64,000 nt of DNA from Bacteroidales bacterium. GTDB lineage: Bacteria; Bacteroidota; Bacteroidia; Bacteroidales; ML635J-15. The stretch is from the NCBI GenBank assembly GCA_963676165.1, contig OY781043.1, positions 294,364 to 358,363 on the forward strand, written 5' to 3'. Within the stretch, counting starts at the first letter, position 1. Each line of letters opens with the position of its first letter. Both the position numbers and the translations under genes were made by a program. The notes below the pieces were generated by a model. That model was not told the origin of the DNA. It saw only the letters and a program-made list of their open reading frames with translations, and did not search any database. This document shows, in pieces, positions 1-64,000 of the stretch.

Positions 1-1
1 G

Positions 2-55
2 AAACTTTACCCATTAGCTTTTGACAAATTAAAAGATTATATGAATGATTATTAA
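2..55 (+). CDS. 3' end of an unidentified ORF entering from the left edge (...KLYPLAFDKLKDYMNDY*)
   Basis: Frame 2 is open to the window edge, with TAA at 53-55. It is followed by an attC-like repeat, like the other cassette ORFs. Confidence 0.3.
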   Translation, partial: KLYPLAFDKLKDYMNDY

Positions 56-70
56 TGAATAAAGCCCGAA

Positions 71-203
71 CACACAACAATGGCTCATAGGCAATAGCGG
101 GTAAATGCTCATTTCGTAGCTTTGTAACCCGCCCGAGCATTTTCTCAATTTGAAAAGGAAGACGCACGCAAACCGCTACTGCCCATAGCCGAGACCGTTG
201 AAA
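71..203 (+). repeat. attC-like imperfect inverted repeat, site A
   Basis: The left arm CACACAACAATGGCTCATAGGCAATAGCGG (71-100) is imperfectly complementary to the right arm CCGCTACTGCCCATAGCCGAGACCGTTGAAA (173-203). GTTGAAA lies 26 nt before the ATG at 223. Confidence 0.5.
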
Positions 204-222
204 CCAAGAAAAATTCTATAAT

Positions 223-1323
223 ATGAAACAACTAATTGGGATCCTAATTATTCTCAGCTTTATAAGTTGTAAACAACAGACAGAGTGTTCTTATACAATA
301 CCTGTTGATAAAAATGACGGATTGAAAGTTTCTATGCTGGAAGAACACAATCTGGACAGAAAAACTTTTGAAAAAGTCAATAAAGATATTTGTAATGGAG
401 TTTACGGTAATTTGCATAGTGTTCTGGTTATCCACGAAAATGAACTTGTAATCGAACAATATTATAATGGCTGGGATGCGAATCAGATTCATTTTTTAGC
501 ATCCACAACCAAAAGTTTCAGTGCGATAATGATAGGTATAGCAATAGAACAAGGGAAGATTAAAGATGAAAATGAAAAAATGCTTAATTTCTTTCCAGAC
601 TATTATTCTCAATCACATGACACACTTAAAGAAAAAATAACAATTAAGCATCTATTGACTAATACATCTGGATTTGAATGGGACGAAGTTTCATTACCTG
701 TAGATGACCCTGATAATATGGGTTATGAAATGGATGAAGTTGACGATTTGTTTAAAGCTTCAATTGAGTTGCCTATGGATACTATGCCAGGACTTAAATA
801 TTCTTATAGTGGACCGAACAATATCATCATAGGAGAAATAATTAAAGCATCAACAGGGCAAAATGTGGCTGAATTTACTGAAGTAAATCTTTTTAAGCCA
901 CTTGGAATAAGTGATTATCAATGGTATTCAAAAAATGGAATTTATGATGTAGGAGGTGGACTAAAACTAAAATCAAGAGACATTGCGAAATACGGATTGC
1001 TACATTTGAATAAAGGGAAATGGAATGACAAACAAATTGTTTCGTCAGAATGGATGGACAAAATCTTTGAACCATACATTGAAATAAAACATCCTTTATA
1101 TAGTTGCTGCCAATGGCAAATGGTGAAAACGGAATACGGATTTAATTCTTGGTTTATTCCCGGTAATGGTGGACAAATTATAAATGTGGTACCTGACTTA
1201 GATTTGGTAATTGTAATAAATGCGGACAATAGAAAGATTCCAAAAGAAAAGCGAAAACCTTTGGAGTTTTTAATTAAAGATTTGACTAAAATACATCCGA
1301 AAATTAGAAACAACAATACCTGA
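223..1323 (+). CDS. Serine hydrolase, beta-lactamase/transpeptidase-like family, probable lipoprotein
   Basis: 366-aa ORF with a signal peptide plus Cys (ILSFISC). It has the SxxK motif STTKSF and a YSGPNN region typical of class C beta-lactamase-like hydrolases. Confidence 0.75.
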   Translation: MKQLIGILIILSFISCKQQTECSYTIPVDKNDGLKVSMLEEHNLDRKTFEKVNKDICNGVYGNLHSVLVIHENELVIEQYYNGWDANQIHFLASTTKSFSAIMIGIAIEQGKIKDENEKMLNFFPDYYSQSHDTLKEKITIKHLLTNTSGFEWDEVSLPVDDPDNMGYEMDEVDDLFKASIELPMDTMPGLKYSYSGPNNIIIGEIIKASTGQNVAEFTEVNLFKPLGISDYQWYSKNGIYDVGGGLKLKSRDIAKYGLLHLNKGKWNDKQIVSSEWMDKIFEPYIEIKHPLYSCCQWQMVKTEYGFNSWFIPGNGGQIINVVPDLDLVIVINADNRKIPKEKRKPLEFLIKDLTKIHPKIRNNNT

Positions 1324-1373
1324 CACGCGGTATACTTAATTGATGGGTGCCGTGCGTATTCGAGCCGTTAGCG
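1310..1373 (+). repeat. attC-like imperfect inverted repeat, site B (short form)
   Basis: ACAACAATACCTGACACGCGGTATAC overlaps the TGA at 1321-1323. The right arm is GCCGTGCGTATT-CGAGCC-GTTAGCG. AATAC/GTATT and CACGCGG/CCGTGCG pair, leaving CGAGCC unpaired. Confidence 0.55.
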
Positions 1374-1411
1374 GCAAGTTTGGAAGGCAATTGTAATAAA
1401 AAATAAGAATA

Positions 1412-2656
1412 ATGGGGAAAGTTATCATATTTATATTGTCAATTTTGAGCTTTTTGAATTTATCAGCTCAAAATAAAATAATAGGTTTTAAACCGGAGAT
1501 TGAACCATATATCAATTTCATCAAAGAACAACAAATTAGTCCAATAACTTACTTACTAGAAAAGTATAAAACCTATGATGTGATTGTATTTGGAGAGCGA
1601 GATCATAGAGATATAACGCAATATTATTTTTTGGAAAAACTGATAAATTCAGAAGATTTTTACAAACAGGTAAACATTATTTATACCGAGGTTGGATCTT
1701 CCAATTACAATGACACCCTTAATAAGATACTTCAGAATGATTTCTTAAGTGAAGCTGAAGTTGATCAAAAGCTTATAGAAATATATAGAGAAATCTCATA
1801 TCAAGCATTCTGGGATAAAAACAATTTTCTATATCTATGGAAAACAATTTATAAATTCAATCTATCACATCCAAATTATCCTATTACAATTAAAATGACT
1901 TCTCATCCATTTAATTGGCACGAGATATTAGATACGACCATTTGCAGAGTCAAAACACAAGAAGTTGAAGTCAATTATGATAAATCAATGGCTGAATACT
2001 TCCTGGAAAGTTTTGATGAAAACCAAAACAATAAAAGGAATAAAGCCTTTGTTATCATGAATTATCCTCATAGTTTACGAAAATGGACTTCAGATAAAGA
2101 AGTAACTTATTCCGATATGTTTGGTGCTTATGTCGAAAAAGTACTTGAAGGAAGAGTGTGTTACGTGATAGTAAATCCGTATCGAATTAATAGTTTACAG
2201 CCAGTTGCAAATGGAAAGTGGGATGCTGCATTCAAATATTGTGATTACAAAAATATTGGCTTTGATTTCAACAGTTCACCTTTTGGTAAAGATACGTTTG
2301 ATGTTTGGTCCGCTAATGGAATCCTGAGTTTTGAGAATCTCTATGATGGAATTATTTATGTTAGCCCAACATCACAATGTAAAAATATTATAGGAATTCC
2401 TGGCTTTATAGACAGGAAATTTGGAAAAGAATATTTGAGACGCATAAAATTACGTATGTATATTTATACAGGAAAAGAATATAAGACTAAGATTAAATGG
2501 GAAAGAGAGTCTTGCAATACGGTTAGAGTCAGAACGGTACAAGATGATAATGAATTTATGTATGGCGAAGATAAATCTAAATATTTTGATTCTATTGTAA
2601 ATAAGTGGTTAATATTTGAACAAAAACCAGCTAATAATAATGGCAATGGCCAATAG
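1412..2656 (+). CDS. Hypothetical secreted protein
   Basis: 414-aa ORF with an N-terminal signal peptide (FLNLSAQ). The motif VFGERDHRD is faintly reminiscent of the ChaN/erythromycin-esterase/Tiki superfamily. No firm family assignment. Confidence 0.55.
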   Translation: MGKVIIFILSILSFLNLSAQNKIIGFKPEIEPYINFIKEQQISPITYLLEKYKTYDVIVFGERDHRDITQYYFLEKLINSEDFYKQVNIIYTEVGSSNYNDTLNKILQNDFLSEAEVDQKLIEIYREISYQAFWDKNNFLYLWKTIYKFNLSHPNYPITIKMTSHPFNWHEILDTTICRVKTQEVEVNYDKSMAEYFLESFDENQNNKRNKAFVIMNYPHSLRKWTSDKEVTYSDMFGAYVEKVLEGRVCYVIVNPYRINSLQPVANGKWDAAFKYCDYKNIGFDFNSSPFGKDTFDVWSANGILSFENLYDGIIYVSPTSQCKNIIGIPGFIDRKFGKEYLRRIKLRMYIYTGKEYKTKIKWERESCNTVRVRTVQDDNEFMYGEDKSKYFDSIVNKWLIFEQKPANNNGNGQ

Positions 2657-2695
2657 AGTGTTAGAAGGAAAGATAAGCTTGGCTCCTTGTTGAAA
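2633..2695 (+). repeat. Weak attC-like repeat, site C
   Basis: AATAATAATGGCAATGGCCAATAG overlaps the stop at 2654-2656. The right side is AAGCTTGGCTCCTTGTTGAAA, with the same GTTGAAA core as site A. Arm complementarity is poor. Confidence 0.3.
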
Positions 2696-2750
2696 GGTCG
2701 CCAAATTTTAAAATCTTAATTTGGAGTGTAAAACTCCTAAAAGAGCCATT

Positions 2751-2800
2751 TGCAAATTAGCAAAGAAGATTTGATGAATGATCTGATTGAAAGTGAATAA
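2751..2800 (+). repeat. 50-bp exact copy of the 3' end of the TPR gene (matches 5929-5978)
   Basis: TGCAAATTAGCAAAGAAGATTTGATGAATGATCTGATTGAAAGTGAATAA occurs at both places. GTATCAAA follows both copies, after an extra 14 bp at the right copy. Confidence 0.9.
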
Positions 2801-3014
2801 GTATCAAATGTTAGAGTTTTGAGTGAATGTCTCAGGAAATATTATTGCTAATTCAAAGCGAAGACAGCAATCCAATATTGTTGCGCGGTTACAATATGAA
2901 GTTTGGTTCTTTCGAGCTAAATCTGAGCAATTACCTGGGCTTGACTTATGAATTCTAAGCCAAATTGTCTGCTTGTCGTGTGAGGATGATAGTTTTATGG
3001 TATAATGCTTCATT

Positions 3015-3160
3015 TTATCGAAATAAATTTGTACTTTTCGAAAAGAAACAAGCAAACTCGTTTATAAATGCTTACAAACAATTACAAATGCTTATTTCCG
3101 GATGGTAATCGATGGCTATTAAGTAGTTGTGAGAAGGGTGTGGTTATAAACGAGTTGTAA
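3015..3160 (+). repeat. Conserved ~150-bp non-coding element, copy A (hairpin CTCGTTTATAA...TTATAAACGAG ending GTTGTAA)
   Basis: It aligns by eye with 51813-51965. Shared parts are the leader TTATCGAAA..TTTCGA.AAGAAACAAGCA, 11-12 bp terminal inverted repeats, two internal AAATGCTTA(C) direct repeats, and a right end resembling the attC-like GTT core. Confidence 0.6.
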
Positions 3161-3204
3161 AACATTTGTCAGCCCATCTGCTAGTTATTGATAATTGAAA
3201 TATT

Positions 3205-3849
3205 ATGAGACTAAAACTTAATGGAAAAAAATATAGATATCGTCAGGAGTATTATAAGATTGAAGATGAACTGAAAGTAAAATTACCTTCTTATTCCATA
3301 AGTTATTCTGGCAAGGGTTTTTATAACGGTAAATGGCATCCATGTATTTTTCATTTCATAGATTCTTCAGGAAAAATGAAAATATTTATTTCTCCAGGAG
3401 GGGTATTTAAAGAAGGGATGTCTGACCTTGGCAAAGTGGATTCTCAGGGATTTGTAGATAAAATTGAGATTAAAGGTTTTAGGCGATTCCTTATTTTATT
3501 CTATGATTTTCTATTTCAAAAGAAACTTCAAATTTTAGGCATTATTGATAGAGCCAGCTTGATTAGGAAAAACTTAAGGTATATTTCCATTGCATTAATT
3601 GGTTCAATAATTTACTACCTGATTAATCACTTTTTGGATGGGTTCTTACAAGACTTGATAAATAAAAGTAACCTTGTTCAGTCTATAATAGTATTTCTCA
3701 GCTTATCAAGTATAGTTAATATATTCCACCCTTTTACTTTCCGTAAAGAGTTAAAGATTGAAGAAGTCGATGAACTGATTACAAAAAAGATACAGAAAGC
3801 TGAAAAAGAAGCAAAACGTAAGGAGGCAAATAAAAAATATTATCGATAA
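3205..3849 (+). CDS. Hypothetical membrane protein
   Basis: 214-aa ORF with hydrophobic segments (ISIALIGSIIYYLINHF, IIVFLSLSSIV) and a Lys-rich tail. Its stop lies 2 nt before the next ATG. Confidence 0.5.
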   Translation: MRLKLNGKKYRYRQEYYKIEDELKVKLPSYSISYSGKGFYNGKWHPCIFHFIDSSGKMKIFISPGGVFKEGMSDLGKVDSQGFVDKIEIKGFRRFLILFYDFLFQKKLQILGIIDRASLIRKNLRYISIALIGSIIYYLINHFLDGFLQDLINKSNLVQSIIVFLSLSSIVNIFHPFTFRKELKIEEVDELITKKIQKAEKEAKRKEANKKYYR

Positions 3850-3851
3850 TA

Positions 3852-4367
3852 ATGGAGAATGCGATAAAAAATAGAATACCGATTCATGTGGACTTAGAGC
3901 CAAATCGCGATGAAGTTTTTACAGGGATTTGTATAAAGGAAAATCATGAAGTCTTCATTTTTATTTGCTTCAATGAGGAGACAAAGGAATATGATGGATA
4001 CGCCATTTTGAGAAGTCAAGAAATAGAGCAGTATCGATATTGGGATAATGAGGAGCTAAGTGAGATTAAGACTGATAACCACATAGATTTCCTAAATAGA
4101 TTACCGCTGGATAAAATGAATTCATTCCATGAATGTTTAGTTGCATTAAGAGAAAAGGAATTGATTGCCATCTTTACATCAGACGATAATGATTCTTATT
4201 ATGTAGGAAGGATTAATAACCTATCTAATAGTAAGGTAACATTAAAGTTGCTGAGTGAATCTTCAGAGTGGCTGGATGAAAAGAAAATTGATATTGACAA
4301 TATTACGTACATTGGTTTTGATACCAGCTATGAGAAAGAGTTGATTAAAAACGTTTTACAACAATAA
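3852..4367 (+). CDS. Hypothetical cytoplasmic protein (probably co-transcribed with 3205-3849)
   Basis: 171-aa ORF, tightly coupled to the upstream ORF. Its stop codon overlaps the attC-like left core ACAACAATAA. Confidence 0.5.
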   Translation: MENAIKNRIPIHVDLEPNRDEVFTGICIKENHEVFIFICFNEETKEYDGYAILRSQEIEQYRYWDNEELSEIKTDNHIDFLNRLPLDKMNSFHECLVALREKELIAIFTSDDNDSYYVGRINNLSNSKVTLKLLSESSEWLDEKKIDIDNITYIGFDTSYEKELIKNVLQQ

Positions 4368-4486
4368 ATATACGTAATGCGGGGCGATTTTCTAAATTTG
4401 AACTTTAAAGCATTTAATAAACAACTTAGCGGTTTGATAGTGAAGTGCCTTGAAATCCCGCACTACGCATATTCGAGCCGTTATGG
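4358..4486 (+). repeat. attC-like imperfect inverted repeat, site D
   Basis: The left arm ACAAC-AATAAATATACGTAATGCGGGG pairs with the right arm CCCGCACTACGCATATT-CGAGCC-GTTATGG. It has the central motif CGGTTTGATAG. GTT lies 18 nt before the ATG at 4498. Confidence 0.6.
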
Positions 4487-4497
4487 GCATTTGAAAA

Positions 4498-4950
4498 ATG
4501 AGATATTTAATACTTACAATAAGTCTAATATTGAATTTGGGTTTGTTTGCTCAGATAAATGATTCTACCCATTCTTTTGAACTTGACTCAAATGGGATTA
4601 GAATTTATCATTCTGCGGATAAAATGCCTGAAATGTCAATATCTCAAGCTGAATTTATGAGCATATTAAGTTCAAAATTGAATTGGCCAGAGGTTGACAC
4701 AAACTGTTGGTTTGACAAAGTTTGTTTTGGAATAATAGTTTATGCAGATGGAAGTATTAAAACAAATTCATTGAGAATAGTTGGATCAATATGCAATGAT
4801 GATGAAAGAATAGATAAATTGAAAAAGCAATTAAGAACGAATTTAGATGAGATATTTAGTGATTTACCTAAATGGGTGTCAGGAGAAATAAATAATAAGA
4901 AAGTAGCAGTTATGTTAACAATACCTATTCATGTAAATCTTGAGTTATAA
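4498..4950 (+). CDS. Secreted protein with a TonB-C-terminal-like domain
   Basis: 150-aa ORF with a signal peptide (LGLFAQ). The C-terminal KWVSGEINNKKVAVMLTIPIHV resembles the TonB_C motif (W.PG..nGk.V.v...lPi.F). Confidence 0.5.
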   Translation: MRYLILTISLILNLGLFAQINDSTHSFELDSNGIRIYHSADKMPEMSISQAEFMSILSSKLNWPEVDTNCWFDKVCFGIIVYADGSIKTNSLRIVGSICNDDERIDKLKKQLRTNLDEIFSDLPKWVSGEINNKKVAVMLTIPIHVNLEL

Positions 4951-5093
4951 AGAAAAACGCAATTGTTTCAATCACAACAGTCCTCATGATGCTTTATCTA
5001 ATGAAAAATGTCTACTATAACACTGTTTTAAAAAGGAGAAGCCTACATACAAACACAAAAAAAACAACGCGAAAAGTACAAAACATGAACGGT

Positions 5094-5172
5094 ATAACAA
5101 TTAATAAAAGGCTTAGGCTTGATAGATTCTTGCTTCAAAATGCGCAACGTTTTGTACAGCCATCCGTTGGCA
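5094..5172 (+). repeat. Degenerate attC-like repeat, site E
   Basis: ATAACAAT...GGCTTGATAG...CCATCCGTTGGCA keeps the left core, central motif and right core of the family. The arms pair poorly. Confidence 0.3.
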
Positions 5173-5342
5173 TTCATTTTGGAAAAAACATCAAAAGAAG
5201 TATTCATAAAATACTGGACAGACTTTTTAACCAAGCTCTGATGATGTCACACTGATTTATGAGAAAACAAATTGGGTAATGTTTTACCGACATTTTGAAG
5301 TCGCTAATATTTGGAAAAGAACTTAAAGATTAAGCACGCCTT

Positions 5343-5978
5343 ATGAACAGCACAACTTTAATAAGAGGAAAGAGAATGGGAAAAGTAATTTTTCGAAGTT
5401 TGTTGATGATATCTGTTTTGTTGAACAGTATTCAATGTACTAGGAGCCAACAAAACAGAAGTAAAGCAGTTGAATTGAATAACCAGGCTGTGGAATTTCA
5501 ACACCTAGGTCAAGAAGATAAAGCCATGGAATATTATGATAAGGCAATTAAAGCGGATGAAACATACTACATGCCTCATGCAAACAAGGTCGAAATCTAT
5601 TTGTCTCGTAATGAATATGAAAAAGCACTAAGCGAAAGTGAAATAGTGATCAAGAAAAAAACAGATTTGGCAGAGGGTTGGTTCTTTGCAGGTTTATTGC
5701 ACGACTACCTCGGAAATTCAAAAAAAGCACAATCTTATTATCTTCATAGTGTTAAAATCTATGATCAAAGAATAAGCAATACAGATGAGGAGGATAAGAT
5801 TGTAGCAAATAAGTTGAATCGAGCTATTGCCCTGATTTTTATCCTTGGTCGAGAGGGTGAAGGGAAAGCTGAGCTTGAGAAATTGAAAGAATCGGAGAGT
5901 ATTAGTAATGATTTTATTGATTATTTTATGCAAATTAGCAAAGAAGATTTGATGAATGATCTGATTGAAAGTGAATAA
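5343..5978 (+). CDS. TPR-repeat lipoprotein (alternative start 5376)
   Basis: 211-aa ORF. MGKVIFRSLLMISVLLNSIQC is a lipoprotein signal. TPR-like repeats are visible (AMEYYDKAIKADETYYMPHANK, AQSYYLHSVKIYD). Confidence 0.65.
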   Translation: MNSTTLIRGKRMGKVIFRSLLMISVLLNSIQCTRSQQNRSKAVELNNQAVEFQHLGQEDKAMEYYDKAIKADETYYMPHANKVEIYLSRNEYEKALSESEIVIKKKTDLAEGWFFAGLLHDYLGNSKKAQSYYLHSVKIYDQRISNTDEEDKIVANKLNRAIALIFILGREGEGKAELEKLKESESISNDFIDYFMQISKEDLMNDLIESE

Positions 5979-5991
5979 ATATTAAATATTA

Positions 5992-6287
5992 TTGTATCAA
6001 ACTGAAGACGGACAAACAAAAATTGATGTTCGATTAGAAGACGAAACCGTTTGGCTTACAATTAACCAAATGAGTGAATTGTTTCAGAAATCTCGTTCAA
6101 CCATAAATGAGCATATTATTAATATTTTTAATGAAGGTGAGCTCGAAAAAGAACAATCAATGAGAAAAATCGGAATTTCCGATTTTTCTACAAAGCCAAC
6201 CAATATTTATAATCTTGATGTGATTATTTCAGTTGGATATAGGGTTAAAAGCCATCAAGGAACAAAGTTTCGGCAGTGGGCAACTTC
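5992..6287 (+). pseudogene. rhuM-family gene, N-terminal fragment (interrupted)
   Basis: YQTEDGQTKIDVRLEDETVWLTINQMSELFQ...VGYRVKSHQGTKFRQWATS matches the RhuM N-terminus. The frame breaks at the insertion at 6288. Confidence 0.75.
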
Positions 6288-6469
6288 GGATCAAGCAAAA
6301 AAGTTGGGGGACATTGAATGTTTATTATGACCTATATTCTCAAATATTTGGATGGGCTATTTTTTTTGACAGTTCAGCTTATCATTACCAAAATCTGCGC
6401 TAGTCTAGTACTAGCCGCTTTTCGTAAAACTATAGATAGGTATCTGGTAATAATCTAGATACGAGTTTT

Positions 6470-8179
6470 GGCGCCAGACTGTCTAATAACCTTAATAAGT
6501 TTGTTAATAAAGATTTTGCATGAATTCATGTTAAAGGAAAGGATATTAGTACCTTACAATATGAAATTTATAAAAGGAGAAAGTAGGTATTTAAAAAGTC
6601 TATTCCCAGTATCTTTAGAAGAAAGCATTGGTGAGGATAATGAAATTCGCATTATTGACGCATTTGTTGATAATTTAAACTTTTCTGAATTGGGATTTAG
6701 AACACATTACAGAGAAACAGGTCGTCCGGCCTATCACCCCAAAGATTTACTAAAGCTATATATTTATGGATATATGAATAGCATTAGATCATCACGTCGG
6801 TTAGAAAAAGAATGCAAACGAAATATTGAATTGATGTGGCTTTTAAATAATTTGTCACCAGATCATAATACTATATCGAATTTCAGAAAGGACAATTCCA
6901 AATCAATAAAGAAAGTTTTCAGAGAGACGGTTAAGTTATCTCAGTATTTTGAACTTATTGGAGGCGAATTGGTTGCAGGAGACAGCACAAAGCTTAGAGC
7001 CCAGAATAGCAAAAAGAATAATTTCAATCAGAAAAAGATAGAGCGACATCAAGAATATATCGAAAGAAAAATAGAAGAATACGAACAAGAATTAAGTAAT
7101 AACGATGGTGATAATCAGGAAATATTAAAAAAGATTGAGAACAAAAAAGAACTTAAATCAAAGTACGACCGCATGTCTGAGGAATTAACTAGAGATAAAG
7201 AAACACAAATATCAACTAGTGATCCAGATAGTCGAAATATGACTCTTCGAAATAATATATCGGAAGTCGCTTACTGTGTTCAAAGTATGGTTGACGCTAA
7301 GCACAACCTGCTGCTGGACTTTATTGTGACGAACAAAGGTGATAAAAACGCAATGGGAAATATGTTGCAACGTACTAAGTCTATTTTACGTAATACTACT
7401 TTTACTGCTTTATTTGATACTGGATACCATTCAGGGAGAGAGCTAAAAAAAGCAGATGATTTAGGCATCAATGTTCTGGTAAATGTACCTTCTACACCAC
7501 ATGCAAACCAAATTCCTGACCCAAATTATTGTATAAGCAATTTTGTATATGACAAAGAAAATGACACATATACATGCCCAGAAGGTGAAATTTTAATAAC
7601 TAATGGGAATTGGTGTAACGCAAGAAATAAGAATGGAGAAGTTTATTACAGATTTAAAAACTATGGTACCGTTAAATGCAAAGAATGTCCCGTTAGGTCT
7701 AAGTGTACAATAAATAAAAAAGGTCGTAGAATAAAAAGAAGTGAATATGCCGAGAACATACAGTCTAACACGAAACGAATGATTGATTTAAAAGATAAAT
7801 ACCGGCAGCGGAAAAGCATAGTAGAACATCCATTTGGAACAATGAAACGACAATGGGGATACGACCACATAATAACGAAAAAATACATTAAACGAGCAAC
7901 AGCAGATGTTGGGTTGATTTTTTCATGCTATAATATCAAGCGATTAATAAATATTCTGGGAATTGATGCACTAATCGAATCTTTCAATAAGGGAAAGAGG
8001 TTTTGTGCTCAAATATTAACCAGATATGGAATCAAATTAAGACTTTTAAGACCTCTAAATTATTTACACAAACAAGGCTGCACAAAATCAATCCCTAATT
8101 ATTACTACTTATTTAGCAACTATAGGCTTATGAGGGCATGAATTTTTAGAAAATCTTAATTATCAGACAGTCTGGCGCC
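6470..8179 (+). mobile_element. IS1182-family insertion sequence
   Basis: The terminal inverted repeats GGCGCCAGACTGTCTAATAA (6470-) and TTATCAGACAGTCTGGCGCC (-8179) have one mismatch. They enclose a single DDE transposase ORF in 1710 bp. Confidence 0.8.
6561..8141 (+). CDS. IS1182-family (IS5/IS4-like DDE) transposase
   Basis: MKFIKGESRY...RIIDAFVD...TGRPAYHPKDLLKLYIYGY...SSRRLEKEC is the typical IS1182 N-terminus, and HPFGTMKRQWGY the typical C-terminal motif. The upstream TTG-started extension is probably not translated. Confidence 0.8.
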   Translation: MKFIKGESRYLKSLFPVSLEESIGEDNEIRIIDAFVDNLNFSELGFRTHYRETGRPAYHPKDLLKLYIYGYMNSIRSSRRLEKECKRNIELMWLLNNLSPDHNTISNFRKDNSKSIKKVFRETVKLSQYFELIGGELVAGDSTKLRAQNSKKNNFNQKKIERHQEYIERKIEEYEQELSNNDGDNQEILKKIENKKELKSKYDRMSEELTRDKETQISTSDPDSRNMTLRNNISEVAYCVQSMVDAKHNLLLDFIVTNKGDKNAMGNMLQRTKSILRNTTFTALFDTGYHSGRELKKADDLGINVLVNVPSTPHANQIPDPNYCISNFVYDKENDTYTCPEGEILITNGNWCNARNKNGEVYYRFKNYGTVKCKECPVRSKCTINKKGRRIKRSEYAENIQSNTKRMIDLKDKYRQRKSIVEHPFGTMKRQWGYDHIITKKYIKRATADVGLIFSCYNIKRLINILGIDALIESFNKGKRFCAQILTRYGIKLRLLRPLNYLHKQGCTKSIPNYYYLFSNYRLMRA

Positions 8180-8426
8180 TTCGCGTATTTTCTGTGATTT
8201 ATTGAGATGTGTTTGGAGTTTTTGAGCCGCGCATGCGAGCCTGTTTGCCATACTTGGCCGCTAAACAAAACGAGCTTTCTGCGGGTCACGGAAAACATAT
8301 CCAATAAATAAGAAAATTCGGGTCAGCGCCTGATTTTCTTTGCTAGCTTTCTTTCATCAGGAAAGAAAGCGAAGTTGAAAAATGTTAGGTATTAGTGGTT
8401 TGCCCCACAGGAATATTGCTTGATCC

Positions 8427-8840
8427 GCAACTTCTCGGTTAAAAGAATACATCGTTAAAGGATTTACCATGAACGATGATTTACTCAAACAGGCTGGTGG
8501 AGGTAATTACTTTGACGAATTACTAGCTCGTATCAGGGATATTCATTCATCAGAAAAAGTGTTTTGGAGAAAAGTTCTTGACATATATGCTACAAGTATT
8601 GATTATGACCCATCATTGGAGATGTCTGTAATGTTCTTCAAAACAGCTCAAAATAAAATGCACTGGGCAGCGCATGGGCACACAGCAGCTGAGATAATTT
8701 ATAATCGAGTGGACTCAGGGAAACCAAATATAGGACTGAGTAGCTTTAAAGGAAAGAATCCAACTAAACAGGAAACAGAGATTGTTAAAAAAAAGCGCCA
8801 ATTCCCCTTTCTGAAAATCAACGCTTTTTTGCTAATGTAA
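8427..8840 (+). pseudogene. rhuM-family gene, central fragment (3'-truncated)
   Basis: (S)RLKEYIVKGFTMNDDLLKQAGGGNYFDELLARIRDIHSSEKVFWRKVLDIYATSIDYD is RhuM-like. Similarity ends near 8795 (EIVKK), where a hairpin AAAAGCG...CGCTTTT follows. Confidence 0.7.
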
Positions 8841-8929
8841 AAGTATTCATAAATTGTGAAATACCAAAGAACAGGTCTGTCGCATTTTAAAAAATCGTAA
8901 CTTTATACCCTCAAAAAAATGCCCGACTT

Positions 8930-11314
8930 ATGACCAATATGGATGATTATCAGTTTAAAGGAAAACGCGTTTTAATTCGTGTCGATTTCAATGTCCCTTT
9001 GAATGAAAATGGTGAAATAACCGACGATACACGAATTGTAACAGCCGTGCCTACAATTCAAAAAGTGCTTACTGAAGGCGGTTCTGTCATCATCATGACA
9101 CATCTTGGCCGTCCGAAAGGACAATTTAATGAGGCTTTAAGTGTAAAACGCATCTCTGATTATGTGTCCGGAATGCTAGGTCGTGAAATTATTGTTGCGG
9201 AAGATTGCATAGGCAAGGAAACGGAAAAACTGGCAGCATCACTCAAAAAAGGACAGGTGCTCATGTTGGAAAATCTTCGTTTTTATAACGAGGAAACTGC
9301 CGGCGATGAGGAATTTGCGAAAAAATTGGCCAAACTTGGTGATGCTTATATCAATAATGCCTTTGGAACTGCCCATCGTGCGCACGCATCCACCTACACC
9401 ATCGCGAAATTTTTCCCTTACGACAAAATGTTGGGATATTTGGTGGAGTCTGAAGTGAAAAACATTGATAAACTCCTGAAAAAAGCCAAATCACCCTTTA
9501 CTGCAATCATTGGAGGAGCAAAAATTTCCACAAAAATTGACATCATCGAAGCCTTGATGGAGAAAGTGGATAATTTAATCATTGGTGGGGGTATTGTCTT
9601 TACCTTTCTGAAAGCCAAAGGACTAGAAGTTGGAAATTCTTTGGTTGATGATGATTATATTGAGGTGGCAAAACGTATTCTTGACACAGCTCGTGAACGA
9701 AATGTCAAAGTGTATCTCTCAGAAGATGTGTTGATTGCAGATAATTTTAGCAATGAAGCCCAGATAGAGCATGTTCCTGTTTCTGCCATCAAACCCGGTT
9801 GGATGGGAATGGATATTGGTGTAAAATCTGCTGAATTGTTTGAGCAGGTCATTGAAAATTCTGAAAGCATTTTGTGGAATGGTCCTATGGGCGTCTTTGA
9901 AATGCCTCACTTTGCTTATGGTACGCTGAAAACAGGTTTGTCTGTGGCACGTGCTACCGATAAAGGTTCTTACTCTTTGGTTGGTGGAGGTGATTCCATT
10001 GCTGCCTTAAAAAAGTATGCATTGGAACATAAAATTTCTTATGTCTCAACTGCAGGTGGAGCCTTACTGGAGTATATTGAAGGGAAAAAATTGCCAAGTT
10101 TACGCGCAATTAGGGAAACTCACAGCATGGATGATTACGATTTCCGTGGAAAACGTGCTCTTGTTCGTGTGGATTTCAATGTCCCTATGGATGAGAATTT
10201 CAAGATTACCGATGATACACGTATCCGTACTGCGATTCCAACGCTTCGGAAAATTCTTGCAGAAGGAGGATCTATCATTCTTTTAACTCACATTGGCCGT
10301 CCGAAAGGTCAGCGAATGGATAAATATTCTGTTCGACATATTATTCCTTATGTTTCGGATTTGCTTGGTACCGAAGTGCAATTTGCAGATCGTTGTCGTG
10401 GCGATAATACTGAGAAAATTGCAAAACAGCTTAAGCCTGGCGAAGTGCTGATGCTTGAGAACCTCCGCTTTACCAATGAAGAAATTGAGGGAAGTGAAAG
10501 TTTTGCTGAAGAATTAAGTCGTCTTGGGGATGTGTACATCAATAATGCCTTTGGTACAGCGCATCGTGCACATGCTTCAACATATACCATTGCAAAATTC
10601 TTCCCTGAAGATAAAATGCTTGGATATCTGATTGAAAATGAAATTAACAACATCAATCGCATATTGTACAAAGCTGAGCGTCCGTTTACCACTGTCATTG
10701 GGGGATCAAAAATCTCAACTAAAATCAATATCATTCGTGCTTTGATGGATAAAGCCGATAATGTGATTATTGGTGGCGGGATTGCCTTTACCTTTATCAA
10801 AGCCATGGGTGGAAATATTGGAGATTCTCTCGTTGAGGAGGATTCATTGGATGTGGCACGTGAAATACTTGATTATGCTGCACGTAGCTCAGTGAAATTG
10901 TATCTTCCAACAGATTGTTTGATTGCCGATGCATTTGAGAAAAACCCAAAAATTCGTCATGCCAAAGCAAACAATATTCCTGACGGATGGAGGGGTTTAG
11001 ATATCGGTGTGAAAACAGCGGAAACCTATACGAAAGTGATAGAAAACTCCAACGCTATTCTTTGGAATGGTCCGATGGGAGTATTTGAAATGCCGTATTT
11101 TAGTAACGGAACAATCAAAATATCTCTGGCAACAGCGCGTGCAACCGATATGGGAGCGTTTTCACTTGTTGGTGGTGGAGATTCTATTGCAGCACTAAAA
11201 CGCTATGGTATGAGTCATAAAATTTCGTATATTTCAACTGCGGGAGGTGCTTTGCTTGAGTACATTGAAGGAAAAGAATTACCAAGTTTAAAAGCAATAC
11301 GCACAAAGATATAA
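8930..11314 (+). CDS. pgk: Tandem-fused phosphoglycerate kinase (two complete PGK modules: residues 1-399 and 400-794)
   Basis: Both halves carry VRVDFNVP, TH(L/I)GRPKG, ENLRF, NNAFGTAHRAHAS, GG(A/S)KISTKI, WNGPMGVFE, GGGDS and STAGGA. There is no stop between IRETHS and the MDDYDF at 10127. Confidence 0.85.
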   Translation: MTNMDDYQFKGKRVLIRVDFNVPLNENGEITDDTRIVTAVPTIQKVLTEGGSVIIMTHLGRPKGQFNEALSVKRISDYVSGMLGREIIVAEDCIGKETEKLAASLKKGQVLMLENLRFYNEETAGDEEFAKKLAKLGDAYINNAFGTAHRAHASTYTIAKFFPYDKMLGYLVESEVKNIDKLLKKAKSPFTAIIGGAKISTKIDIIEALMEKVDNLIIGGGIVFTFLKAKGLEVGNSLVDDDYIEVAKRILDTARERNVKVYLSEDVLIADNFSNEAQIEHVPVSAIKPGWMGMDIGVKSAELFEQVIENSESILWNGPMGVFEMPHFAYGTLKTGLSVARATDKGSYSLVGGGDSIAALKKYALEHKISYVSTAGGALLEYIEGKKLPSLRAIRETHSMDDYDFRGKRALVRVDFNVPMDENFKITDDTRIRTAIPTLRKILAEGGSIILLTHIGRPKGQRMDKYSVRHIIPYVSDLLGTEVQFADRCRGDNTEKIAKQLKPGEVLMLENLRFTNEEIEGSESFAEELSRLGDVYINNAFGTAHRAHASTYTIAKFFPEDKMLGYLIENEINNINRILYKAERPFTTVIGGSKISTKINIIRALMDKADNVIIGGGIAFTFIKAMGGNIGDSLVEEDSLDVAREILDYAARSSVKLYLPTDCLIADAFEKNPKIRHAKANNIPDGWRGLDIGVKTAETYTKVIENSNAILWNGPMGVFEMPYFSNGTIKISLATARATDMGAFSLVGGGDSIAALKRYGMSHKISYISTAGGALLEYIEGKELPSLKAIRTKI

Positions 11315-11334
11315 TGCAAATAAACTAAGCTATT

Positions 11335-12633
11335 ATGGAAATTAATTTGCCGAAAATTCAAGATGCTGACCTGAATGGAAAAGTTGTCCTTGTTCGTGTC
11401 GATCACAATGTGGTGAAAAAGGGTGTGATTCACGATCCTTACCGTATTGACGCAACGATTGGAACCCTGTATCATATCAATGCAAAGGGCGGGAAAATCA
11501 TTTTAATGACACACGTGGGAAGACCGCGTGACAAAAAGGACAATAGCATTCATATTAGTGATGATACTTCGGTAAAACCCATTGTCGATTACTTAAACAA
11601 CAAATTGCATATCAATATTCAGATACCGGAATTTGTACCGCATGGCGATCAAGGATATTTGGGCTTGGAGACTTCCATTAACCACATGATTCGTGAACTT
11701 CGAAATGGCGATATCGATGGAATTTACTTACCAAATACACGTTGGTTTGCCGGTGAAGAAGCAGATGGCGATGTGTCAGATCGTTTTGGATTGCAGCTAG
11801 CTGGTTTAGCAGATGTGTTTGTCAACGATGCATTTGGATCATGGCAACCTCACACTTCAACGGTGAAAGTCAACGATTATTTGCCTTCTTATGCAGGATA
11901 TCTCATGCAAAAGGAAATTGCTAATTTAGAGCGTATTTATAAAGCTGAGCATCCTTTTGTGGCAGTGGTTGCAGGGAGTAAAATGGACACGAAAATTGAG
12001 TCCCTTTATGCGCTTTTAAAAATTGCTGATAAATTGGTTTTGGGCGGTGTCATTTACAATGCCTATTTGTGCGCAAAATATGGAATTCGAATCAAAGGAG
12101 TTGATGAGGGGAACTTGGCACTTGCAAAAGAGTTTGTGAAATATGCTGAGGATTATTCTGATAAGATTTTGGAGCTGGAATACATCATTGAATCTGATAT
12201 TTTGGAAGGCAAAGAAAATGGAAAATACAGAATGCATCACATTCAGGACTTAAAAGAGGATCAGGAATTGAACTATGTGTTGGATGTTGCTCCAGAGTCC
12301 TTTCATCAAGAAAATGTTTGTCAGGTATTTAAAAATGCTAAGACAATTTTTATCAATGCAGTTATGGGTTTTACTCCGCATTTTAATGATGGAACCATTG
12401 CATTGGATGAGCTAACAGATTCAAATTTGGATGCTGTGAAGTTATACGGTGGTGGAGATACCATGCAAGAGTTAAAACGTTTACTCCCAGGTTTGTATAT
12501 TGTCGCTTTGGACAATCCAAAATACTACATTTTCACCGGTGGTGGTGCAGTGCTAAAAGCCATACAAGAAGGAACCTATGCAGGCTTAGAGCCCGTAAAG
12601 GCTTTGGTTGAAAACCAGAAAAAGAATCTGTAA
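11335..12633 (+). CDS. Divergent phosphoglycerate-kinase-like paralogue
   Basis: It keeps VRVDHNV, THVGRP, NTRW, VNDAFGS, AGSKMDTKI, GGGDT and TGGGA. It has SWQPHTS in place of AHRAHAS and INAVMGFTP in place of WNGPMGVFE. It starts 20 nt after the fused pgk. Confidence 0.7.
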   Translation: MEINLPKIQDADLNGKVVLVRVDHNVVKKGVIHDPYRIDATIGTLYHINAKGGKIILMTHVGRPRDKKDNSIHISDDTSVKPIVDYLNNKLHINIQIPEFVPHGDQGYLGLETSINHMIRELRNGDIDGIYLPNTRWFAGEEADGDVSDRFGLQLAGLADVFVNDAFGSWQPHTSTVKVNDYLPSYAGYLMQKEIANLERIYKAEHPFVAVVAGSKMDTKIESLYALLKIADKLVLGGVIYNAYLCAKYGIRIKGVDEGNLALAKEFVKYAEDYSDKILELEYIIESDILEGKENGKYRMHHIQDLKEDQELNYVLDVAPESFHQENVCQVFKNAKTIFINAVMGFTPHFNDGTIALDELTDSNLDAVKLYGGGDTMQELKRLLPGLYIVALDNPKYYIFTGGGAVLKAIQEGTYAGLEPVKALVENQKKNL

Positions 12634-12640
12634 AGAAGTT

Positions 12641-12691
12641 CCGCTTTTGGACATGATTTTTGCAAAAAAAGCAAAAACTCACGCCAAAAGC
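12641..12691. repeat. REP-like palindromic intergenic repeat, copy 1
   Basis: CCGCTTTTGGACATGATTTTTGCAAAAAAAGCAAAAACTCACGCCAAAAGC. The same family occurs at 38732-38786 (inverted) and 50919-50983. Confidence 0.8.
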
Positions 12692-13246
12692 TTGACATGC
12701 ATATGATGCATTTCGGCGTTGTCACCATAACATCTACGGTGATATTACTAGTAATTTTTTGCGCCAGCTTAGTACTTTCTGACAATTGTAAAACTACAGA
12801 TAAATATTTGAGATTACCCAAAATGGGAGGTTGCCTTCTATTCTTAGTGGGGAAACAGCAAGGCTTTATTTTTGAAAATACCTTTGTACATGACCTAAAT
12901 AATCTATTTCAAGTATTGAATTATAACAAATTGCTCAAGCCCTGTAGGGGCTTAATTTTTGTAACCCCGGACAAGAATTTATTCGTAGTCCGGGGATGAC
13001 AAACATAGGTGAATGTGTTTTTGGCGTATATCTTTGCAATAACCGAGGGACGAAGGTATGCAAAGATTATGACAAAAAGTTTTGTCATGTAATAACGGGA
13101 AATACTTTAAATTAAACATCAGTTTTCATCCTGAAAACTAAAATTAATTCCATTGATTCAATATCAGGATAGAAAGCGGAGTTAATAAGCCCTATACATA
13201 TTGGTTTATCCAACACCAATGGTGTTTCACGCCAAAAGCTACAGCT

Positions 13247-15760
13247 TTAGAACTCTGCCTTAAACTGAAACGATACAGCCCTTGGAGGTAGCATATTTCC
13301 AGGACGCTCAATGTATTCCCGGTTAAATAGATTCTGAACAACTAAAGAGGCTTTAATCGCATCGTTTATTTGCCATCCAAAATGCACATCGTAGGTTAAC
13401 ATTGGCTTGTATTTATTGTATGCGTAATAATCCGCAAACCCATTTAATACCAAATTGTTGAAAGTTTGGAATTCCGGGTCTTGAGATACAAAAATATTGT
13501 CTAGTGCAAGCATAGGTGAGTGGTAAATCATAGATACACCTGCCGAAATTACTTTGTAATCAATGATAATATTTCCTTTCAATGAATGTTTATAGCGATA
13601 CTTCAAATAATCAGTATCTCGATTTTTTGTGGCGATAATAATATCCCTTTCCTCTTCAGTATCGTAGAGGTTAATGGCATCCATGTGTGTGTATCCTGCA
13701 AAAAGAGTAGCATCGATATCATCCGTAATACTTCCTTTGGCAGAAACAGAAAGATCCACGCCTATGACTCTTACATCTCCAATGTTTTGTGATTGGAAAC
13801 CCATATTGTCCATGGTAGGCATAATGCTGTCTGCAAGTGGGAGGTAGGTTTCTGTGTCAAACAAACCAAATCCAAATTCCATCATGTTATTGTAGCGAGA
13901 GTAGAATGCAGCTGCATCAGCAAAACCCATCCAGCCTTTCCCAATTTTAAATCCTTGGTGAGCTCCAACTTCAACATTCCAGCCAGTTTCACTTTCTAAA
14001 TTAGGATTTGGAAAAACGTTTAATAAACCAGCAAAGGCTGTGGCAGTATATTTCTCAGCAACACTTGGGAAACGATACCCTTGACCAAAACTTGCGCGTA
14101 AGTTTGTGTATTCAAACAAACGGTAATTTGCACCTGCACGGAACACTGGTTTCACAGGCACTTCAATTGTATTTTTGTCGAGTTCAATGTCTATCATGGA
14201 TTCAGTTTGTGTTGTATCCACACGATAATACTCAGCACGAAGCCCTACCGAAGTTTTCAAACGTCCGAAATTATTATCCACTTGCACATAGCCTGCTAAA
14301 TTGTTGCTAAAGTGGTTTCCAAAAAGATTTGAGAATATCTCAGAATATGAATTGACAAAACCAGCAGCAAGTTTTGTTTTTTCTCCTATGTCAGTTTGAT
14401 ATCTGTATTCACCATAGAAAATCCGGCTTTTGCTGTTTTTTGATGTGTCAATCGGAATACGATTATCCACCAAAAAGTAGCGGGTTCTTACGCTGTATCT
14501 CGATCCGTTTTCTTTGTAGTAATAAATGAAAGGATCGATGTTGATGCGGTATCCTTCAATCACGTTAACGGCGCCTGGCATGGCTTCTAAAGGACGGATA
14601 ACAATTGAGTCAGCACCATTTACATCGTTGAGTGTTTCAGATGTCCAAAGCAGAAAATCAGATTTTGCTTGTCCCATAAAGTTTGCGTTGACACCATAAG
14701 CAAGACCTTCTACTCGTTTACTACGGAAACGCAGGTTGGTATTTATGCGTGTGCGTTTGTCAAAATTGTCAGTGCGATATCCTTCATCCACAAATTGATT
14801 TCCTGCAATCACAAAGTCAAAATTTCCAAACTGTTGCATATGCATGAAGTTCAAACCGCTAAACATAGGTTTAGAAACCCAGTAAAATGTGTTTTCCCTT
14901 AGCATGATGGATGCAGGAGTATTTCCGTCTTGATAAAAATTATTGTCAGTGTAAAGATTGCTATCCCAAGTTTTTCCATTAATGTACTGGATAGGATTTT
15001 TCGGCTCATTGTAGAAACCTACATTGTAAATAATTTTTGTTTTTGATTTTTCTGTCGGATAGGCAGTACGGATATTGATGACACCGTTCATTGCAGATGA
15101 TCCGTACAATACCGATGATGCACCTTTAAGGACTTCCACCTGAGAAACATTTTCGATTGGAAGGTAATCCCATTTCACGTTTCCGGCATCTGCAGCGATA
15201 ATTGGCAACTCATCCACTAAGACAAGCACGCGACTACCAGCGCCATAGGACCAGCCACTACCTCCACGTATGCTGGGTTGTCCATCGTTGACATCCACAC
15301 CAGGAATTTTTGTGATGGCGCTCTCCATGCTATTTGTGTTGGTATTTTCTATCATCTGAGGTTTGATAACCTCCATCGAAACGGTTACTTCAGATAGTTT
15401 TTGTTCGTATTTTGATGCTGAGACAACGATCTCTTCAATGATTTCAGCATTTTCTTCAAGCACAATGTCTAGTTGAATAAATTCATTATCTTTAATTGTG
15501 ATGTCTTTTTCAATTTTCTTGTAGCCAACGTATTGGTAGCTAAGATGATAATCTCCAGCTTTTAGTTCGATGGAATAGTTGCCATCGAAATCAGAGATTG
15601 TTCCAGAGTTAAAGTCTGTATTTGCTTGTGTAATTACGACATTCACACCATAAAGACCTTCATTATTGGTGTCAACAATATGTCCTTTAATTCCGCTTTG
15701 GGCAAACAAACTCAAGCTGCTTACCAAGCCAAAAATGACAAGTAGTACGTGATTTTTCAT
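13247..15760 (-). CDS. TonB-dependent receptor with an N-terminal carboxypeptidase-regulatory-like domain
   Basis: 837-aa ORF with a signal peptide and an N-terminal CarboxypepD_reg-like segment (GIKGHIVDTNNEGLYGVNVV). A plug region (IPGVDVNDGQPSIRGGSG) and a C-terminal beta-barrel ending in F are present. Confidence 0.85.
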   Translation of the reverse strand: MKNHVLLVIFGLVSSLSLFAQSGIKGHIVDTNNEGLYGVNVVITQANTDFNSGTISDFDGNYSIELKAGDYHLSYQYVGYKKIEKDITIKDNEFIQLDIVLEENAEIIEEIVVSASKYEQKLSEVTVSMEVIKPQMIENTNTNSMESAITKIPGVDVNDGQPSIRGGSGWSYGAGSRVLVLVDELPIIAADAGNVKWDYLPIENVSQVEVLKGASSVLYGSSAMNGVINIRTAYPTEKSKTKIIYNVGFYNEPKNPIQYINGKTWDSNLYTDNNFYQDGNTPASIMLRENTFYWVSKPMFSGLNFMHMQQFGNFDFVIAGNQFVDEGYRTDNFDKRTRINTNLRFRSKRVEGLAYGVNANFMGQAKSDFLLWTSETLNDVNGADSIVIRPLEAMPGAVNVIEGYRINIDPFIYYYKENGSRYSVRTRYFLVDNRIPIDTSKNSKSRIFYGEYRYQTDIGEKTKLAAGFVNSYSEIFSNLFGNHFSNNLAGYVQVDNNFGRLKTSVGLRAEYYRVDTTQTESMIDIELDKNTIEVPVKPVFRAGANYRLFEYTNLRASFGQGYRFPSVAEKYTATAFAGLLNVFPNPNLESETGWNVEVGAHQGFKIGKGWMGFADAAAFYSRYNNMMEFGFGLFDTETYLPLADSIMPTMDNMGFQSQNIGDVRVIGVDLSVSAKGSITDDIDATLFAGYTHMDAINLYDTEEERDIIIATKNRDTDYLKYRYKHSLKGNIIIDYKVISAGVSMIYHSPMLALDNIFVSQDPEFQTFNNLVLNGFADYYAYNKYKPMLTYDVHFGWQINDAIKASLVVQNLFNREYIERPGNMLPPRAVSFQFKAEF

Positions 15761-15829
15761 GTCCCCGAAATTCTAGTTTCTTAACAAATGTAATAATATT
15801 TCTGAAAAATGCTGTGTGGAATGCTGAAC

Positions 15830-15862
15830 AAAGAAAAAGGCTACCTGAACTTAGATAGCCTT
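15830..15862 (-). terminator. Rho-independent terminator after the giant adhesin gene
   Basis: The minus strand reads AAGGCTA-TCTAAGTTCAGG-TAGCCTT followed by TTTTCTTT. Confidence 0.55.
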
Positions 15863-15884
15863 CTCATATATAATTGATTGGTTT

Positions 15885-18800
15885 TTAACGTATCAGAGTA
15901 AAATGCCCTGATTGCGTATAGGTGTTTCCATAATAATCATCGAACTCAAGATACCAACTGTAAACTCCTTCAGGAGAGTTGATGTTATTGGTTGTGCCAT
16001 CCCATCCAATATCTTGGTCATCTGTCTTGAAGAGAATTTCTCCCCAACGGTTATAGATTTCCATGTGGTATGAGTTCATGTCAATTCCTGTGACAACAAT
16101 ATTGTATGTTTCATTGGTTTCATCATGGTTCGGTGTAAATGCGGTTGGTGCATATATCATGACCTCTCCTGATACAGTCATATTGACAGTTGCAGTATCC
16201 ACACATCCAAAGAGTGATTCCGCAGTTAATAATACAGTGTATTTACCTGGCTGTCCAAAGGAGTGTTGAGGACTTTCTTCATCGGTAATTCCACCATCGC
16301 CAAAATTCCATTCATAGAAATAACCTCCGGCAGTATAATTTGTAAACTCAACCAATGGATCTGTTATTAGCACATTGGTTTTTGAGGCTTCAAATTCTGC
16401 ATCAGGTTTTGGATGAACAGTAATTGCAATGGTACTGTCTCTGCGACATCCGTCCGTTGATTCAACCATCAAATTCACATGATAAGTTGTTGCATTGTGG
16501 AAGGTGTGTGTTGGTTGTTTGTCGAATGAAAGATTTTCTACGTCCCCATCGTCAAAGTCCCAAATATAACGTTGTCCAATATGAGGGCTACCTTCATTGA
16601 AATGCACTGTTAATGGTTGACAGCCTTCAGTGATATCAGCATTGATTAGAGTTTGCGGTAATGGATAAGTATAAATCGGGTATTCCACATAAATACTATC
16701 AAAATGGCAAGCATCCCAGGCTGTAAAAGCAAAGACAGAATCTGTCCAAGGTTTTACATAGATCATATCGCCGTAAATCAGGCTATCATGTAAATAGACT
16801 TCGTATGGTTGACCTGCGCTACCACTCAAATTCAAATCAAATCGTACGGTTTCATAAGGACAAACAGTATCAATATTCGCCATGAGATCAAATTCCAGTG
16901 GGTCGTGAACGGTTACTGTGAAATATGATGTGTCTGACATGCAATTGATATCATCCATGACAAATGCACCATATTCAGTTGTTCCTTCTGGAGCGACCTC
17001 TATGCTTTCGCCTTGCAGTCCGTGATGTGTCCAGAAAACGGTATATGGTGGAACACCGCCGGTAATCATGCTGTAACCAATAGTTGTTGTTTGTCCCCAG
17101 CAAATGGTTTGATCGTCAAGTGTCATTAGCTCAATAGGTTCCGGCTCACGGACTGAGTCGCCAATAACAAAGTGGCAGTAGTGATCATCTGTCACTGTGA
17201 CGGAATAATAACCGGCACCAACCCCAATTTGATCTTCTTCCCAAGATCCATTGCTCCAATTATAATGGTAAGGGGGCGTTCCTCCAAAGGCAGTAATTTG
17301 TACTGTCCCGTCTGTATAGTTTCCACACGAAGCGTCTGTTGCTGTAATGCTTGCTCCTAATGGTGCATCTGGTTGAATGATTTCTACCGTGTCGTAAGCC
17401 AAACAGCTATGATTGTCAGTAATTGTTACAGAGTAAATTCCTGGTGGTAAAGAATCAATACTTTGACCAATTTCCCCATTTGACCATGAGTAGAAATATG
17501 GTTCAGTTCCACCAAATACGTTCACTGATGCCCATCCATTATCTTCCCCAAAGCAACGTACATCTTCATGTTCAATTGTTGCTGTCAATGGGAAGTCTGG
17601 TTGATCAATTTGAACGTATGCATAAGTCTGACAGTCATTATTATCTGTTACCGTGACAATATAAATACCAGCAGGAATATTTTGTTGATCTTCCGTTGTA
17701 ACACTGTTATTCCATTGGTAGTTGTATGGAGGTGTTCCTCCAGTTACGGTTAAATCAATATAGCCATTGCTAGCATCAAAACAGGATACGTCATTGCTGT
17801 GAATGTTCGCTACAAGTGGCTCAGGTTCAATGATTACCATGGTGTGAGACAAGTCGCATCCATTGGCATCAGTAATGCTTATGGTGTAATCTCCGGCAGG
17901 AATGTTCATTAAGTCCTGAGTATTCATACCATTGCTCCACTCATAATAATATGGAGGAGTTCCTCCTGCAGGTGTAACATCAAGTTCCCCATCATATCCA
18001 CCATAACAAGATACATTGATGAAGGTGTAGGTCATGCTAAGTGGTGCATCTGGTTCATCCACATAGATACTGTCTTCATAGGTGCAGCCAACAGAATCTG
18101 TCACGGTGACATAATGCATTCCAGCAAAAACTCCAACTGGATTTTGTTCGTCACTGTTTGCAGGTTCCCACCAATACGTATGTGATCCGGCACCTCCGCC
18201 AGAAGTAACATAAAGGTTACCTGTTGCTTCTCCATGACACAGGACATCGTCTTCATGTAAAGTTGCCCACATTGGTGGATATAGGTTGGAAATATTCATT
18301 TCTCCTGTCACCTCACATCCATAAACATCGCTGACTGTGACATAATAATAGCCCGCAGGAACAATGATGCTATCAATTGGTGAAATGTGTGTATTCACCA
18401 TGCCATTGGAGTATTCAAAAGTGTATGGTCCTGTGGAGTTAAGTGCCGTTACAGTAACAACTCCTGAAGTGTCACCAAAGCATAAAATGTCATTCCCGTC
18501 AATTTCAAAATCTAGCTCAGGAAGTGGTATAATATTCACTTGATCGTGAATAGTATCGTCGTCCTCATAAAAACCATCCATATCCCAAGTTTGGTTAAAC
18601 CAGTTGATAGGAATGTAGCCTAATGGAACAGAACCTTCCAATAGCGGTCCTATTTCAAAAGGTCCTATGGTGATATCTTTGCTTCCATTTCTGCTTTCAT
18701 CATACATGGAAACATAATCATCCTTAGCCAGATAATCACTTAAATCAATTTCAGGTGTAGTGTATCCAGGTGTAGATATGTTATTATACACTCTTTCTCC

Positions 18801-20183
18801 AGTTTCAGGATCTGTATAACTTATCGGAATGTCAAATTGTGGGATTTCATTTGCCTTAAATGGGGTTTCCAGAATAATTTCGATAGAGGCATAAACCACG
18901 GAATATAAAAAGTCAAAGGTTAATGAGTCCCAAGTATGATTTGTAAATGTCGGGCTAATGTCGTACTCTACACTGATATCCATAGAATCCCAATCATGAC
19001 AAGGGTAAGTGACATTTAAATCGTTATTTACGGCAAAGGTAATGGTGTCGGAATCTCCAGCATTAATCAATGCGTTGCCATCGTTGGGGTCAGTTTCAGT
19101 ATATGGCATCGAGATAGGGAATCCTAAAGTAGCCCAAATGGTAGGACAGAAGGAGAATTCTTGAGTCATATAGCTGTTCATGTCGAAACTGATCTGCAGA
19201 ATATAATAGTCGATAACTGCAGTTACCGGACTGATATCGTAAGTAATTGTTCCACCATCAATGATGTCAATGACATTGGCAATTGCGGGTCCTGTTGGTG
19301 GAGGAATGAGGTTGGCGATTGCACTTAAAAATGTTAGGACGTTAAGATTGAAATGTATCCAGTTGTCTTGTCCGTATGCTTCAAGACATTGCGTGTTTGG
19401 ATCTAGCCAATCGTCGGTTTCAACATAAGGCAAATCAATTTCACCAGTTAATCCGATGCCAAACCAGTCAGGGATGATAATAGGCAAAATGTCGTCGTTA
19501 CAAATGTTTGGTAAACCTGTTACAGGATCAAGGCAAGGATAAACAACTTCGCCTGTTTCACCATTTAGATAAAAAACTGCAATGGAGTCGTGAGGTAAAG
19601 GTTGTCCTGGAACGGGTTCGGATGGAATGTTAAAACTAGGGACAAGTGGAATTGTTGTTGTTCCAAAGAGTTCAACCACTAAGTCCATATGAAGTCCAAG
19701 TCCAAATTCCAAATCGAGAGCTATAACCCCGGCAGTTGGAAAGTGGGAGTCGAGATAGTAACCATCTAACACATCGTACCAAGAATTGATGGTGATGGTT
19801 TCTCCATGATCAAAGCTGTAGTCGTCCGGGAAATCAAGCGTGATTTCTACCGGATAGTTAATATCAATGCTTCCTAAAGTAAATCCATGAATGCTGAATG
19901 TTGAACGAATAACTCCCCAGAAACCATAGTCAAGACCCATGCCAAAGGTTTCTCCGAAAATCTCAGTATATGAACCCACATTGTCAGATTCATTCCATTC
20001 AATATTAATGATATCGTAATCAAAATCGAGGCTAAAAGCTCCACCAGGACCCCACATGTCTTGGTCCTCGGTATGATAGAGGATATTATGAATTAATACG
20101 TTGGTGGGGTCTTGCGCCAAGCTCTTTTGTGTGCCTGACACGCCAACGATTAATAATGAGATTAACAACAGTTTTAGTTTCAT
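15885..20183 (-). CDS. Giant secreted adhesin-like protein with SprB-type repeats, PKD domains and a T9SS type B C-terminal sorting domain
   Basis: 1432-aa ORF with a signal peptide. It has repeated C.G...G...VT..GGT.PY.Y.WSNG units and PKD-like segments. The C-terminus (PTAFTPNHDETNETY...NRWGEILF...GWDGT) is typical of the gliding-motility-associated CTD. Confidence 0.8.
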   Translation of the reverse strand: MKLKLLLISLLIVGVSGTQKSLAQDPTNVLIHNILYHTEDQDMWGPGGAFSLDFDYDIINIEWNESDNVGSYTEIFGETFGMGLDYGFWGVIRSTFSIHGFTLGSIDINYPVEITLDFPDDYSFDHGETITINSWYDVLDGYYLDSHFPTAGVIALDLEFGLGLHMDLVVELFGTTTIPLVPSFNIPSEPVPGQPLPHDSIAVFYLNGETGEVVYPCLDPVTGLPNICNDDILPIIIPDWFGIGLTGEIDLPYVETDDWLDPNTQCLEAYGQDNWIHFNLNVLTFLSAIANLIPPPTGPAIANVIDIIDGGTITYDISPVTAVIDYYILQISFDMNSYMTQEFSFCPTIWATLGFPISMPYTETDPNDGNALINAGDSDTITFAVNNDLNVTYPCHDWDSMDISVEYDISPTFTNHTWDSLTFDFLYSVVYASIEIILETPFKANEIPQFDIPISYTDPETGERVYNNISTPGYTTPEIDLSDYLAKDDYVSMYDESRNGSKDITIGPFEIGPLLEGSVPLGYIPINWFNQTWDMDGFYEDDDTIHDQVNIIPLPELDFEIDGNDILCFGDTSGVVTVTALNSTGPYTFEYSNGMVNTHISPIDSIIVPAGYYYVTVSDVYGCEVTGEMNISNLYPPMWATLHEDDVLCHGEATGNLYVTSGGGAGSHTYWWEPANSDEQNPVGVFAGMHYVTVTDSVGCTYEDSIYVDEPDAPLSMTYTFINVSCYGGYDGELDVTPAGGTPPYYYEWSNGMNTQDLMNIPAGDYTISITDANGCDLSHTMVIIEPEPLVANIHSNDVSCFDASNGYIDLTVTGGTPPYNYQWNNSVTTEDQQNIPAGIYIVTVTDNNDCQTYAYVQIDQPDFPLTATIEHEDVRCFGEDNGWASVNVFGGTEPYFYSWSNGEIGQSIDSLPPGIYSVTITDNHSCLAYDTVEIIQPDAPLGASITATDASCGNYTDGTVQITAFGGTPPYHYNWSNGSWEEDQIGVGAGYYSVTVTDDHYCHFVIGDSVREPEPIELMTLDDQTICWGQTTTIGYSMITGGVPPYTVFWTHHGLQGESIEVAPEGTTEYGAFVMDDINCMSDTSYFTVTVHDPLEFDLMANIDTVCPYETVRFDLNLSGSAGQPYEVYLHDSLIYGDMIYVKPWTDSVFAFTAWDACHFDSIYVEYPIYTYPLPQTLINADITEGCQPLTVHFNEGSPHIGQRYIWDFDDGDVENLSFDKQPTHTFHNATTYHVNLMVESTDGCRRDSTIAITVHPKPDAEFEASKTNVLITDPLVEFTNYTAGGYFYEWNFGDGGITDEESPQHSFGQPGKYTVLLTAESLFGCVDTATVNMTVSGEVMIYAPTAFTPNHDETNETYNIVVTGIDMNSYHMEIYNRWGEILFKTDDQDIGWDGTTNNINSPEGVYSWYLEFDDYYGNTYTQSGHFTLIR

Positions 20184-20185
20184 GG

Positions 20186-20734
20186 TTATTTTATTAATTC
20201 AGCTGACATTAAACAGTTAATGATAGGTTTAAATACGGTTTTCTTTACCATCACTGGATAATTTGCATTAATCCAGATGGTGTTATTATAATCTCCAGTA
20301 AATAGCATTAGGCGCTCAAATTTTACGCCTTTTGCATCAAACTCAACGGTGTAAATGACTCCGCTATGGCCGGATTTTAGTTCAACTTCTTGACGGTTGA
20401 GGAATTTTACCCCTTGGGATGTGAAATGTTCAGGAGTCATGACTTTGTCAATGATGGGCCAGCTCGTTCCGTTCACTTCCTTAATCTGGATACTGGCACT
20501 GGTTCCTGGGTGTATATATCCAGGAATGTTTTTGGCAAAAATGAAGTGTTCAGGAGGAATCATTGCAATATTTTTCCCCGGAACAGTGTCCAATAATGAT
20601 CTGTTATACGGAATTTCTTCAATATTCCGTATAAAATAGTCGCTGATATCAGGTGCAGAATCTGCGGCGGTTTCCTGTCCAAAAACCAGTCCTGACAGCA
20701 GAACTAACCCAAAAACAATTAGTCCTTTTTTCAT
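20186..20734 (-). CDS. Hypothetical secreted protein
   Basis: 182-aa ORF with a signal peptide. It ends 2 nt before the adhesin gene start, so it is probably co-transcribed. Confidence 0.5.
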   Translation of the reverse strand: MKKGLIVFGLVLLSGLVFGQETAADSAPDISDYFIRNIEEIPYNRSLLDTVPGKNIAMIPPEHFIFAKNIPGYIHPGTSASIQIKEVNGTSWPIIDKVMTPEHFTSQGVKFLNRQEVELKSGHSGVIYTVEFDAKGVKFERLMLFTGDYNNTIWINANYPVMVKKTVFKPIINCLMSAELIK

Positions 20735-20854
20735 AACATATCCCCAACGCTCTAAAGTACTAAAAAAAAATTGTATCTACAAGTCTGATTTTAGGACGTA
20801 GTTAAGTATTAAAGGTTGTCTTAGAAAAATGAAAATTGTAATTGTAAAGAGAAT

Positions 20855-21562
20855 TTAATTTTCAGTAGGGATATCAGCTTCTTTTTCATTTGTTTCCACA
20901 GGAACTTCTTCGGCTTTTTCAGTCTTTGGAAATGCTCGTTTATAGAAAAGGATGAGGAAAATAACGCCTGAAGTGATGCTCGCATCAGCAATGTTAAAAA
21001 CAGGCTGAAAGAATGTGAAGGATTGACCTCCAATTCCAGGAAACCATTGTGGATAAGTTCCGTTGATGATAGGGAAATAAAACATGTCCACTACCTTGCC
21101 ATGAAGGAAATTTCCATAGCCTCCACCTTCAGGCATAAAACTCGCTACCTGATGTAAGCTGTGGTCGAAAATTATTCCGTAAAAAGCTGAGTCAATCAGG
21201 TTTCCTAATGCTCCAGCTAAAATGAGAGAAAGCGCAACAATGAAGTACATGTTTTCGCCTTTTTTGAGCGAACGTATGAGGTACCAGAACATGGCTCCAA
21301 TTGCTAATATGCGGAATAAACTCAAAAATAGTTTGCCATAATTGCCGCCAAATTCCATCCCAAATGCCATGCCCGGATTTTCAGTGAAGTGAATAATAAA
21401 CCAATTGGCAACTTTCACCTCTTCACCTAGCATGAAGTGAGTTTTGATATAAAACTTCAGAATCTGATCAACAAGTAAAATGAAAATCATGATCCCAAAC
21501 GCGATTATGACTCGTTTGTTTTTCACGTAGTAAAAATAGTAAAATTCCCATAGGACATACAA
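20855..21562 (-). CDS. lspA: Lipoprotein signal peptidase II (true start probably internal, near 21526)
   Basis: Four TM segments are present. The motifs NPGMAFG, GALGNLIDS and DMFYF/FNIADASI are typical of LspA. The gene sits downstream of ileS-dksA, as in many Bacteroidota. Confidence 0.85.
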   Translation of the reverse strand: MYVLWEFYYFYYVKNKRVIIAFGIMIFILLVDQILKFYIKTHFMLGEEVKVANWFIIHFTENPGMAFGMEFGGNYGKLFLSLFRILAIGAMFWYLIRSLKKGENMYFIVALSLILAGALGNLIDSAFYGIIFDHSLHQVASFMPEGGGYGNFLHGKVVDMFYFPIINGTYPQWFPGIGGQSFTFFQPVFNIADASITSGVIFLILFYKRAFPKTEKAEEVPVETNEKEADIPTEN

Positions 21563-21585
21563 AGATTCCTATGGGAATTTTCAAA

Positions 21586-21972
21586 TTATTTCTGATTGTT
21601 TTTCGCGTCGATGCTTAGTGTTGCATGAGGAACTGCTCTTAGGCGTTCTTTTGCAATTAGCTTTCCGGTTTCACGGCAAATGCCGTAAGTCCCATTTTCA
21701 ATACGTACTAATGCAGCATTCAAATGTTGGATGAATTTTGCTTGACGTTGCGCTAATCTTCCAGCTTCCTCTTTGGACAAAACAGTTGCTCCTTCTTCCA
21801 AAACTTTAAAGGTTGGTGAAGTGTCTGCTGTGTCATTAGAGTCATCATTATTCAATGCTGATTTGTACAATTCGTAATCACGTTTTGCTTTTTCCAGCTT
21901 CTTAAGGATAATTTCTTTGAACTCCTGGAGTTCTTCCTTATTGTATCGTTTTTTGTTTTCTTGTTCGCTCAT
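21586..21972 (-). CDS. TraR/DksA-family zinc-finger protein
   Basis: 128-aa ORF. The C-terminal GTYGICRETGKLIAKERLRAVPHATLSIDAK is DksA/TraR-like. Confidence 0.75.
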   Translation of the reverse strand: MSEQENKKRYNKEELQEFKEIILKKLEKAKRDYELYKSALNNDDSNDTADTSPTFKVLEEGATVLSKEEAGRLAQRQAKFIQHLNAALVRIENGTYGICRETGKLIAKERLRAVPHATLSIDAKNNQK

Positions 21973-21992
21973 AGTTGATTTGATTAATGTAT

Positions 21993-24900
21993 TTAAACAC
22001 GTTCAATGAACAATTTCGTTTCGAGATTATCCAATTTTACGTCTTCGGTTTCGTTTTGTTCCAGTTTTTCTAAACTTTTTATTGACACTCCTAAAGTTTG
22101 TGCACAAATATAGTCCCCATGTTTGTTTATTGCTGCGTCAATTTCTTCATTTGACTCTAGTTGAATCTGAATTTTATCTGTGACATCAAAATCTTTGTCT
22201 TTTCTTAAATTTTGGATTCTATTAATGAGTTCTCGAGCAATTCCTTCTTGTTTGAGCTCTTCAGTAATTTGAATGTCAAGGGCAACGGTTAAATGCGCCT
22301 GATTGCTTACCAACCATCCTGGAATGTCTTCAGAAATGATTTCTACATCTTCAAGGCTCAACGCAACGTCAGTATCGCTTACATTTAAGTGATATTCTCC
22401 TGTTTGCTCAAATTGTGCAATCTGCTCTTGGGATAATCCCATGATAACAGGAGCAAGTTGCTTCATGATTTTGCCATATTTTGGACCAAGAGTTTTGAAG
22501 TTAGGCTTGATCTTTTTCACCAATACTCCAGATGCATCGTCAAGGTACTCAACTTCTTTGATGTTGGTTTCTGTACGGATGATATCTTCAACCTTTTCTA
22601 ACTGTGCTTTCATGGTATCATCTTTCACAGGAATCATAATTTTCTGCAATGGTTGACGTACTTTGATGTTGACTTTTCGACGCAAAGCAAGGATCATACT
22701 GGAAATACTTTGAGCCATATGCATACGCTCTTCTAGCTCAGCATCAATTCTAGAAGCATCCCAAGTAGGGAAATCTTCATGATGAATTGATGTTTTTGCT
22801 TTGTTGTTTGTTAAGTCGCGATACAATACATCACTGTAGAATGGAGCAATTGGACTCATTAATTTTGAAATTTCTAAGAGACATGTGTACAATGTCTGGT
22901 ATGCAGAAATTTTGTCATCGTCCATGCTTCCACCCCAATAACGTTTTCTTCCTAAACGCACATACCAATTACTCAAGTGGTCATTCACAAAATTCTGAAT
23001 CATACGTCCGGCACGAGTTGGTTCGTAGTTTTCCATTGATTGCTCAACGTCGCGGATGAGTGAATTCAACTGTGAGATAATCCATTGATCAAGAATTGGT
23101 TGGGTTTCATTGCTTACTTTATGTTTTTCAGGATCAAAACCATCAATGTTTGCGTAAAGTGCAAAGAAACTGTATGTGTTGTAAAGTGTTCCGAAGAATT
23201 TGCGTTTCACTTCTTCAACACCTTGTTCGTCAAACTTCAAGTTGTCCCATGGTTGGGAGTTGGTGGTCATATACCAGCGCAAAGCATCTGCACCAAATTT
23301 GTCCATGGTGTCAAATGGATTGACTGCATTTCCTAAACGTTTGGACATTTTGTTTCCATGTTTGTCCAAAACTAATCCATTGGAAATGATATTTTTAAAT
23401 GCTACGTCATCGCTAATCATTGTTGCGATAGCATGCAAGGTAAAGAACCATCCACGAGTTTGATCTACTCCTTCAGCAATGAAATCTGCAGGAATTCTTT
23501 CTTCGAAACCTGCTTTGTTTTCAAATGGATAATGCCATTGTGCATAAGGCATTGCTCCGGAGTCAAACCAAACATCAATTAAGTCAGCTTCACGGTGTAA
23601 AGGTTCTCCGTTTTCACCTTTTAACACAATGCGGTCAACGTATGGTCTGTGTAAATCAATTTTATCGTAATTGGCTTTTGAGAAGTCTCCAGGGACAAAA
23701 TCTTTGTATGGATTTTCTTCCATCAAGCCAGCTTTAATTGCTATGTTAATTTCGTTAACTAACTCTTTTGCTGAGCCGATGCATTTTCTTTCGCTTCCAT
23801 CTTCACTGCTCCAAATTGGTAAAGGAGTTCCCCAATATCTAGATCTGCTTAAGTTCCAGTCAACGAGGTTTTCTAACCACTTTCCGAAACGTCCTTCGCC
23901 AGTGCTTTTGGGTTTCCAGTTAATGGTTTTGTTTAGCTCTATCATTCTGTCTTTAACTGCAGTGGTTTTGATGAACCAACTGTCCAGTGGATAATAAAGC
24001 ACCGGCTTGTCAGTACGCCAGCAATGTGGGTAATTATGTTCGTGCTTTTCTACACGGAAAGCCAAGTCGTTTTTCTTCATCATCACTGCAATGTCAACAT
24101 CTAGAGAAGCATCTTTTTCAGTGAGATTTTCATCGTAATCGTTTTTGACAAAACGGCCTGCAAATTCACCATACGCTTCAGTATCCACATACTGAGCAAC
24201 AAAATCTGAATCTAAATTTTCAATTGGGAAGAAGCGTCCTTGTTTGTCAACCATAGGAACACGAGTGCCTTCTTTGTCGATAAGTACCAATGGAGGAATG
24301 CCTGCTTTTTTCGCAACTCTATCATCATCTGCACCAAAAGTAGGAGCGATGTGAACAATACCTGTACCATCTTCTGTGGTTACGTAATCGCCCTCAATAA
24401 TGCGAAATGCTTCACTCATTGGTTTTACCCATGGAATAATCTGTTCGTATGACATGCCAGCAAGTTCTTTCCCTTTGAATTCAGCAACTTTTTGCCATGG
24501 AATTTTTTTACTGCCAGTTTTGAAATCTTCAAAAGCTCCATTTTCTTGTTCTGCATTGAAATACGCTGAAAGTCTGTCTTTTGCCAAAACAACATGTGCT
24601 GGATTTCCAGAATAAGGATTCAGCGTTTTAACAAGTACATATTCAATGCCAGGACCTACTGCTAAGGCTGTGTTTGAAGGCAAAGTCCAAGGTGTGGTTG
24701 TCCATGCCATAAAGTACAATGGAGAGTCGCACTTTTCTAATAGTGCTTGATTCTCATCTTTCTCAGGAATGCGAAACATCCCAACTGCTGTTGTATCTTT
24801 TACATCACGGTAACAGCCTGGTTGATTCAGCTCATGTGTACTCAAACCTGTTCCTGCAGCAGGAGAATATGGTTGTATCGTGTATCCTTTGTAAAGCATT

Positions 24901-25415
24901 CCTTTGTTGAAAAGAGTGCTAAGCAAATTCCACAAGGTTTCAATATAACGGTTGTCGTAAGTAATATATGGATCATCCATATTGACCCAATATCCCATTT
25001 GACGTGTGAGTTTTTCCCACATGTCTGTGTACTTCATTACCTCTTCACGACAAGTTTGATTGTATTTTTCAACAGTAATAGATTTTCCAATATCTTCTTT
25101 GGTGATACCTAGCGTTTTTTCAACGGAAAGCTCTACAGGTAAACCATGAGTGTCCCATCCTGCTTTACGTTTAACCTGAAAGCCTTTAAGTGTTTTGTAA
25201 CGACAAATGCTATCCTTAATCCCTCTAGCCATGACATGGTGAATGCCTGGTTTGCCATTGGCTGACGGTGGACCTTCGTGGAAAATGAAACTGGGTTTTC
25301 CTTCACGGATTTCGAGAGATTTCTCAAAACTCTTTTCTTCTTCCCACTTTGCTTGCATGTCGCGGTTGATCTTTGCTAGATCAAGCGCTTGATATTCAGG
25401 AAATCGTTTTTGCAT
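21993..25415 (-). CDS. ileS: Isoleucine--tRNA ligase
   Basis: 1140-aa ORF. It has the HIGH-type motif (PSANGKPGIHH), KMSKRLGN, and class I editing-domain architecture. Confidence 0.95.
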   Translation of the reverse strand: MQKRFPEYQALDLAKINRDMQAKWEEEKSFEKSLEIREGKPSFIFHEGPPSANGKPGIHHVMARGIKDSICRYKTLKGFQVKRKAGWDTHGLPVELSVEKTLGITKEDIGKSITVEKYNQTCREEVMKYTDMWEKLTRQMGYWVNMDDPYITYDNRYIETLWNLLSTLFNKGMLYKGYTIQPYSPAAGTGLSTHELNQPGCYRDVKDTTAVGMFRIPEKDENQALLEKCDSPLYFMAWTTTPWTLPSNTALAVGPGIEYVLVKTLNPYSGNPAHVVLAKDRLSAYFNAEQENGAFEDFKTGSKKIPWQKVAEFKGKELAGMSYEQIIPWVKPMSEAFRIIEGDYVTTEDGTGIVHIAPTFGADDDRVAKKAGIPPLVLIDKEGTRVPMVDKQGRFFPIENLDSDFVAQYVDTEAYGEFAGRFVKNDYDENLTEKDASLDVDIAVMMKKNDLAFRVEKHEHNYPHCWRTDKPVLYYPLDSWFIKTTAVKDRMIELNKTINWKPKSTGEGRFGKWLENLVDWNLSRSRYWGTPLPIWSSEDGSERKCIGSAKELVNEINIAIKAGLMEENPYKDFVPGDFSKANYDKIDLHRPYVDRIVLKGENGEPLHREADLIDVWFDSGAMPYAQWHYPFENKAGFEERIPADFIAEGVDQTRGWFFTLHAIATMISDDVAFKNIISNGLVLDKHGNKMSKRLGNAVNPFDTMDKFGADALRWYMTTNSQPWDNLKFDEQGVEEVKRKFFGTLYNTYSFFALYANIDGFDPEKHKVSNETQPILDQWIISQLNSLIRDVEQSMENYEPTRAGRMIQNFVNDHLSNWYVRLGRKRYWGGSMDDDKISAYQTLYTCLLEISKLMSPIAPFYSDVLYRDLTNNKAKTSIHHEDFPTWDASRIDAELEERMHMAQSISSMILALRRKVNIKVRQPLQKIMIPVKDDTMKAQLEKVEDIIRTETNIKEVEYLDDASGVLVKKIKPNFKTLGPKYGKIMKQLAPVIMGLSQEQIAQFEQTGEYHLNVSDTDVALSLEDVEIISEDIPGWLVSNQAHLTVALDIQITEELKQEGIARELINRIQNLRKDKDFDVTDKIQIQLESNEEIDAAINKHGDYICAQTLGVSIKSLEKLEQNETEDVKLDNLETKLFIERV

Positions 25416-25504
25416 TTTACTTATTTCTTAAAAATTAGCAATCTGCAAATATACTGTGTGAATGCGTAGTTTCCAAATGGGAATTTTGCCTTGTTATTAA
25501 GCTT

Positions 25505-28500
25505 TTATTCTTCGGATTTTTCAGTTCCCTCTTCCTTGTCTTCTTCCTCGTTTTTCTTGGTAATTGGAGCGAAGTAGCGTTGTAGTAATTCTTTGATTGT
25601 GTTGAAAGATTCTGTGTAGAAAATACCAACTCCTTGGGTGTATGGTCCGTAATCGAAATCTAGTTGCGATTGTGAGTTTGCTCGTGTAAATCCTTTTACC
25701 CTCAAATTCCCCGATTTATTGATCTTTACTTGCACTTCAACATCACCAACAATATCTGAGGATGTGTTTTCGTGCTCGCCAACTCCAACATTTCCATTGA
25801 TGAGGACTCTGTCGTTAAGAATTTGAGTTGAAAGTGCCACCTCTAGCTCTTGCGATGTAATTTCATCTCCAGGTCGATAATTTACACCAATGTCAAAGTC
25901 GTCAGAAATTTGAGAAAGCCAATTGCTAAGCTGGTTCGAAAGTAATTCAAACGATGTGACACCTGCAAGATTTGAGCTGCGGTTTTCACCTGCCATTTGC
26001 ATGTCGTCTGGCGTATAAAAACGATTCAGGACAAGTAAGGTTAGCACTTGTTTGTTAATTTCATCGTCGGATAAGCTTGCCACACGTGTTTTGGCTTTTT
26101 CGTCGGCATTAGGAACTTCTATGCTGAATTTTATATCGGGATTTAGAAGGTCGCCAGTCATGTTCATGAAACAGGAAACATCTGTACGACGTTTGTACAC
26201 ATCGCTAGTATCTATGCCGACCATAATGTCGTAAAGCGGAGCTTTTAATTTATACGCAGCACGTAAATCGAGTTTCCCTTCCGTTGGATTTCCATCCCAG
26301 GAAATCATACCGCCTTCTTCAATCACAAACCGTTTGTTTATGATGTTCTGCAAAGTAAAAAGGTAATCTCCTGATTTTACTTCCAGTTCCCCTTTCATGG
26401 AGAAATCTCCGTCTGGATACACTTCAATACTCAGGTCTCCTAGTGCGTTGGCGCGAATCATATCTCCAACTTTCGGATCAAATACTAACCGGGCTTCTGC
26501 ATCAGGGGTAACGGATAAGTTCATCAAAAATGTTACGTCAAAAGGGGTCTCAGGGATTAAATCTTCAAGATGTTGTTCTGCTGCTGAATCTTTGATAAAT
26601 GTAATCCATGGTTCTTCATCTGCTTCGTAGCTATTTCCCATAGGGAGAACGAAAACGGTATTTTTTTCAGTGACTGCTTCTGGAATTTCAATAACAATGT
26701 CTTGTGTGCTGCCTCGGATGTTTGCACTTGCAGTGGCAAATGCGGATCCATAATATTGAGAATTATCAACCTCTGTAGTATTCATGATATGATAATTCTG
26801 CAGATCAATATCAAAATTGTAAGTAATATCTTGGAACATATTATGAGATAAATTTCCACGAATGACTCCGGTACCACCTTTTTCATCGGTGATCAAGAAG
26901 TTTTTAAAGACAAGAGAATCAGTATACACAAAAATTGAATCGTTTATATTGAATCTTGCCATCAATATGTCAAAAGTTAGTCCGGCACGATTGAAATCCA
27001 AAGCGCCTTGAATTTCAGGATCGCTGATTTTTCCTGTCACATCAATGCTTCCGTCGATATTACCATTGATGTCTAATAAGCCTGCATTAATCATGTACGG
27101 TGAGAGGACTGACAGTCCAAAATTATTGATGTTTAATGTTAAATCGAGGCTGTCAGAGCTCGGGTTAATTCCTCCGCGGAAATCAATGTATTGACTGTTT
27201 CCATCAAGTCGGAGAGCATTTGACAAATAATCCCAAGTGGCATTAATTTGGAGTCTGCCAAACTCTTCTTCATTGACAAATAAATCGTTTAACTCAATAA
27301 ACGACCGGAAATTTATGTCGGAGTATGCGTCGGATAAGCGTCCATTGCTATTGAAAACCCCTGTAAGCTGATAACCACTCTTAGCAAGAAAGCGGTTGAG
27401 CAAACTAATATCAAAATTCTGAATGTAATATCTGAAATCTTTCGAAGGGTCATTGGAAAGGTATCCTACCAAACGTAGTTTTTGATTTTCATTGTGGAAA
27501 TTAATGGATCCCAGATTGATTTCGCTGGTATCAATGCGTATTCTTGTCTCATCAAGCATCCAACTTTGATTGTTCAAAATAAAATCAGAATTGTAAAGAT
27601 GAGTTTCTATTGCAATATTGTCATTAAGTGATGGTTCAAATAATACAGATGCATAAAAATTTCCTGCATAACGAATGCTATCGTTTTCATTATCCCACGA
27701 TAAATCCAGTTGTACAGAATCCTCTTGAGATGTTGTGTTGATTGCTAGATTATCAAAGATTTCATTTCCTTTGAAATTAATTCTGTCTGAGAAAAATTTA
27801 ATATCCATTGCATCATTGTCAGAGTTCAGATCAAGTTTAAGGTTTTTGACAATGATGGTGTCAAATTGAAGCTCTGGGGCTTCAAGGCTAATGGTATAAA
27901 TGTCCTTGTTTGCATCCAATTTTGCATCCAGAGACATATTCTCAGGAATGTCAAGTTGAGGTAAAAAGAAATGCGTTAGAGAATTGAGGTTGTGGAATTT
28001 CGCATCAATATTCAAAATGCCGGGATTGTCAGCGAGATAGTTTTCTTCTTTTTCTTCTGATTTATCCAGAATTGGGAAATACTGATATGCAAGTTTTCCT
28101 AGTGCGGTAAAAAACTCTCCTGTGTTGTAATGTCCGTTTGTATTGATATCAAAATAATCGCTTCGGATGGATAAAACTTGTTCGTCAAGTATGTTAAGGC
28201 TGTTAACAATGAGTTGGTTAATTTTTGCAGTATCTTTTTCTTTACGATAATAAATATTGGACAGTTGAACTTCTCCAATTGCATTGTCGAGTTTATTTCC
28301 TTTGACATCGGCAATGAGTAGCAGTCCGGCTTCAGAATCGATAGTGTCAAGTTGAAGTTCATCCAGATTTCCTTTTATGTCTGCACGGAAATCCATATTT
28401 GGGACATTGTTTTCCATTTCATAACCACCCATGAATTCAACTTTGAAATTTGGATCATCAACCATGATTTCTCCATTGAAAGATTCATTGGTTAATCGCC

Positions 28501-29959
28501 CTGCAAAATTGATTTTTGAGTATGGATAGGTTTGAAAATCTACTCTTGAGATATCCGCACTCATACTCATGTCGTATTGTCCTAAAGAATCAATTCCTCC
28601 ATTAAGGTTTGCAGTCATGCTAAGGTCGCCAAGCATGGGTTCTCTATTCAGAATTTCACCAATTCTTAGTGATTCTATATCAACCTCACCTTTAAAATCG
28701 TATGCTTTATTTTGAAAGTCAGAAATTACTGCGAGGTCAGTAGAGATGCTTCCATAATTGGTTGTGAAACGTCCGTTAGCCACAAGGTCATTAAACATTC
28801 CGACAAGATCTCCTTGGAAATTTACAGTCCCGAGTTTTTGTATGTCATCAGGAAGTGCTAAAGTTTGTTTGTCTTTAAAGGGAGGGACATAAATACTTTG
28901 CGCATCGCGCACTGAGCTGGATAGTTGTTTAACTTCTCCAAAAATAAAGGCTTCATCAAGCACGGGTAAGCCGTTTATGCTAATGTCTGCAATAAAGCGT
29001 GTGTCTTTTCCGTAGGCAAGGCTGAAATTTTTCAATTTAATGTCAGATAATGAGCCTGAGAGGTCAGCACGTAATCTGATTTTTTGATCGAGACCCTGTA
29101 GGTCAGGAGAAAAGTATCCTGCATCAGCAGCACCTAAAAGACTGGAGTCTATTTGAATGTTAAATTCAACATCTTTAAAAATATCATTCATGCTACTATC
29201 GACAATTGCAAGTTCCATAATTGGAGCGTGCAGCATGGAGTTTCCAGTTTTAACAAACAGATTATTGACTTGGTAAAGGGTGTCCGATAAGCGGATAAAA
29301 CCAGAAAGGTTTTCCAGTGAGATTCCAGATTTTTCTTTGAATGACAATTCTTGAAGTGCAAGCTCAATATTGTTTTCATGCATTTGGAAATCATTAATTC
29401 GAATAGTAAACCCATCCACCAATAAATCATTAGAATTGAAGCTGCCTGGTGTTTCCGAAAACGGATTGTGTTGCATTTTTAACGAGGCTTTGTCAATCAG
29501 AAAACTTTCACAGAACACATCGAAACTTTCATTGGACGAGTTGTCTTTAGCTTTGTCGGAATCAAATTTTTCAAGAATATACTCAAAATTGTATCTTCCG
29601 CTACTGTCAGAAAGGACAGATATTTTGGGTTTTTCCAGCAATACTTCACTGATGTAGATTCGCCTTTTCTTAATTTTGAGAGCAGAAACTTTCGCTAGAA
29701 TTGTTTCGGAATAAACTAAGGTGTCATTGTTTTCATCAGGAATGTAAACTTCGTTTAAGATGATTCTGTTGGGCAGTTTAATGTCCATTTCTTCCATTTG
29801 AATTTCCAAATCGTAGCGATTTGACATGTAAGAAATGACACGTTCGGTCATCCAAGTTTGTATCCCAGAAGAATTTAATACAATAAAAAAGATTGCCAGC
29901 AGTCTTAAAAACCACAGCAGAATAAAAAGCAGTATGCGATATATTCTTTTTCTTAGCAC
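25505..29959 (-). CDS. TamB-like translocation and assembly module protein (DUF490 C-terminus)
   Basis: 1484-aa ORF with an N-terminal TM anchor, a long beta-rich body and a C-terminal TamB/DUF490-like region. Confidence 0.75.
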   Translation of the reverse strand: MLRKRIYRILLFILLWFLRLLAIFFIVLNSSGIQTWMTERVISYMSNRYDLEIQMEEMDIKLPNRIILNEVYIPDENNDTLVYSETILAKVSALKIKKRRIYISEVLLEKPKISVLSDSSGRYNFEYILEKFDSDKAKDNSSNESFDVFCESFLIDKASLKMQHNPFSETPGSFNSNDLLVDGFTIRINDFQMHENNIELALQELSFKEKSGISLENLSGFIRLSDTLYQVNNLFVKTGNSMLHAPIMELAIVDSSMNDIFKDVEFNIQIDSSLLGAADAGYFSPDLQGLDQKIRLRADLSGSLSDIKLKNFSLAYGKDTRFIADISINGLPVLDEAFIFGEVKQLSSSVRDAQSIYVPPFKDKQTLALPDDIQKLGTVNFQGDLVGMFNDLVANGRFTTNYGSISTDLAVISDFQNKAYDFKGEVDIESLRIGEILNREPMLGDLSMTANLNGGIDSLGQYDMSMSADISRVDFQTYPYSKINFAGRLTNESFNGEIMVDDPNFKVEFMGGYEMENNVPNMDFRADIKGNLDELQLDTIDSEAGLLLIADVKGNKLDNAIGEVQLSNIYYRKEKDTAKINQLIVNSLNILDEQVLSIRSDYFDINTNGHYNTGEFFTALGKLAYQYFPILDKSEEKEENYLADNPGILNIDAKFHNLNSLTHFFLPQLDIPENMSLDAKLDANKDIYTISLEAPELQFDTIIVKNLKLDLNSDNDAMDIKFFSDRINFKGNEIFDNLAINTTSQEDSVQLDLSWDNENDSIRYAGNFYASVLFEPSLNDNIAIETHLYNSDFILNNQSWMLDETRIRIDTSEINLGSINFHNENQKLRLVGYLSNDPSKDFRYYIQNFDISLLNRFLAKSGYQLTGVFNSNGRLSDAYSDINFRSFIELNDLFVNEEEFGRLQINATWDYLSNALRLDGNSQYIDFRGGINPSSDSLDLTLNINNFGLSVLSPYMINAGLLDINGNIDGSIDVTGKISDPEIQGALDFNRAGLTFDILMARFNINDSIFVYTDSLVFKNFLITDEKGGTGVIRGNLSHNMFQDITYNFDIDLQNYHIMNTTEVDNSQYYGSAFATASANIRGSTQDIVIEIPEAVTEKNTVFVLPMGNSYEADEEPWITFIKDSAAEQHLEDLIPETPFDVTFLMNLSVTPDAEARLVFDPKVGDMIRANALGDLSIEVYPDGDFSMKGELEVKSGDYLFTLQNIINKRFVIEEGGMISWDGNPTEGKLDLRAAYKLKAPLYDIMVGIDTSDVYKRRTDVSCFMNMTGDLLNPDIKFSIEVPNADEKAKTRVASLSDDEINKQVLTLLVLNRFYTPDDMQMAGENRSSNLAGVTSFELLSNQLSNWLSQISDDFDIGVNYRPGDEITSQELEVALSTQILNDRVLINGNVGVGEHENTSSDIVGDVEVQVKINKSGNLRVKGFTRANSQSQLDFDYGPYTQGVGIFYTESFNTIKELLQRYFAPITKKNEEEDKEEGTEKSEE

Positions 29960-30058
29960 AATCCGTTATTTGATACAAAAGTAACAAAGGTGGGCATATT
30001 TTGCCACCATATGTAAGCAAAAAACGTGCAAATATTTAACTTTGTAAAAAATGCAAAC

Positions 30059-31084
30059 ATGTCAAAACTTATTTTAGGAATAGAATCCTCTTGCGATGAC
30101 ACCTCTGCAGCGGTTTTGTGGGGCGAAGAGGTTTTAAGTAATGTGGTTGCTGGTCAGGCTGTTCACGAGAAGTATGGTGGTGTTGTGCCAGAGTTGGCGT
30201 CACGTGCACATGAGCAAAATATCATCCCTGTTGTTGATACCGCATTAAAAGAAGCTGGGATTACTGTAAATGATTTGGATGCAATTGCTTACACACGAGG
30301 TCCAGGTTTGCTTGGAAGCTTGTTGGTAGGAAGCAGTTTTGTGAAAGGTTTGAGCCTTTCTGCAAATATCCCAATGATAGAAGTTAACCATTTGCACGGG
30401 CATATTTTTGCTCACTTTTTGCGTGATCAGGAGAATATAAACGAGTCCCAACCGCAATTTCCATTTTTAAATTTGCTGATTTCCGGAGGTCATACTCAAA
30501 TTATTCTTGTTAAAGATTATATGGCGTTTGAGATTCTGGGTGGCACTATTGACGATGCTGCGGGTGAGGCATTTGATAAATGTGCAAAAGTGATGAATTT
30601 AGGATATCCTGGTGGTCCGGTTATTGACAAATTAGCGAAGAAAGGCGATCCTCAAGCATTTCACTTTACCAAACCACGTATTCCCGATTTGGATTTTAGT
30701 TTTAGTGGATTGAAAACGTCATTTTTATATCTAATCAGAGATCATTTGAAAGAGGATCCTGACTTTTTGACAAAACGAACAGAAGATTTAGCGGCTTCTA
30801 TACAGTCAACCATAATCGACATATTGAATGATAAGCTTGTAAGGGCATCTCATGAGACAGGAATTAAGCATGTGGCAGCATCTGGAGGGGTTTCAGCAAA
30901 CTCTCACTTGAAAGAGGTTTTGACTGAAACAAGCAAAAAAGAAGGTTGGAATTTGCACCTGCCACCTTTACGATATACAACAGATAATGCAGCAATGATT
31001 GCAATTATCGGATATTATAAATACCTTCGCTCTGAATTTGCAAGTCACGAGATGGTTCCCATGGCTAGAATGAAGGTCAAGTAA
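30059..31084 (+). CDS. tsaD: tRNA N6-adenosine threonylcarbamoyltransferase
   Basis: MSKLILGIESSCDDTSAAV, NHLHGH and SGGVSAN are TsaD/Kae1 hallmarks. The ATG at 30059 is preferred over the upstream GTG at 30026. Confidence 0.9.
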   Translation: MSKLILGIESSCDDTSAAVLWGEEVLSNVVAGQAVHEKYGGVVPELASRAHEQNIIPVVDTALKEAGITVNDLDAIAYTRGPGLLGSLLVGSSFVKGLSLSANIPMIEVNHLHGHIFAHFLRDQENINESQPQFPFLNLLISGGHTQIILVKDYMAFEILGGTIDDAAGEAFDKCAKVMNLGYPGGPVIDKLAKKGDPQAFHFTKPRIPDLDFSFSGLKTSFLYLIRDHLKEDPDFLTKRTEDLAASIQSTIIDILNDKLVRASHETGIKHVAASGGVSANSHLKEVLTETSKKEGWNLHLPPLRYTTDNAAMIAIIGYYKYLRSEFASHEMVPMARMKVK

Positions 31085-31212
31085 ATCTTTTTTTTAATTC
31101 AGGCAACGAATTTTGAAAAAAATGGTCTGATAATTGTAAATTGAGAGAATTGTATTGAAATAGTGAAAGCAATTTTAATATTTTTGTTAAATACTAATTA
31201 AAAAATCATATT

Positions 31213-32322
31213 ATGAAACGAGTTTTAAGTATAAGCCTTGCTTTGGTAATGTTTTTTGGTTTGAGTGCAAGTGCTCAACAAAAAGGAGCAGCAATTTCTT
31301 GGGATAAAACATCTCATGATTTCGGAACTTTTAAAGAAGAAGCCGGAAAGCAAACAGCGACATTTATATTCAAAAACACTGGGAATGAGAATTTGGTGAT
31401 TACGAATGTTCGTTCATCTTGTGGTTGTACTTCTCCTGATTGGACAAAAACTCCTGTTAAACCGGGTGAAGAAGGGTATGTTAAAGCTACTTACGATCCA
31501 AGAAACCGTCCTAACAAATTCAATAAATCAGTGACTGTTACTACCAATGCAAACCCACCAACAACAATTTTAAGAATTACAGGAAATGTAACTCCTCGCG
31601 AGAAAACTGTTGAGGATATTTATCCAAAAGTATTTGGTGATTTGCGTTTGAAAACTTCTCATGTTGCTTTTGTGAAAATCACAAACAACGATGTGAAAAC
31701 TGAAAAACTTGAAGTGGTAAACATGGGCGTAAAACCAGTTACCCTTGATTTCTCAAACGTTCCTTCTCACATTAAAATTGAAGCCAATCCAAAAACATTG
31801 CAGGGAATGAAGGAAGGTGAAAAACATGGTGAAAAAGGTGTTATTACTATTACTTATGATGCAAAAGCAAAAGGCGATTACGGTTTCGTGATTGACAGAC
31901 TTTATTTGCTTCTTAACGGAGAAAAAAACTATTCAAACAGATTGTCTGTTAGTGCAACAATTGAAGAAGATTTCTCTCACCTCTCACCTGAAGAGTTAGC
32001 AAATGCACCAAAAGTTGAATTCAAAACTTCTGATTTTGATTTTGGTACAATCAAACAAAAAGAAAAAGTAAATCATCGTTATGAATTTACAAATACTGGT
32101 AAATCTGATTTGATCATTCGTAAAATCAAAGCAAGTTGTGGTTGTACAGCAACTAACCCTGAAAAAGACGTAATTAAACCAGGGGAATCATCTTACATTG
32201 ATGTAACCTTTAACTCTGCTGGTAAACGTGGAAAACAAAGAAAAACAATTACTGTGATCACTAACGATCCTAAAGAGTCAACAACACGTTTGACAATCAC
32301 AGGTACTGTAGAAGTTGAATAA
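31213..32322 (+). CDS. DUF1573 domain-containing secreted protein (two repeats)
   Basis: It has two copies of F.F.N.G...L.I..V..SCGCT.P.W. Confidence 0.8.
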   Translation: MKRVLSISLALVMFFGLSASAQQKGAAISWDKTSHDFGTFKEEAGKQTATFIFKNTGNENLVITNVRSSCGCTSPDWTKTPVKPGEEGYVKATYDPRNRPNKFNKSVTVTTNANPPTTILRITGNVTPREKTVEDIYPKVFGDLRLKTSHVAFVKITNNDVKTEKLEVVNMGVKPVTLDFSNVPSHIKIEANPKTLQGMKEGEKHGEKGVITITYDAKAKGDYGFVIDRLYLLLNGEKNYSNRLSVSATIEEDFSHLSPEELANAPKVEFKTSDFDFGTIKQKEKVNHRYEFTNTGKSDLIIRKIKASCGCTATNPEKDVIKPGESSYIDVTFNSAGKRGKQRKTITVITNDPKESTTRLTITGTVEVE

Positions 32323-32344
32323 ATTGACAATACATATTTTAGAA

Positions 32345-32373
32345 AAACCTTCGGAATGCCCGGAGGTTTTTTT
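32345..32373 (+). terminator. Rho-independent terminator
   Basis: AACCTTCGG-AATGC-CCGGAGGTT followed by TTTTTTT. Confidence 0.65.
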
Positions 32374-32423
32374 ATTTCTTATAACATAATTTTGTATATT
32401 GCATTGTCACAAAATTTTAAAAC

Positions 32424-35183
32424 ATGCGATTCCTAAAGCTTGCTCTTAGTTCAATTTTTGTCCTTTGTACTTACTTGTTTGCATTCTCTCAAGTCGTTCA
32501 GAAACCAACTCAGGTTCCAGGTTTGATTGTTGTGAGAATGAATGATAGTCAGGCAAAGGTTGATGACCTTTCAGAACTTCTTTTGCAGTTTAATGTCAAA
32601 TATGCAAAAGCTTTGTTTCCGATGGCAGAAAAGCCTGTTCGTGAGTTTAAGAATGGACATAAAACGATAGATCTAACACGCTATATTGAAATTCAACTTG
32701 CCGATGATGCGCAAAAATCACAATGCATATTGGCTTTAAATAAATCTGGTTTTGTGGAATACGCAGAACCAAGATACATTCCCGAATTACTTTATATACC
32801 AGATGATCCACAACATAGCAATCAGTATTACCTTCAAAATGTTATGGCTTACGATGGCTGGGATATTCATAAAGGAGACAGTGCAACTGTGATTGCCATT
32901 GTTGATACAGGTTTGGATATGGATCATGAAGATTTGATTTATACAATAGCATACAATTACGACGATCCTATTGATGGTATTGACAATGATAATGATGGTT
33001 TTGTTGATAATTTCAGAGGTTGGGATATGGGGGATAATGACAACTTCCCTCAAAATGAAATGAATGAGCATGGTACACTCTGTGCTGGAATGGCTGCTGC
33101 CGATTCCGATAACGGACTTGGAGTGGTTGGTACTGGATTTGATTGCAGTATTTTGCCAGTAAAAGTGCAAGATGAGGATAGCTTGTTATCTCGCGCGTAC
33201 GAAGGAATTATTTATGCTGCAGATCAAGGTGCAGACGTTATAAATTGCTCGTGGGGAAACACCTACTTTGCCCAATTTGAGCAAGATGTTGTTCAATATG
33301 CAGCGATTAATCGCGATGCGCTTGTTGTTGCATCTGCCGGAAATGATCATAATGATGTGAATTTTTATCCAGCAAGCTATGATTTTGTACTTTCCGTTGC
33401 CGGGACAACTTCCACAGACGAAAAATGGACTCCTGAAAATGGAAATTCCAGTGGGGGTTCAAGTTATGGATATTTTGTGGATGTAGCTGCACCTGCAATT
33501 CGGATCATGACAACCTCTGATGGTGGTGATTATCGTCAAGCCTATGCTGGTACGTCTTTTTCAGGACCTATTGTGGCAGGTGTTGCTGGCATTGTGAGGA
33601 GTTATTATCCTCAGATGTCTGCATTGCAGGCCATAGAGCATTTGAAAAATAGTACAGATGTGATTGATACCATCCCGTTTAATCAGGAGTGGAAAGGACT
33701 TTTGGGAACTGGACGGATTAATATGTTGAAAGCCCTCAGTGAGCCAATAAAGCCAGGTCTTGTGTTTCAAAATATTACGATTTTTGACGATAGAGTGGAT
33801 GATTATCAAAATACTCGCATGGTTGAAATTACTGGTGACCTATTTAACTACCTTAGAGATGCAAGCAATGTAACAATTCAAGCGAATGTTTTGTCAAATA
33901 ATGCGTCCGTAATTACTCCAACAATTGATTTGGGTTCGGTTGATAGTTTGCAAGCTGTTTCGGTTGAGTCTGGAAACTTGCAGTTAGAGTTGGATGATCC
34001 GGTTGCTTACGATGATAAGGTAATTGTTGAATTGGAAATTACAGCCGATGATTTTAGTCGAATACAATATGTGGTTTTCTATACCAGGCCAAGTTACCGA
34101 GATATTTCAAATGGAGACATGCACTTAAGTGTCCCATCTAATGGAATGTTTGGCTTCGTTGATTACTCAAGGCAAATTGGTAATGGGTTGAACTATTTAG
34201 AATTTAGAGATCTTTTTTATGATGCTGCTTGGGTAATGGGGACATCTGAAGACGCTCTTCTTGATGCTTTTCGCGTGGATAACTCTTTTAGCGTTTTGCA
34301 AACCACACAGCAAGAAGATCATCCATTAGCAGACGAATTTGTGTATGGTGAATTTAGAGCTTACAATATTGAAGCTGCTATTAATCTAAATGTGCAACAG
34401 AAAGTGTATGCGTGGAACGATTTACCAAATCTTTTCCTTATTGATCTTGCTTTTGTGAATCAAAACATGGTGGATCTTAACGATTTTTATGCTTCATTGT
34501 TTGTCGATTGGGATTTATTCAAATCAAGTCGTAATCGTATTATCTGGGATGATGTGAAAGACTTTGCTTATGCAGAACACACAGGAGATGTCAATCTTTT
34601 CGGTGGATTTAAACTTTTGTCTGATGTTCCATTGAAGCATTATGCAATGGATCAGTTAGTCAATGGAGATGGGCTGGTTGATTTGACTAACGGTTTGTCT
34701 TCTGAAGAGAAATTCTATTGCATGACACATACCAATCATTCCGCGGGAGCAACTGGAGATGGAAGCGATATTGTGCAGTCCTTTGGATTTGGTCCAATCA
34801 ATTTGCCGACCGAGGATACTGTCCACATTGTGTTGGGTATGTTGGTAGGGCAGAGTTTTTATGAAATGCAAACAGCTGTTGATAGTTTGCAGGCAAGATA
34901 TGCTTTGTTGTATCCTGACGAGTCTGGGATTTCAATTTCGGGAAATGCGTTAATTGATTGTTTTCCGAATCCAAGCAATGGAATGATTACTGTTTCAATA
35001 AGGCAATCAGGAACACAATCAGGAACACTGCACATATATAATATGTATGGTGGTTTGGTGTATCAAGCTGAAGTGATATCAGGTGAAAAACTTATGCTTC
35101 CTCTGGAGAATGGTGTTTATCACATGAGTTTTGAAAACAATCAAGTTTCAATTATGCGAAAACTGGTAATTTCTAAGCCTTAG
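32424..35183 (+). CDS. S8-family subtilisin-like serine peptidase with a T9SS C-terminal sorting domain
   Basis: The catalytic triad contexts are VDTGLD, HGTLCAG and GTSFSGP. The C-terminal CFPNPSNGMITVS... is a Por secretion tail. Confidence 0.85.
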   Translation: MRFLKLALSSIFVLCTYLFAFSQVVQKPTQVPGLIVVRMNDSQAKVDDLSELLLQFNVKYAKALFPMAEKPVREFKNGHKTIDLTRYIEIQLADDAQKSQCILALNKSGFVEYAEPRYIPELLYIPDDPQHSNQYYLQNVMAYDGWDIHKGDSATVIAIVDTGLDMDHEDLIYTIAYNYDDPIDGIDNDNDGFVDNFRGWDMGDNDNFPQNEMNEHGTLCAGMAAADSDNGLGVVGTGFDCSILPVKVQDEDSLLSRAYEGIIYAADQGADVINCSWGNTYFAQFEQDVVQYAAINRDALVVASAGNDHNDVNFYPASYDFVLSVAGTTSTDEKWTPENGNSSGGSSYGYFVDVAAPAIRIMTTSDGGDYRQAYAGTSFSGPIVAGVAGIVRSYYPQMSALQAIEHLKNSTDVIDTIPFNQEWKGLLGTGRINMLKALSEPIKPGLVFQNITIFDDRVDDYQNTRMVEITGDLFNYLRDASNVTIQANVLSNNASVITPTIDLGSVDSLQAVSVESGNLQLELDDPVAYDDKVIVELEITADDFSRIQYVVFYTRPSYRDISNGDMHLSVPSNGMFGFVDYSRQIGNGLNYLEFRDLFYDAAWVMGTSEDALLDAFRVDNSFSVLQTTQQEDHPLADEFVYGEFRAYNIEAAINLNVQQKVYAWNDLPNLFLIDLAFVNQNMVDLNDFYASLFVDWDLFKSSRNRIIWDDVKDFAYAEHTGDVNLFGGFKLLSDVPLKHYAMDQLVNGDGLVDLTNGLSSEEKFYCMTHTNHSAGATGDGSDIVQSFGFGPINLPTEDTVHIVLGMLVGQSFYEMQTAVDSLQARYALLYPDESGISISGNALIDCFPNPSNGMITVSIRQSGTQSGTLHIYNMYGGLVYQAEVISGEKLMLPLENGVYHMSFENNQVSIMRKLVISKP

Positions 35184-35884
35184 TGTTTGAGGAGGTGAGG
35201 GTTAAGTTTTTCGAATTCTTTGATGAGGAGCTCTGGTTTTTTAAGGCTCTTTATCATCCATTCCAGTTTTAAATTCTTTTTGCGTTCTTCTGGTAGTTGC
35301 CAATCAATCTCGGATTGGTGTAATCTCCATGTTAAATGGTGCATGCTTATTGCTGCAGAAACAGAAATATTAAATGACTCTGTAAATCCATGCATGGGAA
35401 TTTTCATGTATTCATCTGCTTCTTGCATAACATCATTCGTGATGCCTGGTACTTCAGACCCAAAGACTAGAGCGAATTTACCTTTGTTAAGATCAAAAGC
35501 TTCTAGATCAACATCGTTTTTATGTGGTGTGGTTGCTACAATGCGATAGCCTTCTTTTTTTAGATTTCTTAGTGCTGCAATTGTATTGTTTTCTTCTTGG
35601 TCATGAAAATGAATATCTAACCATTTGTCTGCACCCATGGCAACATCTGGGTTCACTTTGTAGTTATAATTGTTTTCAATAATATGGACATCTTGAATTC
35701 CGAAACAATCACAAGTTCTCAAGACAGCACTTGCATTTTGAGCTTGATAAATATCTTCGAGAACGATAGTCATATAATCTGTGCGCTTTGATAGTATGTC
35801 ATCGAAGAGTTCAAAGCGTCTTTCCAGCATAAACTGAGCAAGATAGTTAATGAGTTGGTCTCTGTATGAAGCTTTCATAGGCAT
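35180..35884 (-). CDS. TrmH/SpoU-family RNA 2'-O-methyltransferase
   Basis: NASAVLRTCDCFGIQDVHII, LVFGSEVPGIT and MHGFTESFNISVSAAI are SpoU methylase motifs. Confidence 0.8.
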   Translation of the reverse strand: MPMKASYRDQLINYLAQFMLERRFELFDDILSKRTDYMTIVLEDIYQAQNASAVLRTCDCFGIQDVHIIENNYNYKVNPDVAMGADKWLDIHFHDQEENNTIAALRNLKKEGYRIVATTPHKNDVDLEAFDLNKGKFALVFGSEVPGITNDVMQEADEYMKIPMHGFTESFNISVSAAISMHHLTWRLHQSEIDWQLPEERKKNLKLEWMIKSLKKPELLIKEFEKLNPHLLKH

Positions 35885-35888
35885 AAAC

Positions 35889-35918
35889 GAAAAAAAAGGA
35901 GCATTTGCTCCTTTTTTA
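35889..35918 (-). terminator. Rho-independent terminator of the HU gene
   Basis: GGAGCA-TT-TGCTCC hairpin, followed on the minus strand by a T-run. Confidence 0.65.
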
Positions 35919-35937
35919 ACATCTTAAGTAATCTGAA

Positions 35938-36213
35938 TTATTTTACAGAATCTTTTAATTCGCTACCAGCTGAAAATTTAACAACTTTTTTAGCAGGAAT
36001 ATTAATTACTTCATTAGGTTTTTGTGGGTTTCTACCTTTACGAGCAGCTCTTTCAGAAACTGAGAAAGAACCAAAACCTACTAATGCTACACGTTCTCCT
36101 TTTTTCAAAGAATCAGTAGTTGCTCCGATAAATCCATCAAGTGCTTTTTTTGCGTCTGCTTTAGTTAGACCAGCTTTTTCAGCCATTGCATCAATTAATT
36201 GTGCTTTGTTCAT
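35938..36213 (-). CDS. HU-family DNA-binding protein
   Basis: 91-aa ORF with MNKAQLIDAMAEKAGLTKADAKKALD...GFGSFSV..RAARKGRNPQ. Confidence 0.9.
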   Translation of the reverse strand: MNKAQLIDAMAEKAGLTKADAKKALDGFIGATTDSLKKGERVALVGFGSFSVSERAARKGRNPQKPNEVINIPAKKVVKFSAGSELKDSVK

Positions 36214-36536
36214 AATACTAAGGTTTTAAGGTTAATTAAACTTTTAATTCTTATGAATGCAAATATATGCTATTGTCTCATTTTTGCAAGTTTATGCATA
36301 AAAAAAATAAAATTTGTTAATAAATACGTCCGGATTGTTAATAAACCCACCTCTATTAGAGGGTTTTGGAGGATTTTGTGAGGTTTTATTCAAAATAAAA
36401 GTATAATCATAGAATGTTAAAAGCGATGAAAAGTGAAATGATTTACAATCTGATGGATTGTTCAATTTTTTTTGACAAAAAGTGGTAATTATTTTTGATT
36501 GTTTAAAAATGATATTATTTTTGCACTCCATTCTCA

Positions 36537-36623
36537 GGAGAGATGGCAGAGTGGTCGAATGCGGTGGTCTTGAAAACCATTGACCGTGCGAGCGGTCCGG
36601 GGGTTCGAATCCCTCTCTCTCCG
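36537..36623 (+). tRNA. tRNA-Ser (anticodon TGA)
   Basis: The acceptor stem GGAGAGA/TCTCTCC closes correctly. The anticodon loop is CTTGAAA. There is a long variable arm and a GGTTCGAATCC T-loop. CCA is not encoded. Confidence 0.9.
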
Positions 36624-36653
36624 CAGAAAAATAAACCTTGGCGTTAGTCAGGG

Positions 36654-36711
36654 TTTTTTCATTCATGCCAAGCATGAGAACGAGTTCTCATGCTTGGCAT
36701 GAATGAAAAAA
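36654..36711. repeat. Perfect 58-bp palindrome (27-bp arms, 4-nt loop)
   Basis: TTTTTTCATTCATGCCAAGCATGAGAA-CGAG-TTCTCATGCTTGGCATGAATGAAAAAA, starting 30 nt after the tRNA-Ser. Confidence 0.95.
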
Positions 36712-37059
36712 GCATCGGGATGCGATAGTAGACCGGGTTTGTTTTTCTGAAACACCCCACACGGGATCACGCAAGGCGTTAGCCGAAGCAGTTTGAGTCC
36801 CGATATGCATATTAAACAAATCGAATCGGGACAATTCAACCATCGTTATTTACTGCACTATTGTTTGTAAATATTGGGTTTCATTCATTTGAGTAATGAC
36901 GAAAAATCAAAATAACTTTGTCTGAGGGGGTTTTGTAATCTGAAGAAAATCAGAAGGTAAGAGTCTTTTAATACTCTCTTAACAAGAAAAAACTTTAGTT
37001 GCCTGTAACAAAATTGAAACCTTGTCCGTCACACCCTTGAAAACAAAAAACAAAAGAAA

Positions 37060-37584
37060 ATGAAAACAAATGCTTTAATGATTCCACTCGCGCTTCTTAT
37101 CATGCGCCTCCTCCATACTATGGGTTTCGCAATGACACCTCCTCAGAATAAACTTTTTATTGAAGAGGAAAGTTATGTAAACTCATTGGATAATATGGAG
37201 CGTGAAACTTATCCTTTTTTGAGTACAAAAGATTATGAATATGAGTCAGTCGACAATATGGTTCTGGCTAAAGATCTGATTGTATTTGATATGCATAATT
37301 ATGCAACAATCTATATTCATATTGATGAGAATGGAAATTATTCAAAACGTGTTGAATATTATGCTAGTGTTGAAAAAAGCGATGTGTCTGAAGTGGTTCA
37401 AGAACCTGAAAAAACAAATGTGTTTGAAAGTATGCGAAGCATGAGTAGAGATTTATTGCGTCAAGCATCCGATTACTTTTTCCATAAATCAGAGCCAAGC
37501 GAAGAAGTTGAAATCGTTGAGCCTACACAAAACGATAAAAAATATTTTAAATCAGATTATAGAGAAGAAATCCCAAAATATTAA
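37060..37584 (+). CDS. Hypothetical secreted protein
   Basis: 174-aa ORF with a hydrophobic N-terminus. No recognisable motifs. Confidence 0.45.
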   Translation: MKTNALMIPLALLIMRLLHTMGFAMTPPQNKLFIEEESYVNSLDNMERETYPFLSTKDYEYESVDNMVLAKDLIVFDMHNYATIYIHIDENGNYSKRVEYYASVEKSDVSEVVQEPEKTNVFESMRSMSRDLLRQASDYFFHKSEPSEEVEIVEPTQNDKKYFKSDYREEIPKY

Positions 37585-37602
37585 CGATAAAAATTTACAA
37601 TT

Positions 37603-38637
37603 ATGAAAGCTATGAAATTATTTACAATCCTGAGCCTTTCCGCTGTAATATTTGCAGGTACAGCTTTTGCAAATCCAATGATGGAAAAAGATACATTGAA
37701 AGTTATTGTTGACGGAGAATTGAAAGCAGCTGTCAATTTGGAAAATCTTGACGAACTTGAAGAGCTTGACATCAACCTTGATAGTATTATGATGGAAGTT
37801 GAAAAAGCGTTGGAAGAAATTGATGAAAATCTTCAAGACATTGAAATCATTGAAAAAGAAGATGAAAAAGTAATCATCATTAAAGATAAAGATGGTGAAG
37901 TTGTTGAAACCGTAGAGCTGGAGAGTTATAGCGATGATGATGATGAGTTTGAAGTCAAATTTGAGAAAAGTAGAGAAGATAAAAACTTACATCCTTATAT
38001 GGTCTACGAAATTGGATCAAACAATTATCTCGAAAATCAAAAATTTCCATCAGGAGACGTGCCTTACCTTGTAAAACCATTTGGATCATGGAGTTTCTCT
38101 TTGGGAGGCGGAATGCGTGCGTATGCTACAAGCTGGTTGAGTTTTGATTTCGGGGCTGATCTTTTATGGTACAACTTCAAAATGGAAGACAAAGCAATTG
38201 ATATTACTGAAAGCGAAAATCCATCAGAGATTATGTTCACTTCCAATGACTTTTATAATCTTGGAGAAAATGATGCAATCCGCTCAAAACTTCGCGTGAG
38301 TTATGTAAATGCTAATTTAATGCCTGTTTTCCATATTGGTAAAAAAACAGGAGGATTTAATCGTAGAACATTCCGTATTGGAGTTGGCGGTTACGCTGGA
38401 TACAGAATTGGTAGCATGACGAAAAATGTTTACGACGAAGATGGTCAAAAACGTAAGCTTAAAAACCATGACAATTTTTACCTCAACAGTTTCCGTTATG
38501 GTGCAAAAGCAATGATTGGAATCAAAGAAGTTAATATCTTTTTAAACTACGATTTAAATACACTTTTCGAAGAAGGAAAAGGTCCTGACGGGAAAAATCA
38601 AAATGCATTTTCATTCGGATTGAATTTTACAATCTAG
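37603..38637 (+). CDS. Putative outer-membrane beta-barrel protein with an acidic N-terminal region
   Basis: It has a signal peptide (AGTAFA) and a D/E-rich linker. The C-terminal half shows an alternating hydrophobic pattern and ends FSFGLNFTI. Confidence 0.5.
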   Translation: MKAMKLFTILSLSAVIFAGTAFANPMMEKDTLKVIVDGELKAAVNLENLDELEELDINLDSIMMEVEKALEEIDENLQDIEIIEKEDEKVIIIKDKDGEVVETVELESYSDDDDEFEVKFEKSREDKNLHPYMVYEIGSNNYLENQKFPSGDVPYLVKPFGSWSFSLGGGMRAYATSWLSFDFGADLLWYNFKMEDKAIDITESENPSEIMFTSNDFYNLGENDAIRSKLRVSYVNANLMPVFHIGKKTGGFNRRTFRIGVGGYAGYRIGSMTKNVYDEDGQKRKLKNHDNFYLNSFRYGAKAMIGIKEVNIFLNYDLNTLFEEGKGPDGKNQNAFSFGLNFTI

Positions 38638-38731
38638 ACTTTACACATACACCTTAACCCAAATCACCGCCTGGTGGAGCCGTTTCTAACACGAAGCGGC
38701 TTTTTCTTTTTGTTTGTTTGCAGAGTTTTGC

Positions 38732-38786
38732 GCCGCTTTTGGCATGAATTTTTGCTTTTATTTTGCAAAAATCATGTCCAAAAGCG
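38732..38786. repeat. REP-like palindromic intergenic repeat, copy 2 (inverted orientation)
   Basis: GCCGCTTTTGGCATGAATTTTTGCTTTTATTTTGCAAAAATCATGTCCAAAAGCG. Confidence 0.8.
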
Positions 38787-38869
38787 TTCCCATATTATCA
38801 AAGCATATCAAAACAAAGTCAGATTTGACGTGCTTTTTTGTACATTTACAATTGAAAAAGATTGAATAT

Positions 38870-40294
38870 ATGAGACATCTCTTCATCCTTTTATTCGCTC
38901 TGATTTTTGCTAGTACACAGAGTTTTGCACATAAAAAAGCGTCATGGAATATCATTCTTGATACCGATGGGGCTGCCGATGATTTTCGAATGTTGCAGCT
39001 TGTCTTATCATCTCCGGATTTTAATCTTAATGCTGTATGCACCTCAGATGGTGTGCTGTCTACTGATCAAGCTGCCGCCAAAATTAAGGGCATGCTTAAT
39101 GAATTTTACCATGAAGGAGTGCCAGTAGCTGCAGGAAAATCACTTGACAAACCTTTTATACATCGTGAATTTGCAAATTCACTTTTGTGGCCAGGAAAAT
39201 TGTCTGACGATTATAGCCATAACACCAGTGATTTAATCTTGGAAAGTCTGAAAATGCATACTAGGAAAAATGTAATTGTTGTGGCAGGTCCTATGACAAA
39301 TGTAGCAGACTTACTGAGAGAGCATCCGGAAGCATTGAATCATATTCATCGTATTGTGTGGTATCATCAACCTGAAAATCCCGGGATGAATTATTTGCGA
39401 GATTCTGCTTCTGCGAAATTTGTCATCCAGCAGTTTCCTGCCATAGAATTTGTTAATGTTGGCAAGGAGAAAATTTTTCTCGACACAGAATTTCTCAGTT
39501 ATTTACAAGGTATAAACAATCAATATAGCAACTCGCTATTTGCATTCATGAGTCAAAAATCGCTTAAAAATCATGCATATTTAGGTCAATATCCTGTGTG
39601 GGACGAATGTCTGCCTCTGTATATTTTGTTCCCTCAAATGTTTGAATTCGATGGGAAATCCTATCAGTTAAATCAATCAAACATAACTGCGAGTATTTTA
39701 GCGGTTTTGCATGTCAATAAGCCTGTGCAAGGAGTGGTATGGCAAAAAAATGCTGTCGGGAAAGCTTGGTTGCGTGACGATATTTTTAATGTGTCCGAAA
39801 GCATTATTCAGAAATATGGATACACGGAATTTCAAGTTGTTGCGATGACGAGTGAGTTTCATGGACATTTGGGCATATACTCCATTGTAGGGGCCAAAAT
39901 GGGATTGCGTGCAATGCAGTATTTTTCGGTAGGATTGGATGAACTGGAAGTGTATTCTTGGGCAGGAAGCCGACCTCCCTTAAGTTGCATGAATGATGGT
40001 TTGCAGTTTAGCACTGGTGCATCTTTGGGTTATGGAACTATTCATGTGGTTGAGGACAGCTTGTATCTTCCCAAAGCGATTTTTGATTACAATGGACGTG
40101 TGATTGAGATGAGTTTAAAAGCAAAGTATCAAAAGCAATTTCGGGAAGATGTAAAAGAAAGCATTGACAATTATGGGTTGCTAACCGATGCATATTGGGA
40201 TGCAATTCGTCGAATAGGCATTGAGTATTGGAAAGATTTAAACAAGCTAGAGCTTTTTGATATTAAGGAAATCAAAAACTTTGAAAATAATTAG
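38870..40294 (+). CDS. Secreted fusion protein: inosine-uridine nucleoside hydrolase-like N-domain plus FmdE-like C-domain
   Basis: The start MRHLFILLFALIFASTQSFA is a signal peptide. ILDTDGAADDFRML matches the IUNH DxDxxxDD motif. The C-terminal EFHGHLGIYSIVGAKMGLRA is FmdE-like. The upstream extension from 38714 runs through the REP element and is discounted. Confidence 0.55.
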   Translation: MRHLFILLFALIFASTQSFAHKKASWNIILDTDGAADDFRMLQLVLSSPDFNLNAVCTSDGVLSTDQAAAKIKGMLNEFYHEGVPVAAGKSLDKPFIHREFANSLLWPGKLSDDYSHNTSDLILESLKMHTRKNVIVVAGPMTNVADLLREHPEALNHIHRIVWYHQPENPGMNYLRDSASAKFVIQQFPAIEFVNVGKEKIFLDTEFLSYLQGINNQYSNSLFAFMSQKSLKNHAYLGQYPVWDECLPLYILFPQMFEFDGKSYQLNQSNITASILAVLHVNKPVQGVVWQKNAVGKAWLRDDIFNVSESIIQKYGYTEFQVVAMTSEFHGHLGIYSIVGAKMGLRAMQYFSVGLDELEVYSWAGSRPPLSCMNDGLQFSTGASLGYGTIHVVEDSLYLPKAIFDYNGRVIEMSLKAKYQKQFREDVKESIDNYGLLTDAYWDAIRRIGIEYWKDLNKLELFDIKEIKNFENN

Positions 40295-40340
40295 GACTTA
40301 GTGTAACTTTTTTTGACATCATCCGTCATACGGTAGAATT

Positions 40341-40829
40341 ATGACAGTTAAGGAGTATAATAAAAGCGTAGAAGAGTTCTCGGACAATGTGTTCCGCTTC
40401 ATTCTGAGCAATATCAGAAATGAAGAAATGGCACAAGATATTGTTCAGGATGCTTTCGAAAGATTGTGGCGAAATCACGAAAAAGTGGATGCTGCAAAAG
40501 TTCGCTCCTACCTTTTTACCACTGCGCATAATCGAATGATTGACATGATACGAAAAGGAAAATATGAGCAACAAATGGATGAGGCGCCGGAGCGCAGATC
40601 ACATTATCATGACGATCAATACAACGACCTGAAAGAAATACTCGAGGATGCATTGCAAAAACTTCCCGAAGTTCAGCGTTCGCTAATTTTGTTGAGAGAT
40701 TATGAAAGCTATTCCTACAAAGAAATTGCGGAAATTGCAGATCTCACAGAATCTCAGGTTAAAGTGTATATTTTTAGAGCAAGACAGAGTTTGAAAATGA
40801 CAATAGGAAATTTAGAAGCAGTATTATAA
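40341..40829 (+). CDS. ECF-type sigma-70 family RNA polymerase sigma factor
   Basis: Region 2 (DIVQDAFERLW...AHNRMIDMIRK) and region 4 (LLRDYESYSYKEIAEIADLTESQVKVYIFRARQSL) are both present. Confidence 0.85.
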   Translation: MTVKEYNKSVEEFSDNVFRFILSNIRNEEMAQDIVQDAFERLWRNHEKVDAAKVRSYLFTTAHNRMIDMIRKGKYEQQMDEAPERRSHYHDDQYNDLKEILEDALQKLPEVQRSLILLRDYESYSYKEIAEIADLTESQVKVYIFRARQSLKMTIGNLEAVL

Positions 40830-41851
40830 TGTCAGAAATTAATTTACATAATTACGAAGCTTATCTGCTGGATTTCATGGAAGGAAATCTCAGTGCCGAG
40901 GATGCAAAGGCGCTGCAGAGCTTTCTGGAATCCCACCCGGAAATAGATGCAGATATTTTTGAAATGGATGATGTGACTCTCGTACCTGAAGATTGCCATT
41001 TTGATGCAAAACTTAGCCTACAGCGTGATGAGAACATGCCTGAATTGTCAAAACAGGACGCTTTGCTTATTGGATTACTTGAAAACACACTGACTTCTGA
41101 CGAAAAAACAATGACTGAAGCATTAATCCGGGAAAATGCTGATGTTGCCAAAGAATTTGAACTATACAAGAAAACTAGGTTGTCTGCAAATGCAGCACTA
41201 ACATATCAAAACAAAGGAAATCTGAAAAAACAAGCTCGTATTTTCCCTATGCATGTAAGTCGTTATGTTGCAATGGCTGCAGTGTTTGCTGGTTTGTTAT
41301 TTCTTGTGTTGGGGTCTTTAAATAAGGGAGAATTTACTTACAATCCTTCGGATAAAGCTTTGGCTGACAATGTGATTTATTTTGACGATGAGGCAACAAG
41401 TCACCCTGAAACTCCTGAGTTTATTCATATAGGTGAAAGCTCAACTGAAAATCATTTGGCGTATCAGCATCAAAATACTTCCGATGTTGAGGTACAAACA
41501 CATGCTAACGATGAGGAAATTCGTGCAGCAGTAGTGGAGTATGTACATTTCCAGCATATTCCAAATTTGAAAGCGCAAAAAATTCAAGCGTATCATCCAA
41601 ATTACAAGGAACAACTAGTGTATCAGCCAAATGAGAAAAAGCTTGATTGGAAAAATATGAATATTACTTACGTGAAAGAAACACAGCTTGCCAATCAGCC
41701 AGAGAAATTAAAATTTCCAAAGTCCATTGATGAGTTGGATGAAACCATAGAGGAATTAGACAAGCGCTATAATCCTATCATTAAGCTCCGTGAAGCCAAA
41801 GAAGAACTTTTTGCTTCTAATGTGGACGATTTATTTAAGCGTGATCGTTAA
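40829..41851 (+). CDS. Putative anti-sigma factor (single-pass membrane protein)
   Basis: Its start overlaps the sigma gene stop. There is one TM segment (YVAMAAVFAGLLFLVLGSL). The call rests on positional inference. Confidence 0.5.
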   Translation: MSEINLHNYEAYLLDFMEGNLSAEDAKALQSFLESHPEIDADIFEMDDVTLVPEDCHFDAKLSLQRDENMPELSKQDALLIGLLENTLTSDEKTMTEALIRENADVAKEFELYKKTRLSANAALTYQNKGNLKKQARIFPMHVSRYVAMAAVFAGLLFLVLGSLNKGEFTYNPSDKALADNVIYFDDEATSHPETPEFIHIGESSTENHLAYQHQNTSDVEVQTHANDEEIRAAVVEYVHFQHIPNLKAQKIQAYHPNYKEQLVYQPNEKKLDWKNMNITYVKETQLANQPEKLKFPKSIDELDETIEELDKRYNPIIKLREAKEELFASNVDDLFKRDR

Positions 41852-41883
41852 GCTTGTTTGCTGATATCTTATTCAAGCTGTAC

Positions 41884-41963
41884 CTTATTTAAGAAAATGG
41901 CAAAATATTTAATTAGTGAAATCCTTAATTAAAAAAATCGGGTATTTCTTAATTAAGGAGTTT
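41884..41963 (+). repeat. ~80-bp AT-rich direct repeat R1 (partner 45275-45356)
   Basis: CTTATTTAAGAAAATGGCAAAATATTTAATTAGTGAAATCCTTAATTAAAAAAATCGGGTATTTCTTAATTAAGGAGTTT. By eye it is about three-quarters identical to R2. Each copy is itself two ~40-bp half units. Confidence 0.75.
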
Positions 41964-42050
41964 TGTATTTAATGTTTATTGTAGGAAACGTGTTTTAGAG
42001 TAAGCATCTCCGCGATAACGTTGCAATGTTGATAGGCTATTGAAAGTCTA

Positions 42051-43487
42051 TTATTCCTCTGCCCACTTGTCCGGTAGCAGTTCTCTCAATTTCTCGTTGG
42101 TCATTTGTTGATTTTCGGCTAAACGCTGTATTACGTCTTTGAAGTAAGAAAAAGTATTTACATTGTTCAGACGGCATGATATGGCGATAGAATACAGCGT
42201 AGCAGTTCTCTCTGCCCCGTTGTTTGAGCCACAGAAAAGTGAATTGCGACGGCTGATGCTAATGTAACGCATGGGGCGTTCAATCGTATTGTTGTCCAAG
42301 TCGTAATCGGAAGATATTATAATGTTGTAAATCGATTCCAGTTCATTGAGACAATATGCAGTAGCCTTGCTCAAAATAGTATTGCCCAACGTGTCGGAAT
42401 CCTGTTCTATCTTTCTGAGTTCTTTTTCCAAAGCATTGTAAACTTTCAGTGATTCTTCTTTCCACTTCTCTTTGGGCTTTTTCTTTCGGATAATGTAAAG
42501 TTGGTTGTACAGATCGATAATCACTTCTGCTTTTGGTTGCTCTTTGATTTCAATAAACTTTCGTTTGCAATGTTGCACACAACCTAAGCGTATTGCTTTG
42601 GGGTAATTCCATCCTTCCAGTACTTTGTATGAGCTGTACCCATCAGTTTGAACAGCACCATTATAAGTTTCAGGTAAGTAATTTGTCAATACGTTTTTGC
42701 TCCGTGAACCATTTTCGTAAATAAATTGGATCAAATTATTTTGGTGAGATAACACACTCCAAAAATAACCTTTACGACTTCCGTTGTCACCACCTAATAT
42801 GGTGTGATAAGTTTCATCAAAATGGATGTAAGCATCTGAAAGAATAGCATCTTTGAGAACAGGTGTTAACTTATCGAGCAGTGCTGCCGATTTTTCTATC
42901 AACCCATGAAGCGTTGCTTTGGGAATATCAATCCCCATTTCATTCAGATACTTCATTGTCCGTTCAACAGGCATTCCATAAACATACCGTTGTTGAATCA
43001 GGTAGGCTAAAAATGAAGCATCAAAGTTAGAATTTAGAAATGGAGCGATGGGAGCTTTCCCCTCAAAAAAAACATCGCCCATCCTGTATTTTTTACACCG
43101 ATAAATATGTTTTATCAGGCGTGGGGGGATATACTCATACCTTATCACATCTTTGTGAAACAGGAAAACAGCAACCTTTTCGTCAAATTCGGCATCAGAA
43201 GGCAAAACATCATCAATAACTTCTTCTATATTGTCATAAGCCTTTCTTTTTGCACCATTGTTGCCGCGTTTTTTTGGCGTGGGAGCCGGATGTTTTTCCT
43301 TTCCCTTGCGTTTTTCAGTCTTTTTAGGGAGATTGACGCTTGCAAACTGCTTCATCTTTTCAGCGTTTTTATCCTTCTCCAAGAGTGCCGCCTTTAAAGA
43401 TGCCACCTCTTGAGATAGAGAGGTAATTGTAGCAGTCAATGCTGAAACTTGTTGTTGTAAAAATATCACTAACTCCCTGTCTGTCAT
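42051..43487 (-). CDS. IS66-family transposase (TnpC)
   Basis: 478-aa ORF with an N-terminal coiled coil/leucine zipper. The DDE core contains HFDETYH, QTDGYSSY and CVQHCKRKF. Confidence 0.85.
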   Translation of the reverse strand: MTDRELVIFLQQQVSALTATITSLSQEVASLKAALLEKDKNAEKMKQFASVNLPKKTEKRKGKEKHPAPTPKKRGNNGAKRKAYDNIEEVIDDVLPSDAEFDEKVAVFLFHKDVIRYEYIPPRLIKHIYRCKKYRMGDVFFEGKAPIAPFLNSNFDASFLAYLIQQRYVYGMPVERTMKYLNEMGIDIPKATLHGLIEKSAALLDKLTPVLKDAILSDAYIHFDETYHTILGGDNGSRKGYFWSVLSHQNNLIQFIYENGSRSKNVLTNYLPETYNGAVQTDGYSSYKVLEGWNYPKAIRLGCVQHCKRKFIEIKEQPKAEVIIDLYNQLYIIRKKKPKEKWKEESLKVYNALEKELRKIEQDSDTLGNTILSKATAYCLNELESIYNIIISSDYDLDNNTIERPMRYISISRRNSLFCGSNNGAERTATLYSIAISCRLNNVNTFSYFKDVIQRLAENQQMTNEKLRELLPDKWAEE

Positions 43488-43561
43488 AGCTTAAAGATAC
43501 AAAAATAATATGGTTTTACTATGGAAAAAACATATTATTTTTGCATCTTTTTTACTCTTTT

Positions 43562-43924
43562 TCAGATACTTAGCATGACTTTCAGACGAAGCTCATTTGA
43601 ATTGCTTTTTTGTTTTATCGCATTGACGATCTGGTCAAGAAGACCTCTCTCTACCTCAAAGAAGGGGGTATCTCCTACCTGTCGAGGCAGGGTATAACGA
43701 CCCAGTTCCAATTTTTTGTTGTAAAGCACGAATCCTTCTTTTTGCCATCGTAATACCTTTAACGATTTACGTGTCCTACCAATAAAAACATAACCATCGC
43801 CAGTGAGCGCATCCATATTACCTGTTGTTTTTACCAAATGATATAACGAATGGATTCCTTTTCGCATATCAACTGGCTCTCTGTAGAAATAAAAACGGGT
43901 AGTGTCATTAAAGTTAAAAATCAT
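43562..43924 (-). CDS. IS66 Orf2-like accessory protein (TnpB)
   Basis: REPVDMRKGIHSLYHLV...FIGRTRKSLKVLRWQKEGFVLYNKKLE is the typical IS66 Orf2 signature. Confidence 0.85.
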   Translation of the reverse strand: MIFNFNDTTRFYFYREPVDMRKGIHSLYHLVKTTGNMDALTGDGYVFIGRTRKSLKVLRWQKEGFVLYNKKLELGRYTLPRQVGDTPFFEVERGLLDQIVNAIKQKSNSNELRLKVMLSI

Positions 43925-44120
43925 AGTACATCCTTTTTGAAAATTATGGATGTAAAAATCGAAAGTTTTATCCCGTAAAACTATACGTCATCGTGGAGAC
44001 GGATACGTTTTAGAGGAGCCTTTTGGCAATCTGTAAGGTTCAGGGATGAGCTTTTTGTTTTAATGTGGACGATTTAGCTAAGCGGGACGAGATGGAGGAA
44101 ATGTCAAAAAGAAAAATAAC

Positions 44121-45245
44121 TTAATCAAATAATTCCAGATATTCTCTAAAAACGAATAACTTCCCTCTTTTTCCACCTGTAATTTCCTCAAGAATTTTTA
44201 ATTCTTCGAGCTCGTTAATTGTTTTATAAACTGAAGGAAGGGATAGTTTTGTTATTTGTTTAGCTATTTGTGCGTTAATTATTGGTTTTTGAAATAAATG
44301 GTTGATTATTTGCATTGCATTGTTTGAGCGATTTCCTAAGCTTTGTATCTTAGTTTCTATTTCTTTCTGCAACTTTAAAATGCCATCAAATGTTTTAATA
44401 CTATTTTGAGCCGTTTCAATTACTCCAACTAAAAAGAATTTAAACCATTGTATAATATCATCTTTCTCTCTGACTCGCATTAAGTTATCGTAATATAAAG
44501 TTCTGTTTCTTTCGAAAAAATCTGAAAGGTATAATATAGGCTTTTTAAGTATCCCTTTTTCAACCAAATATAAAGTAATCATCAAACGTCCAACCCTTCC
44601 ATTACCATCTAAGAAAGGATGAATTGTTTCAAATTGATAATGAATAAGTGCAATTTTTAATATGTCAGGGAAATAAAATTCCTCCGAGTGTGCGAACTTT
44701 TCAATATCACTCATGTAATCATTGACTGTGTCAAATGATGGCGGAATAAATGTTGCATCACTTATTGTCGCTCCACCAATCCAGTTTTGACTCGTTCTGA
44801 AACAACCTGGCAATTTATATTTTCCTCTTACACCAGCTAATAGAGTTTTATGAGTTTCTTTGATCAACCTTGATGAAAATGGTAGTTTTTTTAGATTCTC
44901 AATAGCAGAGTTTAATGCAATTATATAATTTTGAACTTCTTCCCAATCATTTCTTTTTTCTTCATTAACGTCTTCTTTGTCAAGCAATGCATCTTCAATA
45001 TTTGTTTTTGTTCCTTCAATTTTGTTTGATTTTGTTGCTTCTTTTGCAATGTGCATGCTAATAAACAAATCAATATTGGGAATGTATTCAGAATACATGT
45101 CTAATCGTCCAAGTTGTCTGTCAGCTTTACTTAACAGATTAATTAATTCCATGTTTTCCAATACCCATTGTTTATTAATTTTTTCAGGTTGGAAACTTTT
45201 ATAAGTCCCTTGGTTTATATAACGACCTGCTTTGAAATTTTTCAT
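44121..45245 (-). CDS. Fic-family protein (AMPylase-type) with a C-terminal wHTH
   Basis: It has the Fic motif HPFLDGNGRVGRLM. At 374 aa it has the usual Fic/DOC N-terminal helical region. Confidence 0.85.
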   Translation of the reverse strand: MKNFKAGRYINQGTYKSFQPEKINKQWVLENMELINLLSKADRQLGRLDMYSEYIPNIDLFISMHIAKEATKSNKIEGTKTNIEDALLDKEDVNEEKRNDWEEVQNYIIALNSAIENLKKLPFSSRLIKETHKTLLAGVRGKYKLPGCFRTSQNWIGGATISDATFIPPSFDTVNDYMSDIEKFAHSEEFYFPDILKIALIHYQFETIHPFLDGNGRVGRLMITLYLVEKGILKKPILYLSDFFERNRTLYYDNLMRVREKDDIIQWFKFFLVGVIETAQNSIKTFDGILKLQKEIETKIQSLGNRSNNAMQIINHLFQKPIINAQIAKQITKLSLPSVYKTINELEELKILEEITGGKRGKLFVFREYLELFD

Positions 45246-45274
45246 TTTACTACATTTTCTTAACCAAAGATAAG

Positions 45275-45356
45275 CTTTATTTAAGAAAATAGCAAATAAA
45301 TTAATTAGCGAAGTTGTTTATTTAAGAAAAATGCGAATTTATTAATTAAGGGGTTT
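45275..45356 (+). repeat. ~80-bp AT-rich direct repeat R2 (partner 41884-41963)
   Basis: CTTTATTTAAGAAAATAGCAAATAAATTAATTAGCGAAGTTGTTTATTTAAGAAAAATGCGAATTTATTAATTAAGGGGTTT. It lies immediately upstream of fic on that gene's strand. Confidence 0.75.
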
Positions 45357-45381
45357 CTTGTTTAAAGCATTCTGATTTGCT

Positions 45382-45747
45382 CTATTCTCCTTTTTCCAGT
45401 GCTTCCAGCTCTGTTTTTAATTTTTTTGTGAGTTTGCTGCGAATTAAGTCGTAGGAATGATCGATTAATTCGATTAGAAAAGCATCACTTAAACTTCCAT
45501 CAACCGAAATTGTGTTCCAGTGTTGCTTGTTTAAATGCCAGCCGGGTTGTATTGCAGGGTATGCTTCTCTCAGCTCAATGGCGCGTTCCGGATCACATTT
45601 CAATGCAATTTTAAAATCGTTCTCAGTGTCAGTAATGGCAAACATCTTATCCATAAGCTTAAAGACTAAAGTGGTTTCGTCAAATGGAAATCCTTCACTT
45701 ACACCTGCTCTTGATAAGCAATATTCTCTGAAACTTTCAGTATTCAT
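45382..45747 (-). CDS. MmcQ/YjbR-family protein
   Basis: MNTESFREYCLSRAGVSEGFPFDETTLVFK...KCDPERAIELRE...PGWHLNKQHWNT. The upstream part of the listed ORF looks non-coding. Confidence 0.75.
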   Translation of the reverse strand: MNTESFREYCLSRAGVSEGFPFDETTLVFKLMDKMFAITDTENDFKIALKCDPERAIELREAYPAIQPGWHLNKQHWNTISVDGSLSDAFLIELIDHSYDLIRSKLTKKLKTELEALEKGE

Positions 45748-45919
45748 GTTGTCGTTTTTTACAAAGATAAGGATTTGTAAGTAGGTAATTGCTAATTGTA
45801 AATAATAATTGATTATAGAAAATTCAACAATCAACTGCGAATGAAATGAGTAACAATTGACAATTAGCAATTGACATCCACCTTCCCACATAAAAAACTA
45901 TCTTTACAAAAAATTTTAT

Positions 45920-46795
45920 ATGATGCACAAAGCAGGTTTTGTAAATATCATTGGAAATCCGAACGTTGGAAAGTCCACATTAATGAATCAAATGGTGGGC
46001 GAAAAGATTTCCATTATCACCTCCAAATCACAAACAACACGTCATCGGATTATGGGTATTGTCAATGGTGACGATTTTCAAATTGTCTATTCCGATACGC
46101 CTGGAATTATTAATCCGGCATACCGCATGCAAGAAAGCATGATGAACTTTGTCAGTACTGCTTTTGAGGATGCTGATGTTTTGGTTTATATGACTGATGT
46201 TGTTGAAACACGGGATAAAAATCTGAAATACTTGGATCGTTTGAAAGACACAAAAACGCCTGTGATTCTGCTGATCAATAAAATGGATATTGCAAAACCA
46301 GAAGAGGTTATTGCACTCAAAGAAGCATGGGAAGCTGAGATACCAAATGCATCTGTGTTTTTTATTTCTGCACTGAAAAACTACAATGTCGATTTGGTGT
46401 TTGAAGAGATATTGAAACATCTGCCTGAAAATCCACCTTATTTCCCTAAAGATCAGTTGACCGATAAAACAGAGCGCTTCATTGTTTCTGAGATTATCCG
46501 TGAAAAGATACTGAAAAATTACAAACAGGAAATCCCTTACTCTGTTGAGGTTCAGGTTGATTCATTTAAAGAAGACGAAAAAATTATTCGCATCGAGGCG
46601 ACTATTTATGTTGCTAGAGACAGTCAAAAAGGAATCATTATTGGGAAGAAAGGTGCTGCACTTAAACGAGTTGGTCAGCATGCTCGTCAAGACGCAGAAG
46701 ACTTTTTTGGAAAACAAATTTACCTTGGCTTGTATGTACGCGTGAAAAAAGACTGGCGAAATGACACAAGTCTGCTGCGTCAGTTTGGCTATTAA
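45920..46795 (+). CDS. era: GTPase Era
   Basis: G1 is GNPNVGKST, followed by DTPG and NKMD. There is a C-terminal KH domain (VARDSQKGIIIGKKGAALKRVG). Confidence 0.9.
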   Translation: MMHKAGFVNIIGNPNVGKSTLMNQMVGEKISIITSKSQTTRHRIMGIVNGDDFQIVYSDTPGIINPAYRMQESMMNFVSTAFEDADVLVYMTDVVETRDKNLKYLDRLKDTKTPVILLINKMDIAKPEEVIALKEAWEAEIPNASVFFISALKNYNVDLVFEEILKHLPENPPYFPKDQLTDKTERFIVSEIIREKILKNYKQEIPYSVEVQVDSFKEDEKIIRIEATIYVARDSQKGIIIGKKGAALKRVGQHARQDAEDFFGKQIYLGLYVRVKKDWRNDTSLLRQFGY

Positions 46796-46828
46796 TTTTT
46801 ATATTTGCAAGCTAATAATCAGAGAGAT

Positions 46829-48142
46829 ATGACATCAAGTACAATAGTAGCAATAGTGGGAAGACCGAATGTTGGTAAATCAACACTTTTTAACCGCCTT
46901 ACCGAGCAACGTACGGCAATTGTTGATGACTACAGCGGCGTGACAAGAGATAGATTGTATGGTCAATCTGTATGGAATGGCAGAACTTTCTCTGTGATTG
47001 ATACCGGAGGGTATGTCGAAAACCCAGAGGATGTTTTTGAATCAGAAATAAAGAAACAGGTTTTGCTAGCTATTGATGAGGCAGATGCAATTCTTTTTGT
47101 TTTGGATGTAGAAACCGGAATCACCAATTTGGATGATGAAGTGGCTAATTTGCTTCGAAAAACAGAAAAGCCAGTAATTATTGTCATCAATAAGGTGGAT
47201 AATACCAAGCGTTATGAAGAGATTTATGAATTTTATAATCTCGGTTTAGGCGATCCTATGCCGGTATCATCCATCAATGGAAGTGGGACTGGAGAAATGC
47301 TCGATAAGCTTGTGGAGGTGCTTCCTGAGAAAGAAGACGAAGAAAGAGAAGAAGAAATTCCTCATTTTGCCATTATTGGTCGTCCGAATGTTGGTAAATC
47401 ATCCATGATAAACACTTTGATTGGAGAAGAAAGAAATCTTGTGACTGATATCGCAGGAACTACGCGGGATTCTGTAAATACAAAGTACAATAAATTTGGA
47501 TTTGATTTTGTGTTGACTGATACAGCCGGATTGCGCCGAAAAGACAGAGTGAGAGAAAATCTTGAGTTTTATTCTGTCATGCGCTCAATTCGAGCTATTG
47601 AAAATTCCGATGTGTGTATTTTAATGATAGATGCACAGAATGGCATGGAAGCTCAGGATATGAATATCTTCCGTTTGGCTCAGCGAAATTCAAAAGGAGT
47701 GGTAATAGTGGTTAACAAATGGGACTTGGTTGAAAAAGAGACCAATACCGTGAAAGAAATGACCAAAGCAATTCATGAGCGACTTGCACCATTCACTGAT
47801 GTGCCAATTATTTTCACCTCCGTGTTAAACAAACAACGTATTCATAAAGTGCTTCAGGAAGCCATTCATGTGTACGAAAATCGTAAGCGCAGAATTGGAA
47901 CCGGAGAGTTGAATCGTATGTTACAAGAAGCAGTTGAGGCATATCATCCACCAGCAGTGCGAGGAGCCTACATCAAAATTAAATACGCATCACAATTGCC
48001 ATCTTATGCACCGGCTTTTGCTTTCTTCTGTAATTTACCCAAAGAAATTAAAGATCCATATCGCAGATATCTCGAAAATCAATTGCGAAAGAAATACGAC
48101 TTTACAGGCGTGCCACTTAAGCTTTTTTTTAGAAAGAAGTAG
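46829..48142 (+). CDS. der: Ribosome-biogenesis GTPase Der (EngA)
   Basis: It has two tandem GTPase domains (GRPNVGKST.. and GRPNVGKSS..) plus a C-terminal KH-like domain. Confidence 0.9.
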
Positions 48143-48409
48143 GTGAGGTTTCCGTTTTCACTGCGTTACGTCGGACAAGTTTAGTTTGTAGTGTCCTAAA
48201 AACTGATAATCAGGGAATTTGAGATTTTGAAATTGATTTTTAGAGCTTGTCAGTCTGAGACTGCTTGTCCAACTGCTGGCGGAGACAAGTTTTGGGATTT
48301 GTAATTTGTTACCTGCTAGCCGACAGGTTGGGTTGTGATTTATTACTTGTCCTTTCTTCTCTCAGCATTTTTTTTTTAACTTTATGCTTGAAAATAAAAA
48401 TTCATTGAT

Positions 48410-49801
48410 ATGTTTAAAAAAGAAGTTTACATAAACCGTAGAGAGCGTCTGAAAAAGATAGTAAACGACGGAATTATTTTGATCTTGGGAAACAACGAAT
48501 CTCCGATGAATTATCCGGCAAACGGATATCATTTTCGTCAGGATTCAGATTTCCTTTATTTCTTTGGTCACGATCACGATGGTATGGCCGGTGTAATGGA
48601 TGTTGATAATGGTGATGATATTTTATTCGCAAATGATGTGAGTATGGATGATATCATTTGGATGGGTCCACAACCTAGCGTAAAATCGCTTGCAAATGAG
48701 GTAGGAATGGAAAAAACTGCACCATTTGGCGATTTGGCTGATTACTTGGTGAAAGCTGCTGATGCAGGTCGTAAAATTCACATTTTGCCTCAGTACCGTC
48801 ACGATAACATGATTTATTTGAATCAAGTACTGGGGATTCCTTTTGCACAAATGAAAGAAGCTGCATCGGTTGAGTTAATCAAAGCGGTTGTGAGTTTACG
48901 TAGCATTAAGGATGAATTTGAAATTGCAGAAATTGATAAAGCATGTGATATTGGATATCTTATGCATACATCTGCAATGAAAAAAGCTGCTCCTGGTGTT
49001 GTTGAGCGTGAAGTTGCTGGTTTAATGGAGGGGATTTCCCTTTCACATGGTGGAGTTCCATCTTTCCCAATTATTTTATCTGTGAATGGACAAACCTTGC
49101 ATAATCATTATCATGGCAATGTCATGAAAGATGGCGATTTGATGTTGGCTGATGCAGGTTGTGAAACCATTTTGCATTATGCTTCTGACAATACGCGTAC
49201 CAGCCCGGTAAGTGGGAAATTCACTACCAAGCAGCGTGAAGTTTACGAGATAGTAATGAATGCTAACAATCATGTAATGTCCTTAATAAAACCGGGAATT
49301 ACATACCGTGAAGTGCATTTGGCTGCAGCAAAAGTTTTGGCAACGGGATTAACAGAATTGGGTATTATGAAAGGAAATCCGGATGATGCTGTTCGTGAAG
49401 GAGCACATGCATTATTCCAACCTCATGGTTTAGGTCATATGATGGGACTTGATGTGCATGATATGGAAGGTTTAGGCGAAGATTTTGTCGGTTATGATGA
49501 TAAGATTAAACGTTCAAGCCAATTTGGACTTTCAGGTTTGCGATTAGGTCGAGAATTGCAAGCTGGTTTTGTTTTGACGAATGAACCAGGCTGTTATTTT
49601 ATTCCTGAGTTGATTGCAGCGTGGAAATCTGAAAACAAACATATGGATTTTATTAATTATCAGAAACTTGAATCGTATCTTGATTTTGGTGGTATTCGTT
49701 TGGAAGATGATATTCTCGTTACTCCTGACGGACATCGTTTATTGGGAAGTAAACGCATTCCTATTACACCAGAAGAAGTTGAAGAGTGTATGAGATCGTA
49801 A
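48410..49801 (+). CDS. Xaa-Pro aminopeptidase (M24B family)
   Basis: HGLGHMMGLDVHD, the EPG motif (LTNEPGCY) and IRLEDD are metal-ligand contexts of aminopeptidase P. Confidence 0.8.
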   Translation: MFKKEVYINRRERLKKIVNDGIILILGNNESPMNYPANGYHFRQDSDFLYFFGHDHDGMAGVMDVDNGDDILFANDVSMDDIIWMGPQPSVKSLANEVGMEKTAPFGDLADYLVKAADAGRKIHILPQYRHDNMIYLNQVLGIPFAQMKEAASVELIKAVVSLRSIKDEFEIAEIDKACDIGYLMHTSAMKKAAPGVVEREVAGLMEGISLSHGGVPSFPIILSVNGQTLHNHYHGNVMKDGDLMLADAGCETILHYASDNTRTSPVSGKFTTKQREVYEIVMNANNHVMSLIKPGITYREVHLAAAKVLATGLTELGIMKGNPDDAVREGAHALFQPHGLGHMMGLDVHDMEGLGEDFVGYDDKIKRSSQFGLSGLRLGRELQAGFVLTNEPGCYFIPELIAAWKSENKHMDFINYQKLESYLDFGGIRLEDDILVTPDGHRLLGSKRIPITPEEVEECMRS

Positions 49802-49830
49802 ATGAATTTTGATATGACATAAAAAAGATA

Positions 49831-49866
49831 CTGTCCAAAAGTAAAATTGGACAGCCTCTTTTTTTA
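49831..49866 (+). terminator. Rho-independent terminator
   Basis: CTGTCCAA-AAGTAAAA-TTGGACAG followed by CCTCTTTTTTT. Confidence 0.7.
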
Positions 49867-50149
49867 TATCAATTCGAGTTATTTTAACGTGAGTTCGACA
49901 TAAGAAAAGGCCTAATAAACTTGTTAAAGAGCAAGGTCATGATTATATTTAAGTAGTTGTAATTTACATATATATAAACTTAGAATCCTGAGTTGTGAAA
50001 ACAAAATTACTGAAATATTTTGTTTTGTTGATGAATTTTGCAAAGAATTTGATCAGGTTAAAGAAGGGCATATTTTAACTGACAATAATTTAAAAAAGTC
50101 GGTTTCATTTGTTTAACGCTGTTTTTTTTTACGTTAAATTATGTGAGAT

Positions 50150-50818
50150 TTAAGCAATGCTTTCATTGACAATTTCATTCAAATATTGATTGAAATTGTA
50201 TTGTACTTTAAACGCTTCTGTAATTTTTGTAACAAGTTCAGGATTTTGCCAAATATTTTCATCCAGAGGACTCACAATTGAATAATGCTTGTGATTCAGC
50301 AAGTCAATATGTTCAAAATCTTTCGGATAACCTTGAGGAGCTGTCTTTAATTTTTCGCCATAAATCTCAGGATACATAGCTTTGAAGGATTTCTCATTAA
50401 TCAATTGTAAAAATTCGTTTGGATCAGCGAATATTTGCTTGCGAACGGCTTTGAGAATATTTGGTTGAGGCATGTGTAATCCGCCTCCTACAAAGGATGA
50501 TCCGGGTTCCATATGAATGTAATATCCGGCATACGGACTTTTGTGTCCTCCTTTTGCAATATAAGCACCAAAATGCGTTTTGTACGGTTCCTTATTTTTG
50601 GAGAAACGTACATCCCGATAAATGCGGAATGTACATTGCTTGGCTTCCAATGCACCAATTTCAGGATCAAAGCCTCGAATTTCGTTAATCAGTATATCAA
50701 CAAAGACTTCAAAGCTTGATTTGGCGTCTTTATACCTCGCTTCGTGTTGTTTGAACCAATCCCTTTGATTATTTTCCTGAAGGTCTTTAAAGTAATCTAA
50801 AATCTCATGTAGTGTCAT
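50150..50818 (-). CDS. DUF2461 (TIGR02453) family protein
   Basis: L..N..RDWF..H...Y and RIYRDVRFSKNKEPYKTH are typical of the family. Confidence 0.75.
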   Translation of the reverse strand: MTLHEILDYFKDLQENNQRDWFKQHEARYKDAKSSFEVFVDILINEIRGFDPEIGALEAKQCTFRIYRDVRFSKNKEPYKTHFGAYIAKGGHKSPYAGYYIHMEPGSSFVGGGLHMPQPNILKAVRKQIFADPNEFLQLINEKSFKAMYPEIYGEKLKTAPQGYPKDFEHIDLLNHKHYSIVSPLDENIWQNPELVTKITEAFKVQYNFNQYLNEIVNESIA

Positions 50819-50918
50819 AATGACAAATATACAAATGTAGAGTGTAAGTTGTTCATGGGATGTGCAACTTTATATGTCAGTGATAAGGAATTGATGTGAG
50901 TTTAATTTGCATGGTTTT

Positions 50919-50983
50919 GGGGTGCCGCTTTTGGACATGATTTTTGCACTAAAAAGCAAAAATTCATGCCAAAAGCGGCACCC
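50919..50983. repeat. REP-like palindromic intergenic repeat, copy 3 (most complete)
   Basis: GGGGTGCCGCTTTTGGACATGATTTTTGCACTAAAAAGCAAAAATTCATGCCAAAAGCGGCACCC. Confidence 0.85.
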
Positions 50984-50999
50984 TGGTTTTTGTTCTGCT

Positions 51000-51614
51000 T
51001 TATATTGGCTGGTAGGAAATATAATCCGACCAGAAAGGTCCTTTTCCAATGCTTCCTTTACGGATGGGTGCATGTTGAATACATGTTTTGAATTCCTTAT
51101 AGCTAAATGATTTTTTGAGTTTTGGAGCAATGCGAGCAAGAGTTCCTCTGCGCAAATCGGTTAAAATAATGATGCCCTCTGGTTTACATACACGCTCTAA
51201 TTCGGCGAGCATTTTTTCCGGGTTTTCTACAATGTGAAGCACAAAGCTACTGACAACACAATCGAAACTATTGTCAGGAAAGGCAGAAAGATTTTCTACA
51301 TTTGCTATGGATAAATCGATACGAGATTGCATATTTTGCGCCTGGACAAATTTGTTTCCCAGATCAATTAATGGCTCAGAGAGATCGACAGCATGGATGT
51401 GAATTTCGGGACAGTATTTGGCTATTTGCATGCTTACCCCAGCAAATCCACAACCGGCATCCAGCACTTTTATGCCGTTAAAATTGTGTTGTTTAAGTAT
51501 TCTGCAAATACGTTTTCCCACTTTGCGGTTATTCTTTTTGTTACGCTCATAATAGCCCATTGCCCATGTACTATCGTTAAATACTCTCGGATGATTTAAA
51601 GGGTTTCTTTTCAT
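51000..51614 (-). CDS. Class I SAM-dependent methyltransferase
   Basis: Motif I is VLDAGCGFAG, followed by a post-I acidic residue (HAVDLS) and then FDCVVSSFVLHIV. Confidence 0.8.
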   Translation of the reverse strand: MKRNPLNHPRVFNDSTWAMGYYERNKKNNRKVGKRICRILKQHNFNGIKVLDAGCGFAGVSMQIAKYCPEIHIHAVDLSEPLIDLGNKFVQAQNMQSRIDLSIANVENLSAFPDNSFDCVVSSFVLHIVENPEKMLAELERVCKPEGIIILTDLRRGTLARIAPKLKKSFSYKEFKTCIQHAPIRKGSIGKGPFWSDYISYQPI

Positions 51615-51812
51615 GATTTTTTATTTCAAAAGTACCGGTGGGAGGCATTTTATGCTAGTGTTTTTCGGTGAAAGCTGTGGAAATCTCGGTAAAACAGCGA
51701 AATAGCACTGCAATACTCAAAAGCAAAAAATTGACTCTTGAAAACCTGTTTTCTGACAGCTTATCAAACAATAATCATAAAGGTTTGACAAGTTTTCCAT
51801 GTTTTTTGTGAT

Positions 51813-51965
51813 TTATCGAAAATATCTCTACCTTTCGAGAAGAAACAAGCACAAGCACGCTCGTTTATAAATGATTACATTTATTTATAAATACTTACCA
51901 TGCAGTTGATATTGATTGATTGTTAGGTGTTTGTGAAAGGAGTTGTGGATATAAACGAGTTATGC
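51813..51965 (+). repeat. Conserved ~150-bp non-coding element, copy B (hairpin CTCGTTTATAA...ATATAAACGAG ending GTTATGC)
   Basis: It is homologous by eye to 3015-3160. Its right end GTTATGC is identical to the right core of attC-like site F. It sits at the left border of array 2. Confidence 0.6.
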
Positions 51966-52064
51966 ACAAGTAAAGAGAATTACTGCAAAAAGGTATGAAT
52001 TGTTAAAATTGAATTGATTTCGGCTGTAATGAAAAAAAGCGTAAATTTGTAAAAAGAGATAATC

Positions 52065-52286
52065 ATGGATATCCAAACAAAGAAATATCATTTGATAGAG
52101 TGGATTACGCAAATAAGGGATTCGCAGCTTCTCGACAAGTTGATGCGGCTTGCTACAGAAAATGATTGGTGGGAAGAAATAAGTCAGTCAGAGCGAGATG
52201 CCATAGAAGAAGGTTTGCGAGATTTGTCAAAAGGGAATTTACATGATCATTCAGAAGTGAAGAAGCTTTATGAAAGATATCACTAG
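52065..52286 (+). CDS. Putative antitoxin (addiction-module component)
   Basis: 73-aa acidic ORF that overlaps the following RelE/ParE toxin ORF by 17 nt. Confidence 0.6.
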   Translation: MDIQTKKYHLIEWITQIRDSQLLDKLMRLATENDWWEEISQSERDAIEEGLRDLSKGNLHDHSEVKKLYERYH

Positions 52287-52569
52287 GGTTGTATGGTCAG
52301 ATCGGGCTGTCTCTGATTTGAAAAATATCATTAATTACCTTGAAGACAATTGGACGCAAAAAGAGATAAATAAATTTACGCTAAAACTTGAAAAACAAAT
52401 TTCAATAATAAAGGAGCATCCGAAAGCTTTTGTTGCTACTAATCACAATAATGTTAGAAGAGCAGTAATGACAAAACAAGTAACACTTTATTATGATTTA
52501 GAAGAATCGACAATTAGAATCGTAACATTATTTGATACACGTCAAAGTCCGACCGAATTGCAATTCTAA
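52270..52569 (+). CDS. Type II toxin, RelE/ParE family
   Basis: 99-aa ORF. W..RA..DL..I..Y and the C-terminal IRIVTLFDTRQSP are typical of ParE/RelE-like toxins. Confidence 0.7.
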   Translation: MKDITRVVWSDRAVSDLKNIINYLEDNWTQKEINKFTLKLEKQISIIKEHPKAFVATNHNNVRRAVMTKQVTLYYDLEESTIRIVTLFDTRQSPTELQF

Positions 52570-52612
52570 AACATTTTGCAGATAATAAAAAACTTTTAGA
52601 AAGAATACCAGT

Positions 52613-52694
52613 GCATAACAATAAATATATATCAGCTGCGCGAGTTTGATACGCAATAGTGGCGCAGCCGCTACATATTTGCATACCGTTATGC
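52613..52694 (+). repeat. attC-like imperfect inverted repeat, site F
   Basis: GCATAAC (52613-52619) and GTTATGC (52688-52694) are perfect complements. The inner pairs are AAATAT/ATATTT and CTGCGC/GCGCAG. GCATACC is unpaired next to the right core. The central motif is GAGTTTGATAC. Confidence 0.65.
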
Positions 52695-52773
52695 CCTATG
52701 TAGGCTTGACAGACGAAAAAACAGAACTCAAACTATTTACAATTTAAACTTTAGTTTAAATCGGATTATTAAA

Positions 52774-53146
52774 ATGATTCATGAAATTGATATAAAGCCT
52801 ATTCATAAGAGGTTATTATTTAGCTTAGGTCATTTGGATATATTTTTCAATAGTTATTATTGCTTTAATAGCTTATGAGAAAGGACTTTTTGAAGCCATG
52901 ATTTTTTGCATTATTTGGCTAACACTACTCTTTGTGAAAATATTTTATGATTCTCGGTATTTTGTATCAAGAATATCATTTGATGAAAATATAACGGAGC
53001 ATCTACTAATGGAAGCGAAGGAAAATAGAACAAAAATTTGTGTTCTTCATGCTTCGAAAATGGGGGACCCAATTTATACAAAGCTTGGTTTTCAAAAATA
53101 TGGAGAAATTGAAACCTATAGAATATTGAAAGAAAAGAATAACTAA
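52774..53146 (+). pseudogene. Disrupted cassette ORF ending in a GNAT acetyltransferase C-terminal remnant
   Basis: A 33-codon ORF from 52774 stops, and reading resumes at 52898 in another frame. Only the last ~45 aa (ITEHLLMEAKENRTKICVLHASKMGDPIYTKLGFQKYGE) look GNAT-like. The N-terminal GNAT motifs are absent. Confidence 0.5.
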
Positions 53147-53262
53147 AGCTGACACTGTATATACAAGGTAGGCGGAATGGTAGTAAATTCAACGGTTGTA
53201 GCCCGCTTAAAATTATCTCGGTTTGATACATTTGAAGCCCGCAATCGCCTACATTTGCATAC
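53139..53262 (+). repeat. attC-like repeat, site G (left and central part; the right core is displaced to 54348-54360 by the intron)
   Basis: ATAAC overlaps the TAA stop. The sequence aligns along its length with site H (ACACTGTATAT..GTAGTAAATTCAA..TCGGTTTGATA..CGCAATCGC..CATTTG). It is broken after GCATAC. Confidence 0.65.
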
Positions 53263-54347
53263 GTGTGCCAAGAAGCAGTACATCGGCATTAAACAGTACT
53301 GCATGCTTTAATTGAGATGGTGGAATCCGTCAGTTGACGGATGATCCCCCCGAAGTCGATTTCCAGGAAAGGGCTTCAACCCACCTAAAGATGCTGTGTT
53401 GAAGAAGCATGGTATTGAGCGTTTAGGAAAATACAGTCCATGAGACTGTCAGGAATGTGTACAGGAGATGAACGAAAGAGAACCATTGATGAAGAGTCGA
53501 GAAAGTGGAATCCTCAGTCAAAATCCGTATAAGTATGAATGCGGTTATAAGTGCAACGGTTACCTGTTTATTGGTTGCACGATTGGCGTCATTTAGATGG
53601 CATGAACTGTACACAGGCTCAGTTAAGGAACTTGGGAATCTGATCGGGAATGTAAAGGGAAGCACAATAAAATCAATCTAGAGGCGAAATACCAAAAACC
53701 CGAATCAGAGACGGACTAACCCGTAGTAGTGATGAATTCCTGTAATGGGAATAGAGCAAAGGGGTTAGGTTATACAGAGTCATAACATTTAACAACTTGT
53801 AAGAGGATGAATTTATGGAATGAGACAAAATCAGTACCGATAAGTCGCCAAATGATTTGGCAGGCTTATAAGAAAGAGAAAGCCAACAAAGGAAGTGCAG
53901 GTGTCGATTCAGTAAGCATGGAGATATTCGATGCAAACAGAAGTAAACACTTGTATAAACTTTGGAATCGAATGATATCGGGGAGTTATTTCCCTCCACT
54001 AGTCAAAGAAGTTGAGATTCTTAAAAAAGACGGCAAAGTCCACAAGTTAGGTATTCTAACAATAGCAAATTTCGTGGATACGAACTGTCAAGAGTATTTT
54101 ATCTGCTACGATGTCGACTGGTACGCTGGGCACGAAAACGGTATAAACGCTACAGAATAAGTTTGACAAGAGTCTGTAAATTGTTATACAGGGTTAGGAA
54201 GCAATATCCTTATCTGTTTTATCACTGGCAATTAGGATTTTCAAATTAAAAGTAGCAGATTTGTATAACAAGAGCCGTATGACGGGAGACTATCACGTAC
54301 GGTTCTGTGAGAGGCTTAGGGTGAAACTCCCTTTACCTATTCGACAC
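53263..54347 (+). mobile_element. Group II intron, ORF-deleted derivative (bacterial class C-like)
   Basis: The 5' end is GTGTG. The RT N-terminus (53807-54070) reads SAGVDSVSMEIF...YFPPLVKEVEILKKDGKVHKLGI. The IEP C-terminal remnant is RWARKRYKRYR...YPYLFYHWQLGFSN* (about 54125-54250). Domain V is GAGCCGTATGACGGGAGACTATCACGTACGGTTC (54272-54305). A domain VI-like stem follows. The proposed 3' end ...CGACAC is inferred by alignment of the flanks to site H. Confidence 0.75.
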
Positions 54348-54395
54348 TTGTCCGTTGTAGTTAATGCAAAAGAGAGTTTCGTTCAAAATGAAACT

Positions 54396-54977
54396 ATGAA
54401 AAGATTAGTAGAAAATATTGAGACTTATATTAGCTTAAATCAGGAAGAATTGTCTTTGCTTGAAAAATTTTTGACAAAAAAAACTTATAATAAAAAGACT
54501 ACCTTTTTTGAAGAAGGAAAAATTGCTAATGAAATATATTTTGTTTCTAAAGGTTGTGTTCGCCTGTTTTATAATGTAGACGGTAACGATAAAACTGCCT
54601 TCTTTTATACAGAAGGACAATTTATATGTGCAGGAGAAAGCTATACTTTCAATACACCGGCCATAGAAAACTATCAAGCAATTGAAAATACTGACTTGAT
54701 AATATTCACAAAGTCAGACATTGAAAAGTTAACGCTACTGTTACCAAGAATAGAGGTAATTGCACGAGTTGCTGTGGAGAATGAATTAATAACTAGTCAA
54801 AAAGTGATTGCTTCATTTGTGACAAAATCGCCGGAAGAACGTTACCTTGACTTGTTAAATACTCAAAAAGAACTTTTCCAAAGAGTTCCACAACAGTATA
54901 TTGCATCGTTTCTTGGAGTTTCGCCGGAAACACTAAGTAGAATCAAAACAAGAGTTTACAAAAAAGAACGTTCTTGA
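54396..54977 (+). CDS. Crp/Fnr-family transcriptional regulator
   Basis: It has a cNMP-binding fold (FFEEGKIANEIYFVSKGCVRLFY) and a C-terminal HTH (QQYIASFLGVSPETLSRIK). The listed ORF start at 54261 lies inside the intron. Confidence 0.8.
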   Translation: MKRLVENIETYISLNQEELSLLEKFLTKKTYNKKTTFFEEGKIANEIYFVSKGCVRLFYNVDGNDKTAFFYTEGQFICAGESYTFNTPAIENYQAIENTDLIIFTKSDIEKLTLLLPRIEVIARVAVENELITSQKVIASFVTKSPEERYLDLLNTQKELFQRVPQQYIASFLGVSPETLSRIKTRVYKKERS

Positions 54978-55032
54978 TGATGGTCAAGAGAAAGTAGAAT
55001 TATATGCTATAACTTTGTTTTTAAAATAAATA

Positions 55033-55893
55033 ATGATGAAAAAAGTATTAGTAGCAGGAGCAACGGGATATTTAGGTCAGTACTTAGTTAAAGAGCTAAA
55101 GAAAAGAGGATTTTGGGTAAGAGTTTTAATTCGAAAAGAAGCTCAAAAGGAAAAATTTGAAACAGTTGACGATTTTTTCATTGGAGAAGTAACTAAACCT
55201 GTAAGTATTAAGGGGGTAACGAAAGATATTAATTGGGTCTTTTCAACGATTGGTATTACTCGACAAAAAGATGGAATGACATATATGGATGTTGATTATC
55301 AAGGCAATTCCAACTTATTAAAAGAAGCATTAATAGATAAAGTTGAATCATTTGAATATATATCAGCAATAAACGGAGAGAAACTTAGACATCTCAAAAT
55401 TTTTGAAGCTAAAGAGAAATTTGTAGATGAATTGAAAGATTCTGGAATTAATTATTGTGTTTTACGTCCAAATGGATTCTTTTCCGATATGAAAGACTTT
55501 CTAAATATGGCAAAAGCTGGTCGAGTATTTTTATTTGGAGCAGGAGTGTTGAAATTGAATCCAATTCACGGAGAGGATTTGGCAAAAGTATGCGTTGATA
55601 AAATTATTGAAGGTGTTAAAGAGGAGACGGCAGGAGGGATTGACATTTTAACTCAAAATGAATTAGCCGAATTAGCACTAAAAGCGTGGAATAAACCAAT
55701 TAAAATAAGTCATCTTCCAGATTGGACAAGGAGACTAACAATTTGGTTATTACGAACATTTACATCATCTAGAACTTATGGACCGATTGAGTTCTTTTTA
55801 ACTGCGATGGCATTTGATAATATTGCAAACCAATATGGAACGAATCGTCTTGAAGATTTTTTTAAATTAGAAGTGAAAAGAATGAAGGAATAA
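55033..55893 (+). CDS. NAD(P)H-binding atypical SDR / NmrA-like oxidoreductase
   Basis: VLVAGATGYLGQYLVKEL is a Rossmann motif. 286 aa. Confidence 0.75.
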   Translation: MMKKVLVAGATGYLGQYLVKELKKRGFWVRVLIRKEAQKEKFETVDDFFIGEVTKPVSIKGVTKDINWVFSTIGITRQKDGMTYMDVDYQGNSNLLKEALIDKVESFEYISAINGEKLRHLKIFEAKEKFVDELKDSGINYCVLRPNGFFSDMKDFLNMAKAGRVFLFGAGVLKLNPIHGEDLAKVCVDKIIEGVKEETAGGIDILTQNELAELALKAWNKPIKISHLPDWTRRLTIWLLRTFTSSRTYGPIEFFLTAMAFDNIANQYGTNRLEDFFKLEVKRMKE

Positions 55894-55936
55894 GCACTAG
55901 CTACAACAAAGAATTAAGGTAAAATCCAAGTAAAAA

Positions 55937-56336
55937 TTACGAAGGAGTCAAAGACGATTTTAAATTTGGATCATATGGATTTCCTAAATTTGCGATTGCA
56001 AAAGCTTGTTTTAAGAGTTTGTTTGTTACAACAATCAGGGCAAGTTTTTTTGATTTTCCCTTATCAACAATTCGGTTATAGATAGCCTTGCAATGAAGAT
56101 TATTTTTGCATGCTGTAAAGCTTACATAAAGAGGTAGTTTCTCATCAGAGCATTCCCTCTTTTGGAGATTCCAGAGTGACCTTTGACGTTAGATCCTGAC
56201 AAGTATTCAACAGGGGAGAGTCCAAAAACGCTGATAATTGTTTTGCATTATCAAAAGTCTCAAATGCATTTGTACAAACAATAAGAAAAAGAGCTGTCTT
56301 TTTACCGATGCCAGGTATTGATGTGATATTAGTAAG
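55937..56336 (-). pseudogene. IS110-family transposase, C-terminal remnant with frameshifts
   Basis: The minus strand reads LTNITSIPGIGKKTALFLIV...QLSAFL / GLSPVEYLSGSNVKGHSGISKRGNALMRNYLFM / AKNNLHCKAIYNRIVDKGKSKKLALIVVTNKLLKQAFAI in three frames. The N-terminal DEDD domain is missing. Confidence 0.7.
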
Positions 56337-56530
56337 GTCTTTTCTCTCTTTTTTGTTTGAAATTTGGTGTTTTTAAGATACCTTTAAGGCAAATAAACCA
56401 GAAAATAACGAAACCCATGATAAAACAGGAATTTTTAATCCGGGAGATAAATATTGACACTTTTTTACAAACTCCCTTATTAAAATGTAATTTTTAGATA
56501 GACTGCTGTTACCTGTTATTAAAAAAGACT

Positions 56531-57610
56531 ATGAGAATGAACTATGAATTCAAATATCTTATTGCAGGAATAATTATATTGATTTCATTAAATCAATCAT
56601 CTGGACAAGAAATTAAGATTTCTGAAAATCTTGTTTTGTACAAATTGTCAGAATGTTGTTATGAGCATACTCAAAAGGGTAATAACGGATTGGTTTACAT
56701 AAATAATGGAGAAGCTGTTATTGTTTCAACTCCCGATTCAGATACCGAAACTCAAAATTTAATAGATTGGGTTCGAAATGAACAACACGCTAAAATTGTT
56801 GCTTACGTAATTGACAGATGGCATCCCGATGCAATGCAGGGTTTAGATGTCGTTAAAAAAAATGACATAAAAAGCTATGCTTATGAATTAACCCGACAGA
56901 TAGCCAAAGAAAAAGGGTTGCCTGTTCCTGAATTTGGGTTTAATCCTAAAAAAGAGATAAAAGTTGGAAATCAAAAGATAATTTGTCATTTTCTGGGAGA
57001 GTCACATACACCGGATGGGATTGTTGTTTGGATTCCAAATGAACAAATACTCTTTGGCGGAAATGAAATTCGGAATTATAACGGTTGGGTTGGAAATATT
57101 GGCGATGCAAACCTTGAAAAATGGTCAGAAACAGCAAAAAACATTAAAAGAGAATATGGCTCTGCTAAAGTTGTAGTCCCGGGACACGGGGAATATGGTG
57201 GCTCTGAATTAATTGATTACACGATTGATTTGTTCAGCCTTCCCCAAAACGAATTGTTTATTGATAGTACTGAGACTGTTGTTGCTTTTAACAAAAAAAC
57301 AGAAGATGAATTTATTGTGAAAGCTGAATTTGATTCAATTCAAGACGGGAAACGTATTTTAAAAAATGCGACTGTAATAATTCAGGATAAAACAAAATTT
57401 ATAGAGATTGAATCTCCTCAGATTAATATTTCTATGGACAACACAAAAATTGATTCTGAAATTGGAAGAGTAAAAATTTATGACAAGAAAACAGACTGTG
57501 AAGAGTTAAGAACGGATGTGAATTATAGAAAACTAATCATTTATAAATATGACGAAGACACTGTTGGATTTGTAGTAATATTGAAGGGAATAGAAAATAA
57601 CAATCGTTAA
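56531..57610 (+). CDS. Subclass B1 metallo-beta-lactamase-like secreted protein with non-canonical metal ligands and a C-terminal extension
   Basis: GESHTPDGIVVWIPNEQILFGGNEI and VVPGHGEYG align with the B1 motifs GHT.DN.VVW.P....LFGGC..K and PGHG. The HxHxD position reads RWHPD, and the Cys of GGC is Asn. About 125 extra C-terminal residues follow. Confidence 0.6.
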   Translation: MRMNYEFKYLIAGIIILISLNQSSGQEIKISENLVLYKLSECCYEHTQKGNNGLVYINNGEAVIVSTPDSDTETQNLIDWVRNEQHAKIVAYVIDRWHPDAMQGLDVVKKNDIKSYAYELTRQIAKEKGLPVPEFGFNPKKEIKVGNQKIICHFLGESHTPDGIVVWIPNEQILFGGNEIRNYNGWVGNIGDANLEKWSETAKNIKREYGSAKVVVPGHGEYGGSELIDYTIDLFSLPQNELFIDSTETVVAFNKKTEDEFIVKAEFDSIQDGKRILKNATVIIQDKTKFIEIESPQINISMDNTKIDSEIGRVKIYDKKTDCEELRTDVNYRKLIIYKYDEDTVGFVVILKGIENNNR

Positions 57611-57735
57611 CACTGTATATGTAAAATAGATGGAATTGTAGTAAATTCAAGGAGCTTAGCTCGCTTTGAAGTTGTTTCGGTTTGATAGTTTTGTAGTCCG
57701 TAATCGCTCCATTTGTATATACTTGACCGTTACAA
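57597..57735 (+). repeat. attC-like imperfect inverted repeat, site H
   Basis: ATAACAAT overlaps the stop codon region. The arms are GTATATGTAAAATAGATGGAATTGTAG and TCCGTAATCGCTCCATTTGTATATAC. The central motif is TCGGTTTGATAG. The right end is TTGACC-GTTACAA, 21 nt before the ATG at 57750. Confidence 0.65.
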
Positions 57736-57749
57736 GTAACTCTAAAACC

Positions 57750-58328
57750 ATGAAAAGAAAGTTACACATATTTATTTGGTTCGTCGCATTGCTTTGTGCT
57801 TCTTGTTCTATTAATGGATCATTTCAGGGTTTGTTTAGCTATTATAACAAAACAAAAAATGAGTCTGAGATAACATTCAAGCGTATTAATTCGGTGGAAG
57901 ATTGTTTAAGCTTACATTCAGATTCTGCATCTGTTTTAATAGCCAATGGACTTCAAATAAGAAACTGCTTAAGTGAAATTCCGAGTGCTGTTGTATATAT
58001 TTGGACTCCTAGATGCAAAGGAAAATACTGTTATTCCCTCAATGTTTTGCAAGAAATCTGTCGTCAAAAAGGGTGCGAATTGTTTATCGTTGCTGAGTAT
58101 TTTGACAAGGTTCACATGAGTAAGTATTATCAAATATCGCATCCAATAATTGGTATTGATGTTAAGTACTATAGAACTAATTTTACATCAAAATATCTGT
58201 CGAAATTTATACTGGATTTAACAAATGGCATGTATGATTATGATGTGAAAAATGACAATTATTGTAACTTTTTAAATTTCAAAAATGGTGAGTTTAAACG
58301 GGCTTTTATGTCAATCGAAGAACTTTAA
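57750..58328 (+). CDS. Hypothetical lipoprotein (possibly thioredoxin-fold)
   Basis: MKRKLHIFIWFVALLCASC is a lipoprotein signal. VVYIWTPRCKGKYC loosely resembles a Trx-like W..C motif. The listed start at 57666 lies inside the repeat. Confidence 0.5.
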   Translation: MKRKLHIFIWFVALLCASCSINGSFQGLFSYYNKTKNESEITFKRINSVEDCLSLHSDSASVLIANGLQIRNCLSEIPSAVVYIWTPRCKGKYCYSLNVLQEICRQKGCELFIVAEYFDKVHMSKYYQISHPIIGIDVKYYRTNFTSKYLSKFILDLTNGMYDYDVKNDNYCNFLNFKNGEFKRAFMSIEEL

Positions 58329-58625
58329 TTGTATGTCAATAATATTCAAAGGGGAATATTGTGTGAAACAATACGGTGAAGTGCTAAACGTTTTTACATT
58401 ACATAGCCTTTGTCAGTTATCCCATTCAATCTTGATGGTCTGTTTATAATGAAAAACTAAAAATAAGCTAACTAAAAAACATAGAACAATGAAAAAAAGA
58501 TTAAACTACATTAAGTTTGCATCCATTCTATTCTGGTAATGCTTCAAAAAAGTTGATAGCGTAATTTTAAGCCCTTAAAACACTGGGAATCAATAAAAGA
58601 TAAAAATAAAATTTCTAAAGTAAGG

Positions 58626-59838
58626 CTAAGTACATGACAAAAATTTTTCAATGTGAATATCATCTTGACAAACAGGATTTAACAAAACTGAAGCAATATA
58701 TTTCAAACCATATTTAAACAAGCTCATTGCTTTTCTTCCATGCCTTTAGGTCTTGACTTTGTTCACATTGTAATGCAAAAATATTCCAACTTTATAACAC
58801 CAGACAAAAGCAATCATTACCAGTAAAATAAGGTTTTGTAAACGTGGAGTTTCACTGAGGTGAGTTTTTTCAATGTCAAATCCACTCGATTTCATAGCTT
58901 TAAAACAAGTTTCAATTTGCCAGCGTTTTTCATAAAAGAACTTAGCCTGATCTGGTTTGTTGAACGAAGCTATAATTAAGAAATCGTTCTTGCCATCCTT
59001 ACCTTTTATTTTACAACCAGAAATATAGCAAAGCTGATCACCAATTTTGACAAGTTTTGAATAACGCTTGAATTGACCAACATCAAGGGAGTTAAATAAC
59101 CAATTAGCTTTTACTTTCTTTGATTTGTACGGGAGGTATAACTTGAAGTTATTACGAATACGAATATAATACCGAATTTGATGCTCGTTTAGAAACTCAA
59201 GCCAGCGTTCCCCAACAAATTCACGATCAGCTACAAGGCAGTCAATACATTCTTGTCCAAACAGATTAATAAAACGCTTTACAAGATCTATCCGCTCTGA
59301 CGAATTTGAGTTACCTCTTTTATTAAGTAGTGAGAACATTACCGGGAAGGACAAACCTTTATATGCCACACCAAGCATGAAAATATTGATATTAGTTTTT
59401 CCAAACTTCCAGTTTGTTCGATCAATTGTAAGTACAAGTTTTTCTTTCTTTGGAAGTAAGTTGAATATCAAGCGAGCAACCAAATCAGGACATAGATTAT
59501 AGAGACCAATAAAGCGTTGAATCCGCCTATGACTACTACTTGCTTTAGCCCTGGAATTAAAAGCCGAAGACAGCTTCTCAAAATTAACTGTCTGAACTTT
59601 ACACAGGGCTACAATAAACAGTGACAGAAATTTAATTCTTGCCAAGTTCAATTTTCCTTGGAATTGTTCTTTTAAAATTGAAACTAATTCAGTACTTTTA
59701 TCTTCTACCTTGGTATTCTTATTCATTACAAAAGACTTAGGAATCCTTTGTAAGATACTGGATATCAAGGTATTTACCAAATTTTATAGCAGTTATTTTA
59801 CTGATTTTCAGCGAATTAATTTTTTGTCATGTACTAAG
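58626..59838 (-). mobile_element. IS4-family insertion sequence
   Basis: The 18-bp terminal IRs CTAAGTACATGACAAAAA (58626-58643) and TTTTTGTCATGTACTAAG (59821-59838) have one mismatch and enclose one DDE transposase. No unambiguous TSD was seen. Confidence 0.8.
58746..59780 (-). CDS. IS4-family DDE transposase
   Basis: LTIDRTNW, LVADREF and YEKRWQIETCFKAMKSSGF give the DDE triad with the Y-2-R-3-E-6-K signature. Confidence 0.85.
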   Translation of the reverse strand: MVNTLISSILQRIPKSFVMNKNTKVEDKSTELVSILKEQFQGKLNLARIKFLSLFIVALCKVQTVNFEKLSSAFNSRAKASSSHRRIQRFIGLYNLCPDLVARLIFNLLPKKEKLVLTIDRTNWKFGKTNINIFMLGVAYKGLSFPVMFSLLNKRGNSNSSERIDLVKRFINLFGQECIDCLVADREFVGERWLEFLNEHQIRYYIRIRNNFKLYLPYKSKKVKANWLFNSLDVGQFKRYSKLVKIGDQLCYISGCKIKGKDGKNDFLIIASFNKPDQAKFFYEKRWQIETCFKAMKSSGFDIEKTHLSETPRLQNLILLVMIAFVWCYKVGIFLHYNVNKVKT

Positions 59839-60057
59839 AAAATAAGGATGATCGTTTGCGCATCTTTACTATTTTTAAGTCTTCAAAACGGCTAAAATTG
59901 AGAAAATGGGGAGTTTGTGCTTCAAACGAGTTGGCTGATTGAGATGAAAGTCAGAAAGTTGAAAGTTGGAAAGCAAAGAGTCAAAAGTTTTGAAGCTAAG
60001 ACCTGTAAATTTTTTTTAGGAAGGGTTGGTTAGTGGAGTTTTATATAAGAGTATGTG

Positions 60058-60222
60058 ATGAGGAAAAGAATGAGTCGAAAGTCAAAAACCAAGTTGTTGA
60101 GGGTGCTGGTAACAATTGCTTGCTTAGCGGTTTCTTCAATCTATTATTTTGTTGACGAGTTTTGGGGATGGGTAATACCTGTAGCAATTATTGCTATTCT
60201 TGTCATTTCCGATTACGATTAA
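60058..60222 (+). CDS. Possible small membrane protein (54 aa)
   Basis: MRKRMSRKSKTKLLRVLVTIACLAVSSIYYFVDEFWGWVIPVAIIAILVISDYD* has a basic N-terminus plus two hydrophobic segments. It falls below the ORF-track size cut-off. Confidence 0.3.
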   Translation: MRKRMSRKSKTKLLRVLVTIACLAVSSIYYFVDEFWGWVIPVAIIAILVISDYD

Positions 60223-60256
60223 TGGTTTTTTGAGGTGGCTTATTCGAACCTGTCAC

Positions 60257-60291
60257 ACAAAAAAAGCGAGCCCCATAACGAACTCGCTTTA
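60257..60291 (-). terminator. Rho-independent terminator of the 60311-61651 gene
   Basis: The minus strand reads AAGCGAG-TTCGTTATGGGG-CTCGCTT followed by TTTTTTTG. Confidence 0.7.
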
Positions 60292-60310
60292 AAACTATTT
60301 GAAAGAGAAA

Positions 60311-61651
60311 TTATTTCAAGTTGTGTTTTTCAACAAAATCACCCAAGATACCTTCTAGGTTAGGTGAACCAATTTCCTGTAGATCATAATATACACGAGT
60401 GTTTGGTTTTTTGATGTCAATGATACGATTCAAGTCAATAGGAGTCCCAATAACTACTGAGTCACAATCCGTGTTGTTGATTGTAGTTTCAAGGTCTTTC
60501 AATTGTTGTGCACTGTATCCCATTGCAGGTAGTAAGGTACCAATGTTTGGATAGATTTCGTAAGTTTCAGCCAATTTACCAACAGCAAATGGGCGAGCAT
60601 CAACGAGTTCAGCACATCCAAATTTTTGAGCTGCAACAACACCAGCACCAATTTTCATTTCACCGTGTGTCAATGTTGGTCCGTCTTCCACAACAAGAAC
60701 GCGTTTCCCTTTGATAATTGAAGGATCATCCACCTTAATTGGTGAAGCGCCATCAATCACTTGTGCTTTAGGATTTACTTTCTCGATGCTTTCACGCACT
60801 GTTTGAATTCCTTCAGGAGCAGCAGAGTCCATTTTGTTGATTACAATAGCATCTGCAATGCGCATGTTTACTTCGCCAGGGTAGTATGATAACTCATGAC
60901 CAGGACGATGTGGGTCAGCAACAGTTACAACGAGGTCTGATTTGTAGAATGGGAAGTCATTATTTCCACCATCCCAAAGAATCACATCACATCCATCAGG
61001 ATCTTTTTCTGCTTCGCGAAGAATAGCTTCATAATCTACACCTGCATAAATCACGTTTCCGCGAACAACATGTGGTTCATACTCTTCCATTTCTTCCACT
61101 GTACATTTGTGTTTTTCCAAATCGGAAACATCAGCGAAACGTTGAACTTTTTGTGCATTCAAATCACCATAAGGCATAGGGTGACGGATAGCAACAACTT
61201 TCAATCCTTTTTCCATTAAGTACTCAATCACTTTACGTGATGTTTGTGATTTACCACAACCGGTACGTGTTGCAACAACAGCAATCACTGGTTTTTCAGA
61301 TTTAACCATAGTTTCTTCTGGTCCCAGTAGCATGAAATTAGCACCTGCAGCATTGACGCGAGCGCTCATATTCATAACACGGTTGTATGGTACATCACTA
61401 TAGGAGAAGACGCAATCCTGTACGTTGTACTCTTGAATTAGTTTTTCTAAATCATCTTCAGCAAAAATTGGGATTCCTTCAGGGTAAAGCTCACCGGCAA
61501 GTTCTTTTGGATATTTACGTCCATCAATGTCAGGAATTTGAGCAGCAGTAAAAGCAACAACATTGTATGCTTCGTTACCTCTGAAAAACGTGTTGAAGTT
61601 GTGAAAATCTCTTCCAGCAGCTCCAATAATAATTACATTTCTTTTTGCCAT
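60311..61651 (-). CDS. P-loop protein of the cyclic 2,3-diphosphoglycerate synthetase-like family (often annotated GTPase)
   Basis: 446-aa ORF. The N-terminal IIGAAGRDFHNFN, the P-loop TRTGCGKSQTS, RHPMPYGDL, WDGGNND and INK match my recollection of this family. The assignment comes from memory, not a search. Confidence 0.45.
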   Translation of the reverse strand: MAKRNVIIIGAAGRDFHNFNTFFRGNEAYNVVAFTAAQIPDIDGRKYPKELAGELYPEGIPIFAEDDLEKLIQEYNVQDCVFSYSDVPYNRVMNMSARVNAAGANFMLLGPEETMVKSEKPVIAVVATRTGCGKSQTSRKVIEYLMEKGLKVVAIRHPMPYGDLNAQKVQRFADVSDLEKHKCTVEEMEEYEPHVVRGNVIYAGVDYEAILREAEKDPDGCDVILWDGGNNDFPFYKSDLVVTVADPHRPGHELSYYPGEVNMRIADAIVINKMDSAAPEGIQTVRESIEKVNPKAQVIDGASPIKVDDPSIIKGKRVLVVEDGPTLTHGEMKIGAGVVAAQKFGCAELVDARPFAVGKLAETYEIYPNIGTLLPAMGYSAQQLKDLETTINNTDCDSVVIGTPIDLNRIIDIKKPNTRVYYDLQEIGSPNLEGILGDFVEKHNLK

Positions 61652-61847
61652 AAAAAGTTATTTATTTTGGTTAAACAATAGGTTGCTTGAGTGTCTTTTA
61701 CAAAATTAAAATTTTTAAGCAATTTTTCCTTATACTCGATTTTAATTTTCCAAATAAATCACCAAAATAATTAACTATAGTGCAAAATGAGAAAAATCAT
61801 GTGCTGGAAATCAAAATGATACAGCGAAAATATGTTAAGAAAAATAT

Positions 61848-62237
61848 TTAGCTTCCGAATTTTTGCATAAACTTTTCTTTGTCTATAATAAAGCGTTCAT
61901 GCGTGCCTTCGCCAATTTGTCCCTCTTCGTCTTTTGCAGAAACCCTGAAAACCAGACGATTGCGATCGATCTCTATGAGTTCTGATTCGCAAATGACTTT
62001 CATTCCCTTTGGTGTCGCTTTTGTGTGGGAAATATTCACTTTTGTTCCTACTGTGCTGTAGGCGTCTGATAGGTGAGGGGTCACAGATTCCAAACAGGTT
62101 TTTTCCATCATGGCAATCATGGCGGGGGTAGCAAAAACTTCCACTAAGCCACTGCCATATTCAGCTGCAGTTTGTGATTGTTCCACAACGAGTTCTGTTT
62201 TACCTTGTATTCCTGTGCTAAGTTGAATGTTTTCCAT
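61848..62237 (-). CDS. Hotdog-fold thioesterase (fluoroacetyl-CoA thioesterase-like family)
   Basis: 129-aa ORF with EYGSGLVEVFATPAMIAMME...H.KATP.G motifs. Confidence 0.65.
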   Translation of the reverse strand: MENIQLSTGIQGKTELVVEQSQTAAEYGSGLVEVFATPAMIAMMEKTCLESVTPHLSDAYSTVGTKVNISHTKATPKGMKVICESELIEIDRNRLVFRVSAKDEEGQIGEGTHERFIIDKEKFMQKFGS

Positions 62238-62238
62238 G

Positions 62239-62643
62239 CTAAAATTTCATTTTTATGTTTTGTTTGACATCAGGGTGAAGACTTAAAGCCACAGGACTAA
62301 TTGCAGGAATGGCTTTCAATATACGCTTTTGCTTGTCTGTAAGATTTAACATGCTAAAATCAAATTCAATGATGATTTCTGCAACCCGACGAGGATTTTC
62401 CGCCATAATTTTTGTCATTTCTGCTTTTGCGCCTTCTAAACTAAAACCCTCGTCTTTAGCTTTAATTCCCATAATGGTAATAATGCAATTTGCTAAAGAA
62501 GTTGACATAAGATCAGTTGGAGAAAATGCTTCACCTTTTCCTCGATTGTCAACAGGAGCGTCAGTAATCATTGTGTTTCCTGATCTGACATGTGTATTGT
62601 GCGTTCTTAAATCGCCAATGTATTCAATTTTACTTGTTACCAT
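62239..62643 (-). CDS. OsmC-family protein
   Basis: 134-aa ORF. FSPTDLMSTSLANCI contains the conserved Cys context. The OsmC-like C-terminal half is present. Confidence 0.75.
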   Translation of the reverse strand: MVTSKIEYIGDLRTHNTHVRSGNTMITDAPVDNRGKGEAFSPTDLMSTSLANCIITIMGIKAKDEGFSLEGAKAEMTKIMAENPRRVAEIIIEFDFSMLNLTDKQKRILKAIPAISPVALSLHPDVKQNIKMKF

Positions 62644-63478
62644 ATCTCAAATGTTTTATGTCAAAAAAACAAAAAATCCTGATTAAAGTTGTCAAAAAGA
62701 GCAAAAAATCATATGCTTTAATTCTTAATGTTAACAATGGGGCCTAACATATTTGTAAGTATTAGTTTATAGTTGCAGTTGTTTAATCAAAGTAGATCTG
62801 TGTTAATATGTAGAAGTTCTATAATCTAATTTTTCAGAAAATTACTTCTATTTTGCCAAGTTTTGTGATTGATAGGTTATGTGAAAAATGTTTATGGATT
62901 TTATCGGAAATTTTGTTTAAATATTTAGCATAAATAAAATAAATATAGTTTAAGATTGATATTAGGATTTGAAAAGATGCGCTCGAGAAGCCTTCTTTAA
63001 GAAGGCTATGCGCGTTGGGTATGGCAGACCACGAGTCAGGGTTGGACGTGAACCCGTCTGCCGGACGGGCAGGTGCTGAATTGCTCTAATAAAATCAAGA
63101 ATGGCGCTTTAGTCGTCCACATTCATGACTTTTATAGCATTTCAGCAGAGCGTTCAGGGAGGTTGGTGCTGCCTTGTCTTTTTTGTTCCTTTTTTTGACT
63201 TAAAAACACCCCAAATACACATAAGTTTTTATCCCGAAAGCTCAAAAAATAACATGCACTATTCGGGAAAGAAAAAAAGGAAGAGAAAGTTTATTTCAGA
63301 ATTAATTCGTTACAAAAATCAATTGGTCTTACTTTAAGAAGAGCGAGAACTGATCTTTAAGAAACTTTTAACAAAACAAAAATGAAAAATCATCGAAAAA
63401 ATACGCCCTTTACTTGCTTGATTAATATAGATTATCTAACTTTATCGAAACTAAGTCGTTAACCCAAAAATACAATTT

Positions 63479-64000
63479 ATGAAAGCACATTTTGCTCCTT
63501 TCTTGGTGTTTGTATTGCTTGCAAGCAGCTTGTTTGCACAGAATGATTGCACAACACCAGATGTTATTTCAAGCCTCCCTTATATTGCGGAGGGATTATC
63601 AACTACCGGAACTCTCGATGATTATGGTCCTGATGATGCATGTCTTAGTGTGTCAATGGAAAATGAAGATTATGTCTTTTCCTACACGCCTGCAAGTGCA
63701 CAAGTGGTCAATATTGCATTGTCAGAAACGGAAATTATTACCGATGCACCAGTGTTAATAGGTGCAACCATCGGATTGTTTGTGATGGATGGTATTCCAA
63801 CTGATCCTGCAACTTCATGTGTTGTAGTTCAAGATGGGGAAACTGCAAACCCTGAAATCCTGAATCTTTCTCTTGATGCTGGAACAACCTATTACATCAT
63901 CGTGTCTTCCTCTGATATCGATTATATTATTGAGACCTATGCATCCAATGTGAACTTCTCAATTTCCGTTAACGAAGTATATGCTGATGATGCTGGGATT
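63479..64000 (+). CDS. 5' part of a secreted protein (runs off the right edge)
   Basis: The ATG at 63479 opens a frame that stays open for 174 codons to the window end. The signal peptide is MKAHFAPFLVFVLLASSLFAQ. It is not in the ORF track because no stop is present. Confidence 0.6.
   Translation, partial: MKAHFAPFLVFVLLASSLFAQNDCTTPDVISSLPYIAEGLSTTGTLDDYGPDDACLSVSMENEDYVFSYTPASAQVVNIALSETEIITDAPVLIGATIGLFVMDGIPTDPATSCVVVQDGETANPEILNLSLDAGTTYYIIVSSSDIDYIIETYASNVNFSISVNEVYADDAGI

Follow-up and report, generated by a model that had tools for sequence, protein, structure and literature searches.

The first 6 kb of the window, by which we mean the whole 64-kb stretch of DNA that was analysed, is a Bacteroidales-type version of the integron, a version that is widespread and barely characterised and whose recombinase lacks the hallmark domain of integron integrases. 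That positions 1-5991 form an integron-type gene cassette array is the best explanation overall, and one that we hold with high confidence. Each cassette holds one or two promoter-poor ORFs with a recombination site of about 131 nt behind them, and the G+C content of the array is 32.1% against 37.7% for the core genes. The preliminary description of this DNA had read the region as integron cassettes, and the tests that were run favoured this reading, given the strand-specific fold of the sites, their AAC...GTT cores and the cassette boundaries at G|TT. The features of the array are as follows.

2-55, plus strand: 3' end of the ORF of a preceding cassette (...KDYMNDY*), read from the sequence
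72-203, plus strand: attC-type site A, intact; R'' ACACAAC at 72-78, R' GTTGAAA at 197-203, predicted crossover G|TT at 197|198
198-1367, plus strand: cassette 1, a beta-lactamase-fold serine hydrolase with ORF 223-1323 (Pfam PF00144; homology to loci L001, L002 and L003)
1308-1373, plus strand: site B, a short degenerate attC; R' GTTAGCG at 1367-1373
1412-2656, plus strand: ORF of cassette 2, 414 aa, secreted, no known family (ORF call, profile search)
2627-2695, plus strand: site C, a degenerate remnant (from sequence only); right end GTTGAAA at 2689-2695
2751-2813, plus strand: internal duplication, 95% identical to 5929-5991, which comprises the final 50 nt of the TPR gene and the 13 nt after it (repeat search)
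3012-3156, plus strand: element F; inverted repeat of 13 bp, perfect (AACTCGTTTATAA / TTATAAACGAGTT); end at G|TT 3154|3155
3155-4480, plus strand: two-gene cassette, ORFs 3205-3849 (membrane protein) and 3852-4367 (from the sequence)
4356-4486, plus strand: attC-type site D, intact; R'' TTACAAC at 4356-4362, R' GTTATGG at 4480-4486
4498-4950, plus strand: cassette ORF, 150 aa, signal peptide, no known family (ORF call, profile search)
5045-5172, plus strand: attC-type site E, decayed; 36.9 bits, E 2e-8; R' GTTGGCA at 5166-5172 intact, R'' eroded
5343-5978, plus strand: ORF of the last cassette, a TPR lipoprotein with no attC after it (ORF call, Pfam)

Genes and cassettes

The six ORFs all lie on the same strand, as had been described, and Pfam backs two of the products proposed for them, the serine hydrolase and the TPR protein. 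Searches of Pfam and NCBIfam returned nothing for the other four, so the label "TonB-C-like" that had been given to one of them is unsupported. None of the products matches an immunity family. The ORF tail at the left edge of the window resembles the C-terminus of the TPR protein, the two forming a direct repeat family. Start codons follow the sites closely, with GTT-to-ATG distances of 23 nt at A, 42 nt at B, 15 nt at D and 48 nt at F.

The DNA homology of the hydrolase cassette to three other genomes (L001, L002 and L003) covers only 194/198-1298/1310 of the window, beginning at the GTT of site A and stopping close to the gene's stop codon, with unrelated genes on either side. Judged from these alignments the mobility of the cassette appears to be real, as it recurs in unrelated contexts with homology starting at the GTT of A. 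Cassette boundaries fall exactly at G|TT, the point that a comparison with related genomes had been proposed to check. The other cassettes of the window are absent from loci L001-L066.

Recombination sites of the array

To search for sites we used a family-specific covariance model (R1). Sites A and D score 104.7 and 113.5 bits on the minus strand and 6 and 11.5 bits on the plus strand; these scores are circular because both sites were seeds of the model, which also matches over 70 independent sites in other loci. Both had been noted as related imperfect inverted repeats, which the model confirms, and they rank among the best-scoring members of the whole site family. In site A the bottom strand is the better-folding strand, and the right half of site D is near-identical to a site in locus L010.

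The remaining sites are in poorer condition. Site E was correctly assigned to the same family, as a decayed member, and its span had been given as 5094-5172 when the match extends from 5045. Site B is homologous to intact sites after the same gene in L015 and L010, and its own model score is not significant (7.6 bits, E 1.4). Its R'' at 1318-1324, which holds the stop codon of the gene, has mutated from an ancestral ACCTAAC to ACCTGAC. Of the earlier claim for site C there remains a partial match, as the complement, of its left end CAGCTAAT to GTTAGCGG of B; this is the sole support for C, and the covariance model gives none.

Element F is a further site that was absent from the earlier list. 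Its right end GTTGTAAAAC (3154-3163) is an exact complement, at 10 of 10 positions, of the left end of D, GTTTTACAAC (4353-4362), so that the two-gene cassette between them starts with (G)TTGTAAAAC, complementary to the R'' GTTTTACAAC of its own attC. A homolog of F lies at 51800-51961, and the homology of the two copies ends exactly at GAG|TT. F bounds the next cassette on its upstream side and may be an attI-like primary site.

Three model-supported sites (A, D and E) lie within 1-5172, with no recombinase in the 64 kb to the right. The absence of an integrase from view, noted before, extends to the whole 64-kb window, where our searches found neither a recombinase nor an attI of known type. 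The array is partly decayed, with erosion at B, C and E and no site behind the last cassette. On the right it abuts a 5'-truncated RhuM gene (from 5992), which is itself split by an insertion sequence (6468-8141). Given this decay and the lack of a recombinase in the 64 kb to its right, the array is one of two things, the far portion of an integron that extends further or an orphan, CALIN-like array, a CALIN being a cluster of at least 2 attC sites with no integron integrase nearby as defined in IntegronFinder (PMC9024848).

The same decay raises the question of whether the array is now an inactive relic, in which cassettes that were once mobile have become fixed while their sites degrade. This is a question of whether the array is active today and does not conflict with the origin proposed above. 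The change of the B core from AAC to GAC, the erosion of C and E and the siteless last cassette would all fit, as would the insertion sequence at the right border, the lack of a recombinase in 64 kb and the 63-nt internal duplication, whose copy at 2751-2813 marks a past rearrangement or duplication within the array. Against this, A and D remain among the best scorers of their family, the complementarity of F to D is perfect, and a recombinase elsewhere in the genome could act in trans. We consider a relic unlikely on balance, while giving it real weight.

Fold and boundary signature of the site family

Fold statistics were taken from 78 distinct sites in about 40 genomes and metagenome contigs. 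RNAalifold on 11 sites gave 23 pairs, with compensatory change in 16; across the 78 sites 94.8% of cells are paired, compared with 34-56% in slid controls, and both-side (compensatory) change is seen at 21 of the 23 pairs. The hairpin, formed by the bottom strand, which is the complement of the coding strand, consists of a 5-bp R box, in which (T/C)AACG pairs with TGTT(R), an asymmetric spacer and an 18-bp stem. The unpaired stretch that had been seen next to the right core is confirmed as an asymmetric internal loop, with 4-6 nt beside that core and 2 nt opposite. G.U is conserved at three bottom-strand pairs, and of 72 sites compared, 55 fold more stably on the bottom strand than on the top strand (p = 8e-7). 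Folding thus shows a strand-specific structured family with AAC...GTT cores, the consensus being (T/C)AAC / GTT(R), with AAC in 87 and GTT in 83 of 96 sites. Length is also well kept (130-134 nt in 66 of 80 sites). No conserved extrahelical bases were found, and both arms are free of bulged bases in 58-62 of the 80 sites. The choice of strand probably rests on the asymmetric spacer together with the three conserved G.T wobble pairs, which occur on the bottom strand only.

The cassette signature is also visible between neighbouring sites. When R' of one site was compared with R'' of the next in 43 adjacent pairs, a mean of 5.35 of 7 positions matched, and at least 6 matched in 28 pairs. The controls gave 2.68 for the R' and R'' of the same site and 2.65 for random pairs.

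The linked recombinase and its attI

In related loci the site family adjoins a 280-aa XerA/IntI-like recombinase with a conserved attI. The order is recombinase, attI and five cassettes in L010, and recombinase, attI and two cassettes in L064, which is labelled Bacteroides heparinolyticus. A wider sample came from 80 metagenome loci, fetched by their match to the 280-aa recombinase and left out of the IntI screen described below. In these, 71 of 72 model matches lie on the expected strand, and 55 matches fall in 201 kb upstream of the recombinase compared with 17 in 402 kb downstream; 39 of the 80 contigs end within 450 nt upstream of the recombinase gene. The attI carries conserved TACGAA(A/T)GTT repeats, and its junction could be placed in 16 loci, in 14 of which it is complementary to the R'' of the first site at no fewer than 6 of 7 positions, and in one more at 5 of 7.

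The recombinase lacks the IntI-specific insertion of about 45 aa. It scores 219.5 with TIGR02249, below the curated cut-off of 265, and 240 bits with NCBIfam NF040815 (cut-off 220), and its closest relative in the PDB is the archaeal XerA 5hxy (3e-44). A distinct recombination system had been allowed for as a possibility, and the recombinase linked to the related loci, XerA/IntI-like and without the IntI-specific domain, bears this out.

The array could still be a classical integron or CALIN, with a canonical IntI that carries the additional domain acting on these sites from beyond the left edge or from elsewhere. The cores do fit RYYYAAC / GTTRRRY (for example ACCTAAC / GTTAGGT), a site length of about 131 nt is inside the classical range of 57-141 nt, and the left flank is outside the window. 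However, tblastn of about 50 loci with IntI1, and of those plus L054-L066 with the 280-aa query, found no recombinase with the IntI insertion; the IntI1 query was an approximate sequence, and searches of NCBIfam and the PDB, which did not depend on it, lead to the same family assignment. The site family is moreover positionally tied to the 280-aa enzyme and its attI, and the sites lack the extrahelical bases that IntI reads. We regard a canonical IntI as quite improbable here.

The sites could finally be ordinary structured elements without a role in recombination (REP/BIME-like repeats, expected in many copies in ordinary intergenic regions, intrinsic terminators, which are GC-rich hairpins with a T-run behind them, or antisense RNA), as they are intergenic hairpins just past stop codons, where terminators are also found, but this is barely credible given that no site has a T-run after it, a match in a terminator scan or a match in Rfam, that the coding-strand transcript folds worse, with A.C mismatches where the other strand has G.T, that the 64-kb window holds just five model matches, every one inside its two accessory arrays, which also speaks against a plain REP family, and that the complementarity at the boundaries of neighbouring sites would be left unexplained.

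The second of these arrays contains a B1 metallo-beta-lactamase cassette and a TA-like pair.

Comparison with known systems

A classical integron consists of IntI, attI and attC cassettes, and the VCRs of Vibrio are the homogeneous attC sites of sedentary chromosomal integrons. Classical attC sites span about 57-141 nt and are imperfect inverted repeats whose left end carries R'' RYYYAAC and whose right end carries R' GTTRRRY, and their extrahelical bases, which mark the bottom strand, are read by the integron-specific additional domain of IntI. The present array shares with this system its largely promoterless same-strand cassettes, the RYYYAAC...GTTRRRY ends of its sites, the G|TT crossover, through which each site takes the rest of its core from the cassette that follows, and a hairpin, biased to the bottom strand, in which an R box and an unpaired spacer precede a long stem. 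Its relatives add a divergently transcribed tyrosine recombinase and an adjacent attI with direct repeats, and the homogeneous site length recalls the VCRs. It differs from classical integrons in that the linked 280-aa recombinase lacks the IntI insertion, falls under the TIGR02249 cut-off and is nearest to archaeal XerA in the PDB; in that the sites show no conserved extrahelical bases, their spacer being asymmetric (4-6 / 2 nt) and their G.T wobbles conserved; and in that the site family is kept across families of an order and not within one species.

The closest published system is rAID-1, short for recombinase-associated acquired interbacterial defence, a type of cluster found in Bacteroidales (Ross et al. 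2019, bioRxiv 10.1101/471110). These clusters are defined by a XerD-like recombinase on the 5' side that shares 44% identity or more with BF9343_RS08045, at least two co-directional genes, a G+C content of at most 41% and conserved intergenic motifs, and they carry orphan immunity genes (10.1101/471110). In the present array the six ORFs are co-directional, a site family is conserved and G+C stands at 32.1%, a value that hardly discriminates because the genome itself is at 36%. Common to both are the Bacteroidales host, arrays of co-oriented short low-GC genes in which contigs break, a tyrosine recombinase beside the arrays (XerD-family in rAID-1, in related loci here) and conserved intergenic repeats, which the rAID-1 authors called reminiscent of integrons. 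Unlike in rAID-1, the site family here lies divergent from the recombinase start, with 71 of 72 matches on that strand; the cargo has no recognisable immunity genes (a hydrolase, a TPR lipoprotein and unknowns, and in the second array the metallo-beta-lactamase and TA-like pair); and the host, unlike a gut Bacteroides, is a marine bacterium of Marinilabiliales-like type.

With Xer recombinases (archaeal XerA, bacterial XerC/D) the array-linked enzyme shares its size and the lack of the IntI insertion. It differs from them in its location, which is not at a dif site and is flanked by a conserved attI and variable cassettes. If it belongs to the same family as the rAID-1 recombinase, which occurs in about half of Bacteroidales genomes (Ross et al., 10.1101/471110), it would not be a universal housekeeping gene.

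Proposed mechanism and implications

In the mechanism that we propose, a tyrosine recombinase would cut at G|TT, and cassettes would leave as circles and re-insert at attI or at another attC. With excision and re-insertion at this point, the bases after GTT would belong to the next cassette and hence complement that cassette's own site. By association, the acting recombinase may be the 280-aa XerA/IntI-like enzyme found beside the conserved attI in related Bacteroidales loci.

Taken together, the observations allow a broader reading, which we offer tentatively as one that is plausible and falls a little short of probable. The arrays would represent a distinct, order-wide lineage of Bacteroidales integrons whose integrase is the XerA-like 280-aa enzyme without the domain by which IntI reads extrahelical bases; the attC sites of about 131 nt would correspondingly lack such bases and set the strand by the asymmetric spacer and the bottom-strand-only G.T wobbles. 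This lineage would supply the mechanism behind rAID-type arrays, would stand to classical integrons as a sister or a precursor, and would act as a chromosomal reservoir from which genes carried on cassettes come, among them the B1 metallo-beta-lactamase of the second array.

Surveys report almost no integrons in Bacteroidetes, and the sole complete one detected in Bacteroidetes proper is that of Salinibacter ruber (PMC9024848). We attribute this to integrons being defined and searched for by the IntI-specific domain. The arrays described here follow the full cassette logic and are tied to a recombinase that IntI-based searches reject, and they range from marine Marinilabiliales to the contig labelled Bacteroides heparinolyticus. 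They offer a concrete and testable mechanism for the building of rAID-like arrays in Bacteroidales, whose biogenesis was stated to be still open in 2025 (10.1101/2025.05.03.651265), as well as a natural experiment in strand selection in the absence of extrahelical bases. The B1 metallo-beta-lactamase is already packaged as a cassette in the chromosome of an environmental Bacteroidota, which bears on the origins of integron-borne resistance cassettes.

Cassette array at the left end of the window

The preliminary description had read array 1, at the left end of the window, as an integron-type cassette array, and that reading is supported by the fold of the sites, by the complementarity at the cassette boundaries and by the mobile context of the cassette that carries the hydrolase gene. 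Positions 1-5991 hold six plus-strand ORFs, and the G+C content of the array is 32.1% as against 37.7% in the core region. The features of the array and its right border are:

223-1323, +, beta-lactamase-fold serine hydrolase (Pfam)
1412-2656, +, protein without Pfam or NCBIfam match
3205-3849, +, protein without Pfam or NCBIfam match
3852-4367, +, protein without Pfam or NCBIfam match
4498-4950, +, protein without Pfam or NCBIfam match
5343-5978, +, TPR lipoprotein
5992-8840, RhuM-family gene without its first codons, split by an IS; to the right of array 1, with core genes after it
6468-8141, the IS inside the RhuM gene, with a DDE transposase

A stretch of 63 nt that covers the TPR gene's end and the RhuM junction has a second copy at 2751-2813. 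No exact database records were found for three of the window proteins, and no Rfam family matched within 1-6600. A sigma-70 promoter scan of the array was uninformative, the host being a member of the Bacteroidota.

Fold of the site family

The two intact attC-type sites, A (72-203) and D (4356-4486), fold into long imperfect hairpins, and the fold is better on the minus strand because A.C mismatches of the coding strand become G.T pairs there. Simple motif searches (TTCGAGCCGTTA and similar) were too specific and returned only the degenerate site B (1308-1373) and D, the exact motif being found in the window at these two sites only. An energy-only scan for AAC...GTT hairpins was too noisy, with many intragenic matches, and was used for the choice of seeds only. 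For an alignment of eleven clear sites (62% mean identity), the bottom-strand structure predicted by RNAalifold consists of an R box (AACG / TGTT), an 18-bp stem and about 6 nt unpaired on the side of R', the right (GTT) core, with compensatory change in 16 of the 23 pairs.

The covariance model built from these eleven aligned sites matches A, D and the decayed site E (5045-5172) in array 1. Outside array 1 it matches the window at 53147-53273 and 57605-57735, and it has dozens of matches in other loci, in every case on a single strand. Over 78 distinct sites 94.8% of the cells are paired, both partners vary in 21 of 23 pairs and a G.U is conserved at three pairs; sliding the partners as a control brings pairing down to 34-56%. 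In 55/72 sites the bottom strand has the more stable fold (p = 8e-7). Lengths of 130-134 nt are found in 66/80 sites, the spacer of these 80 sites is asymmetric (4-6 nt vs 2 nt) and a bulged base is absent from most of them. A terminator scan gave no terminator-like matches on the sites, and the family has no Rfam match.

Cassette boundaries

In an integron the bases that follow the G|TT crossover are part of the next cassette, and they pair with the left core, R'', of that cassette itself. Between adjacent sites (43 pairs) the complementarity of R' to the next R'' was 5.35 of 7, and at least 6 in 28 pairs, compared with 2.68 for a site's own two ends and 2.65 for random pairs. The adjacent pairs that score low are those with undetected sites in between, such as A to D. 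Between these two lies the extra element F (3012-3156, crossover 3154|3155), and its end GTTGTAAAAC (3154-3163) is complementary to the start of D GTTTTACAAC (4353-4362) at 10/10 positions. From B to the degenerate site C (2627-2695), and from D to E, the boundary match is only partial, which fits the decay of these sites.

The second array of the window opens with a homolog of F (51800-51961). The homology between the two copies stops exactly at GAG|TT, the second copy is without the R'' AAC, and to the left of F are two TCGAAA-type repeats. As a hypothesis only, F may be a candidate primary (attI-like) site without an adjoining recombinase.

The hydrolase cassette in other genomes

Homologs of the hydrolase number more than 250, almost all of them in Marinilabiliales or Bacteroidales, and fifty of these loci were compared, each with 10-kb flanks. 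With three of these genomes the DNA homology of the window is limited to 194/198 through 1298/1310; it starts at the GTT of A (crossover 197|198), and the genes on either side are unrelated. Many loci have GTTAGGT-GTTATTG before the hydrolase gene and AACAAC-ACCTAAC after it, where GTTAGGT and ACCTAAC are textbook GTTRRRY and RYYYAAC cores and the R'' core contains the stop codon of the gene. In the window this R'' core, that of B, is mutated to ACCTGAC, which is why B looks weak.

The hydrolase gene is found in two states. In one it is a cassette flanked by attC-type ends; in the other, seen in genomes of Marinifilum and Carboxylicivirga, it lies in the chromosome like any other gene and has no such ends (loci compared: L017-L021, L009, L020 and L027 vs L010, L015, L023 and L032). 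Such a pair could show how a gene turns into a cassette.

The recombinase linked to the sites

The 64-kb window holds no tyrosine recombinase or remnant of one. Array 1 is partly decayed and lacks a visible recombinase; it is an orphan array or else the distal portion of a longer element. Among the related loci, L010 has a 280-aa recombinase divergent from five cassettes. This protein scores above the cut-off of NCBIfam NF040815 (XerA / 'integron integrase'; 240 bits vs 220) and below that of TIGR02249 (219.5 vs 265). Its closest PDB entry is XerA 5hxy, followed by VchIntIA (in two stretches) and then XerD, and its family numbers thousands in Bacteroidales. In an alignment with an IntI1 query sequence, the IntI-specific insertion is cleanly missing. 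The system behaves as an integron does, but two features that define the classical family, the IntI additional domain and the extrahelical bases, were looked for and not found. The two absences are mutually consistent, since it is this domain that reads the extrahelical bases, as in the VchIntIA-attC complexes. The choice of strand would come instead from the asymmetric spacer and the G.T pairs formed on the bottom strand only.

Between distant genomes the region upstream of the recombinase gene stays conserved as far as ...CGTAAAnnnnAC|GTT; it contains TACGAA(A/T)GTT direct repeats and diverges beyond the GTT. Judged from sequence, this is a putative attI-like layout, for which the motif in related loci is TTTACGAA(A/T)GTT...CGTAAAnnnnAC|GTT. 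The attI junction is complementary to the R'' of the first attC at 6/7 positions or more in 14 of the 16 loci with the junction placed. The same recombinase and attI are present in a Mangrovibacterium MAG, from the order to which the host of the window appears to belong.

We also retrieved 80 metagenome loci by recombinase match. They gave 72 model matches, 71 of them on the strand that a divergent cassette orientation predicts, with 55 in 201 kb upstream of the recombinase vs 17 in 402 kb downstream. Of the 38 loci whose upstream sequence exceeds 1 kb, 28 had a model match. The contig starts less than 450 nt from the recombinase gene in 39/80, which is typical of assembly breaks in a variable array. 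In one locus, L144 (OKRY01002427.1), recombinase and cassettes recur every 6846 nt with ORF sizes and site scores unchanged, which may reflect a circular form, a tandem form or an assembly artefact.

In L064 (labelled Bacteroides heparinolyticus) the order is recombinase, attI, cassette, attC (92 bits), second cassette, attC and enolase. Its first cassette is:

within 4469-10000, 48-aa ORF; trypsin-like protease with TPR repeats, 656 aa; reverse transcriptase, 509 aa

Its content resembles a defence-type module in a single cassette. The first cassette of L010 (7013-9927), delimited by boundary complementarity (GTTGTGTGCAAGC vs GCCTGCACACAAC), spans 2.9 kb and carries TrkH- and TrkA-like genes for potassium uptake, a cargo that is unusually large and housekeeping-like.

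Two other recombinases were set aside. That of L013, at the head of a cassette array, is only 35% identical to the L010 enzyme and is followed by an IS91-like transposase (both within 3344-5328; attC matches at 1547-1677 and 203-400), and that of L014 is a C-terminal fragment only, beside a probable IS21 element.

Relation to published arrays

The Bacteroidales arrays named rAID-1, present in 226/423 Bacteroidales genomes, combine an XerD-family recombinase, low-GC gene arrays and intergenic repeats 'reminiscent of integrons' (Ross et al. 2019). Probably the system described here is identical with rAID-1 or a sister to it. As published, the rAID-1 array lies 3' of the recombinase and is co-directional, whereas the layout here is divergent. 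A further homology search returned no B. fragilis entry among the recombinase homologs. Literature searches for an integron integrase of Bacteroidetes that lacks the additional domain turned up nothing other than Ross et al., and no paper in the searchable literature reports how the sites are structured, that neighbouring boundaries are complementary or that the IntI domain is missing.

Second array

A second cassette array lies further along the window:

51800-58400, +, second cassette array, 33.5% G+C
51800-51961, F-like element at its start, crossover G|TT 51959|51960
52065-52569, TA-like gene pair after the F-like element
52613-52694, short attC, R'' GTGCATAAC complementary to the F-like R' GTTATGCAC
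52898-53146, +, ORF
53147-53273, attC (covariance model)
53270-54345, +, degenerate group II intron, interrupting the R' end of attC 53147-53273
56531-57610, +, ORF for a subclass B1 metallo-beta-lactamase, long type (NCBIfam NF041269, 531 bits, cut-off 350)
57605-57735, attC-type site after the metallo-beta-lactamase ORF (52.4 bits), with the stop codon of that ORF inside its R'' core

The next ORF begins 15 nt past the R' GTT of the last site. Positions 56531-57735 are a B1 metallo-beta-lactamase as an integron-type cassette in the chromosome of an environmental member of the Bacteroidota. The group II intron is recognised by Rfam RF01999 at 53336-53454 and RF00029 at 54270-54345, and contains a truncated RT ORF (53807-54160). 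Its junction sequence (GTGCCAAGAAGC.G.ACATCGGCAT) is also found after an attC in L023 (11104-11237), which suggests an intron lineage that may target these attC sites.

Outside the arrays, the window has three consecutive phosphoglycerate kinase units at 8930-12633:

8930-11314, ORF for a fused double phosphoglycerate kinase, 794 aa
11335-12633, ORF for a third, divergent copy

Follow-up and report, generated by a model that had tools for sequence, protein, structure and literature searches.

The window, a stretch of 64,000 nucleotides from a Bacteroidales bacterium, contains two copies of a gene-less element of about 145 nt whose right edge coincides to the base with the G|TT crossover of an integron-type gene cassette. 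The reading that we favor, at a probability of about one half, is that the element may be an attI-equivalent insertion platform which can itself be copied as a cassette-like unit. The same junction is seen in each of 21 further full copies recovered from metagenomes, with a turnover of the cassettes downstream, and several copies stand at the very start of an array. The element shares part of its geometry with the regular attC sites of these arrays and differs from them in pairing, arm sequence and strand preference.

Architecture of the element and of the arrays around it

Copy A (3015-3154) and copy B (51813-51959), both on the + strand, are ~80% identical over ~145 nt in a pairwise alignment, and their flanks are unrelated on either side. 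An nhmmer profile recovers the two with E-values of 3e-32 and 9e-31, respectively, and finds no third copy in the window; the leader 19-mer TTTCGARAAGAAACAAGCA has two exact occurrences against 0.19 expected. The first-pass annotation, made from the letters alone, had described two copies of ~150 bp without an ORF, and they are indeed the sole copies in the window, with no conserved ORF in any frame.

The leader of copy A (3015-3054) contains TCGAAA at 3018-3023 and 3038-3043, 20 nt apart, a perfect Bacteroidetes -7 box TAAATTTG (3024-3031) that is found in this copy only, and the linker AAGAAACAAGCA (3043-3054). It is followed by the left arm AACTCGTTTATAA (3055-3067), which has a core-like AAC-N2-GTT layout, and the element closes with the right arm TTATAAACGAG (3144-3154), the crossover falling between G3154 and T3155. 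The leader of copy B (51813-51859) has TCGAAA at 51816-51821, TCGAGA at 51835-51840 and the same linker, here followed by a 6-nt insertion; its left arm CTCGTTTATAA (51860-51870) is preceded by the triplet CGC and not AAC, and its right arm ATATAAACGAG (51949-51959) ends at the crossover G51959/T51960. The inverted repeat formed by the arms, given as 11-12 bp in the first reading, is perfect in both copies: 13 nt in copy A (AACTCGTTTATAA/TTATAAACGAGTT, 100% complementary, 3055-3067 and 3144-3156, 76 nt apart) and 10 nt in copy B (CTCGTTTATA/TATAAACGAG, 80 nt apart). The leader described earlier is present in both copies and its pattern ...TT(T/G)CGA(A/G)A(A/G)(G/A)AAAC... is kept in the metagenomic family, though TCGAAA...TCGAAA can equally be read as a direct repeat ~20 nt apart.

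The paired internal direct repeats of the first reading are also real. They are AAATGCTTAC at 3066 and AAATGCTTAT at 3086 in copy A and AAATGATTAC and AAATACTTAC in copy B, spaced 19-20 nt start to start, and both extend to a 9-mer, TTAYAAAYG, which occurs three times per copy in direct orientation. In copy A the 9-mers are TTATAAATG (3062-3070), TTACAAATG (3082-3090) and TTATAAACG (3144-3152); in copy B they are TTATAAATG (51865-51873), TTATAAATA (51885-51893) and ATATAAACG (51949-51957). The third one lies within the right arm and abuts the crossover, and an AAC-GA-GTT layout accompanies the three 9-mers. Both window copies and the main metagenomic group keep these 9-mers, which are partly degenerate in locus L048. 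The left flank of copy A is non-coding and rearranged, with no convincing attC just upstream of the copy.

An attC site has the order R'' (RYYYAAC), L'', L', R' (GTTRRRY), with an unpaired central spacer and extrahelical bases, and its bottom strand is the folded substrate; the opening bases of a gene cassette complement its own R''. The regular attCs of the window show R'' (....AAC), an unpaired spacer, L''/L' arms and R' (GTT....), and the surroundings of the two copies are genuine integron-type cassette arrays. The first cassette after copy A (3155-4480, + strand) starts with TTGTAA, carries ORFs at 3205-3849 and 3852-4367, and is closed by a regular attC at 4356-4486 (+ strand) with its crossover G at 4480; this attC reads R'' TTACAAC (4356-4362), AATAAAT, L''...L', TCGAGCC and R' GTTATGG. 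The first cassette of array 2 (51960-52688, + strand) starts with TTATGC, encodes an antitoxin (52065-52286) and a ParE-family toxin (52270-52569), and is closed by an attC at 52613-52694 (+ strand) that runs from R'' GCATAAC (52613-52619) to R' GTTATGC, with its crossover G at 52688. Copy B had been placed at the left border of array 2, in front of a toxin-antitoxin cassette, and its crossover and the antitoxin/ParE cassette do follow directly on the 3' side. Further regular attCs of the window are located near 70-205, 1324-1400, 53147-53262 and 57603-57731.

Copy A ends in ...TATAAACGAG|TTGTAA and copy B in ...TATAAACGAG|TTATGC. GTTGTAA is the exact complement of the R'' TTACAAC (4356) in the attC that closes the cassette after copy A, and GTTATGC is the exact complement of the R'' GCATAAC (52613) in the attC that closes the cassette after copy B. 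Since the bases after the G perfectly complement R'' of the next cassette's attC, the right edge of the element is a true cassette crossover. Such complementarity is the signature that a circular cassette recombined between G and TT would leave, and it implies that the element owns only the G, the TTnnnn being that of the downstream cassette. The GTTGTAA/GTTATGC motif previously assigned to the element as its right core can be kept for the G alone; the rest is cassette-derived.

The same holds beyond the window. Conservation stops directly after G|TT in 23 of 23 full copies (21 metagenomic ones plus A and B), and 15 different GTTnnnn 7-mers follow them, corresponding to different cassettes. 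The reverse complement of GTTnnnn is found downstream at 14 of 22 junctions, both window copies included, and a clear attC hairpin begins exactly at 13 of these 14 matches, the one in L046 looking like chance; the junctions that fail are mostly on contigs that end too early. At the matched junctions the attCs are usually ~131 nt long and end in ...ACCG|TT.

A closer comparison of the hairpin of the element with these regular attCs revealed a common geometry, AAC-N6-ATA...TAT-N6-GTT, and AAC...GTT ends save for the CGC of copy B, together with several clear differences. The hairpin has a fully paired spacer and lacks extrahelical bases. Scored with arm PWMs built from 12 attCs of the same arrays, its 5' arm gives -10 to -26 and its 3' arm -15 to -23, against leave-one-out medians of ~+15 and +8 for real attCs and background means of -9.5 and -6.7. 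The bases at the crossover are GAG|TT in the element versus CCG|TT in the attCs. The R''-like 7-mer of the element is CACTAAC, AGCAAAC or AGCACGC and does not complement TTGAAC, with which its unit begins, whereas in regular cassettes of the same loci R'' and the cassette start are complementary at 7 of 7 bases. Finally, the element folds better on the top strand, whereas for six out of seven regular attCs the bottom strand folds at least as well as the top one.

No integrase or tyrosine recombinase is encoded by the window ORFs scanned against Pfam (those of at least 160 aa, minus seven mostly very large ones), which comprise housekeeping functions and three transposases. Neither was an integrase detected in the scanned ORFs of 12 loci or within ~5 kb of four array starts. 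The earlier observation that no integrase gene adjoins either copy is upheld to that extent, that is, among the scanned ORFs of the window and of the 12 loci.

Metagenomic relatives and the edges of the repeated unit

The metagenome search relied on a pattern based on the stem, which would match either orientation of the interior, and returned 19 loci with 21 full copies and one partial copy; the invariance of the basal stem in this set is partly by construction, as the pattern demanded the stem. Among 185,579 representative genomes the leader 19-mer gave 30 matches, all of them chance occurrences inside unrelated genes, and no copy was found in viral contigs (two patterns) or in PLSDB plasmids (two queries). 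An exact-match look-up of window proteins yielded no recorded sequence; for the window genome there is one named distant homologue, with 46% identity, from a Bacteroidales MAG. The metagenomic hosts appear to belong to the FCB/Bacteroidota group, given the T9SS sorting domains in flanking genes.

The first-pass annotation had called for a scan for further copies and their flanks, and had named two outcomes that would speak against it: a random, MITE-like scatter with target-site duplications, and a lack of conservation in related arrays. All 21 additional full copies lie at cassette crossovers, which together with the window makes 23 of 23 copies at cassette junctions, and the element is kept in other arrays. 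The cassettes behind the metagenomic copies include Gabija GajA and GajB (L032), Zorya type II (L044) and GmrSD (L039), and others carry type I, II and III restriction-modification (R-M) systems, a trypsin-like protease and non-defence genes. In L032, L044, L039 and L046, the last with a type I R-M system, a whole defence system of 2 to ~4 kb or more forms a single cassette bounded by G|TT, and the closing attCs are uniform, ~131 nt in length with ACCG|TT at the end.

In seven metagenomic copies the conserved block is larger, ~340 nt, and starts at a crossover of its own, ...(variable attC end)G|TTGAACTACATC... This internal unit extends from ...G|TTGAAC... to ...GAG|TT and comes straight after the attC of another cassette; with G|TT bounds on both sides, it is a gene-less cassette by operational definition. 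Locus L043 packs three copies into 2.7 kb, in the order element-cassette-attC-element-cassette-attC-element, and two are present in L031. The statement that the element occurs once in each array is thus correct for the window and does not extend to its metagenomic relatives, in which the unit recurs between cassettes.

Copy B, the L040 copy and the first L031 copy are located at array starts, contain only the 3' 150-220 nt of the unit and do not have G|TT bounds on both sides. Their neighbors are non-cassette genes, namely a methyltransferase gene for copy B and a radical-SAM gene for L040, and at 2110-2290 (oriented) of L031 the first copy abuts a tRNA- or tmRNA-like 3' end, recognized by eye, and a T9SS-tailed gene. 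At the array end of L047, only the first ~58 nt of the unit are present, directly after the last attC and followed by a truncated chromosomal gene. The contexts of the L031 start and the L047 end suggest that whole arrays may have inserted into chromosomal sites. From array start to array end, repeated insertion into a site of the attI type would be expected to leave such an A...cassettes...B layout as its trace, and the internal unit is the B+A junction of that layout. Nothing in the window corresponds to the 5' part of the metagenomic unit. We also noticed that the gene in which the L047 array ends (6965-7797, oriented) encodes a secreted beta-propeller protein with a signal peptide, without the T9SS sorting domain that its neighbor has.

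Two pairs of contigs bear on the edges of the unit. L038 and L047 are 100% identical over 1.5 kb upstream, 99% identical through the 340-nt unit and unrelated after G|TT. For L031 and L038 it is the other way round: their upstream sequences are unrelated, and identity starts with the unit and continues beyond it. Both edges consequently look like breakpoints, with the reservation that contig pairs differing on one side of a repeat could be assembly chimeras, because assemblers can misjoin at repeats.

Sister strains provide a further comparison at the locus of copy B. Three Logan contigs (L050-L052) carry an orthologous methyltransferase of the same 90%-identity protein cluster, whose window orthologue is at 51000-51614. 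They retain the leader (...TCATCGAAAATATCTTTACCTTTCGAGAAGAAA), after which only a degenerate remnant of the hairpin is left, and no attC sites are visible at the locus. Beside the methyltransferase there is a Schlafen-like helicase operon in L050, an unannotated gene of 384 aa in L051 and a DNA methylase in L052; the same locus in the window genome holds the ParE cassette array. That other defence-type genes occupy the locus in these strains despite the degenerate hairpin speaks against the insertion-platform reading. An intact hairpin thus co-occurs with attC cassettes.

The insertion-platform reading, its rivals and known systems

In the mechanism that we propose for an insertion platform, an integron-type tyrosine recombinase encoded elsewhere in the genome, and so acting in trans, would bind the three direct 9-mers TTAYAAAYG and cleave between G and TT at the 3' edge of the right arm. 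The element would be joined to the folded attC of a circular cassette, and the new cassette would come to lie immediately 3' of it with its genes reading away. The site would be built on an attC-like template (AAC-N6-ATA...TAT-N6-GTT) with a fully paired central spacer, and the module plus a short flank from the array end would be copied as the ~340-nt unit with G|TT on both sides. That the unit is copyable would explain the relatives with several platforms per array, each of which heads its own, often multi-gene, defence cassette. The element may in addition contribute to cassette transcription. A stronger version, which we regard as unlikely, makes the module a 'portable attI', self-contained and integrase-less, that the cassette machinery would move and that would seed sub-arrays both at chromosomal sites and inside arrays and give each defence cassette its own site of insertion and expression.

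The main alternative, possible if somewhat unlikely, is a gene-less cassette in which the hairpin is the cassette's own atypical attC, kept for a promoter or another cis function, the copies at array starts being truncated at the 5' end. This explanation and the platform overlap. The internal ~340-nt units, which begin with G|TTGAAC after another attC, end in GAG|TT and sit between many different pairs of cassettes, are what it predicts, and so are the AAC...GTT termini with the local attC geometry AAC-N6-ATA/TAT-N6-GTT and the lack of a conserved ORF; gene-less cassettes with promoter activity are documented as well (PMC11014356, PMC6557892). It fits less well with an R''-like box that does not complement the unit start, where R'' of regular cassettes does so at 7 of 7 bases, with a hairpin that has neither unpaired spacer nor extrahelical bases and arm PWM scores at background, and with the missing AAC of copy B. 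The 5' part of the unit is missing from three to four independent array starts and is all that one array end has of it, a distribution that is likewise difficult to reconcile with this explanation. As for the suggested cis function, scans for a Bacteroidetes -7 box and for sigma-70 yielded no consistent promoter across the family. The proposal of an ORF-less cassette carrying a promoter or small RNA is accordingly retained for the G|TT bounds of the internal units and finds no positive support for its promoter or RNA part, for which there is no consistent promoter, no Rfam match and no significant covariation.

An RNA function would make the junction position secondary: the element would be a structured 5' leader, or a small RNA, that is co-transcribed with the next cassette and stabilizes or regulates its mRNA. 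We hold this to be quite improbable as the main role, although it may coexist with a platform or a gene-less cassette. Folding of both strands, which had been recommended earlier, gives -30.7 and -34.8 kcal/mol for the + strand versus -18.0 and -15.2 kcal/mol for the - strand (+ strand z-scores of -3.9 and -4.8), G-U pairs that extend the stem are kept on the + strand, and the element is always upstream of the next genes and co-oriented with them. However, Rfam 15 has no match at the gathering threshold and only chance-level snoRNA/miRNA hits at E<=10. Covariation in the small alignment is not significant, with 136-220 of 500 shuffles reaching the observed values, and the basal stem is conserved in sequence, without covariation, in a set where it is partly fixed by the search pattern. 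Nor was a terminator found, and conservation that ends to the base at the crossover would be left unexplained. A non-autonomous mobile element (MITE or IS remnant) or an invertible promoter switch is very improbable and largely refuted. Perfect inverted repeats of 10-13 nt that are 76-80 nt apart, many copies in metagenomes and IS elements in the window are features one would expect of it, but all 23 copies are at a cassette crossover and none has target-site duplications. Conservation continues leftward beyond the inverted repeat for another 45 to 240 nt, viral contigs and plasmids are free of copies, and none of the 23 copies has its interior inverted, although the search pattern catches either orientation; the element is therefore not an inverton. 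Among other candidates considered, an intrinsic terminator was rejected for want of a U tract, a retron ncRNA for want of an adjacent RT, and an IS200/605- or IS110-type guide RNA for want of an adjacent TnpB, IscB or IS110 recombinase.

The insertion-platform reading invites comparison with attI. The attI1 paradigm is a site of 65 bp with DR2, DR1, an L box and an R box GTTRRRY; a canonical attI adjoins intI, usually in divergent orientation, and is present in one copy per integron. We know of no attI site with an inverted repeat of ~100 nt. In attI1, direct repeats accompany a crossover at the G of GTTRRRY (PMC12901181). The element is similar in its location at a 5' array boundary, as seen for copy B, L040 and the first L031 copy, in a crossover that follows the G of GTTRRRY, in the TTnnnn that comes from the first cassette, in upstream direct repeats that resemble the crossover arm, and in an original right flank found at the far end of the array. 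It is dissimilar in having no adjacent intI, as judged from the scanned window ORFs and ~5 kb around four array starts, in its ~100-nt attC-like inverted repeat with a perfect stem of 10-13 bp, and in its copy number, which is three in L043 and two in L031, compared with one per array in the window. It has no sequence similarity to attI1, and binding by an integrase is putative. Of the attI-like organisation suggested in the first reading, the G|TT crossover, the array-start position and the conserved direct repeats stand; the lack of intI at four array starts, the attC-like inverted repeat and the copies inside arrays depart from it.

The integron platform with its cassettes, gene-less promoter cassettes and delta-attI cassettes are already known. 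Delta-attI cassettes, in which attI-derived sites occur inside arrays, are documented for mobile integrons (PMC12901181). Those of class 1 and 2 mobile integrons resemble the present case in having an attI-derived site within an array, a downstream recombination site and attC cassettes around it. They are short attI remnants that, in Proteobacteria, take the place of the attC in a resistance gene cassette (PMC12901181), whereas the unit described here is gene-less, ~340 nt long, highly conserved and repeated in chromosomal arrays of an FCB-group bacterium. The gene-less promoter cassettes of Vibrionaceae superintegrons and oral metagenomes (PMC11014356, PMC6557892) are likewise free of ORFs, bounded by crossovers and located among coding cassettes, and both they and the element may drive expression of the downstream cassette; they end, however, in an ordinary attC of the host array, while the site of the element differs from the local attC family. 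The attCs of sedentary chromosomal integrons, such as the Vibrio VCRs, share with it an inverted repeat with AAC...GTT, a length of ~100 nt, conservation within the lineage and the G|TT crossover, and are set apart by the element's lack of an unpaired spacer and of extrahelical bases, its R'' mismatch to its own start and its top-strand folding. As runs of attC-bounded cassettes with no integrase nearby, the window arrays are similar to the CALIN of IntegronFinder, which is defined without a head element, whereas these arrays start at a conserved head module.

Complete integrons are reported to be almost absent from Bacteroidetes genomes (IntegronFinder 2.0 preprint), Bacteroidota are cited as a clade previously found to be without integrons, and the reported size of integron cassettes is significantly below that of typical genes. 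Against this background, this genome and related metagenomic bacteria contain bona fide attC-bounded cassettes, including whole defence systems of 2-4 kb, in arrays that begin with a conserved module distinct from both a canonical attI and the local attCs. In the literature searched, we found no description of a repeated perfect-stem head module combined with the lack of an adjacent integrase, large defence cassettes and an FCB-group host. If the element is an insertion site, it would offer a sequence handle for finding the responsible recombinase, a means of mining metagenomes for defence cassettes by anchoring on ...TATAAACGAG|TT, and a route to how integrase-less arrays (CALINs) are built and kept active. 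The 'portable attI', if real, would have been found in a phylum from which integrons are reported to be almost absent.

Other repeats and mobile elements of the window

A direct repeat of ~150 nt (2751-2900 and 5929-6045) brackets copy A, its cassette and four more genes. Its first 63 nt are 95% identical, and it comprises the 3' end of a TPR gene and the start of a RhuM gene, which suggests either a duplication or a segment of ~3.2 kb integrated by recombination. The RhuM-family gene (5992-8840) is split into an N-terminal piece (5992-6330) and a C-terminal piece (8469-8840) by an IS with a DUF772/DDE transposase (6468-8141).

Group IIC-attC introns target attC sites. A group II intron with a similar layout is located at 53263-54350, directly 3' of the attC-like site at 53147-53262; Rfam places its domains D1-D4 at 53336-53454 and D5-D6 at 54270-54345, and its reverse-transcriptase ORF seems truncated.

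Three tandem phosphoglycerate-kinase-like units with a period of 1188 nt occupy 8930-12633. Units 1 and 2 form one fused ORF of 794 aa, and the third (11335-12633) matches Pfam PGK. A palindromic repeat, GCCGCTTTTGGACATGATTTTTGC...GCAAAAA...GCCAAAAGCGGC, is found after convergent genes at 12638-12677, 38732-38755 and 50922-50961 and is possibly REP-like or terminator-like. An IS66-family transposase (42051-43487), with a small ORF upstream, adjoins the gene of a Fic/DOC protein (44121-45245), and the region (42051-45245) is flanked by AT-rich repeats at 41885 and 45277-45370.

Follow-up and report, generated by a model that had tools for sequence, protein, structure and literature searches.

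Results

The DNA analysed here (the window) is a stretch of 64,000 nucleotides from contig OY781043.1 of a Bacteroidales bacterium. On its forward strand, an uninterrupted open reading frame (8930–11314) starts with ATG and encodes 794 amino acids followed by a stop codon. A Pfam profile search finds the phosphoglycerate kinase (PGK) profile PF00162 twice in the product (981.9 bits in total; best stretch, residues 4–386 against profile positions 1–379 of 379), and the frame divides into two complete PGKs, module 1 (8930–10126, residues 1–399) and module 2 (10127–11311, residues 400–794), as the original prediction for this DNA had proposed. Each module is a full-length profile match belonging to PF00162/EC 2.7.2.3, and with two of them in one chain the protein departs from the usual PGK state of one ~45-kDa module per chain. 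BLASTP of residues 1–399 against 400–794 gives 256 identities over 392 positions (65%) with 82% positives and no gaps, close to the two-thirds that had been estimated by eye. The PGK motifs that had been listed are present in both modules, except that module 1 reads IRVDFNVP and not VRVDFNVP.

Immediately upstream lies a block (8822–8929, forward strand) conserved in alignment with the close relatives L002 and L004, and partly with L003. It contains TAACTTTA at 8898–8905, a possible match to TAnnTTTG, the −7 promoter element of Bacteroidetes. A sigma-70 consensus scan gave 19 hits against 16.3 ± 4.3 in shuffled sequence, no excess, Bacteroidota promoters falling outside this consensus. Downstream, a 20-bp spacer (11315–11334, forward strand) devoid of a terminator-like hairpin separates the stop codon of the fused gene from a divergent PGK-family gene that had been overlooked in the original prediction, here called P3 (11335–12633, forward strand; 432 aa; PF00162, 272.9 bits). 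The corresponding gap in clade A relatives is 17–28 bp, counted stop-to-stop. The fused gene and P3 are probably co-transcribed in the window's clade, and the operon likely ends at a terminator-like GC-rich hairpin with a T-run (12937–12953, forward strand; a consensus match only, matched on both strands), which lies between P3 and a convergent TonB-dependent receptor gene.

When clustered at 90% identity, homologues of ~794 aa form at least 120 independent groups drawn from four sources (NCBI, JGI, ENA and Logan assemblies), down to 63% identity, and the intact fusion is present in 45 GTDB species representatives, all of them uncultured Bacteroidales/Marinilabiliales-type MAGs. The earlier claim that the gene is not an assembly duplication is borne out by these numbers, and the proposed search of related genomes recovered the same fusion in ~45 species of uncultured Bacteroidales, so that it is no one-off oddity of the source genome. 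One relative, L040, has an in-frame stop within module 1.

The two modules meet at a linkerless junction, AIRETHS/MDDYDF (10106–10144, forward strand; residues 393–405), where the C-terminal helix of module 1 is followed without a break by the first strand of module 2, at its N-terminus. As had been stated, no stop codon closes module 1 and an ATG stands at 10127. The spacing from TAGGA to VDFNVP is 40 residues wherever it could be parsed across clades A–G, and the offset between modules is 396 residues in 42 of the 45 genes parsed. Of 41 species, 36 open module 2 with a non-start codon (ATT, GTT, ATC, ATA, CTT or GTA), and the ATG of the window gene is incidental. A feature scan of the window found no promoter or terminator-like feature at the junction above background.

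Active-site positions are given in human PGK1 numbering, anchored on motifs. Module 1 has the equivalents of D23, N25, R38, H62, R65, R122, R170, K215, K219, N336, E343 and D374 (in window protein numbering, R35, K198, K202 and D355 correspond to R38, K215, K219 and D374), and module 2 holds the same catalytic set (R431, K594, K598, D751). The 3-phosphoglycerate site (D23, N25, R38, H62, R65, R122, R170) is present in both window modules and, across 47 species, in 44–47 of the module 1s and all 47 module 2s. The nucleotide/catalytic site (K215, K219, N336, E343, GGGD with D374, and the glycine-rich loops) is likewise complete in both window modules; across the family it is invariant in module 2, and departures in module 1 are confined to clade B apart from rare singletons. 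For the core catalytic/ligand set the counts are 44–47 of 47 for module 1 and 46–47 of 47 for module 2. The clade B module 1 changes are N336D (16/47), A214D (14/47) and G312A (11/47), with T393S at a further nucleotide-binding position, and this module is also farther from single PGKs (mean identity 51% vs 59%); the halves are therefore not equivalent everywhere. With 96 invariant columns across the family against 80 in module 1, module 2 is the more constrained half.

The full-length structure was predicted, as had been suggested as a check. The AF2 model of the 794-aa protein has a mean pLDDT of 90.3 and a pTM of only 0.62, so that the two modules are not placed relative to each other with confidence; its lowest pLDDT block, ~70, is at the junction, and a disordered segment is absent. 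In Foldseek comparison with the PDB, the modules superpose on 1php, 3q3v, 1v6s and 2ie8 with target-normalised TM scores of 0.92–0.96 and rmsd of 1.4–2.1 Å, showing the two-lobed hinge-bending fold; normalised to the query the TM score is at most 0.48, each PDB chain covering at most half of the model. By sequence, module 1 matches PDB 7zy7 at 406 bits and 1php at 393. Judged from their residues, both modules are predicted to be catalytically competent for 3-PG + ATP ↔ 1,3-BPG + ADP.

Both modules are under strong purifying selection, with dN/dS of 0.017–0.094 in 12 of 13 close pairs and equally low values for the two halves in clade A. They have in common ten derived residues, including STAGGA for STGGGA, that are missing from the 26 nearest single-module PGKs, which rules out horizontal acquisition of the second PGK. 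Simple ancient paralogy, in which each module would form an orthologous clade of its own, is ruled out by 0% neighbour-joining (NJ) bootstrap for monophyly of either module and by site patterns, those of the same-protein type exceeding those of orthology 2–6 fold for most clade pairs. The original question, whether the paralogues are ancient or horizontally acquired, is thus answered by neither, but by tandem duplication within the lineage followed by concerted evolution. Modules 1 and 2 of the same clade group together with bootstrap values of 87% in clade C, 84% in F and 99% in H; the grouping of all fused modules apart from single PGKs has weak support (NJ bootstrap 24%). Differentiated modules are common to clades A and B, where orthology patterns predominate (15.6 vs 7.3) and A_m1+B_m1 group at 73%. 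Identity between the modules of one protein ranges from 54% to 79% depending on the clade. In the relative L034, the modules have 97% amino-acid and 100% synonymous identity over a 3′ tract, and because the near-identity is localised there rather than uniformly high, we read it as the signature of a fresh conversion. No recent gene conversion was seen in the window's own gene, where synonymous third-position identity is 51% (45–55% in most relatives), and a family-wide comparison yielded no module-specific residue at ≥80% in both modules. By the trees and site patterns, the halves are homogenised episodically by intragenic gene conversion and are not independently evolving orthologues.

P3 matches PF00162 over residues 8–411 (profile positions 1–377 of 379), which places it in the PGK family by profile and fold homology; it is ~30% identical to module 1, and its best PDB sequence matches reach at most 149 bits. 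It retains D23, N25, R38, H62, R65, R122, K215, K219, N336 and D374. All 22 members of the P3 family carry R170Q, G238V, G337A, P338V and V341F and have no residue at the E343 position; H169W is found in at least 21 of the 22, and G312 is replaced by V in 18 and by I or F in the remainder. Since the canonical set of PGK substrate and nucleotide residues is incomplete, P3 is better filed as "PGK-like, specificity unknown" than as an orthodox PGK. Its dN/dS is 0.02–0.1, and it is conserved at 72–76% in Bacteroidota and Desulfobacterales MAGs; no informative neighbours of P3 were found in the Desulfobacterales genome L082.

Discussion

The sequence record indicates that the 794-residue gene is a real single-chain PGK-PGK fusion. 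Being widespread and already annotated had been named as what would refute the proposal, and half of this holds: the fusion is indeed widespread in its lineage, but databases name it only generically, as "phosphoglycerate kinase", sometimes trimmed to one module, PGAP having cut one copy to 400 aa. Our literature search, in which subscription journals were thinly covered, found no published description of PGK-PGK, of tandem PGK or of PGK-like bacterial paralogues. The fullest recent PGK review, in the passages retrieved from it, covers monomeric enzymes, the dimeric and tetrameric ones of archaea, PGK-TIM and PAS/CNB-PGK, and these passages make no mention of a PGK-PGK tandem (PMC7729029). The tandem PGK is an undescribed architectural form of a known enzyme, and what is shown to be new is its architecture.

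Each module is like the canonical monomeric bacterial PGK (EC 2.7.2.3), exemplified by 1PHP of Geobacillus stearothermophilus, 3Q3V of Campylobacter jejuni and 7ZY7 of the Chlamydomonas chloroplast, in its scores of 393–406 bits to 1php/7zy7 and in having all key residues; the fused protein is unlike it in joining two such units without a linker. The PGK-TIM of Thermotoga maritima and T. neapolitana (fus gene, NF010569) is likewise a PGK extended C-terminally, carrying a glycolytic PGK and a second glycolytic enzyme in one chain (PMC7729029). Here, in contrast, the partner is a second PGK and not triose-phosphate isomerase: NF010569 is matched only at profile positions 5–393 of 645, a TIM Pfam hit is absent, and the C-terminal TIM domain that defines the bifunctional PGK/TIM is missing. 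The protein nevertheless scores 987 bits against the NF010569 cut-off of 883 bits because the PGK part matches twice, and this HMM could therefore mis-name the tandem as bifunctional PGK/TIM. Archaeal dimeric or tetrameric PGKs (Pyrococcus woesei, Methanothermus fervidus, Sulfolobus solfataricus) also have more than one PGK unit per particle, and the same review passages suggest that oligomerisation stabilises the enzyme (PMC7729029). Those are, however, non-covalent assemblies of ~46-kDa subunits from thermophiles, whereas the tandem is covalent and belongs to a bacterial lineage known only from MAGs, for which thermophily is not indicated.

Eukaryotic phosphofructokinase and the 100-kDa mammalian hexokinases are duplicated-and-fused sugar kinases, each likewise a complete glycolytic kinase doubled in tandem and joined in frame; in hexokinase II both halves are active, and in hexokinase I the N-half is regulatory. 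Their fold and lineage are unrelated to those of the tandem PGK, whose halves are conversion-homogenised with no fixed division of labour, but the hexokinase II-like state, with catalytic residues in both halves, is the best analogy. Two-PGK proteins are also found elsewhere, none of them in the Bacteroidales family, which collapses to one 50%-identity representative. A bacterial family, P0256/P0403 (~798 aa, 7 clusters), has two PGK domains in one predicted protein; the junction of P0256 differs (…LPGVTALTV-LPFRTLRDL…), STGGGA is retained in it and its identity to the window protein is only 41%, and P0256 therefore arose independently. Plant entries of 865–909 aa have modules 83–84% identical and may be merged models of tandem genes, and marine eukaryote transcripts have real linkers, unlike the linkerless Bacteroidales fusion.

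We think it likely that the one polypeptide is a covalent tandem of two competent PGKs, produced by a single fusion and then shaped by intragenic conversion. In an ancestor of this uncultured Bacteroidales lineage, pgk would have been duplicated in tandem and the copies joined in frame, without a linker, once. In the PGK architecture both chain ends are on the N-terminal (3-phosphoglycerate-binding) domain, so that the fused protein would have its two N-domains tethered side by side, and we suspect N-domain-to-N-domain packing. Such a tether would leave the hinge and nucleotide domain of each module free, and each should therefore still run 1,3-bisphosphoglycerate + ADP ↔ 3-phosphoglycerate + ATP. 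Purifying selection keeps both halves while one now and then overwrites the other by conversion, and the halves therefore remain near-equivalent, not specialising, in most lineages. Any selective advantage might, to judge from the dimeric archaeal PGKs and the 100-kDa hexokinases, be one of stability or of twice as many sites per chain.

Other readings start from the gene itself. That the fusion is an artefact, either because a base-calling mistake erased the stop between two adjacent pgk genes or because the assembly was collapsed or duplicated, has in its favour the prior expectation of a ~400-aa monomer and the L040 stop, and we regard its probability as negligible: the uninterrupted frame recurs in clusters and species representatives assembled independently by many groups, neither a vestigial stop codon nor spacer sequence is left at the junction, whose geometry is conserved, and the modules share only 65% identity. 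For the family as a whole, assembly artefact is refuted by the many independent assemblies. In Thermotoga, separate PGK and fused PGK-TIM products both come from one locus, and by likeness to this, module 2 might also, or mainly, be translated alone from the internal ATG at 10127. The exact placement of that ATG at residue 1 of module 2 fits this idea, as does the NCBI pipeline's annotation, in a close relative, of a 400-aa protein that begins at an internal Met and comprises module 2 alone, but 36 of 41 species lack a start codon at the equivalent position, so internal initiation is not the conserved mode, and the junction has no promoter- or terminator-like feature standing out from background; we consider two products from one gene very improbable.

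The history and roles of the halves also allow other accounts, each somewhat less remote and still unlikely. Several independent duplication-fusions in different subclades, instead of one fusion with conversion, would account for the same-clade groups at 84–99% bootstrap and for the wide span of intra-protein identity, and the P0256 family demonstrates that such a fusion arose elsewhere. Independent events are nonetheless unlikely because one linkerless junction pattern and the 396-aa offset are common to all subclades; the confinement of near-identity in L034 to a 3′ tract and the differentiated modules common to clades A and B speak against them too. Slightly better odds, though poor ones, attach to a subfunctionalised tandem, in which a single module would catalyse and its partner would have turned into a regulatory or pseudo-enzyme half, as hexokinase I and eukaryotic phosphofructokinase exemplify. 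The greater constraint on module 2, the clade B drift of module 1 at nucleotide-binding positions, and the higher dN of module 1 in some pairs (L018–L027, L016–L050) lean this way, but the window's clade keeps every scored catalytic and ligand residue in both modules, clade A has equally low dN/dS in both, positions module-specific at ≥80% in both modules are lacking, and recurrent conversion opposes stable specialisation. Two competent PGKs joined once and homogenised since thus remain our preferred account.

Let us consider, lastly, a more ambitious scenario, to which we give a similarly small chance: the locus would be a three-module PGK system and not a redundant enzyme, with a cooperative or half-of-sites tandem whose two N-domains communicate, and a co-transcribed P3 acting as a kinase on a novel acyl-phosphate or with a phosphoryl donor other than an adenine nucleotide. 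P3 keeps the phosphoryl-transfer residues, but its 3-PG phosphate patch is missing an arm (R170Q) and its adenosine pocket is refilled (G238V, G312V, V341F, E343 absent), and it is from these changes that such a substrate or donor could follow. One such donor could be pyrophosphate, in keeping with the economy of anaerobic Bacteroidales, which is PPi-based. If true, the conservation of P3 across Bacteroidota and Desulfobacterales would mark a horizontally spread, undescribed central-metabolic activity.

PGK is the textbook monomeric hinge-bending enzyme, and here a natural covalent double PGK is conserved over dozens of species. For annotation it carries a warning, as PGAP trimming to 400 aa and a PGK/TIM HMM cut-off passed for the wrong reason both illustrate. 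The tandem is also a clean bacterial case of concerted evolution within one gene, and a ready system for asking whether two N-domain-tethered hinge-bending kinases act independently or cooperatively. For new enzymology the P3 family, which spans phyla and whose active site is remodelled, may prove the more important lead.

Two phosphoglycerate kinases in one reading frame

The phosphoglycerate kinase (PGK) fusion gene at 8930..11314 (+) is an uninterrupted ORF with an ATG start encoding 794 aa, which the Pfam PGK profile PF00162 matches twice (981.9 bits summed; the best stretch, residues 4-386, covers the whole profile). Its two modules, residues 1-399 and 400-794, can be aligned gap-free across 392 positions (65% identical, 82% similar), a result that bears out the original prediction of two full PGKs in a single ORF. 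The junction reads ...AIRETHS-MDDYDF..., as predicted: an ATG stands at 10127 and no stop codon intervenes. The motifs listed at that time are found in both modules, the sole slip being that module 1 has IRVDFNVP. Beyond this gene and the third PGK-like gene, P3, no further PGK copy was found within the 64-kb window.

A search of ~5.8 billion proteins recovered at least 120 clusters (90% identity) of fusion homologues, 791-868 aa and mostly 794-795 aa long, with 98-100% of the query aligned at 58-92% identity, from NCBI, JGI, ENA and Logan assemblies; the exact window protein is present in NCBI and ENA records. A scan of one genome per GTDB species gave 45 intact two-module genes, six contig-end fragments and one gene with an in-frame stop. 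Given these clusters from four sources and the genes of 45 species, we reject an artefact origin; the fusion is real, on stronger support than the original prediction could know. That prediction had held that its claim would fall if the fusion proved widespread and already annotated in the lineage: widespread it is, a trait of the lineage and not a one-off, while the source databases label the proteins only 'phosphoglycerate kinase'. The carriers are all uncultured MAGs titled Bacteroidales, Bacteroidota, Marinilabiliales, Bacteroidaceae or Acetofilamentum, and the next-best matches after the fused proteins, at 50-60% identity, come from Rikenellaceae, Marinifilaceae and Crocinitomicaceae and have a single PGK module. 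The interrupted gene (L040, PKTB01000004.1, Marinilabiliales BM703, 7992..10385) has one in-frame stop near module 1 residue 380, leaving its halves as ORFs 7992..9131 and 9135..10385 in the same frame; this stop might mark a pseudogene or a natural 'un-fusion', or stem from a sequencing error.

Two annotation hazards can hide or mis-name the fusion. At locus L002 (JAQIBY010000040.1), NCBI annotates module 2 only (400 aa, P0243 = MDA3910341.1) from an internal Met, with the 794-aa frame intact there, and the NCBIfam model for bifunctional PGK/TIM, NF010569, passes its cut-off on the window protein (987 vs 883 bits) only because its PGK part matches twice.

Origin of the fusion and history of its halves

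Across clades A-G of the fused-gene family (the window belongs to clade A), TAGGA of module 1 lies exactly 40 residues from VDFNVP of module 2 wherever the junction was parsed, with the pattern ...LP[SG]I[KR]AI[KR]xx[FYL][ST]-[VIM]D[DR]Y[DN]F..., and 42 of 45 genes have their two GGGD motifs 396 residues apart, the three exceptions showing a spacing of 395 or 397. The first codon of module 2 is ATT, GTT, ATC, ATA, CTT or GTA in 36 of 41 species and ATG or GTG in only five; a start of its own for module 2 is therefore not what the family conserves, and the window ATG at 10127 is incidental.

The original prediction asked whether the paralogues are ancient or horizontally acquired. Ten alignment columns, among them STAGGA in place of the universal STGGGA, hold a residue found in at least 85% of both modules but in no more than 15% of the closest single-module PGKs; on this ground we reject horizontal acquisition, and an in-lineage duplication fits. 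Had the halves since evolved as independent orthologues, all module 1s and all module 2s should each group together, and a single clade pair, A-B, does favour orthology (15.6 orthology-type vs 7.3 same-protein sites). In four-taxon comparisons of most clade pairs, however, sites where the modules agree within a protein but the lineages differ exceed orthology-type sites 2-6 fold (A-H, 27.8 vs 6.7; F-H, 30.5 vs 5.0). In 200 NJ bootstrap replicates, a clade uniting the module 1s has 0% support, as has one uniting the module 2s, compared with 87% (C), 84% (F) and 99% (H) for same-clade groupings of the two modules, and identity between modules varies with clade (54-62% in B, 62-65% in A, 73-77% in C, 79% in H). 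On these grounds we reject independent orthology. In the fused gene of locus L034 (CAZRWZ010000001.1, 7980..10406), the halves are 92-97% identical in protein over the last ~60-80 codons and 91-100% identical at synonymous third positions, against a baseline of 45-55% elsewhere, which looks like recent intragenic gene conversion; no such recent tract was seen in the window's own fusion gene. Because of the single junction type, the same-protein patterns, the bootstraps and the L034 tract, the best reading is that two pgk copies fused once in this Bacteroidales family, with episodic intragenic conversion between the halves thereafter.

An exhaustive HMMER search of 1.84 billion representatives at 50% identity, in which the Bacteroidales family collapses to one entry (P0034), returned only a handful of other multi-PGK proteins, so PGK-PGK fusion has arisen more than once, yet rarely; in size the Bacteroidales family far exceeds the others found. 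A second small bacterial family (P0256/P0403-P0408; ~798 aa, 7 clusters, modules ~72% identical) has, unlike the window fusion, the junction ...LPGVTALTV-LPFRTLRDL... and is 41% identical to the window protein, and is by its sequence an independent fusion. Plant entries with two PGKs could result from tandem genes merged during gene modelling; the marine eukaryote transcripts with two PGKs bear real linkers. Locus L081 (CAYMFV010000164.1, uncultured Planctomycetales, 340..3396) holds a 1019-aa stop-to-stop ORF whose PGK domain is confined to the C-terminal ~390 residues; the PGK may have an extended N-terminus, or the frame may simply be called too long.

Functional state of the two halves

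In human PGK1 numbering, anchored on motifs, both window modules are canonical at every scored position of the 3-PG site (D23, N25, R38, H62, R65, R122, R170) and at the nucleotide/catalytic site (K215, K219, N336, E343, D374, glycine loops). The scored positions are invariant or nearly so in fused genes of 47 species, and 12 of 13 close-relative pairs give dN/dS (Nei-Gojobori) values of 0.017-0.094 for both modules, the outlier being module 1 of the pair L007-L010, which contains an indel. Both halves thus look functional. Module 2 is somewhat more constrained across the family (96 invariant columns vs 80 in module 1), and clade B module 1 drifts at nucleotide-site positions (N336D, A214D, G312A). 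No module-specific residue reaching 80% in both halves was found across the family, and a division of labour, as far as residues indicate, is not fixed there.

The AlphaFold2 model of the fusion protein (56 homologues) has a mean pLDDT of 90.3; no segment falls below 50 and the lowest junction block is ~70, so the model has no floppy linker. With a pTM of 0.62, how the modules sit relative to each other is uncertain. Foldseek matched the model to single PGKs only (TM 0.92-0.96 target-normalised, at most 0.48 query-normalised), with no two-PGK chain among its matches to solved structures in the PDB.

P3 and the gene neighbourhood

P3 (11335..12633, +; 432 aa, PF00162 272.9 bits) starts 20 bp past the fusion stop and is ~30% identical to either module; no solved PGK structure matched it above 149 bits. 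It retains D23, N25, R38, H62, R65, R122, K215, K219, N336 and D374. All 22 family members examined carry R170Q, G238V, G337A, P338V and V341F and lack any residue at E343; W replaces H169 in 21 of the 22, and 18 have V at the G312 position. By these residues one arm of the phosphate-binding patch is predicted to be lost and the adenosine pocket remodelled. Purifying selection acts on the P3 family. Its members share 72-76% identity in many Bacteroidota MAGs and, beyond that phylum, in Desulfobacterales/Desulfobulbaceae MAGs; together with the remodelled pocket, this conservation suggests inter-phylum transfer and a non-canonical specificity.

P3 lies 17-28 bp downstream of the fusion in all six clade A loci, within ~100-365 bp (stop-to-stop gaps) in nine clade C loci and ~4.7 kb off in two more, and on the opposite strand ~3.7 kb off in four clade B loci; none was found near the fusion in sampled loci of clades E-H. 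Gene order in clade C (loci L001, L083) is holB-like (opposite strand), PGK-PGK, P3, PGM/PMM-family mutase, then sulfotransferase (opposite strand); in L001 a fibrobacter-type secreted protein, a caspase-like peptidase C14 and one unknown gene separate fusion and P3. In the window, the fusion-P3 spacer holds no terminator-like hairpin, and one lies ~300 bp past P3, as would fit an operon of the two genes. Directly upstream of this putative PGK operon are an IS transposase (DUF772 + DDE_Tnp_1; 6468..8141, +) and a truncated RhuM-family fragment (8469..8840, +); since conservation with close relatives restarts only ~108 bp before the start codon, this neighbourhood has been rearranged in the window genome. 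The conserved ~108 bp contains a TAACTTTA element, a candidate promoter. Downstream of P3 is ordinary Bacteroidota chromosome (TonB-dependent receptor, SprB/T9SS cargo protein, LspA, IleRS, TamB). Elsewhere in the window, group II intron RNA domains at 53336..53454 and 54270..54345 (+; RF01999 83 bits, RF00029 62 bits) adjoin ORFs 54261..54977 and 55033..55893.

Discussion

The accessible part of a 2020 review of PGK forms (PMC7729029) covers monomers, archaeal dimers and tetramers, PGK-TIM and PAS-, CNB- or MYCBPAP-fused PGKs, with no PGK-PGK tandem. A description of a bacterial PGK-PGK fusion or a P3-type paralogue was not found in the full-text literature, most subscription journals lying outside that scope.

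We consider the protein most likely to be one polypeptide chain in which two working PGKs are covalently joined in tandem. The PGK C-terminal helix packs back onto its own N-domain, from which it follows that a linkerless join would tether the two N-domains and leave both hinges free. The closest functional analogy is the 100-kDa hexokinase II, which likewise arose by duplication and fusion of a kinase and has both halves active. Any advantage of the PGK fusion might lie in stability, in doubled sites per chain or in coupling between sites. The PGK-PGK tandem is a new architectural variant of a known enzyme, and the P3 paralogue beside it is the most promising lead toward new biochemistry.

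What the first reader, a model, noticed from the sequence alone, without database searches (positions are those of the whole stretch)
11335..12633. A third, strongly divergent PGK-like gene directly downstream of the PGK-PGK fusion
Twenty nt after the fusion gene lies a 432-aa PGK homologue. It keeps the N-domain basic-patch motifs (VRVDHNV, THVGRP, NTRW) and several C-domain glycine motifs (AGSKMDTKI, GGGDT, TGGGA). It replaces AHRAHAS with SWQPHTS, which in my alignment loses the Arg of that motif. It replaces WNGPMGVFE with INAVMGFTP, and it carries an insertion between the THxGRP and NxRF motifs. Three PGK-fold modules in one apparent operon suggest neofunctionalisation, such as a different phospho-acceptor or a regulatory subunit. 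A cyclic-2,3-diphosphoglycerate-synthetase-like gene is also present in the window (60311-61651), but it lies 48 kb away. Any functional link between them is pure speculation.
Basis: partly seen in the sequence, partly recalled or inferred. Interest (0 to 1): 0.65.

Follow-up and report, generated by a model that had tools for sequence, protein, structure and literature searches.

The report
Conserved divergent PGK paralogue, function untested
The gene after the doubled phosphoglycerate kinase is an intact, strongly conserved member of an unstudied side-branch of that enzyme family found in many anaerobic bacteria; it keeps the catalytic machinery but has a rebuilt nucleotide pocket, so it probably does related chemistry with a different partner molecule.

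Summary
ORF 11335-12633 (+) encodes 432 aa and starts 20 nt after a 794-aa PGK-PGK fusion. It matches Pfam PGK at 273 bits and models as a confident PGK fold (pLDDT 94).

It is not a decaying copy. It belongs to a monophyletic, uncharacterised PGK clade: 243 sequences were analysed from Bacteroidales, Desulfobacterales, Syntrophaceae, Nitrospirota, Deferribacteres and one Woesearchaeota MAG. Members are 36-91% identical to one another but only 26-38% identical to canonical PGKs.

The clade keeps the phosphoryl-transfer and phosphate/Mg residues (R38 as R 237/K 6, K215, K219, N336, GGG-D374-T375, T393-GGG) and most 3-PG ligands (D23, N25, H62, R65, R122). It uniformly replaces H169-R170 with W-Q, G337-P338 with A-V, and deletes V341/E343.

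dN/dS is about 0.02, and dN is below that of the neighbouring housekeeping PGK in four of five genome pairs.

Adjacency to the fusion holds only in one Bacteroidales lineage. Elsewhere the gene stands alone, follows PGI, or follows GH130/GT4 genes.

The best reading is an active PGK-type kinase with altered nucleotide (co-substrate) specificity in central sugar-phosphate metabolism. The chemistry is untested. No link to the distant cDPGS-like gene was found. I rate it a new variant of a known kind, of moderate interest.

The parts
11335..12633 (+). PGK-like gene (432 aa), member of a distinct uncharacterised PGK clade
   Evidence: ORF. Pfam PGK 272.9 bits. AF2 model pLDDT 94, pTM 0.89. Foldseek finds only PGKs, TM 0.76-0.87 at 25-30% identity. 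Clade membership.
11392..11412 (+). VRVDHNV motif: D23 and N25 (3-PG 2-OH ligands) kept; canonical F24 replaced by His; the following Pro27 replaced by Val
   Evidence: Family counts: D 243/243, N 243/243, H 242/243. P27V switch.
11509..11556 (+). THVGRP (H62 and R65 equivalents kept) followed by the clade-specific basic insertion (consensus (K/R)DKKTGxIxI; here RDKKDNSIHI)
11626..11664 (+). Second N-domain insertion (PEFVPHGDQGYLG) that canonical PGKs lack
   Evidence: Columns gapped in 89-98% of canonical PGKs; HxGRP to NxR spacing 74 vs 57 residues.
11734..11745 (+). NTRW: R122 equivalent kept; canonical ENLRF becomes PNTRW (E119P, F123W)
11836..11859 (+). GSWQPHTS: replaces G(T)AHRAH(A/S)S; H169 to W, R170 to Q, one residue deleted
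   Evidence: W 236/243 and Q 241/243 in the clade; H 90/92 and R 91/92 in canonical PGKs.
11971..11997 (+). AGSKMDTKI: catalytic K215 and nucleotide-phosphate ligand K219 kept; G212 to A
   Evidence: K 243/243 at both positions.
12043..12102 (+). GGVIYNAY...IKGV: G238 to V, and the canonical iGxSL segment (which holds adenine-flanking L256) replaced by the shorter IKG(I/V)
   Evidence: contact list for human PGK from PMC2441801.
12352..12378 (+). INAVMGFTP: N336 and G340 kept; W335, G337 and P338 replaced; loop two residues shorter, lacking V341 (adenine contact) and E343 (ribose ligand)
   Evidence: A 242/243, V 243/243, E343 column gapped in 226/243.
12448..12498 (+). GGGDT (Mg and phosphate ligands D374, T375 kept) followed by the clade-specific insertion K-x-L-x-P-x-x-Y
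12532..12549 (+). FTGGGA: T393-G394-G395-G396 loop kept; S392 to F
8930..11314 (+). Neighbour: tandem PGK-PGK fusion (794 aa). Both halves carry all canonical PGK motifs, so it is the presumed housekeeping PGK.
   Evidence: Pfam PGK x2, 981.9 bits; alignment; conserved as a fusion of about 794 aa in at least 120 clusters.
11315..11334 (+). 20-nt intergenic spacer with no terminator-like hairpin; co-transcription is likely but untested
12937..12953 (+). Terminator-like hairpin about 300 nt downstream of the PGK-like stop codon
   Evidence: consensus scan only

Best explanation
The gene encodes a functional, selectively maintained enzyme from a distinct and so far uncharacterised clade of the phosphoglycerate kinase superfamily. 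It keeps the two-domain PGK fold and every residue that carries out phosphoryl transfer (K215, K219, N336, D374-Mg, T375, the glycine loops, and R38, which is R in 237 and K in 6 of 243 members). It also keeps the residues that hold the glycerate 2-OH and most of the 3-phosphate (D23, N25, H62, R65, R122). It therefore most likely still moves a phosphoryl group between a phosphate-bearing donor in the C-domain and the carboxylate of 3-phosphoglycerate or a very close analogue. What changed, uniformly across the clade, is the nucleoside half of the nucleotide site and one wall of the basic patch. On the nucleotide side, G238 becomes V, the iGxSL segment is shortened, G316 is lost, W335/G337/P338 are replaced, and the V341/E343 loop is shortened. 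On the basic-patch side, H169-R170 becomes W-Q and a conserved KDKKTG insertion is added. The inferred consequence is a different nucleotide or co-substrate preference, or different kinetics or regulation, from the housekeeping ATP-dependent PGK. The enzyme would operate beside that PGK in central sugar-phosphate metabolism of anaerobes. Shown here: fold, clade, residue pattern, purifying selection and gene contexts. Inferred: catalytic activity, substrate identity and physiological role.
For: The protein has the PGK fold and family match. It belongs to a monophyletic clade separated from canonical PGKs by the longest internal branch of the tree. Within-clade identity averages 63% (35-100%), against 26-38% to canonical PGKs. 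The clade spans Bacteroidales, Desulfobacterales, Desulfobulbaceae, Syntrophaceae, Nitrospirota, Deferribacteres, Thermodesulfobacteriota and a Woesearchaeota MAG. Catalytic and phosphate ligands are invariant or nearly so in 243 members, while the switches are fixed in 93-100% of them. Published contact maps identify the lost positions as adenine, ribose and 3-phosphate contacts and the kept ones as phosphate/Mg contacts (PMC7729029; PMC2441801). The human E343A mutant keeps activity but loses about 270-fold in kcat/Km for ADP, so loss of E343 predicts altered nucleotide handling, not a dead enzyme. Purifying selection is strong. dN/dS is about 0.024 against the L003 orthologue. In the four more distant genome pairs, dN is 0.16-0.23, against 0.18-0.31 for the adjacent fused PGK. 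Gene contexts where informative involve carbohydrate or sugar-phosphate metabolism: the PGK-PGK fusion and PGM/PMM, PGI directly upstream in two Bacteroidota MAGs, and GH130 phosphorylases with GT4 transferases. There is precedent for PGKs with different nucleotide preference: the GDP-preferring Entamoeba PGK, as cited in PMC11955521.
Against: There is no biochemical, expression or genetic evidence for any member. I could not inspect model coordinates, so 'remodelled pocket' rests on sequence alignment plus published contact lists. In two loops (around L256 and V341/E343) the exact residue equivalence depends on the alignment: V/I256 and F346 could still flank a base. G312 and G238 vary among canonical bacterial PGKs too. 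Yeast R168 mutants (equivalent to R170) reportedly retain activity (from memory, not checked here), so R170Q alone need not change the substrate. Outside Bacteroidales I could not test whether the genomes also carry a canonical PGK. If they do not, this may simply be their PGK. Neighbourhood is not conserved across phyla, so context evidence is weak.
Confidence: 0.5

Rival explanations
1. It is an ordinary ATP:3-phosphoglycerate kinase isozyme (EC 2.7.2.3). It would be a second, divergent lineage of PGK spread by horizontal transfer, functionally redundant or condition-specific, with the motif changes compensated structurally.
For: All catalytic residues and six of seven 3-PG ligands are kept. 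The fold is PGK. E343 is 'not essential for catalysis' in human PGK (PMC2441801). Glycolytic neighbours include PGI and the PGK fusion. All sources annotate it as phosphoglycerate kinase.
Against: Residues that are 91-100% conserved in 92 canonical PGKs are all replaced, and replaced identically across the clade: H169, R170, G316, G337, P338, E343, W335, S392 and E119. The gene coexists with an intact double PGK in the same locus for as long as the Bacteroidales lineage can be traced, down to about 64% identity of the fusion. It evolves more slowly than that PGK in four of five pairs. This is hard to reconcile with simple redundancy.
Confidence: 0.25
2. It is a PGK-fold kinase acting on a different carboxylate acceptor, a 3-PG analogue with another distal anion or a larger phosphorylated acid. 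That would give the PGK superfamily a second reaction.
For: One of three phosphate-binding arginines is lost (R170Q), with H169W, F24H, E119P and F123W around the basic patch. A conserved, lysine-rich insertion (K/R-D-K-K-T-G) sits directly after the HxGRP motif. One lineage places the gene after GH130/GT4 genes.
Against: D23, N25, R38, H62, R65 and R122 are invariant or nearly so, which is the signature of glycerate-3-phosphate binding. No conserved partner gene points to another pathway.
Confidence: 0.12
3. It is a non-catalytic regulatory or structural partner of the fused PGK-PGK protein, a pseudo-enzyme forming a three-module complex.
For: There is persistent proximity to the fusion in one Bacteroidales lineage. 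This includes two fusion loci picked without regard to the paralogue. Catalytically dead PGK-like proteins exist in kinetoplastids (PMC7729029).
Against: Catalytic K215, K219, D374, N336 and the glycine loops are invariant in 243 sequences, and R38 is R or K throughout; pseudo-enzymes normally lose these. The clade is common in phyla where no PGK lies nearby.
Confidence: 0.05
4. It supplies a bisphosphoglycerate intermediate to the cDPGS-like enzyme encoded 48 kb away, as part of a cyclic 2,3-diphosphoglycerate-type solute pathway.
For: The only support is that both genes lie in the same 64-kb window, plus a weak local similarity of the distal gene to a cDPGS structure.
Against: The genes are 47.7 kb apart. 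The distal protein matches no curated cDPGS model. No homologue lies within 10 kb of the PGK-like gene in 24 related loci covering 384 kb.
Confidence: 0.02
5. It is a decaying duplicate (pseudogene in the making).
For: Its Pfam score is low compared with the neighbouring PGK domains.
Against: The ORF is intact. More than 240 homologues are full length. dN/dS is about 0.02 and dN is below that of the housekeeping PGK in four of five pairs. The same substitutions are fixed across phyla.
Confidence: 0.01

Closest known systems
Canonical bacterial/eukaryotic phosphoglycerate kinase (EC 2.7.2.3; Pfam PF00162; e.g. PDB 1VPE, 1PHP, 2WZB)
   Same: Same two-domain fold (TM 0.76-0.87). The full set of phosphoryl-transfer, Mg and phosphate-binding residues is kept. 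D23, N25, R38, H62, R65 and R122 of the 3-PG site are kept.
   Different: Only 25-35% identity, in a separate monophyletic clade. H169-R170 becomes W-Q. G337-P338 becomes A-V. The V341/E343 loop is shortened and the ribose-binding Glu is absent. G316, W335, S392, E119 and F123 are replaced. There are four clade-specific insertions, about 17 extra residues in the N-domain. The protein does not reach any NCBIfam PGK-containing equivalog cut-off (200 vs 883 bits).
GDP/GTP-preferring PGK of Entamoeba histolytica (EC 2.7.2.10), and nucleotide-promiscuous PGKs of anaerobes such as Ruminiclostridium cellulolyticum
   Same: These are precedent that PGK-fold enzymes can change nucleotide preference through changes in the base-binding pocket (as cited in PMC11955521). 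They occur in anaerobes with unconventional energy-carrier use.
   Different: Those enzymes are otherwise canonical PGKs with a few point changes. Here the whole nucleoside-binding half is remodelled and the ribose ligand is gone. No kinetic data exist for this clade.
PGK-like proteins of kinetoplastids and diplonemids (PGKL and others)
   Same: They are divergent PGK-domain paralogues coexisting with functional PGKs, sometimes in tandem gene arrays (PMC7729029).
   Different: Those are described as catalytically dead, with substrate-binding residues substituted or deleted, and often carry extra domains (PAS, cNMP-binding, transmembrane). The present clade is single-domain, bacterial, and keeps every catalytic residue.
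PPi-dependent versus ATP-dependent phosphofructokinase (analogy of mechanism only; from general knowledge)
   Same: In both cases an enzyme family kept its phosphoryl-transfer chemistry and sugar-phosphate site while glycines lining the nucleoside pocket were replaced by bulkier residues. The host organisms are similar (anaerobes rich in PPi-linked enzymes).
   Different: The fold is unrelated. For the PGK-like clade the donor is unknown. The invariant alpha-phosphate ligands N336 and T375 argue that more than a bare PPi is bound.

Membership tests
Phosphoglycerate kinase superfamily (Pfam PF00162, PGK fold) | Full-length match to the PGK profile above the gathering score | tested here: met
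   272.9 bits against a cut-off of 27; residues 8-411 cover profile positions 1-377 of 379.
Phosphoglycerate kinase superfamily (Pfam PF00162, PGK fold) | Two Rossmann-like domains joined by a hinge; structural match to solved PGKs | tested here: met
   AF2 model pLDDT 94.0, pTM 0.89. The top 50 Foldseek PDB hits are all PGKs, E about 1e-30.
Functional PGK, EC 2.7.2.3 (ATP:3-phospho-D-glycerate 1-phosphotransferase) | Phosphoryl-transfer and Mg/phosphate residues R38, K215, K219, N336, G371-373, D374, T375, G394-396 | tested here: met
   All present in the query. They are 242-243/243 in the clade, except R38, which is R 237 / K 6.
Functional PGK, EC 2.7.2.3 (ATP:3-phospho-D-glycerate 1-phosphotransferase) | Complete 3-PG site: D23, N25, H62, R65, R122 and R170 | tested here: not met
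   Five of the six are kept. R170 is Q (241/243 in the clade) whereas it is R in 91/92 canonical PGKs, and the neighbouring H169 is W. Residue roles are from PMC7729029.
Functional PGK, EC 2.7.2.3 (ATP:3-phospho-D-glycerate 1-phosphotransferase) | Adenosine-binding elements: ribose ligand E343, P338, adenine-flanking V341 and L256, small residues G238, G316, G337 | tested here: not met
   E343 is absent (column gapped in 226/243). P338 is V (243/243), G337 is A (242/243), G316 is A/D/S, G238 is V/L/I, and both loops are shortened. Contacts are from PMC2441801.
Functional PGK, EC 2.7.2.3 (ATP:3-phospho-D-glycerate 1-phosphotransferase) | PROSITE PGK signature ending ...R-x-D-x-N-[SACV]-P (pattern recalled from memory) | tested here: not met
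   The query reads R-V-D-H-N-V-V. The final Pro is Val in 98% of the clade and Pro in 78% of canonical PGKs. The pattern itself was not retrieved from PROSITE.
Functional PGK, EC 2.7.2.3 (ATP:3-phospho-D-glycerate 1-phosphotransferase) | Curated equivalog model hit above cut-off | tested here: not met
   The only NCBIfam hit is PRK13962 (PGK/TIM) at 200.4 bits against a cut-off of 883. The neighbouring fusion scores 987.
Functional PGK, EC 2.7.2.3 (ATP:3-phospho-D-glycerate 1-phosphotransferase) | Measured ATP-dependent phosphorylation of 3-PG, or complementation of a pgk mutant | not testable with these tools
   No experimental data were found in the literature searches.
Catalytically dead PGK-like pseudo-enzymes (kinetoplastid type) | Loss of catalytic and substrate-binding residues essential for activity | tested here: not met
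   The catalytic residues are invariant across the clade.
cDPG pathway partner (with cyclic 2,3-diphosphoglycerate synthetase) | Genomic association with a bona fide cDPGS gene | tested here: not met
   The distal gene is only weakly cDPGS-like. No homologue lies near the PGK-like gene in 24 loci.

The most novel reading that the evidence does not exclude
The clade is the first functionally divergent branch of the otherwise single-reaction PGK superfamily. It would be a kinase that still makes or uses an acyl phosphate of a glycerate-type acid but pairs it with a non-adenosine partner: another nucleotide, a nucleoside-free phosphate donor such as PPi or polyphosphate, or AMP. In PPi-economy anaerobes (Bacteroidales, Desulfobacterota, Syntrophaceae, Nitrospirota) this could couple the high-energy step of lower glycolysis to an alternative energy currency. 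Several pocket-lining glycines are replaced by bulkier residues (G212A, G238V, G316A/D/S, G337A), the ribose ligand is lost, and all phosphate ligands are kept. That combination is what such a switch would look like. The invariant alpha-phosphate ligands argue against bare PPi.
Probability: 0.3. Interest if true: 0.8.

Novelty: new variant of a known kind. Interest (0 to 1): 0.55.

Why it matters
PGK is treated as a functionally uniform enzyme family (one fold, essentially one reaction), and genome annotation names every member 'phosphoglycerate kinase'. This analysis shows a widespread, tightly conserved clade in anaerobic sediment and gut-type bacteria that fails several defining substrate-binding features while keeping the catalytic core. 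In Bacteroidales it coexists with a duplicated-and-fused housekeeping PGK. If its co-substrate differs, metabolic reconstructions of these organisms mis-assign an energy-conserving step. It could also bear on the open question of how PPi- or GTP-based glycolytic economies are supplied. If it proves to be an ordinary isozyme, it still defines how far the PGK nucleotide site can drift. The clade is easy to test: it is a single soluble 48-kDa protein and standard coupled assays exist.

Tried and rejected
1. Pseudogene or relaxed selection. Rejected by the intact ORF, more than 240 full-length homologues, and dN/dS of about 0.02.

2. A conserved small partner ORF downstream. The 115-aa (L001) and 120-aa (L093) ORFs after the gene are unrelated to each other and to anything else fetched.

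3. Link to the cDPGS-like gene. The similarity to cDPGS is weak and no homologue lies in 24 related loci.

4. Cultured hosts or curated names. Cluster look-up returned no organism names or accessions. The afdb50 fold library was unavailable.

5. Genome-wide scan for relatives. The related-loci scan of genome contigs was swamped by canonical PGKs through one degenerate pattern. Presence or absence of a canonical PGK in the Desulfobacterales and Nitrospiraceae genomes therefore could not be tested.

6. Literature. Five searches (PGK-like, PPi-dependent, divergent/atypical/second PGK, nucleotide specificity, mutants) found nothing on this clade.

7. Promoter and terminator scan. Promoter-like hits were no more frequent than in shuffles (19 vs 16.3), so no statement on an internal promoter is made.

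8. Rfam scan of the window. No regulatory RNA was found near the locus.

9. Three-dimensional inspection of the pocket. This was not possible because model coordinates are not exposed to the scripting tool.
Full report
**1. The observation**

The window carries an ATG-initiated ORF at 11335-12633 (+) of 432 codons. It begins 20 nt after the stop of a 794-codon ORF at 8930-11314. The upstream ORF contains two complete PGK domains (Pfam PF00162 twice, 981.9 bits). The downstream ORF matches the same profile end to end, but at only 272.9 bits.

To check the residue-level claims I anchored alignments on human PGK1. The expected ligand residues sit at the UniProt positions.

- HMMER alignments to solved PGKs and three MAFFT alignments agree on the first motif. 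G-T-A-H-R-A-H becomes G-S-(gap)-W-Q-P-H, so R170 is Gln and H169 is Trp.
- They also agree on the second motif. W-N-G-P-x-G-V-F-E becomes I-N-A-V-M-G-F, a loop two residues shorter with no acidic residue at the E343 position.
- The N-domain is longer. The spacing from HxGRP to NxR is 74 residues, against 57 in both halves of the fusion.

**2. It is not an orphan or a decaying copy, but a member of a large coherent clade**

A search of 5.8 billion proteins returned over a hundred 90%-identity clusters at 72-91% identity. These come from Bacteroidales and, unexpectedly, from Desulfobacterales and Desulfobulbaceae MAGs. An exhaustive HMMER scan of 50%-identity representatives found only a handful of more distant full-length relatives (56, 44, 44, 39 and 37% identity) before scores fell to those of ordinary PGKs at 31-40%.

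A profile of those distant members recovered a further hundred-plus clusters. They come from Nitrospirota, Deferribacteres, Thermodesulfobacteriota and a Woesearchaeota MAG. A Syntrophaceae MAG carries a 55% homologue.

In a neighbour-joining tree the clade is monophyletic. The midpoint root falls on the branch separating it from all canonical PGKs, including human PGK1 and the two halves of the local fusion. A Desulfobacterales sequence nests inside the Bacteroidales ones, which indicates inter-phylum transfer. Mean identity is 63% within the clade and 40% among the canonical sample. Between the two groups it is 32% (range 26-38%).

Every source that names these proteins calls them 'phosphoglycerate kinase'. 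No NCBIfam model is specific for them. Five literature searches found no paper on the clade.

**3. Selection**

Against the closest orthologue (L003), dN is 0.081 and dS is saturated at about 3.3, giving dN/dS of about 0.02. The neighbouring fusion gives the same ratio.

In that closest pair the PGK-like gene has the higher dN (0.081 vs 0.043). In the four more distant genome pairs its dN is consistently lower than the fusion's: 0.16 vs 0.18, 0.21 vs 0.29, 0.23 vs 0.30 and 0.22 vs 0.31. The gene is therefore about as constrained as the housekeeping PGK. This removes the pseudogene alternative.

**4. What is kept and what is changed**

I compared 243 clade members with 92 canonical PGKs.

Kept, invariant or nearly so, in the clade:
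- D23 and N25, which hydrogen-bond the substrate 2-oxygen.
- R38.
- H62, R65 and R122, which bind the 3-phosphate.
- K215.
- K219, N336 and T375, which bind the nucleotide phosphates.
- The G371-G373 helix cap and D374, which bind Mg.
- The T393-G396 loop.

Residue roles are taken from the PGK review PMC7729029 and from the human PGK contact table in PMC2441801.

Changed, and changed in the same way in 93-100% of the clade although 75-100% conserved among canonical PGKs:
- P27V, E119P, F123W, H169W, R170Q, G212A, G337A, P338V and S392F.
- F24 becomes His (242/243).
- G238 becomes V/L/I.
- W335 becomes V/I.
- G316 (92/92 in canonical PGKs) becomes A/D/S.
- The canonical i-G-x-S-L segment, which carries adenine-flanking L256, is replaced by a shorter I-K-G-(I/V).
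- The G-V-F-E loop is shortened, so V341 and the ribose ligand E343 have no counterpart in 226/243 members. The minority subclade has Asp there.

Four insertions are specific to the clade. One is a strongly conserved basic motif (K/R)-D-K-K-T-G immediately after HxGRP. Another is K-x-L-x-P-x-x-Y after the GGGDT helix.

The phosphoryl-transfer centre and the phosphate-binding parts of both substrate sites are therefore intact. The nucleoside-binding half of the C-domain site and one wall of the N-domain basic patch have been rebuilt.

**5. Structure**

An AlphaFold2 model built on a 148-sequence alignment is confident throughout, insertions included (mean pLDDT 94.0, pTM 0.89, no segment below 50). 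Foldseek against the PDB returns only PGKs (E about 1e-30, TM 0.76-0.87, 25-30% identity). No solved structure comes from this clade. I could not inspect coordinates, so pocket geometry remains inferred from sequence.

**6. Genomic context**

In the window the gene follows the fusion by 20 nt with no terminator-like hairpin between them. A terminator-like hairpin lies about 300 nt downstream.

The order fusion then PGK-like recurs in many Bacteroidales/Marinilabiliales contigs, usually as holB (divergent), fusion, PGK-like, PGM/PMM: L002, L003, L004, L088-L092 and L097.
- In L090-L092 an endonuclease gene lies between the fusion and the PGK-like gene.
- In L006 and L098 the PGK-like gene is 3.7-4 kb away on the opposite strand.
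- Two fusion-bearing contigs chosen without regard to the paralogue both carried it within 5 kb.
- Fourteen contig lengths are shared between the top-120 lists for the two proteins.

The linkage is thus stable in this lineage, but so is the surrounding synteny.

Outside that lineage no PGK lies within 10 kb:
- Desulfobacterales: L001 stands alone; L083-L086 follow two GT4 and two GH130 genes.
- An unclassified bacterium (L087), Nitrospiraceae (L093), Woesearchaeota (L094) and another FCB-type contig (L095/L096) all stand alone.
- In two Bacteroidota MAGs (L008, L009) the gene lies 28-71 nt downstream of a phosphoglucose isomerase.

Where context says anything, it points to sugar-phosphate metabolism. 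No partner gene is conserved across phyla, and the small ORFs downstream in L001 and L093 are unrelated.

**7. Interpretation**

The pattern does not fit a pseudo-enzyme. It fits an active kinase whose co-substrate recognition has shifted. The elements are a universally retained catalytic core, a universally replaced nucleoside pocket, strong purifying selection, and coexistence with an intact housekeeping PGK.

Published kinetics show that removing only E343 from human PGK leaves the enzyme active. It raises Km for ADP ten-fold (0.12 to 1.24 mM) and lowers kcat/Km about 270-fold (9.0e6 to 3.3e4 M-1 s-1) (PMC2441801). A clade that has lost E343, P338 and G337 and reshaped both adenine-flanking loops is unlikely to handle ADP/ATP as canonical PGKs do.

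PGKs with shifted nucleotide preference are known, for example the GDP-preferring Entamoeba enzyme cited in PMC11955521. Those differ from canonical PGKs by point changes only.

I therefore rank the readings as follows:
- A PGK-type 3-PG/1,3-BPG phosphotransferase with altered nucleotide or co-substrate preference or altered kinetics: 0.5.
- An ordinary ATP-dependent isozyme: 0.25.
- A different carboxylate acceptor: 0.12. This is suggested by R170Q, H169W, F24H and the KDKKTG insertion, but opposed by the invariant D23, N25, R38, H62, R65 and R122.
- A non-catalytic partner of the fusion: 0.05.
- The cDPG link: 0.02.
- A pseudogene: 0.01.

The most novel reading not excluded is a nucleoside-independent or otherwise unconventional phosphoryl partner (PPi, polyP or AMP). 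The several glycine-to-bulkier substitutions lining the pocket recall the ATP-to-PPi switch in phosphofructokinases (general knowledge). The host phyla are rich in PPi-linked enzymes. The invariant alpha-phosphate ligands N336 and T375 argue against bare PPi.

**8. The cDPGS idea**

The gene at 60311-61651 (-) is 47.7 kb away. It matches no curated cDPGS model and gives only a marginal cobW-type P-loop hit in Pfam. Its similarity to a solved cDPGS is local and weak (E 4.6e-8 over about 100 residues). No homologue occurs within 10 kb of the PGK-like gene in 24 related loci. The link is unsupported.

**9. Limits**

There are no experimental data and no coordinates. Residue equivalence in two remodelled loops depends on the alignment: V/I256 and F346 may still flank a base. 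G238 and G312 vary among canonical bacterial PGKs too. I could not determine whether clade-bearing Desulfobacterota or Nitrospirota genomes also hold a canonical PGK, because the single genome-collection scan was consumed. That co-occurrence table and a nucleotide-panel enzyme assay are the decisive next steps.

**10. Verdict**

The finding is real and correctly described. The gene is a member of a widespread, well-conserved, uncharacterised variant clade of PGK with a rebuilt nucleotide pocket and a modified basic patch. It is a new variant of a known kind and of moderate interest (0.55). The interest would rise sharply if assays show a non-ATP partner or a non-3-PG substrate.

Noticed in passing
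window 8930-11314 (+): This is a tandem PGK-PGK fusion of 794 aa in which both halves carry the full canonical PGK motifs. It is not an assembly artefact. Fusions of about 794 aa at 58-92% identity fill the top 120 hits, all from Bacteroidales/Marinilabiliales-type MAGs where named, and are seen in L002-L004, L006, L088-L092, L097 and L098. It appears to be the housekeeping PGK of this lineage.
   Followed up: partly
window 6468-8141 (+) and 8469-8840 (+): A DDE transposase (DUF772 / DDE_Tnp_1_6) and a truncated RhuM-family fragment (matching profile positions 62-169 of 252) sit directly upstream of the PGK fusion. In relatives the upstream neighbour is a divergently transcribed DNA polymerase III delta' (holB), followed by PSP1 and GldH. 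The ancestral synteny and probably the native promoter region have been disrupted here by mobile DNA.
   Followed up: partly
L008 8651-9952 and L009 83-1240 (Bacteroidota MAGs): In two MAGs the PGK-like gene lies 28-71 nt downstream of a phosphoglucose isomerase gene (Pfam PGI, E 1e-25 and 9e-30). This is a second, independent glycolytic neighbourhood for the clade.
   Followed up: partly
L083 3737-9692, L084, L086 (contigs with the 431-aa variant): The PGK-like gene follows two GT4 glycosyltransferases and two GH130 (mannoside phosphorylase family) genes on the same strand, about 300 nt upstream. In L085 a phosphodiesterase/sulfatase-type gene lies downstream. This may hint at a sugar-phosphate or glycoside pathway, but only one lineage shows it.
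   Followed up: no
Clade-wide: Desulfobacterales and Desulfobulbaceae proteins are 72-74% identical to the Bacteroidales ones and nest among them in the tree. Canonical PGKs in the sample average 40% identity. This implies recent inter-phylum horizontal transfer of the paralogue.
   Followed up: partly
window 11527-11544 (residues 65-70): The query departs from the near-invariant clade motif (K/R)DKKTG in the basic insertion. It reads RDKKDN, with T69 to D and G70 to N (T 223/243 and G 226/243 in the clade). The significance is unknown.
   Followed up: no
window 53336-53454 and 54270-54345 (+): Rfam finds a group II intron D1-D4 element (83 bits) and a group II intron domain 5/6 element (62 bits) about 800 nt apart. 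That gap is too short for a full reverse-transcriptase ORF, suggesting an ORF-less or degenerate group II intron.
   Followed up: no
window 60311-61651 (-): This 446-aa P-loop protein has only a weak local match to a solved cyclic 2,3-diphosphoglycerate synthetase (9sxb, E 4.6e-8) and a marginal cobW hit. No NCBIfam model matches. It is an uncharacterised distant cDPGS relative in a bacterium, and an IS4 transposase lies next to it at 58746-59780.
   Followed up: partly
window 13247-15760 (-) and 15885-20183 (-): A TonB-dependent receptor and a 1432-aa cell-surface protein flank the PGK-like gene. The L098 homologue of the large protein carries SprB/PKD/CHU_C domains. The same pair is found next to the gene in L006 and L098, but with the block inverted relative to the fusion. 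This indicates a local inversion in the lineage.
   Followed up: partly
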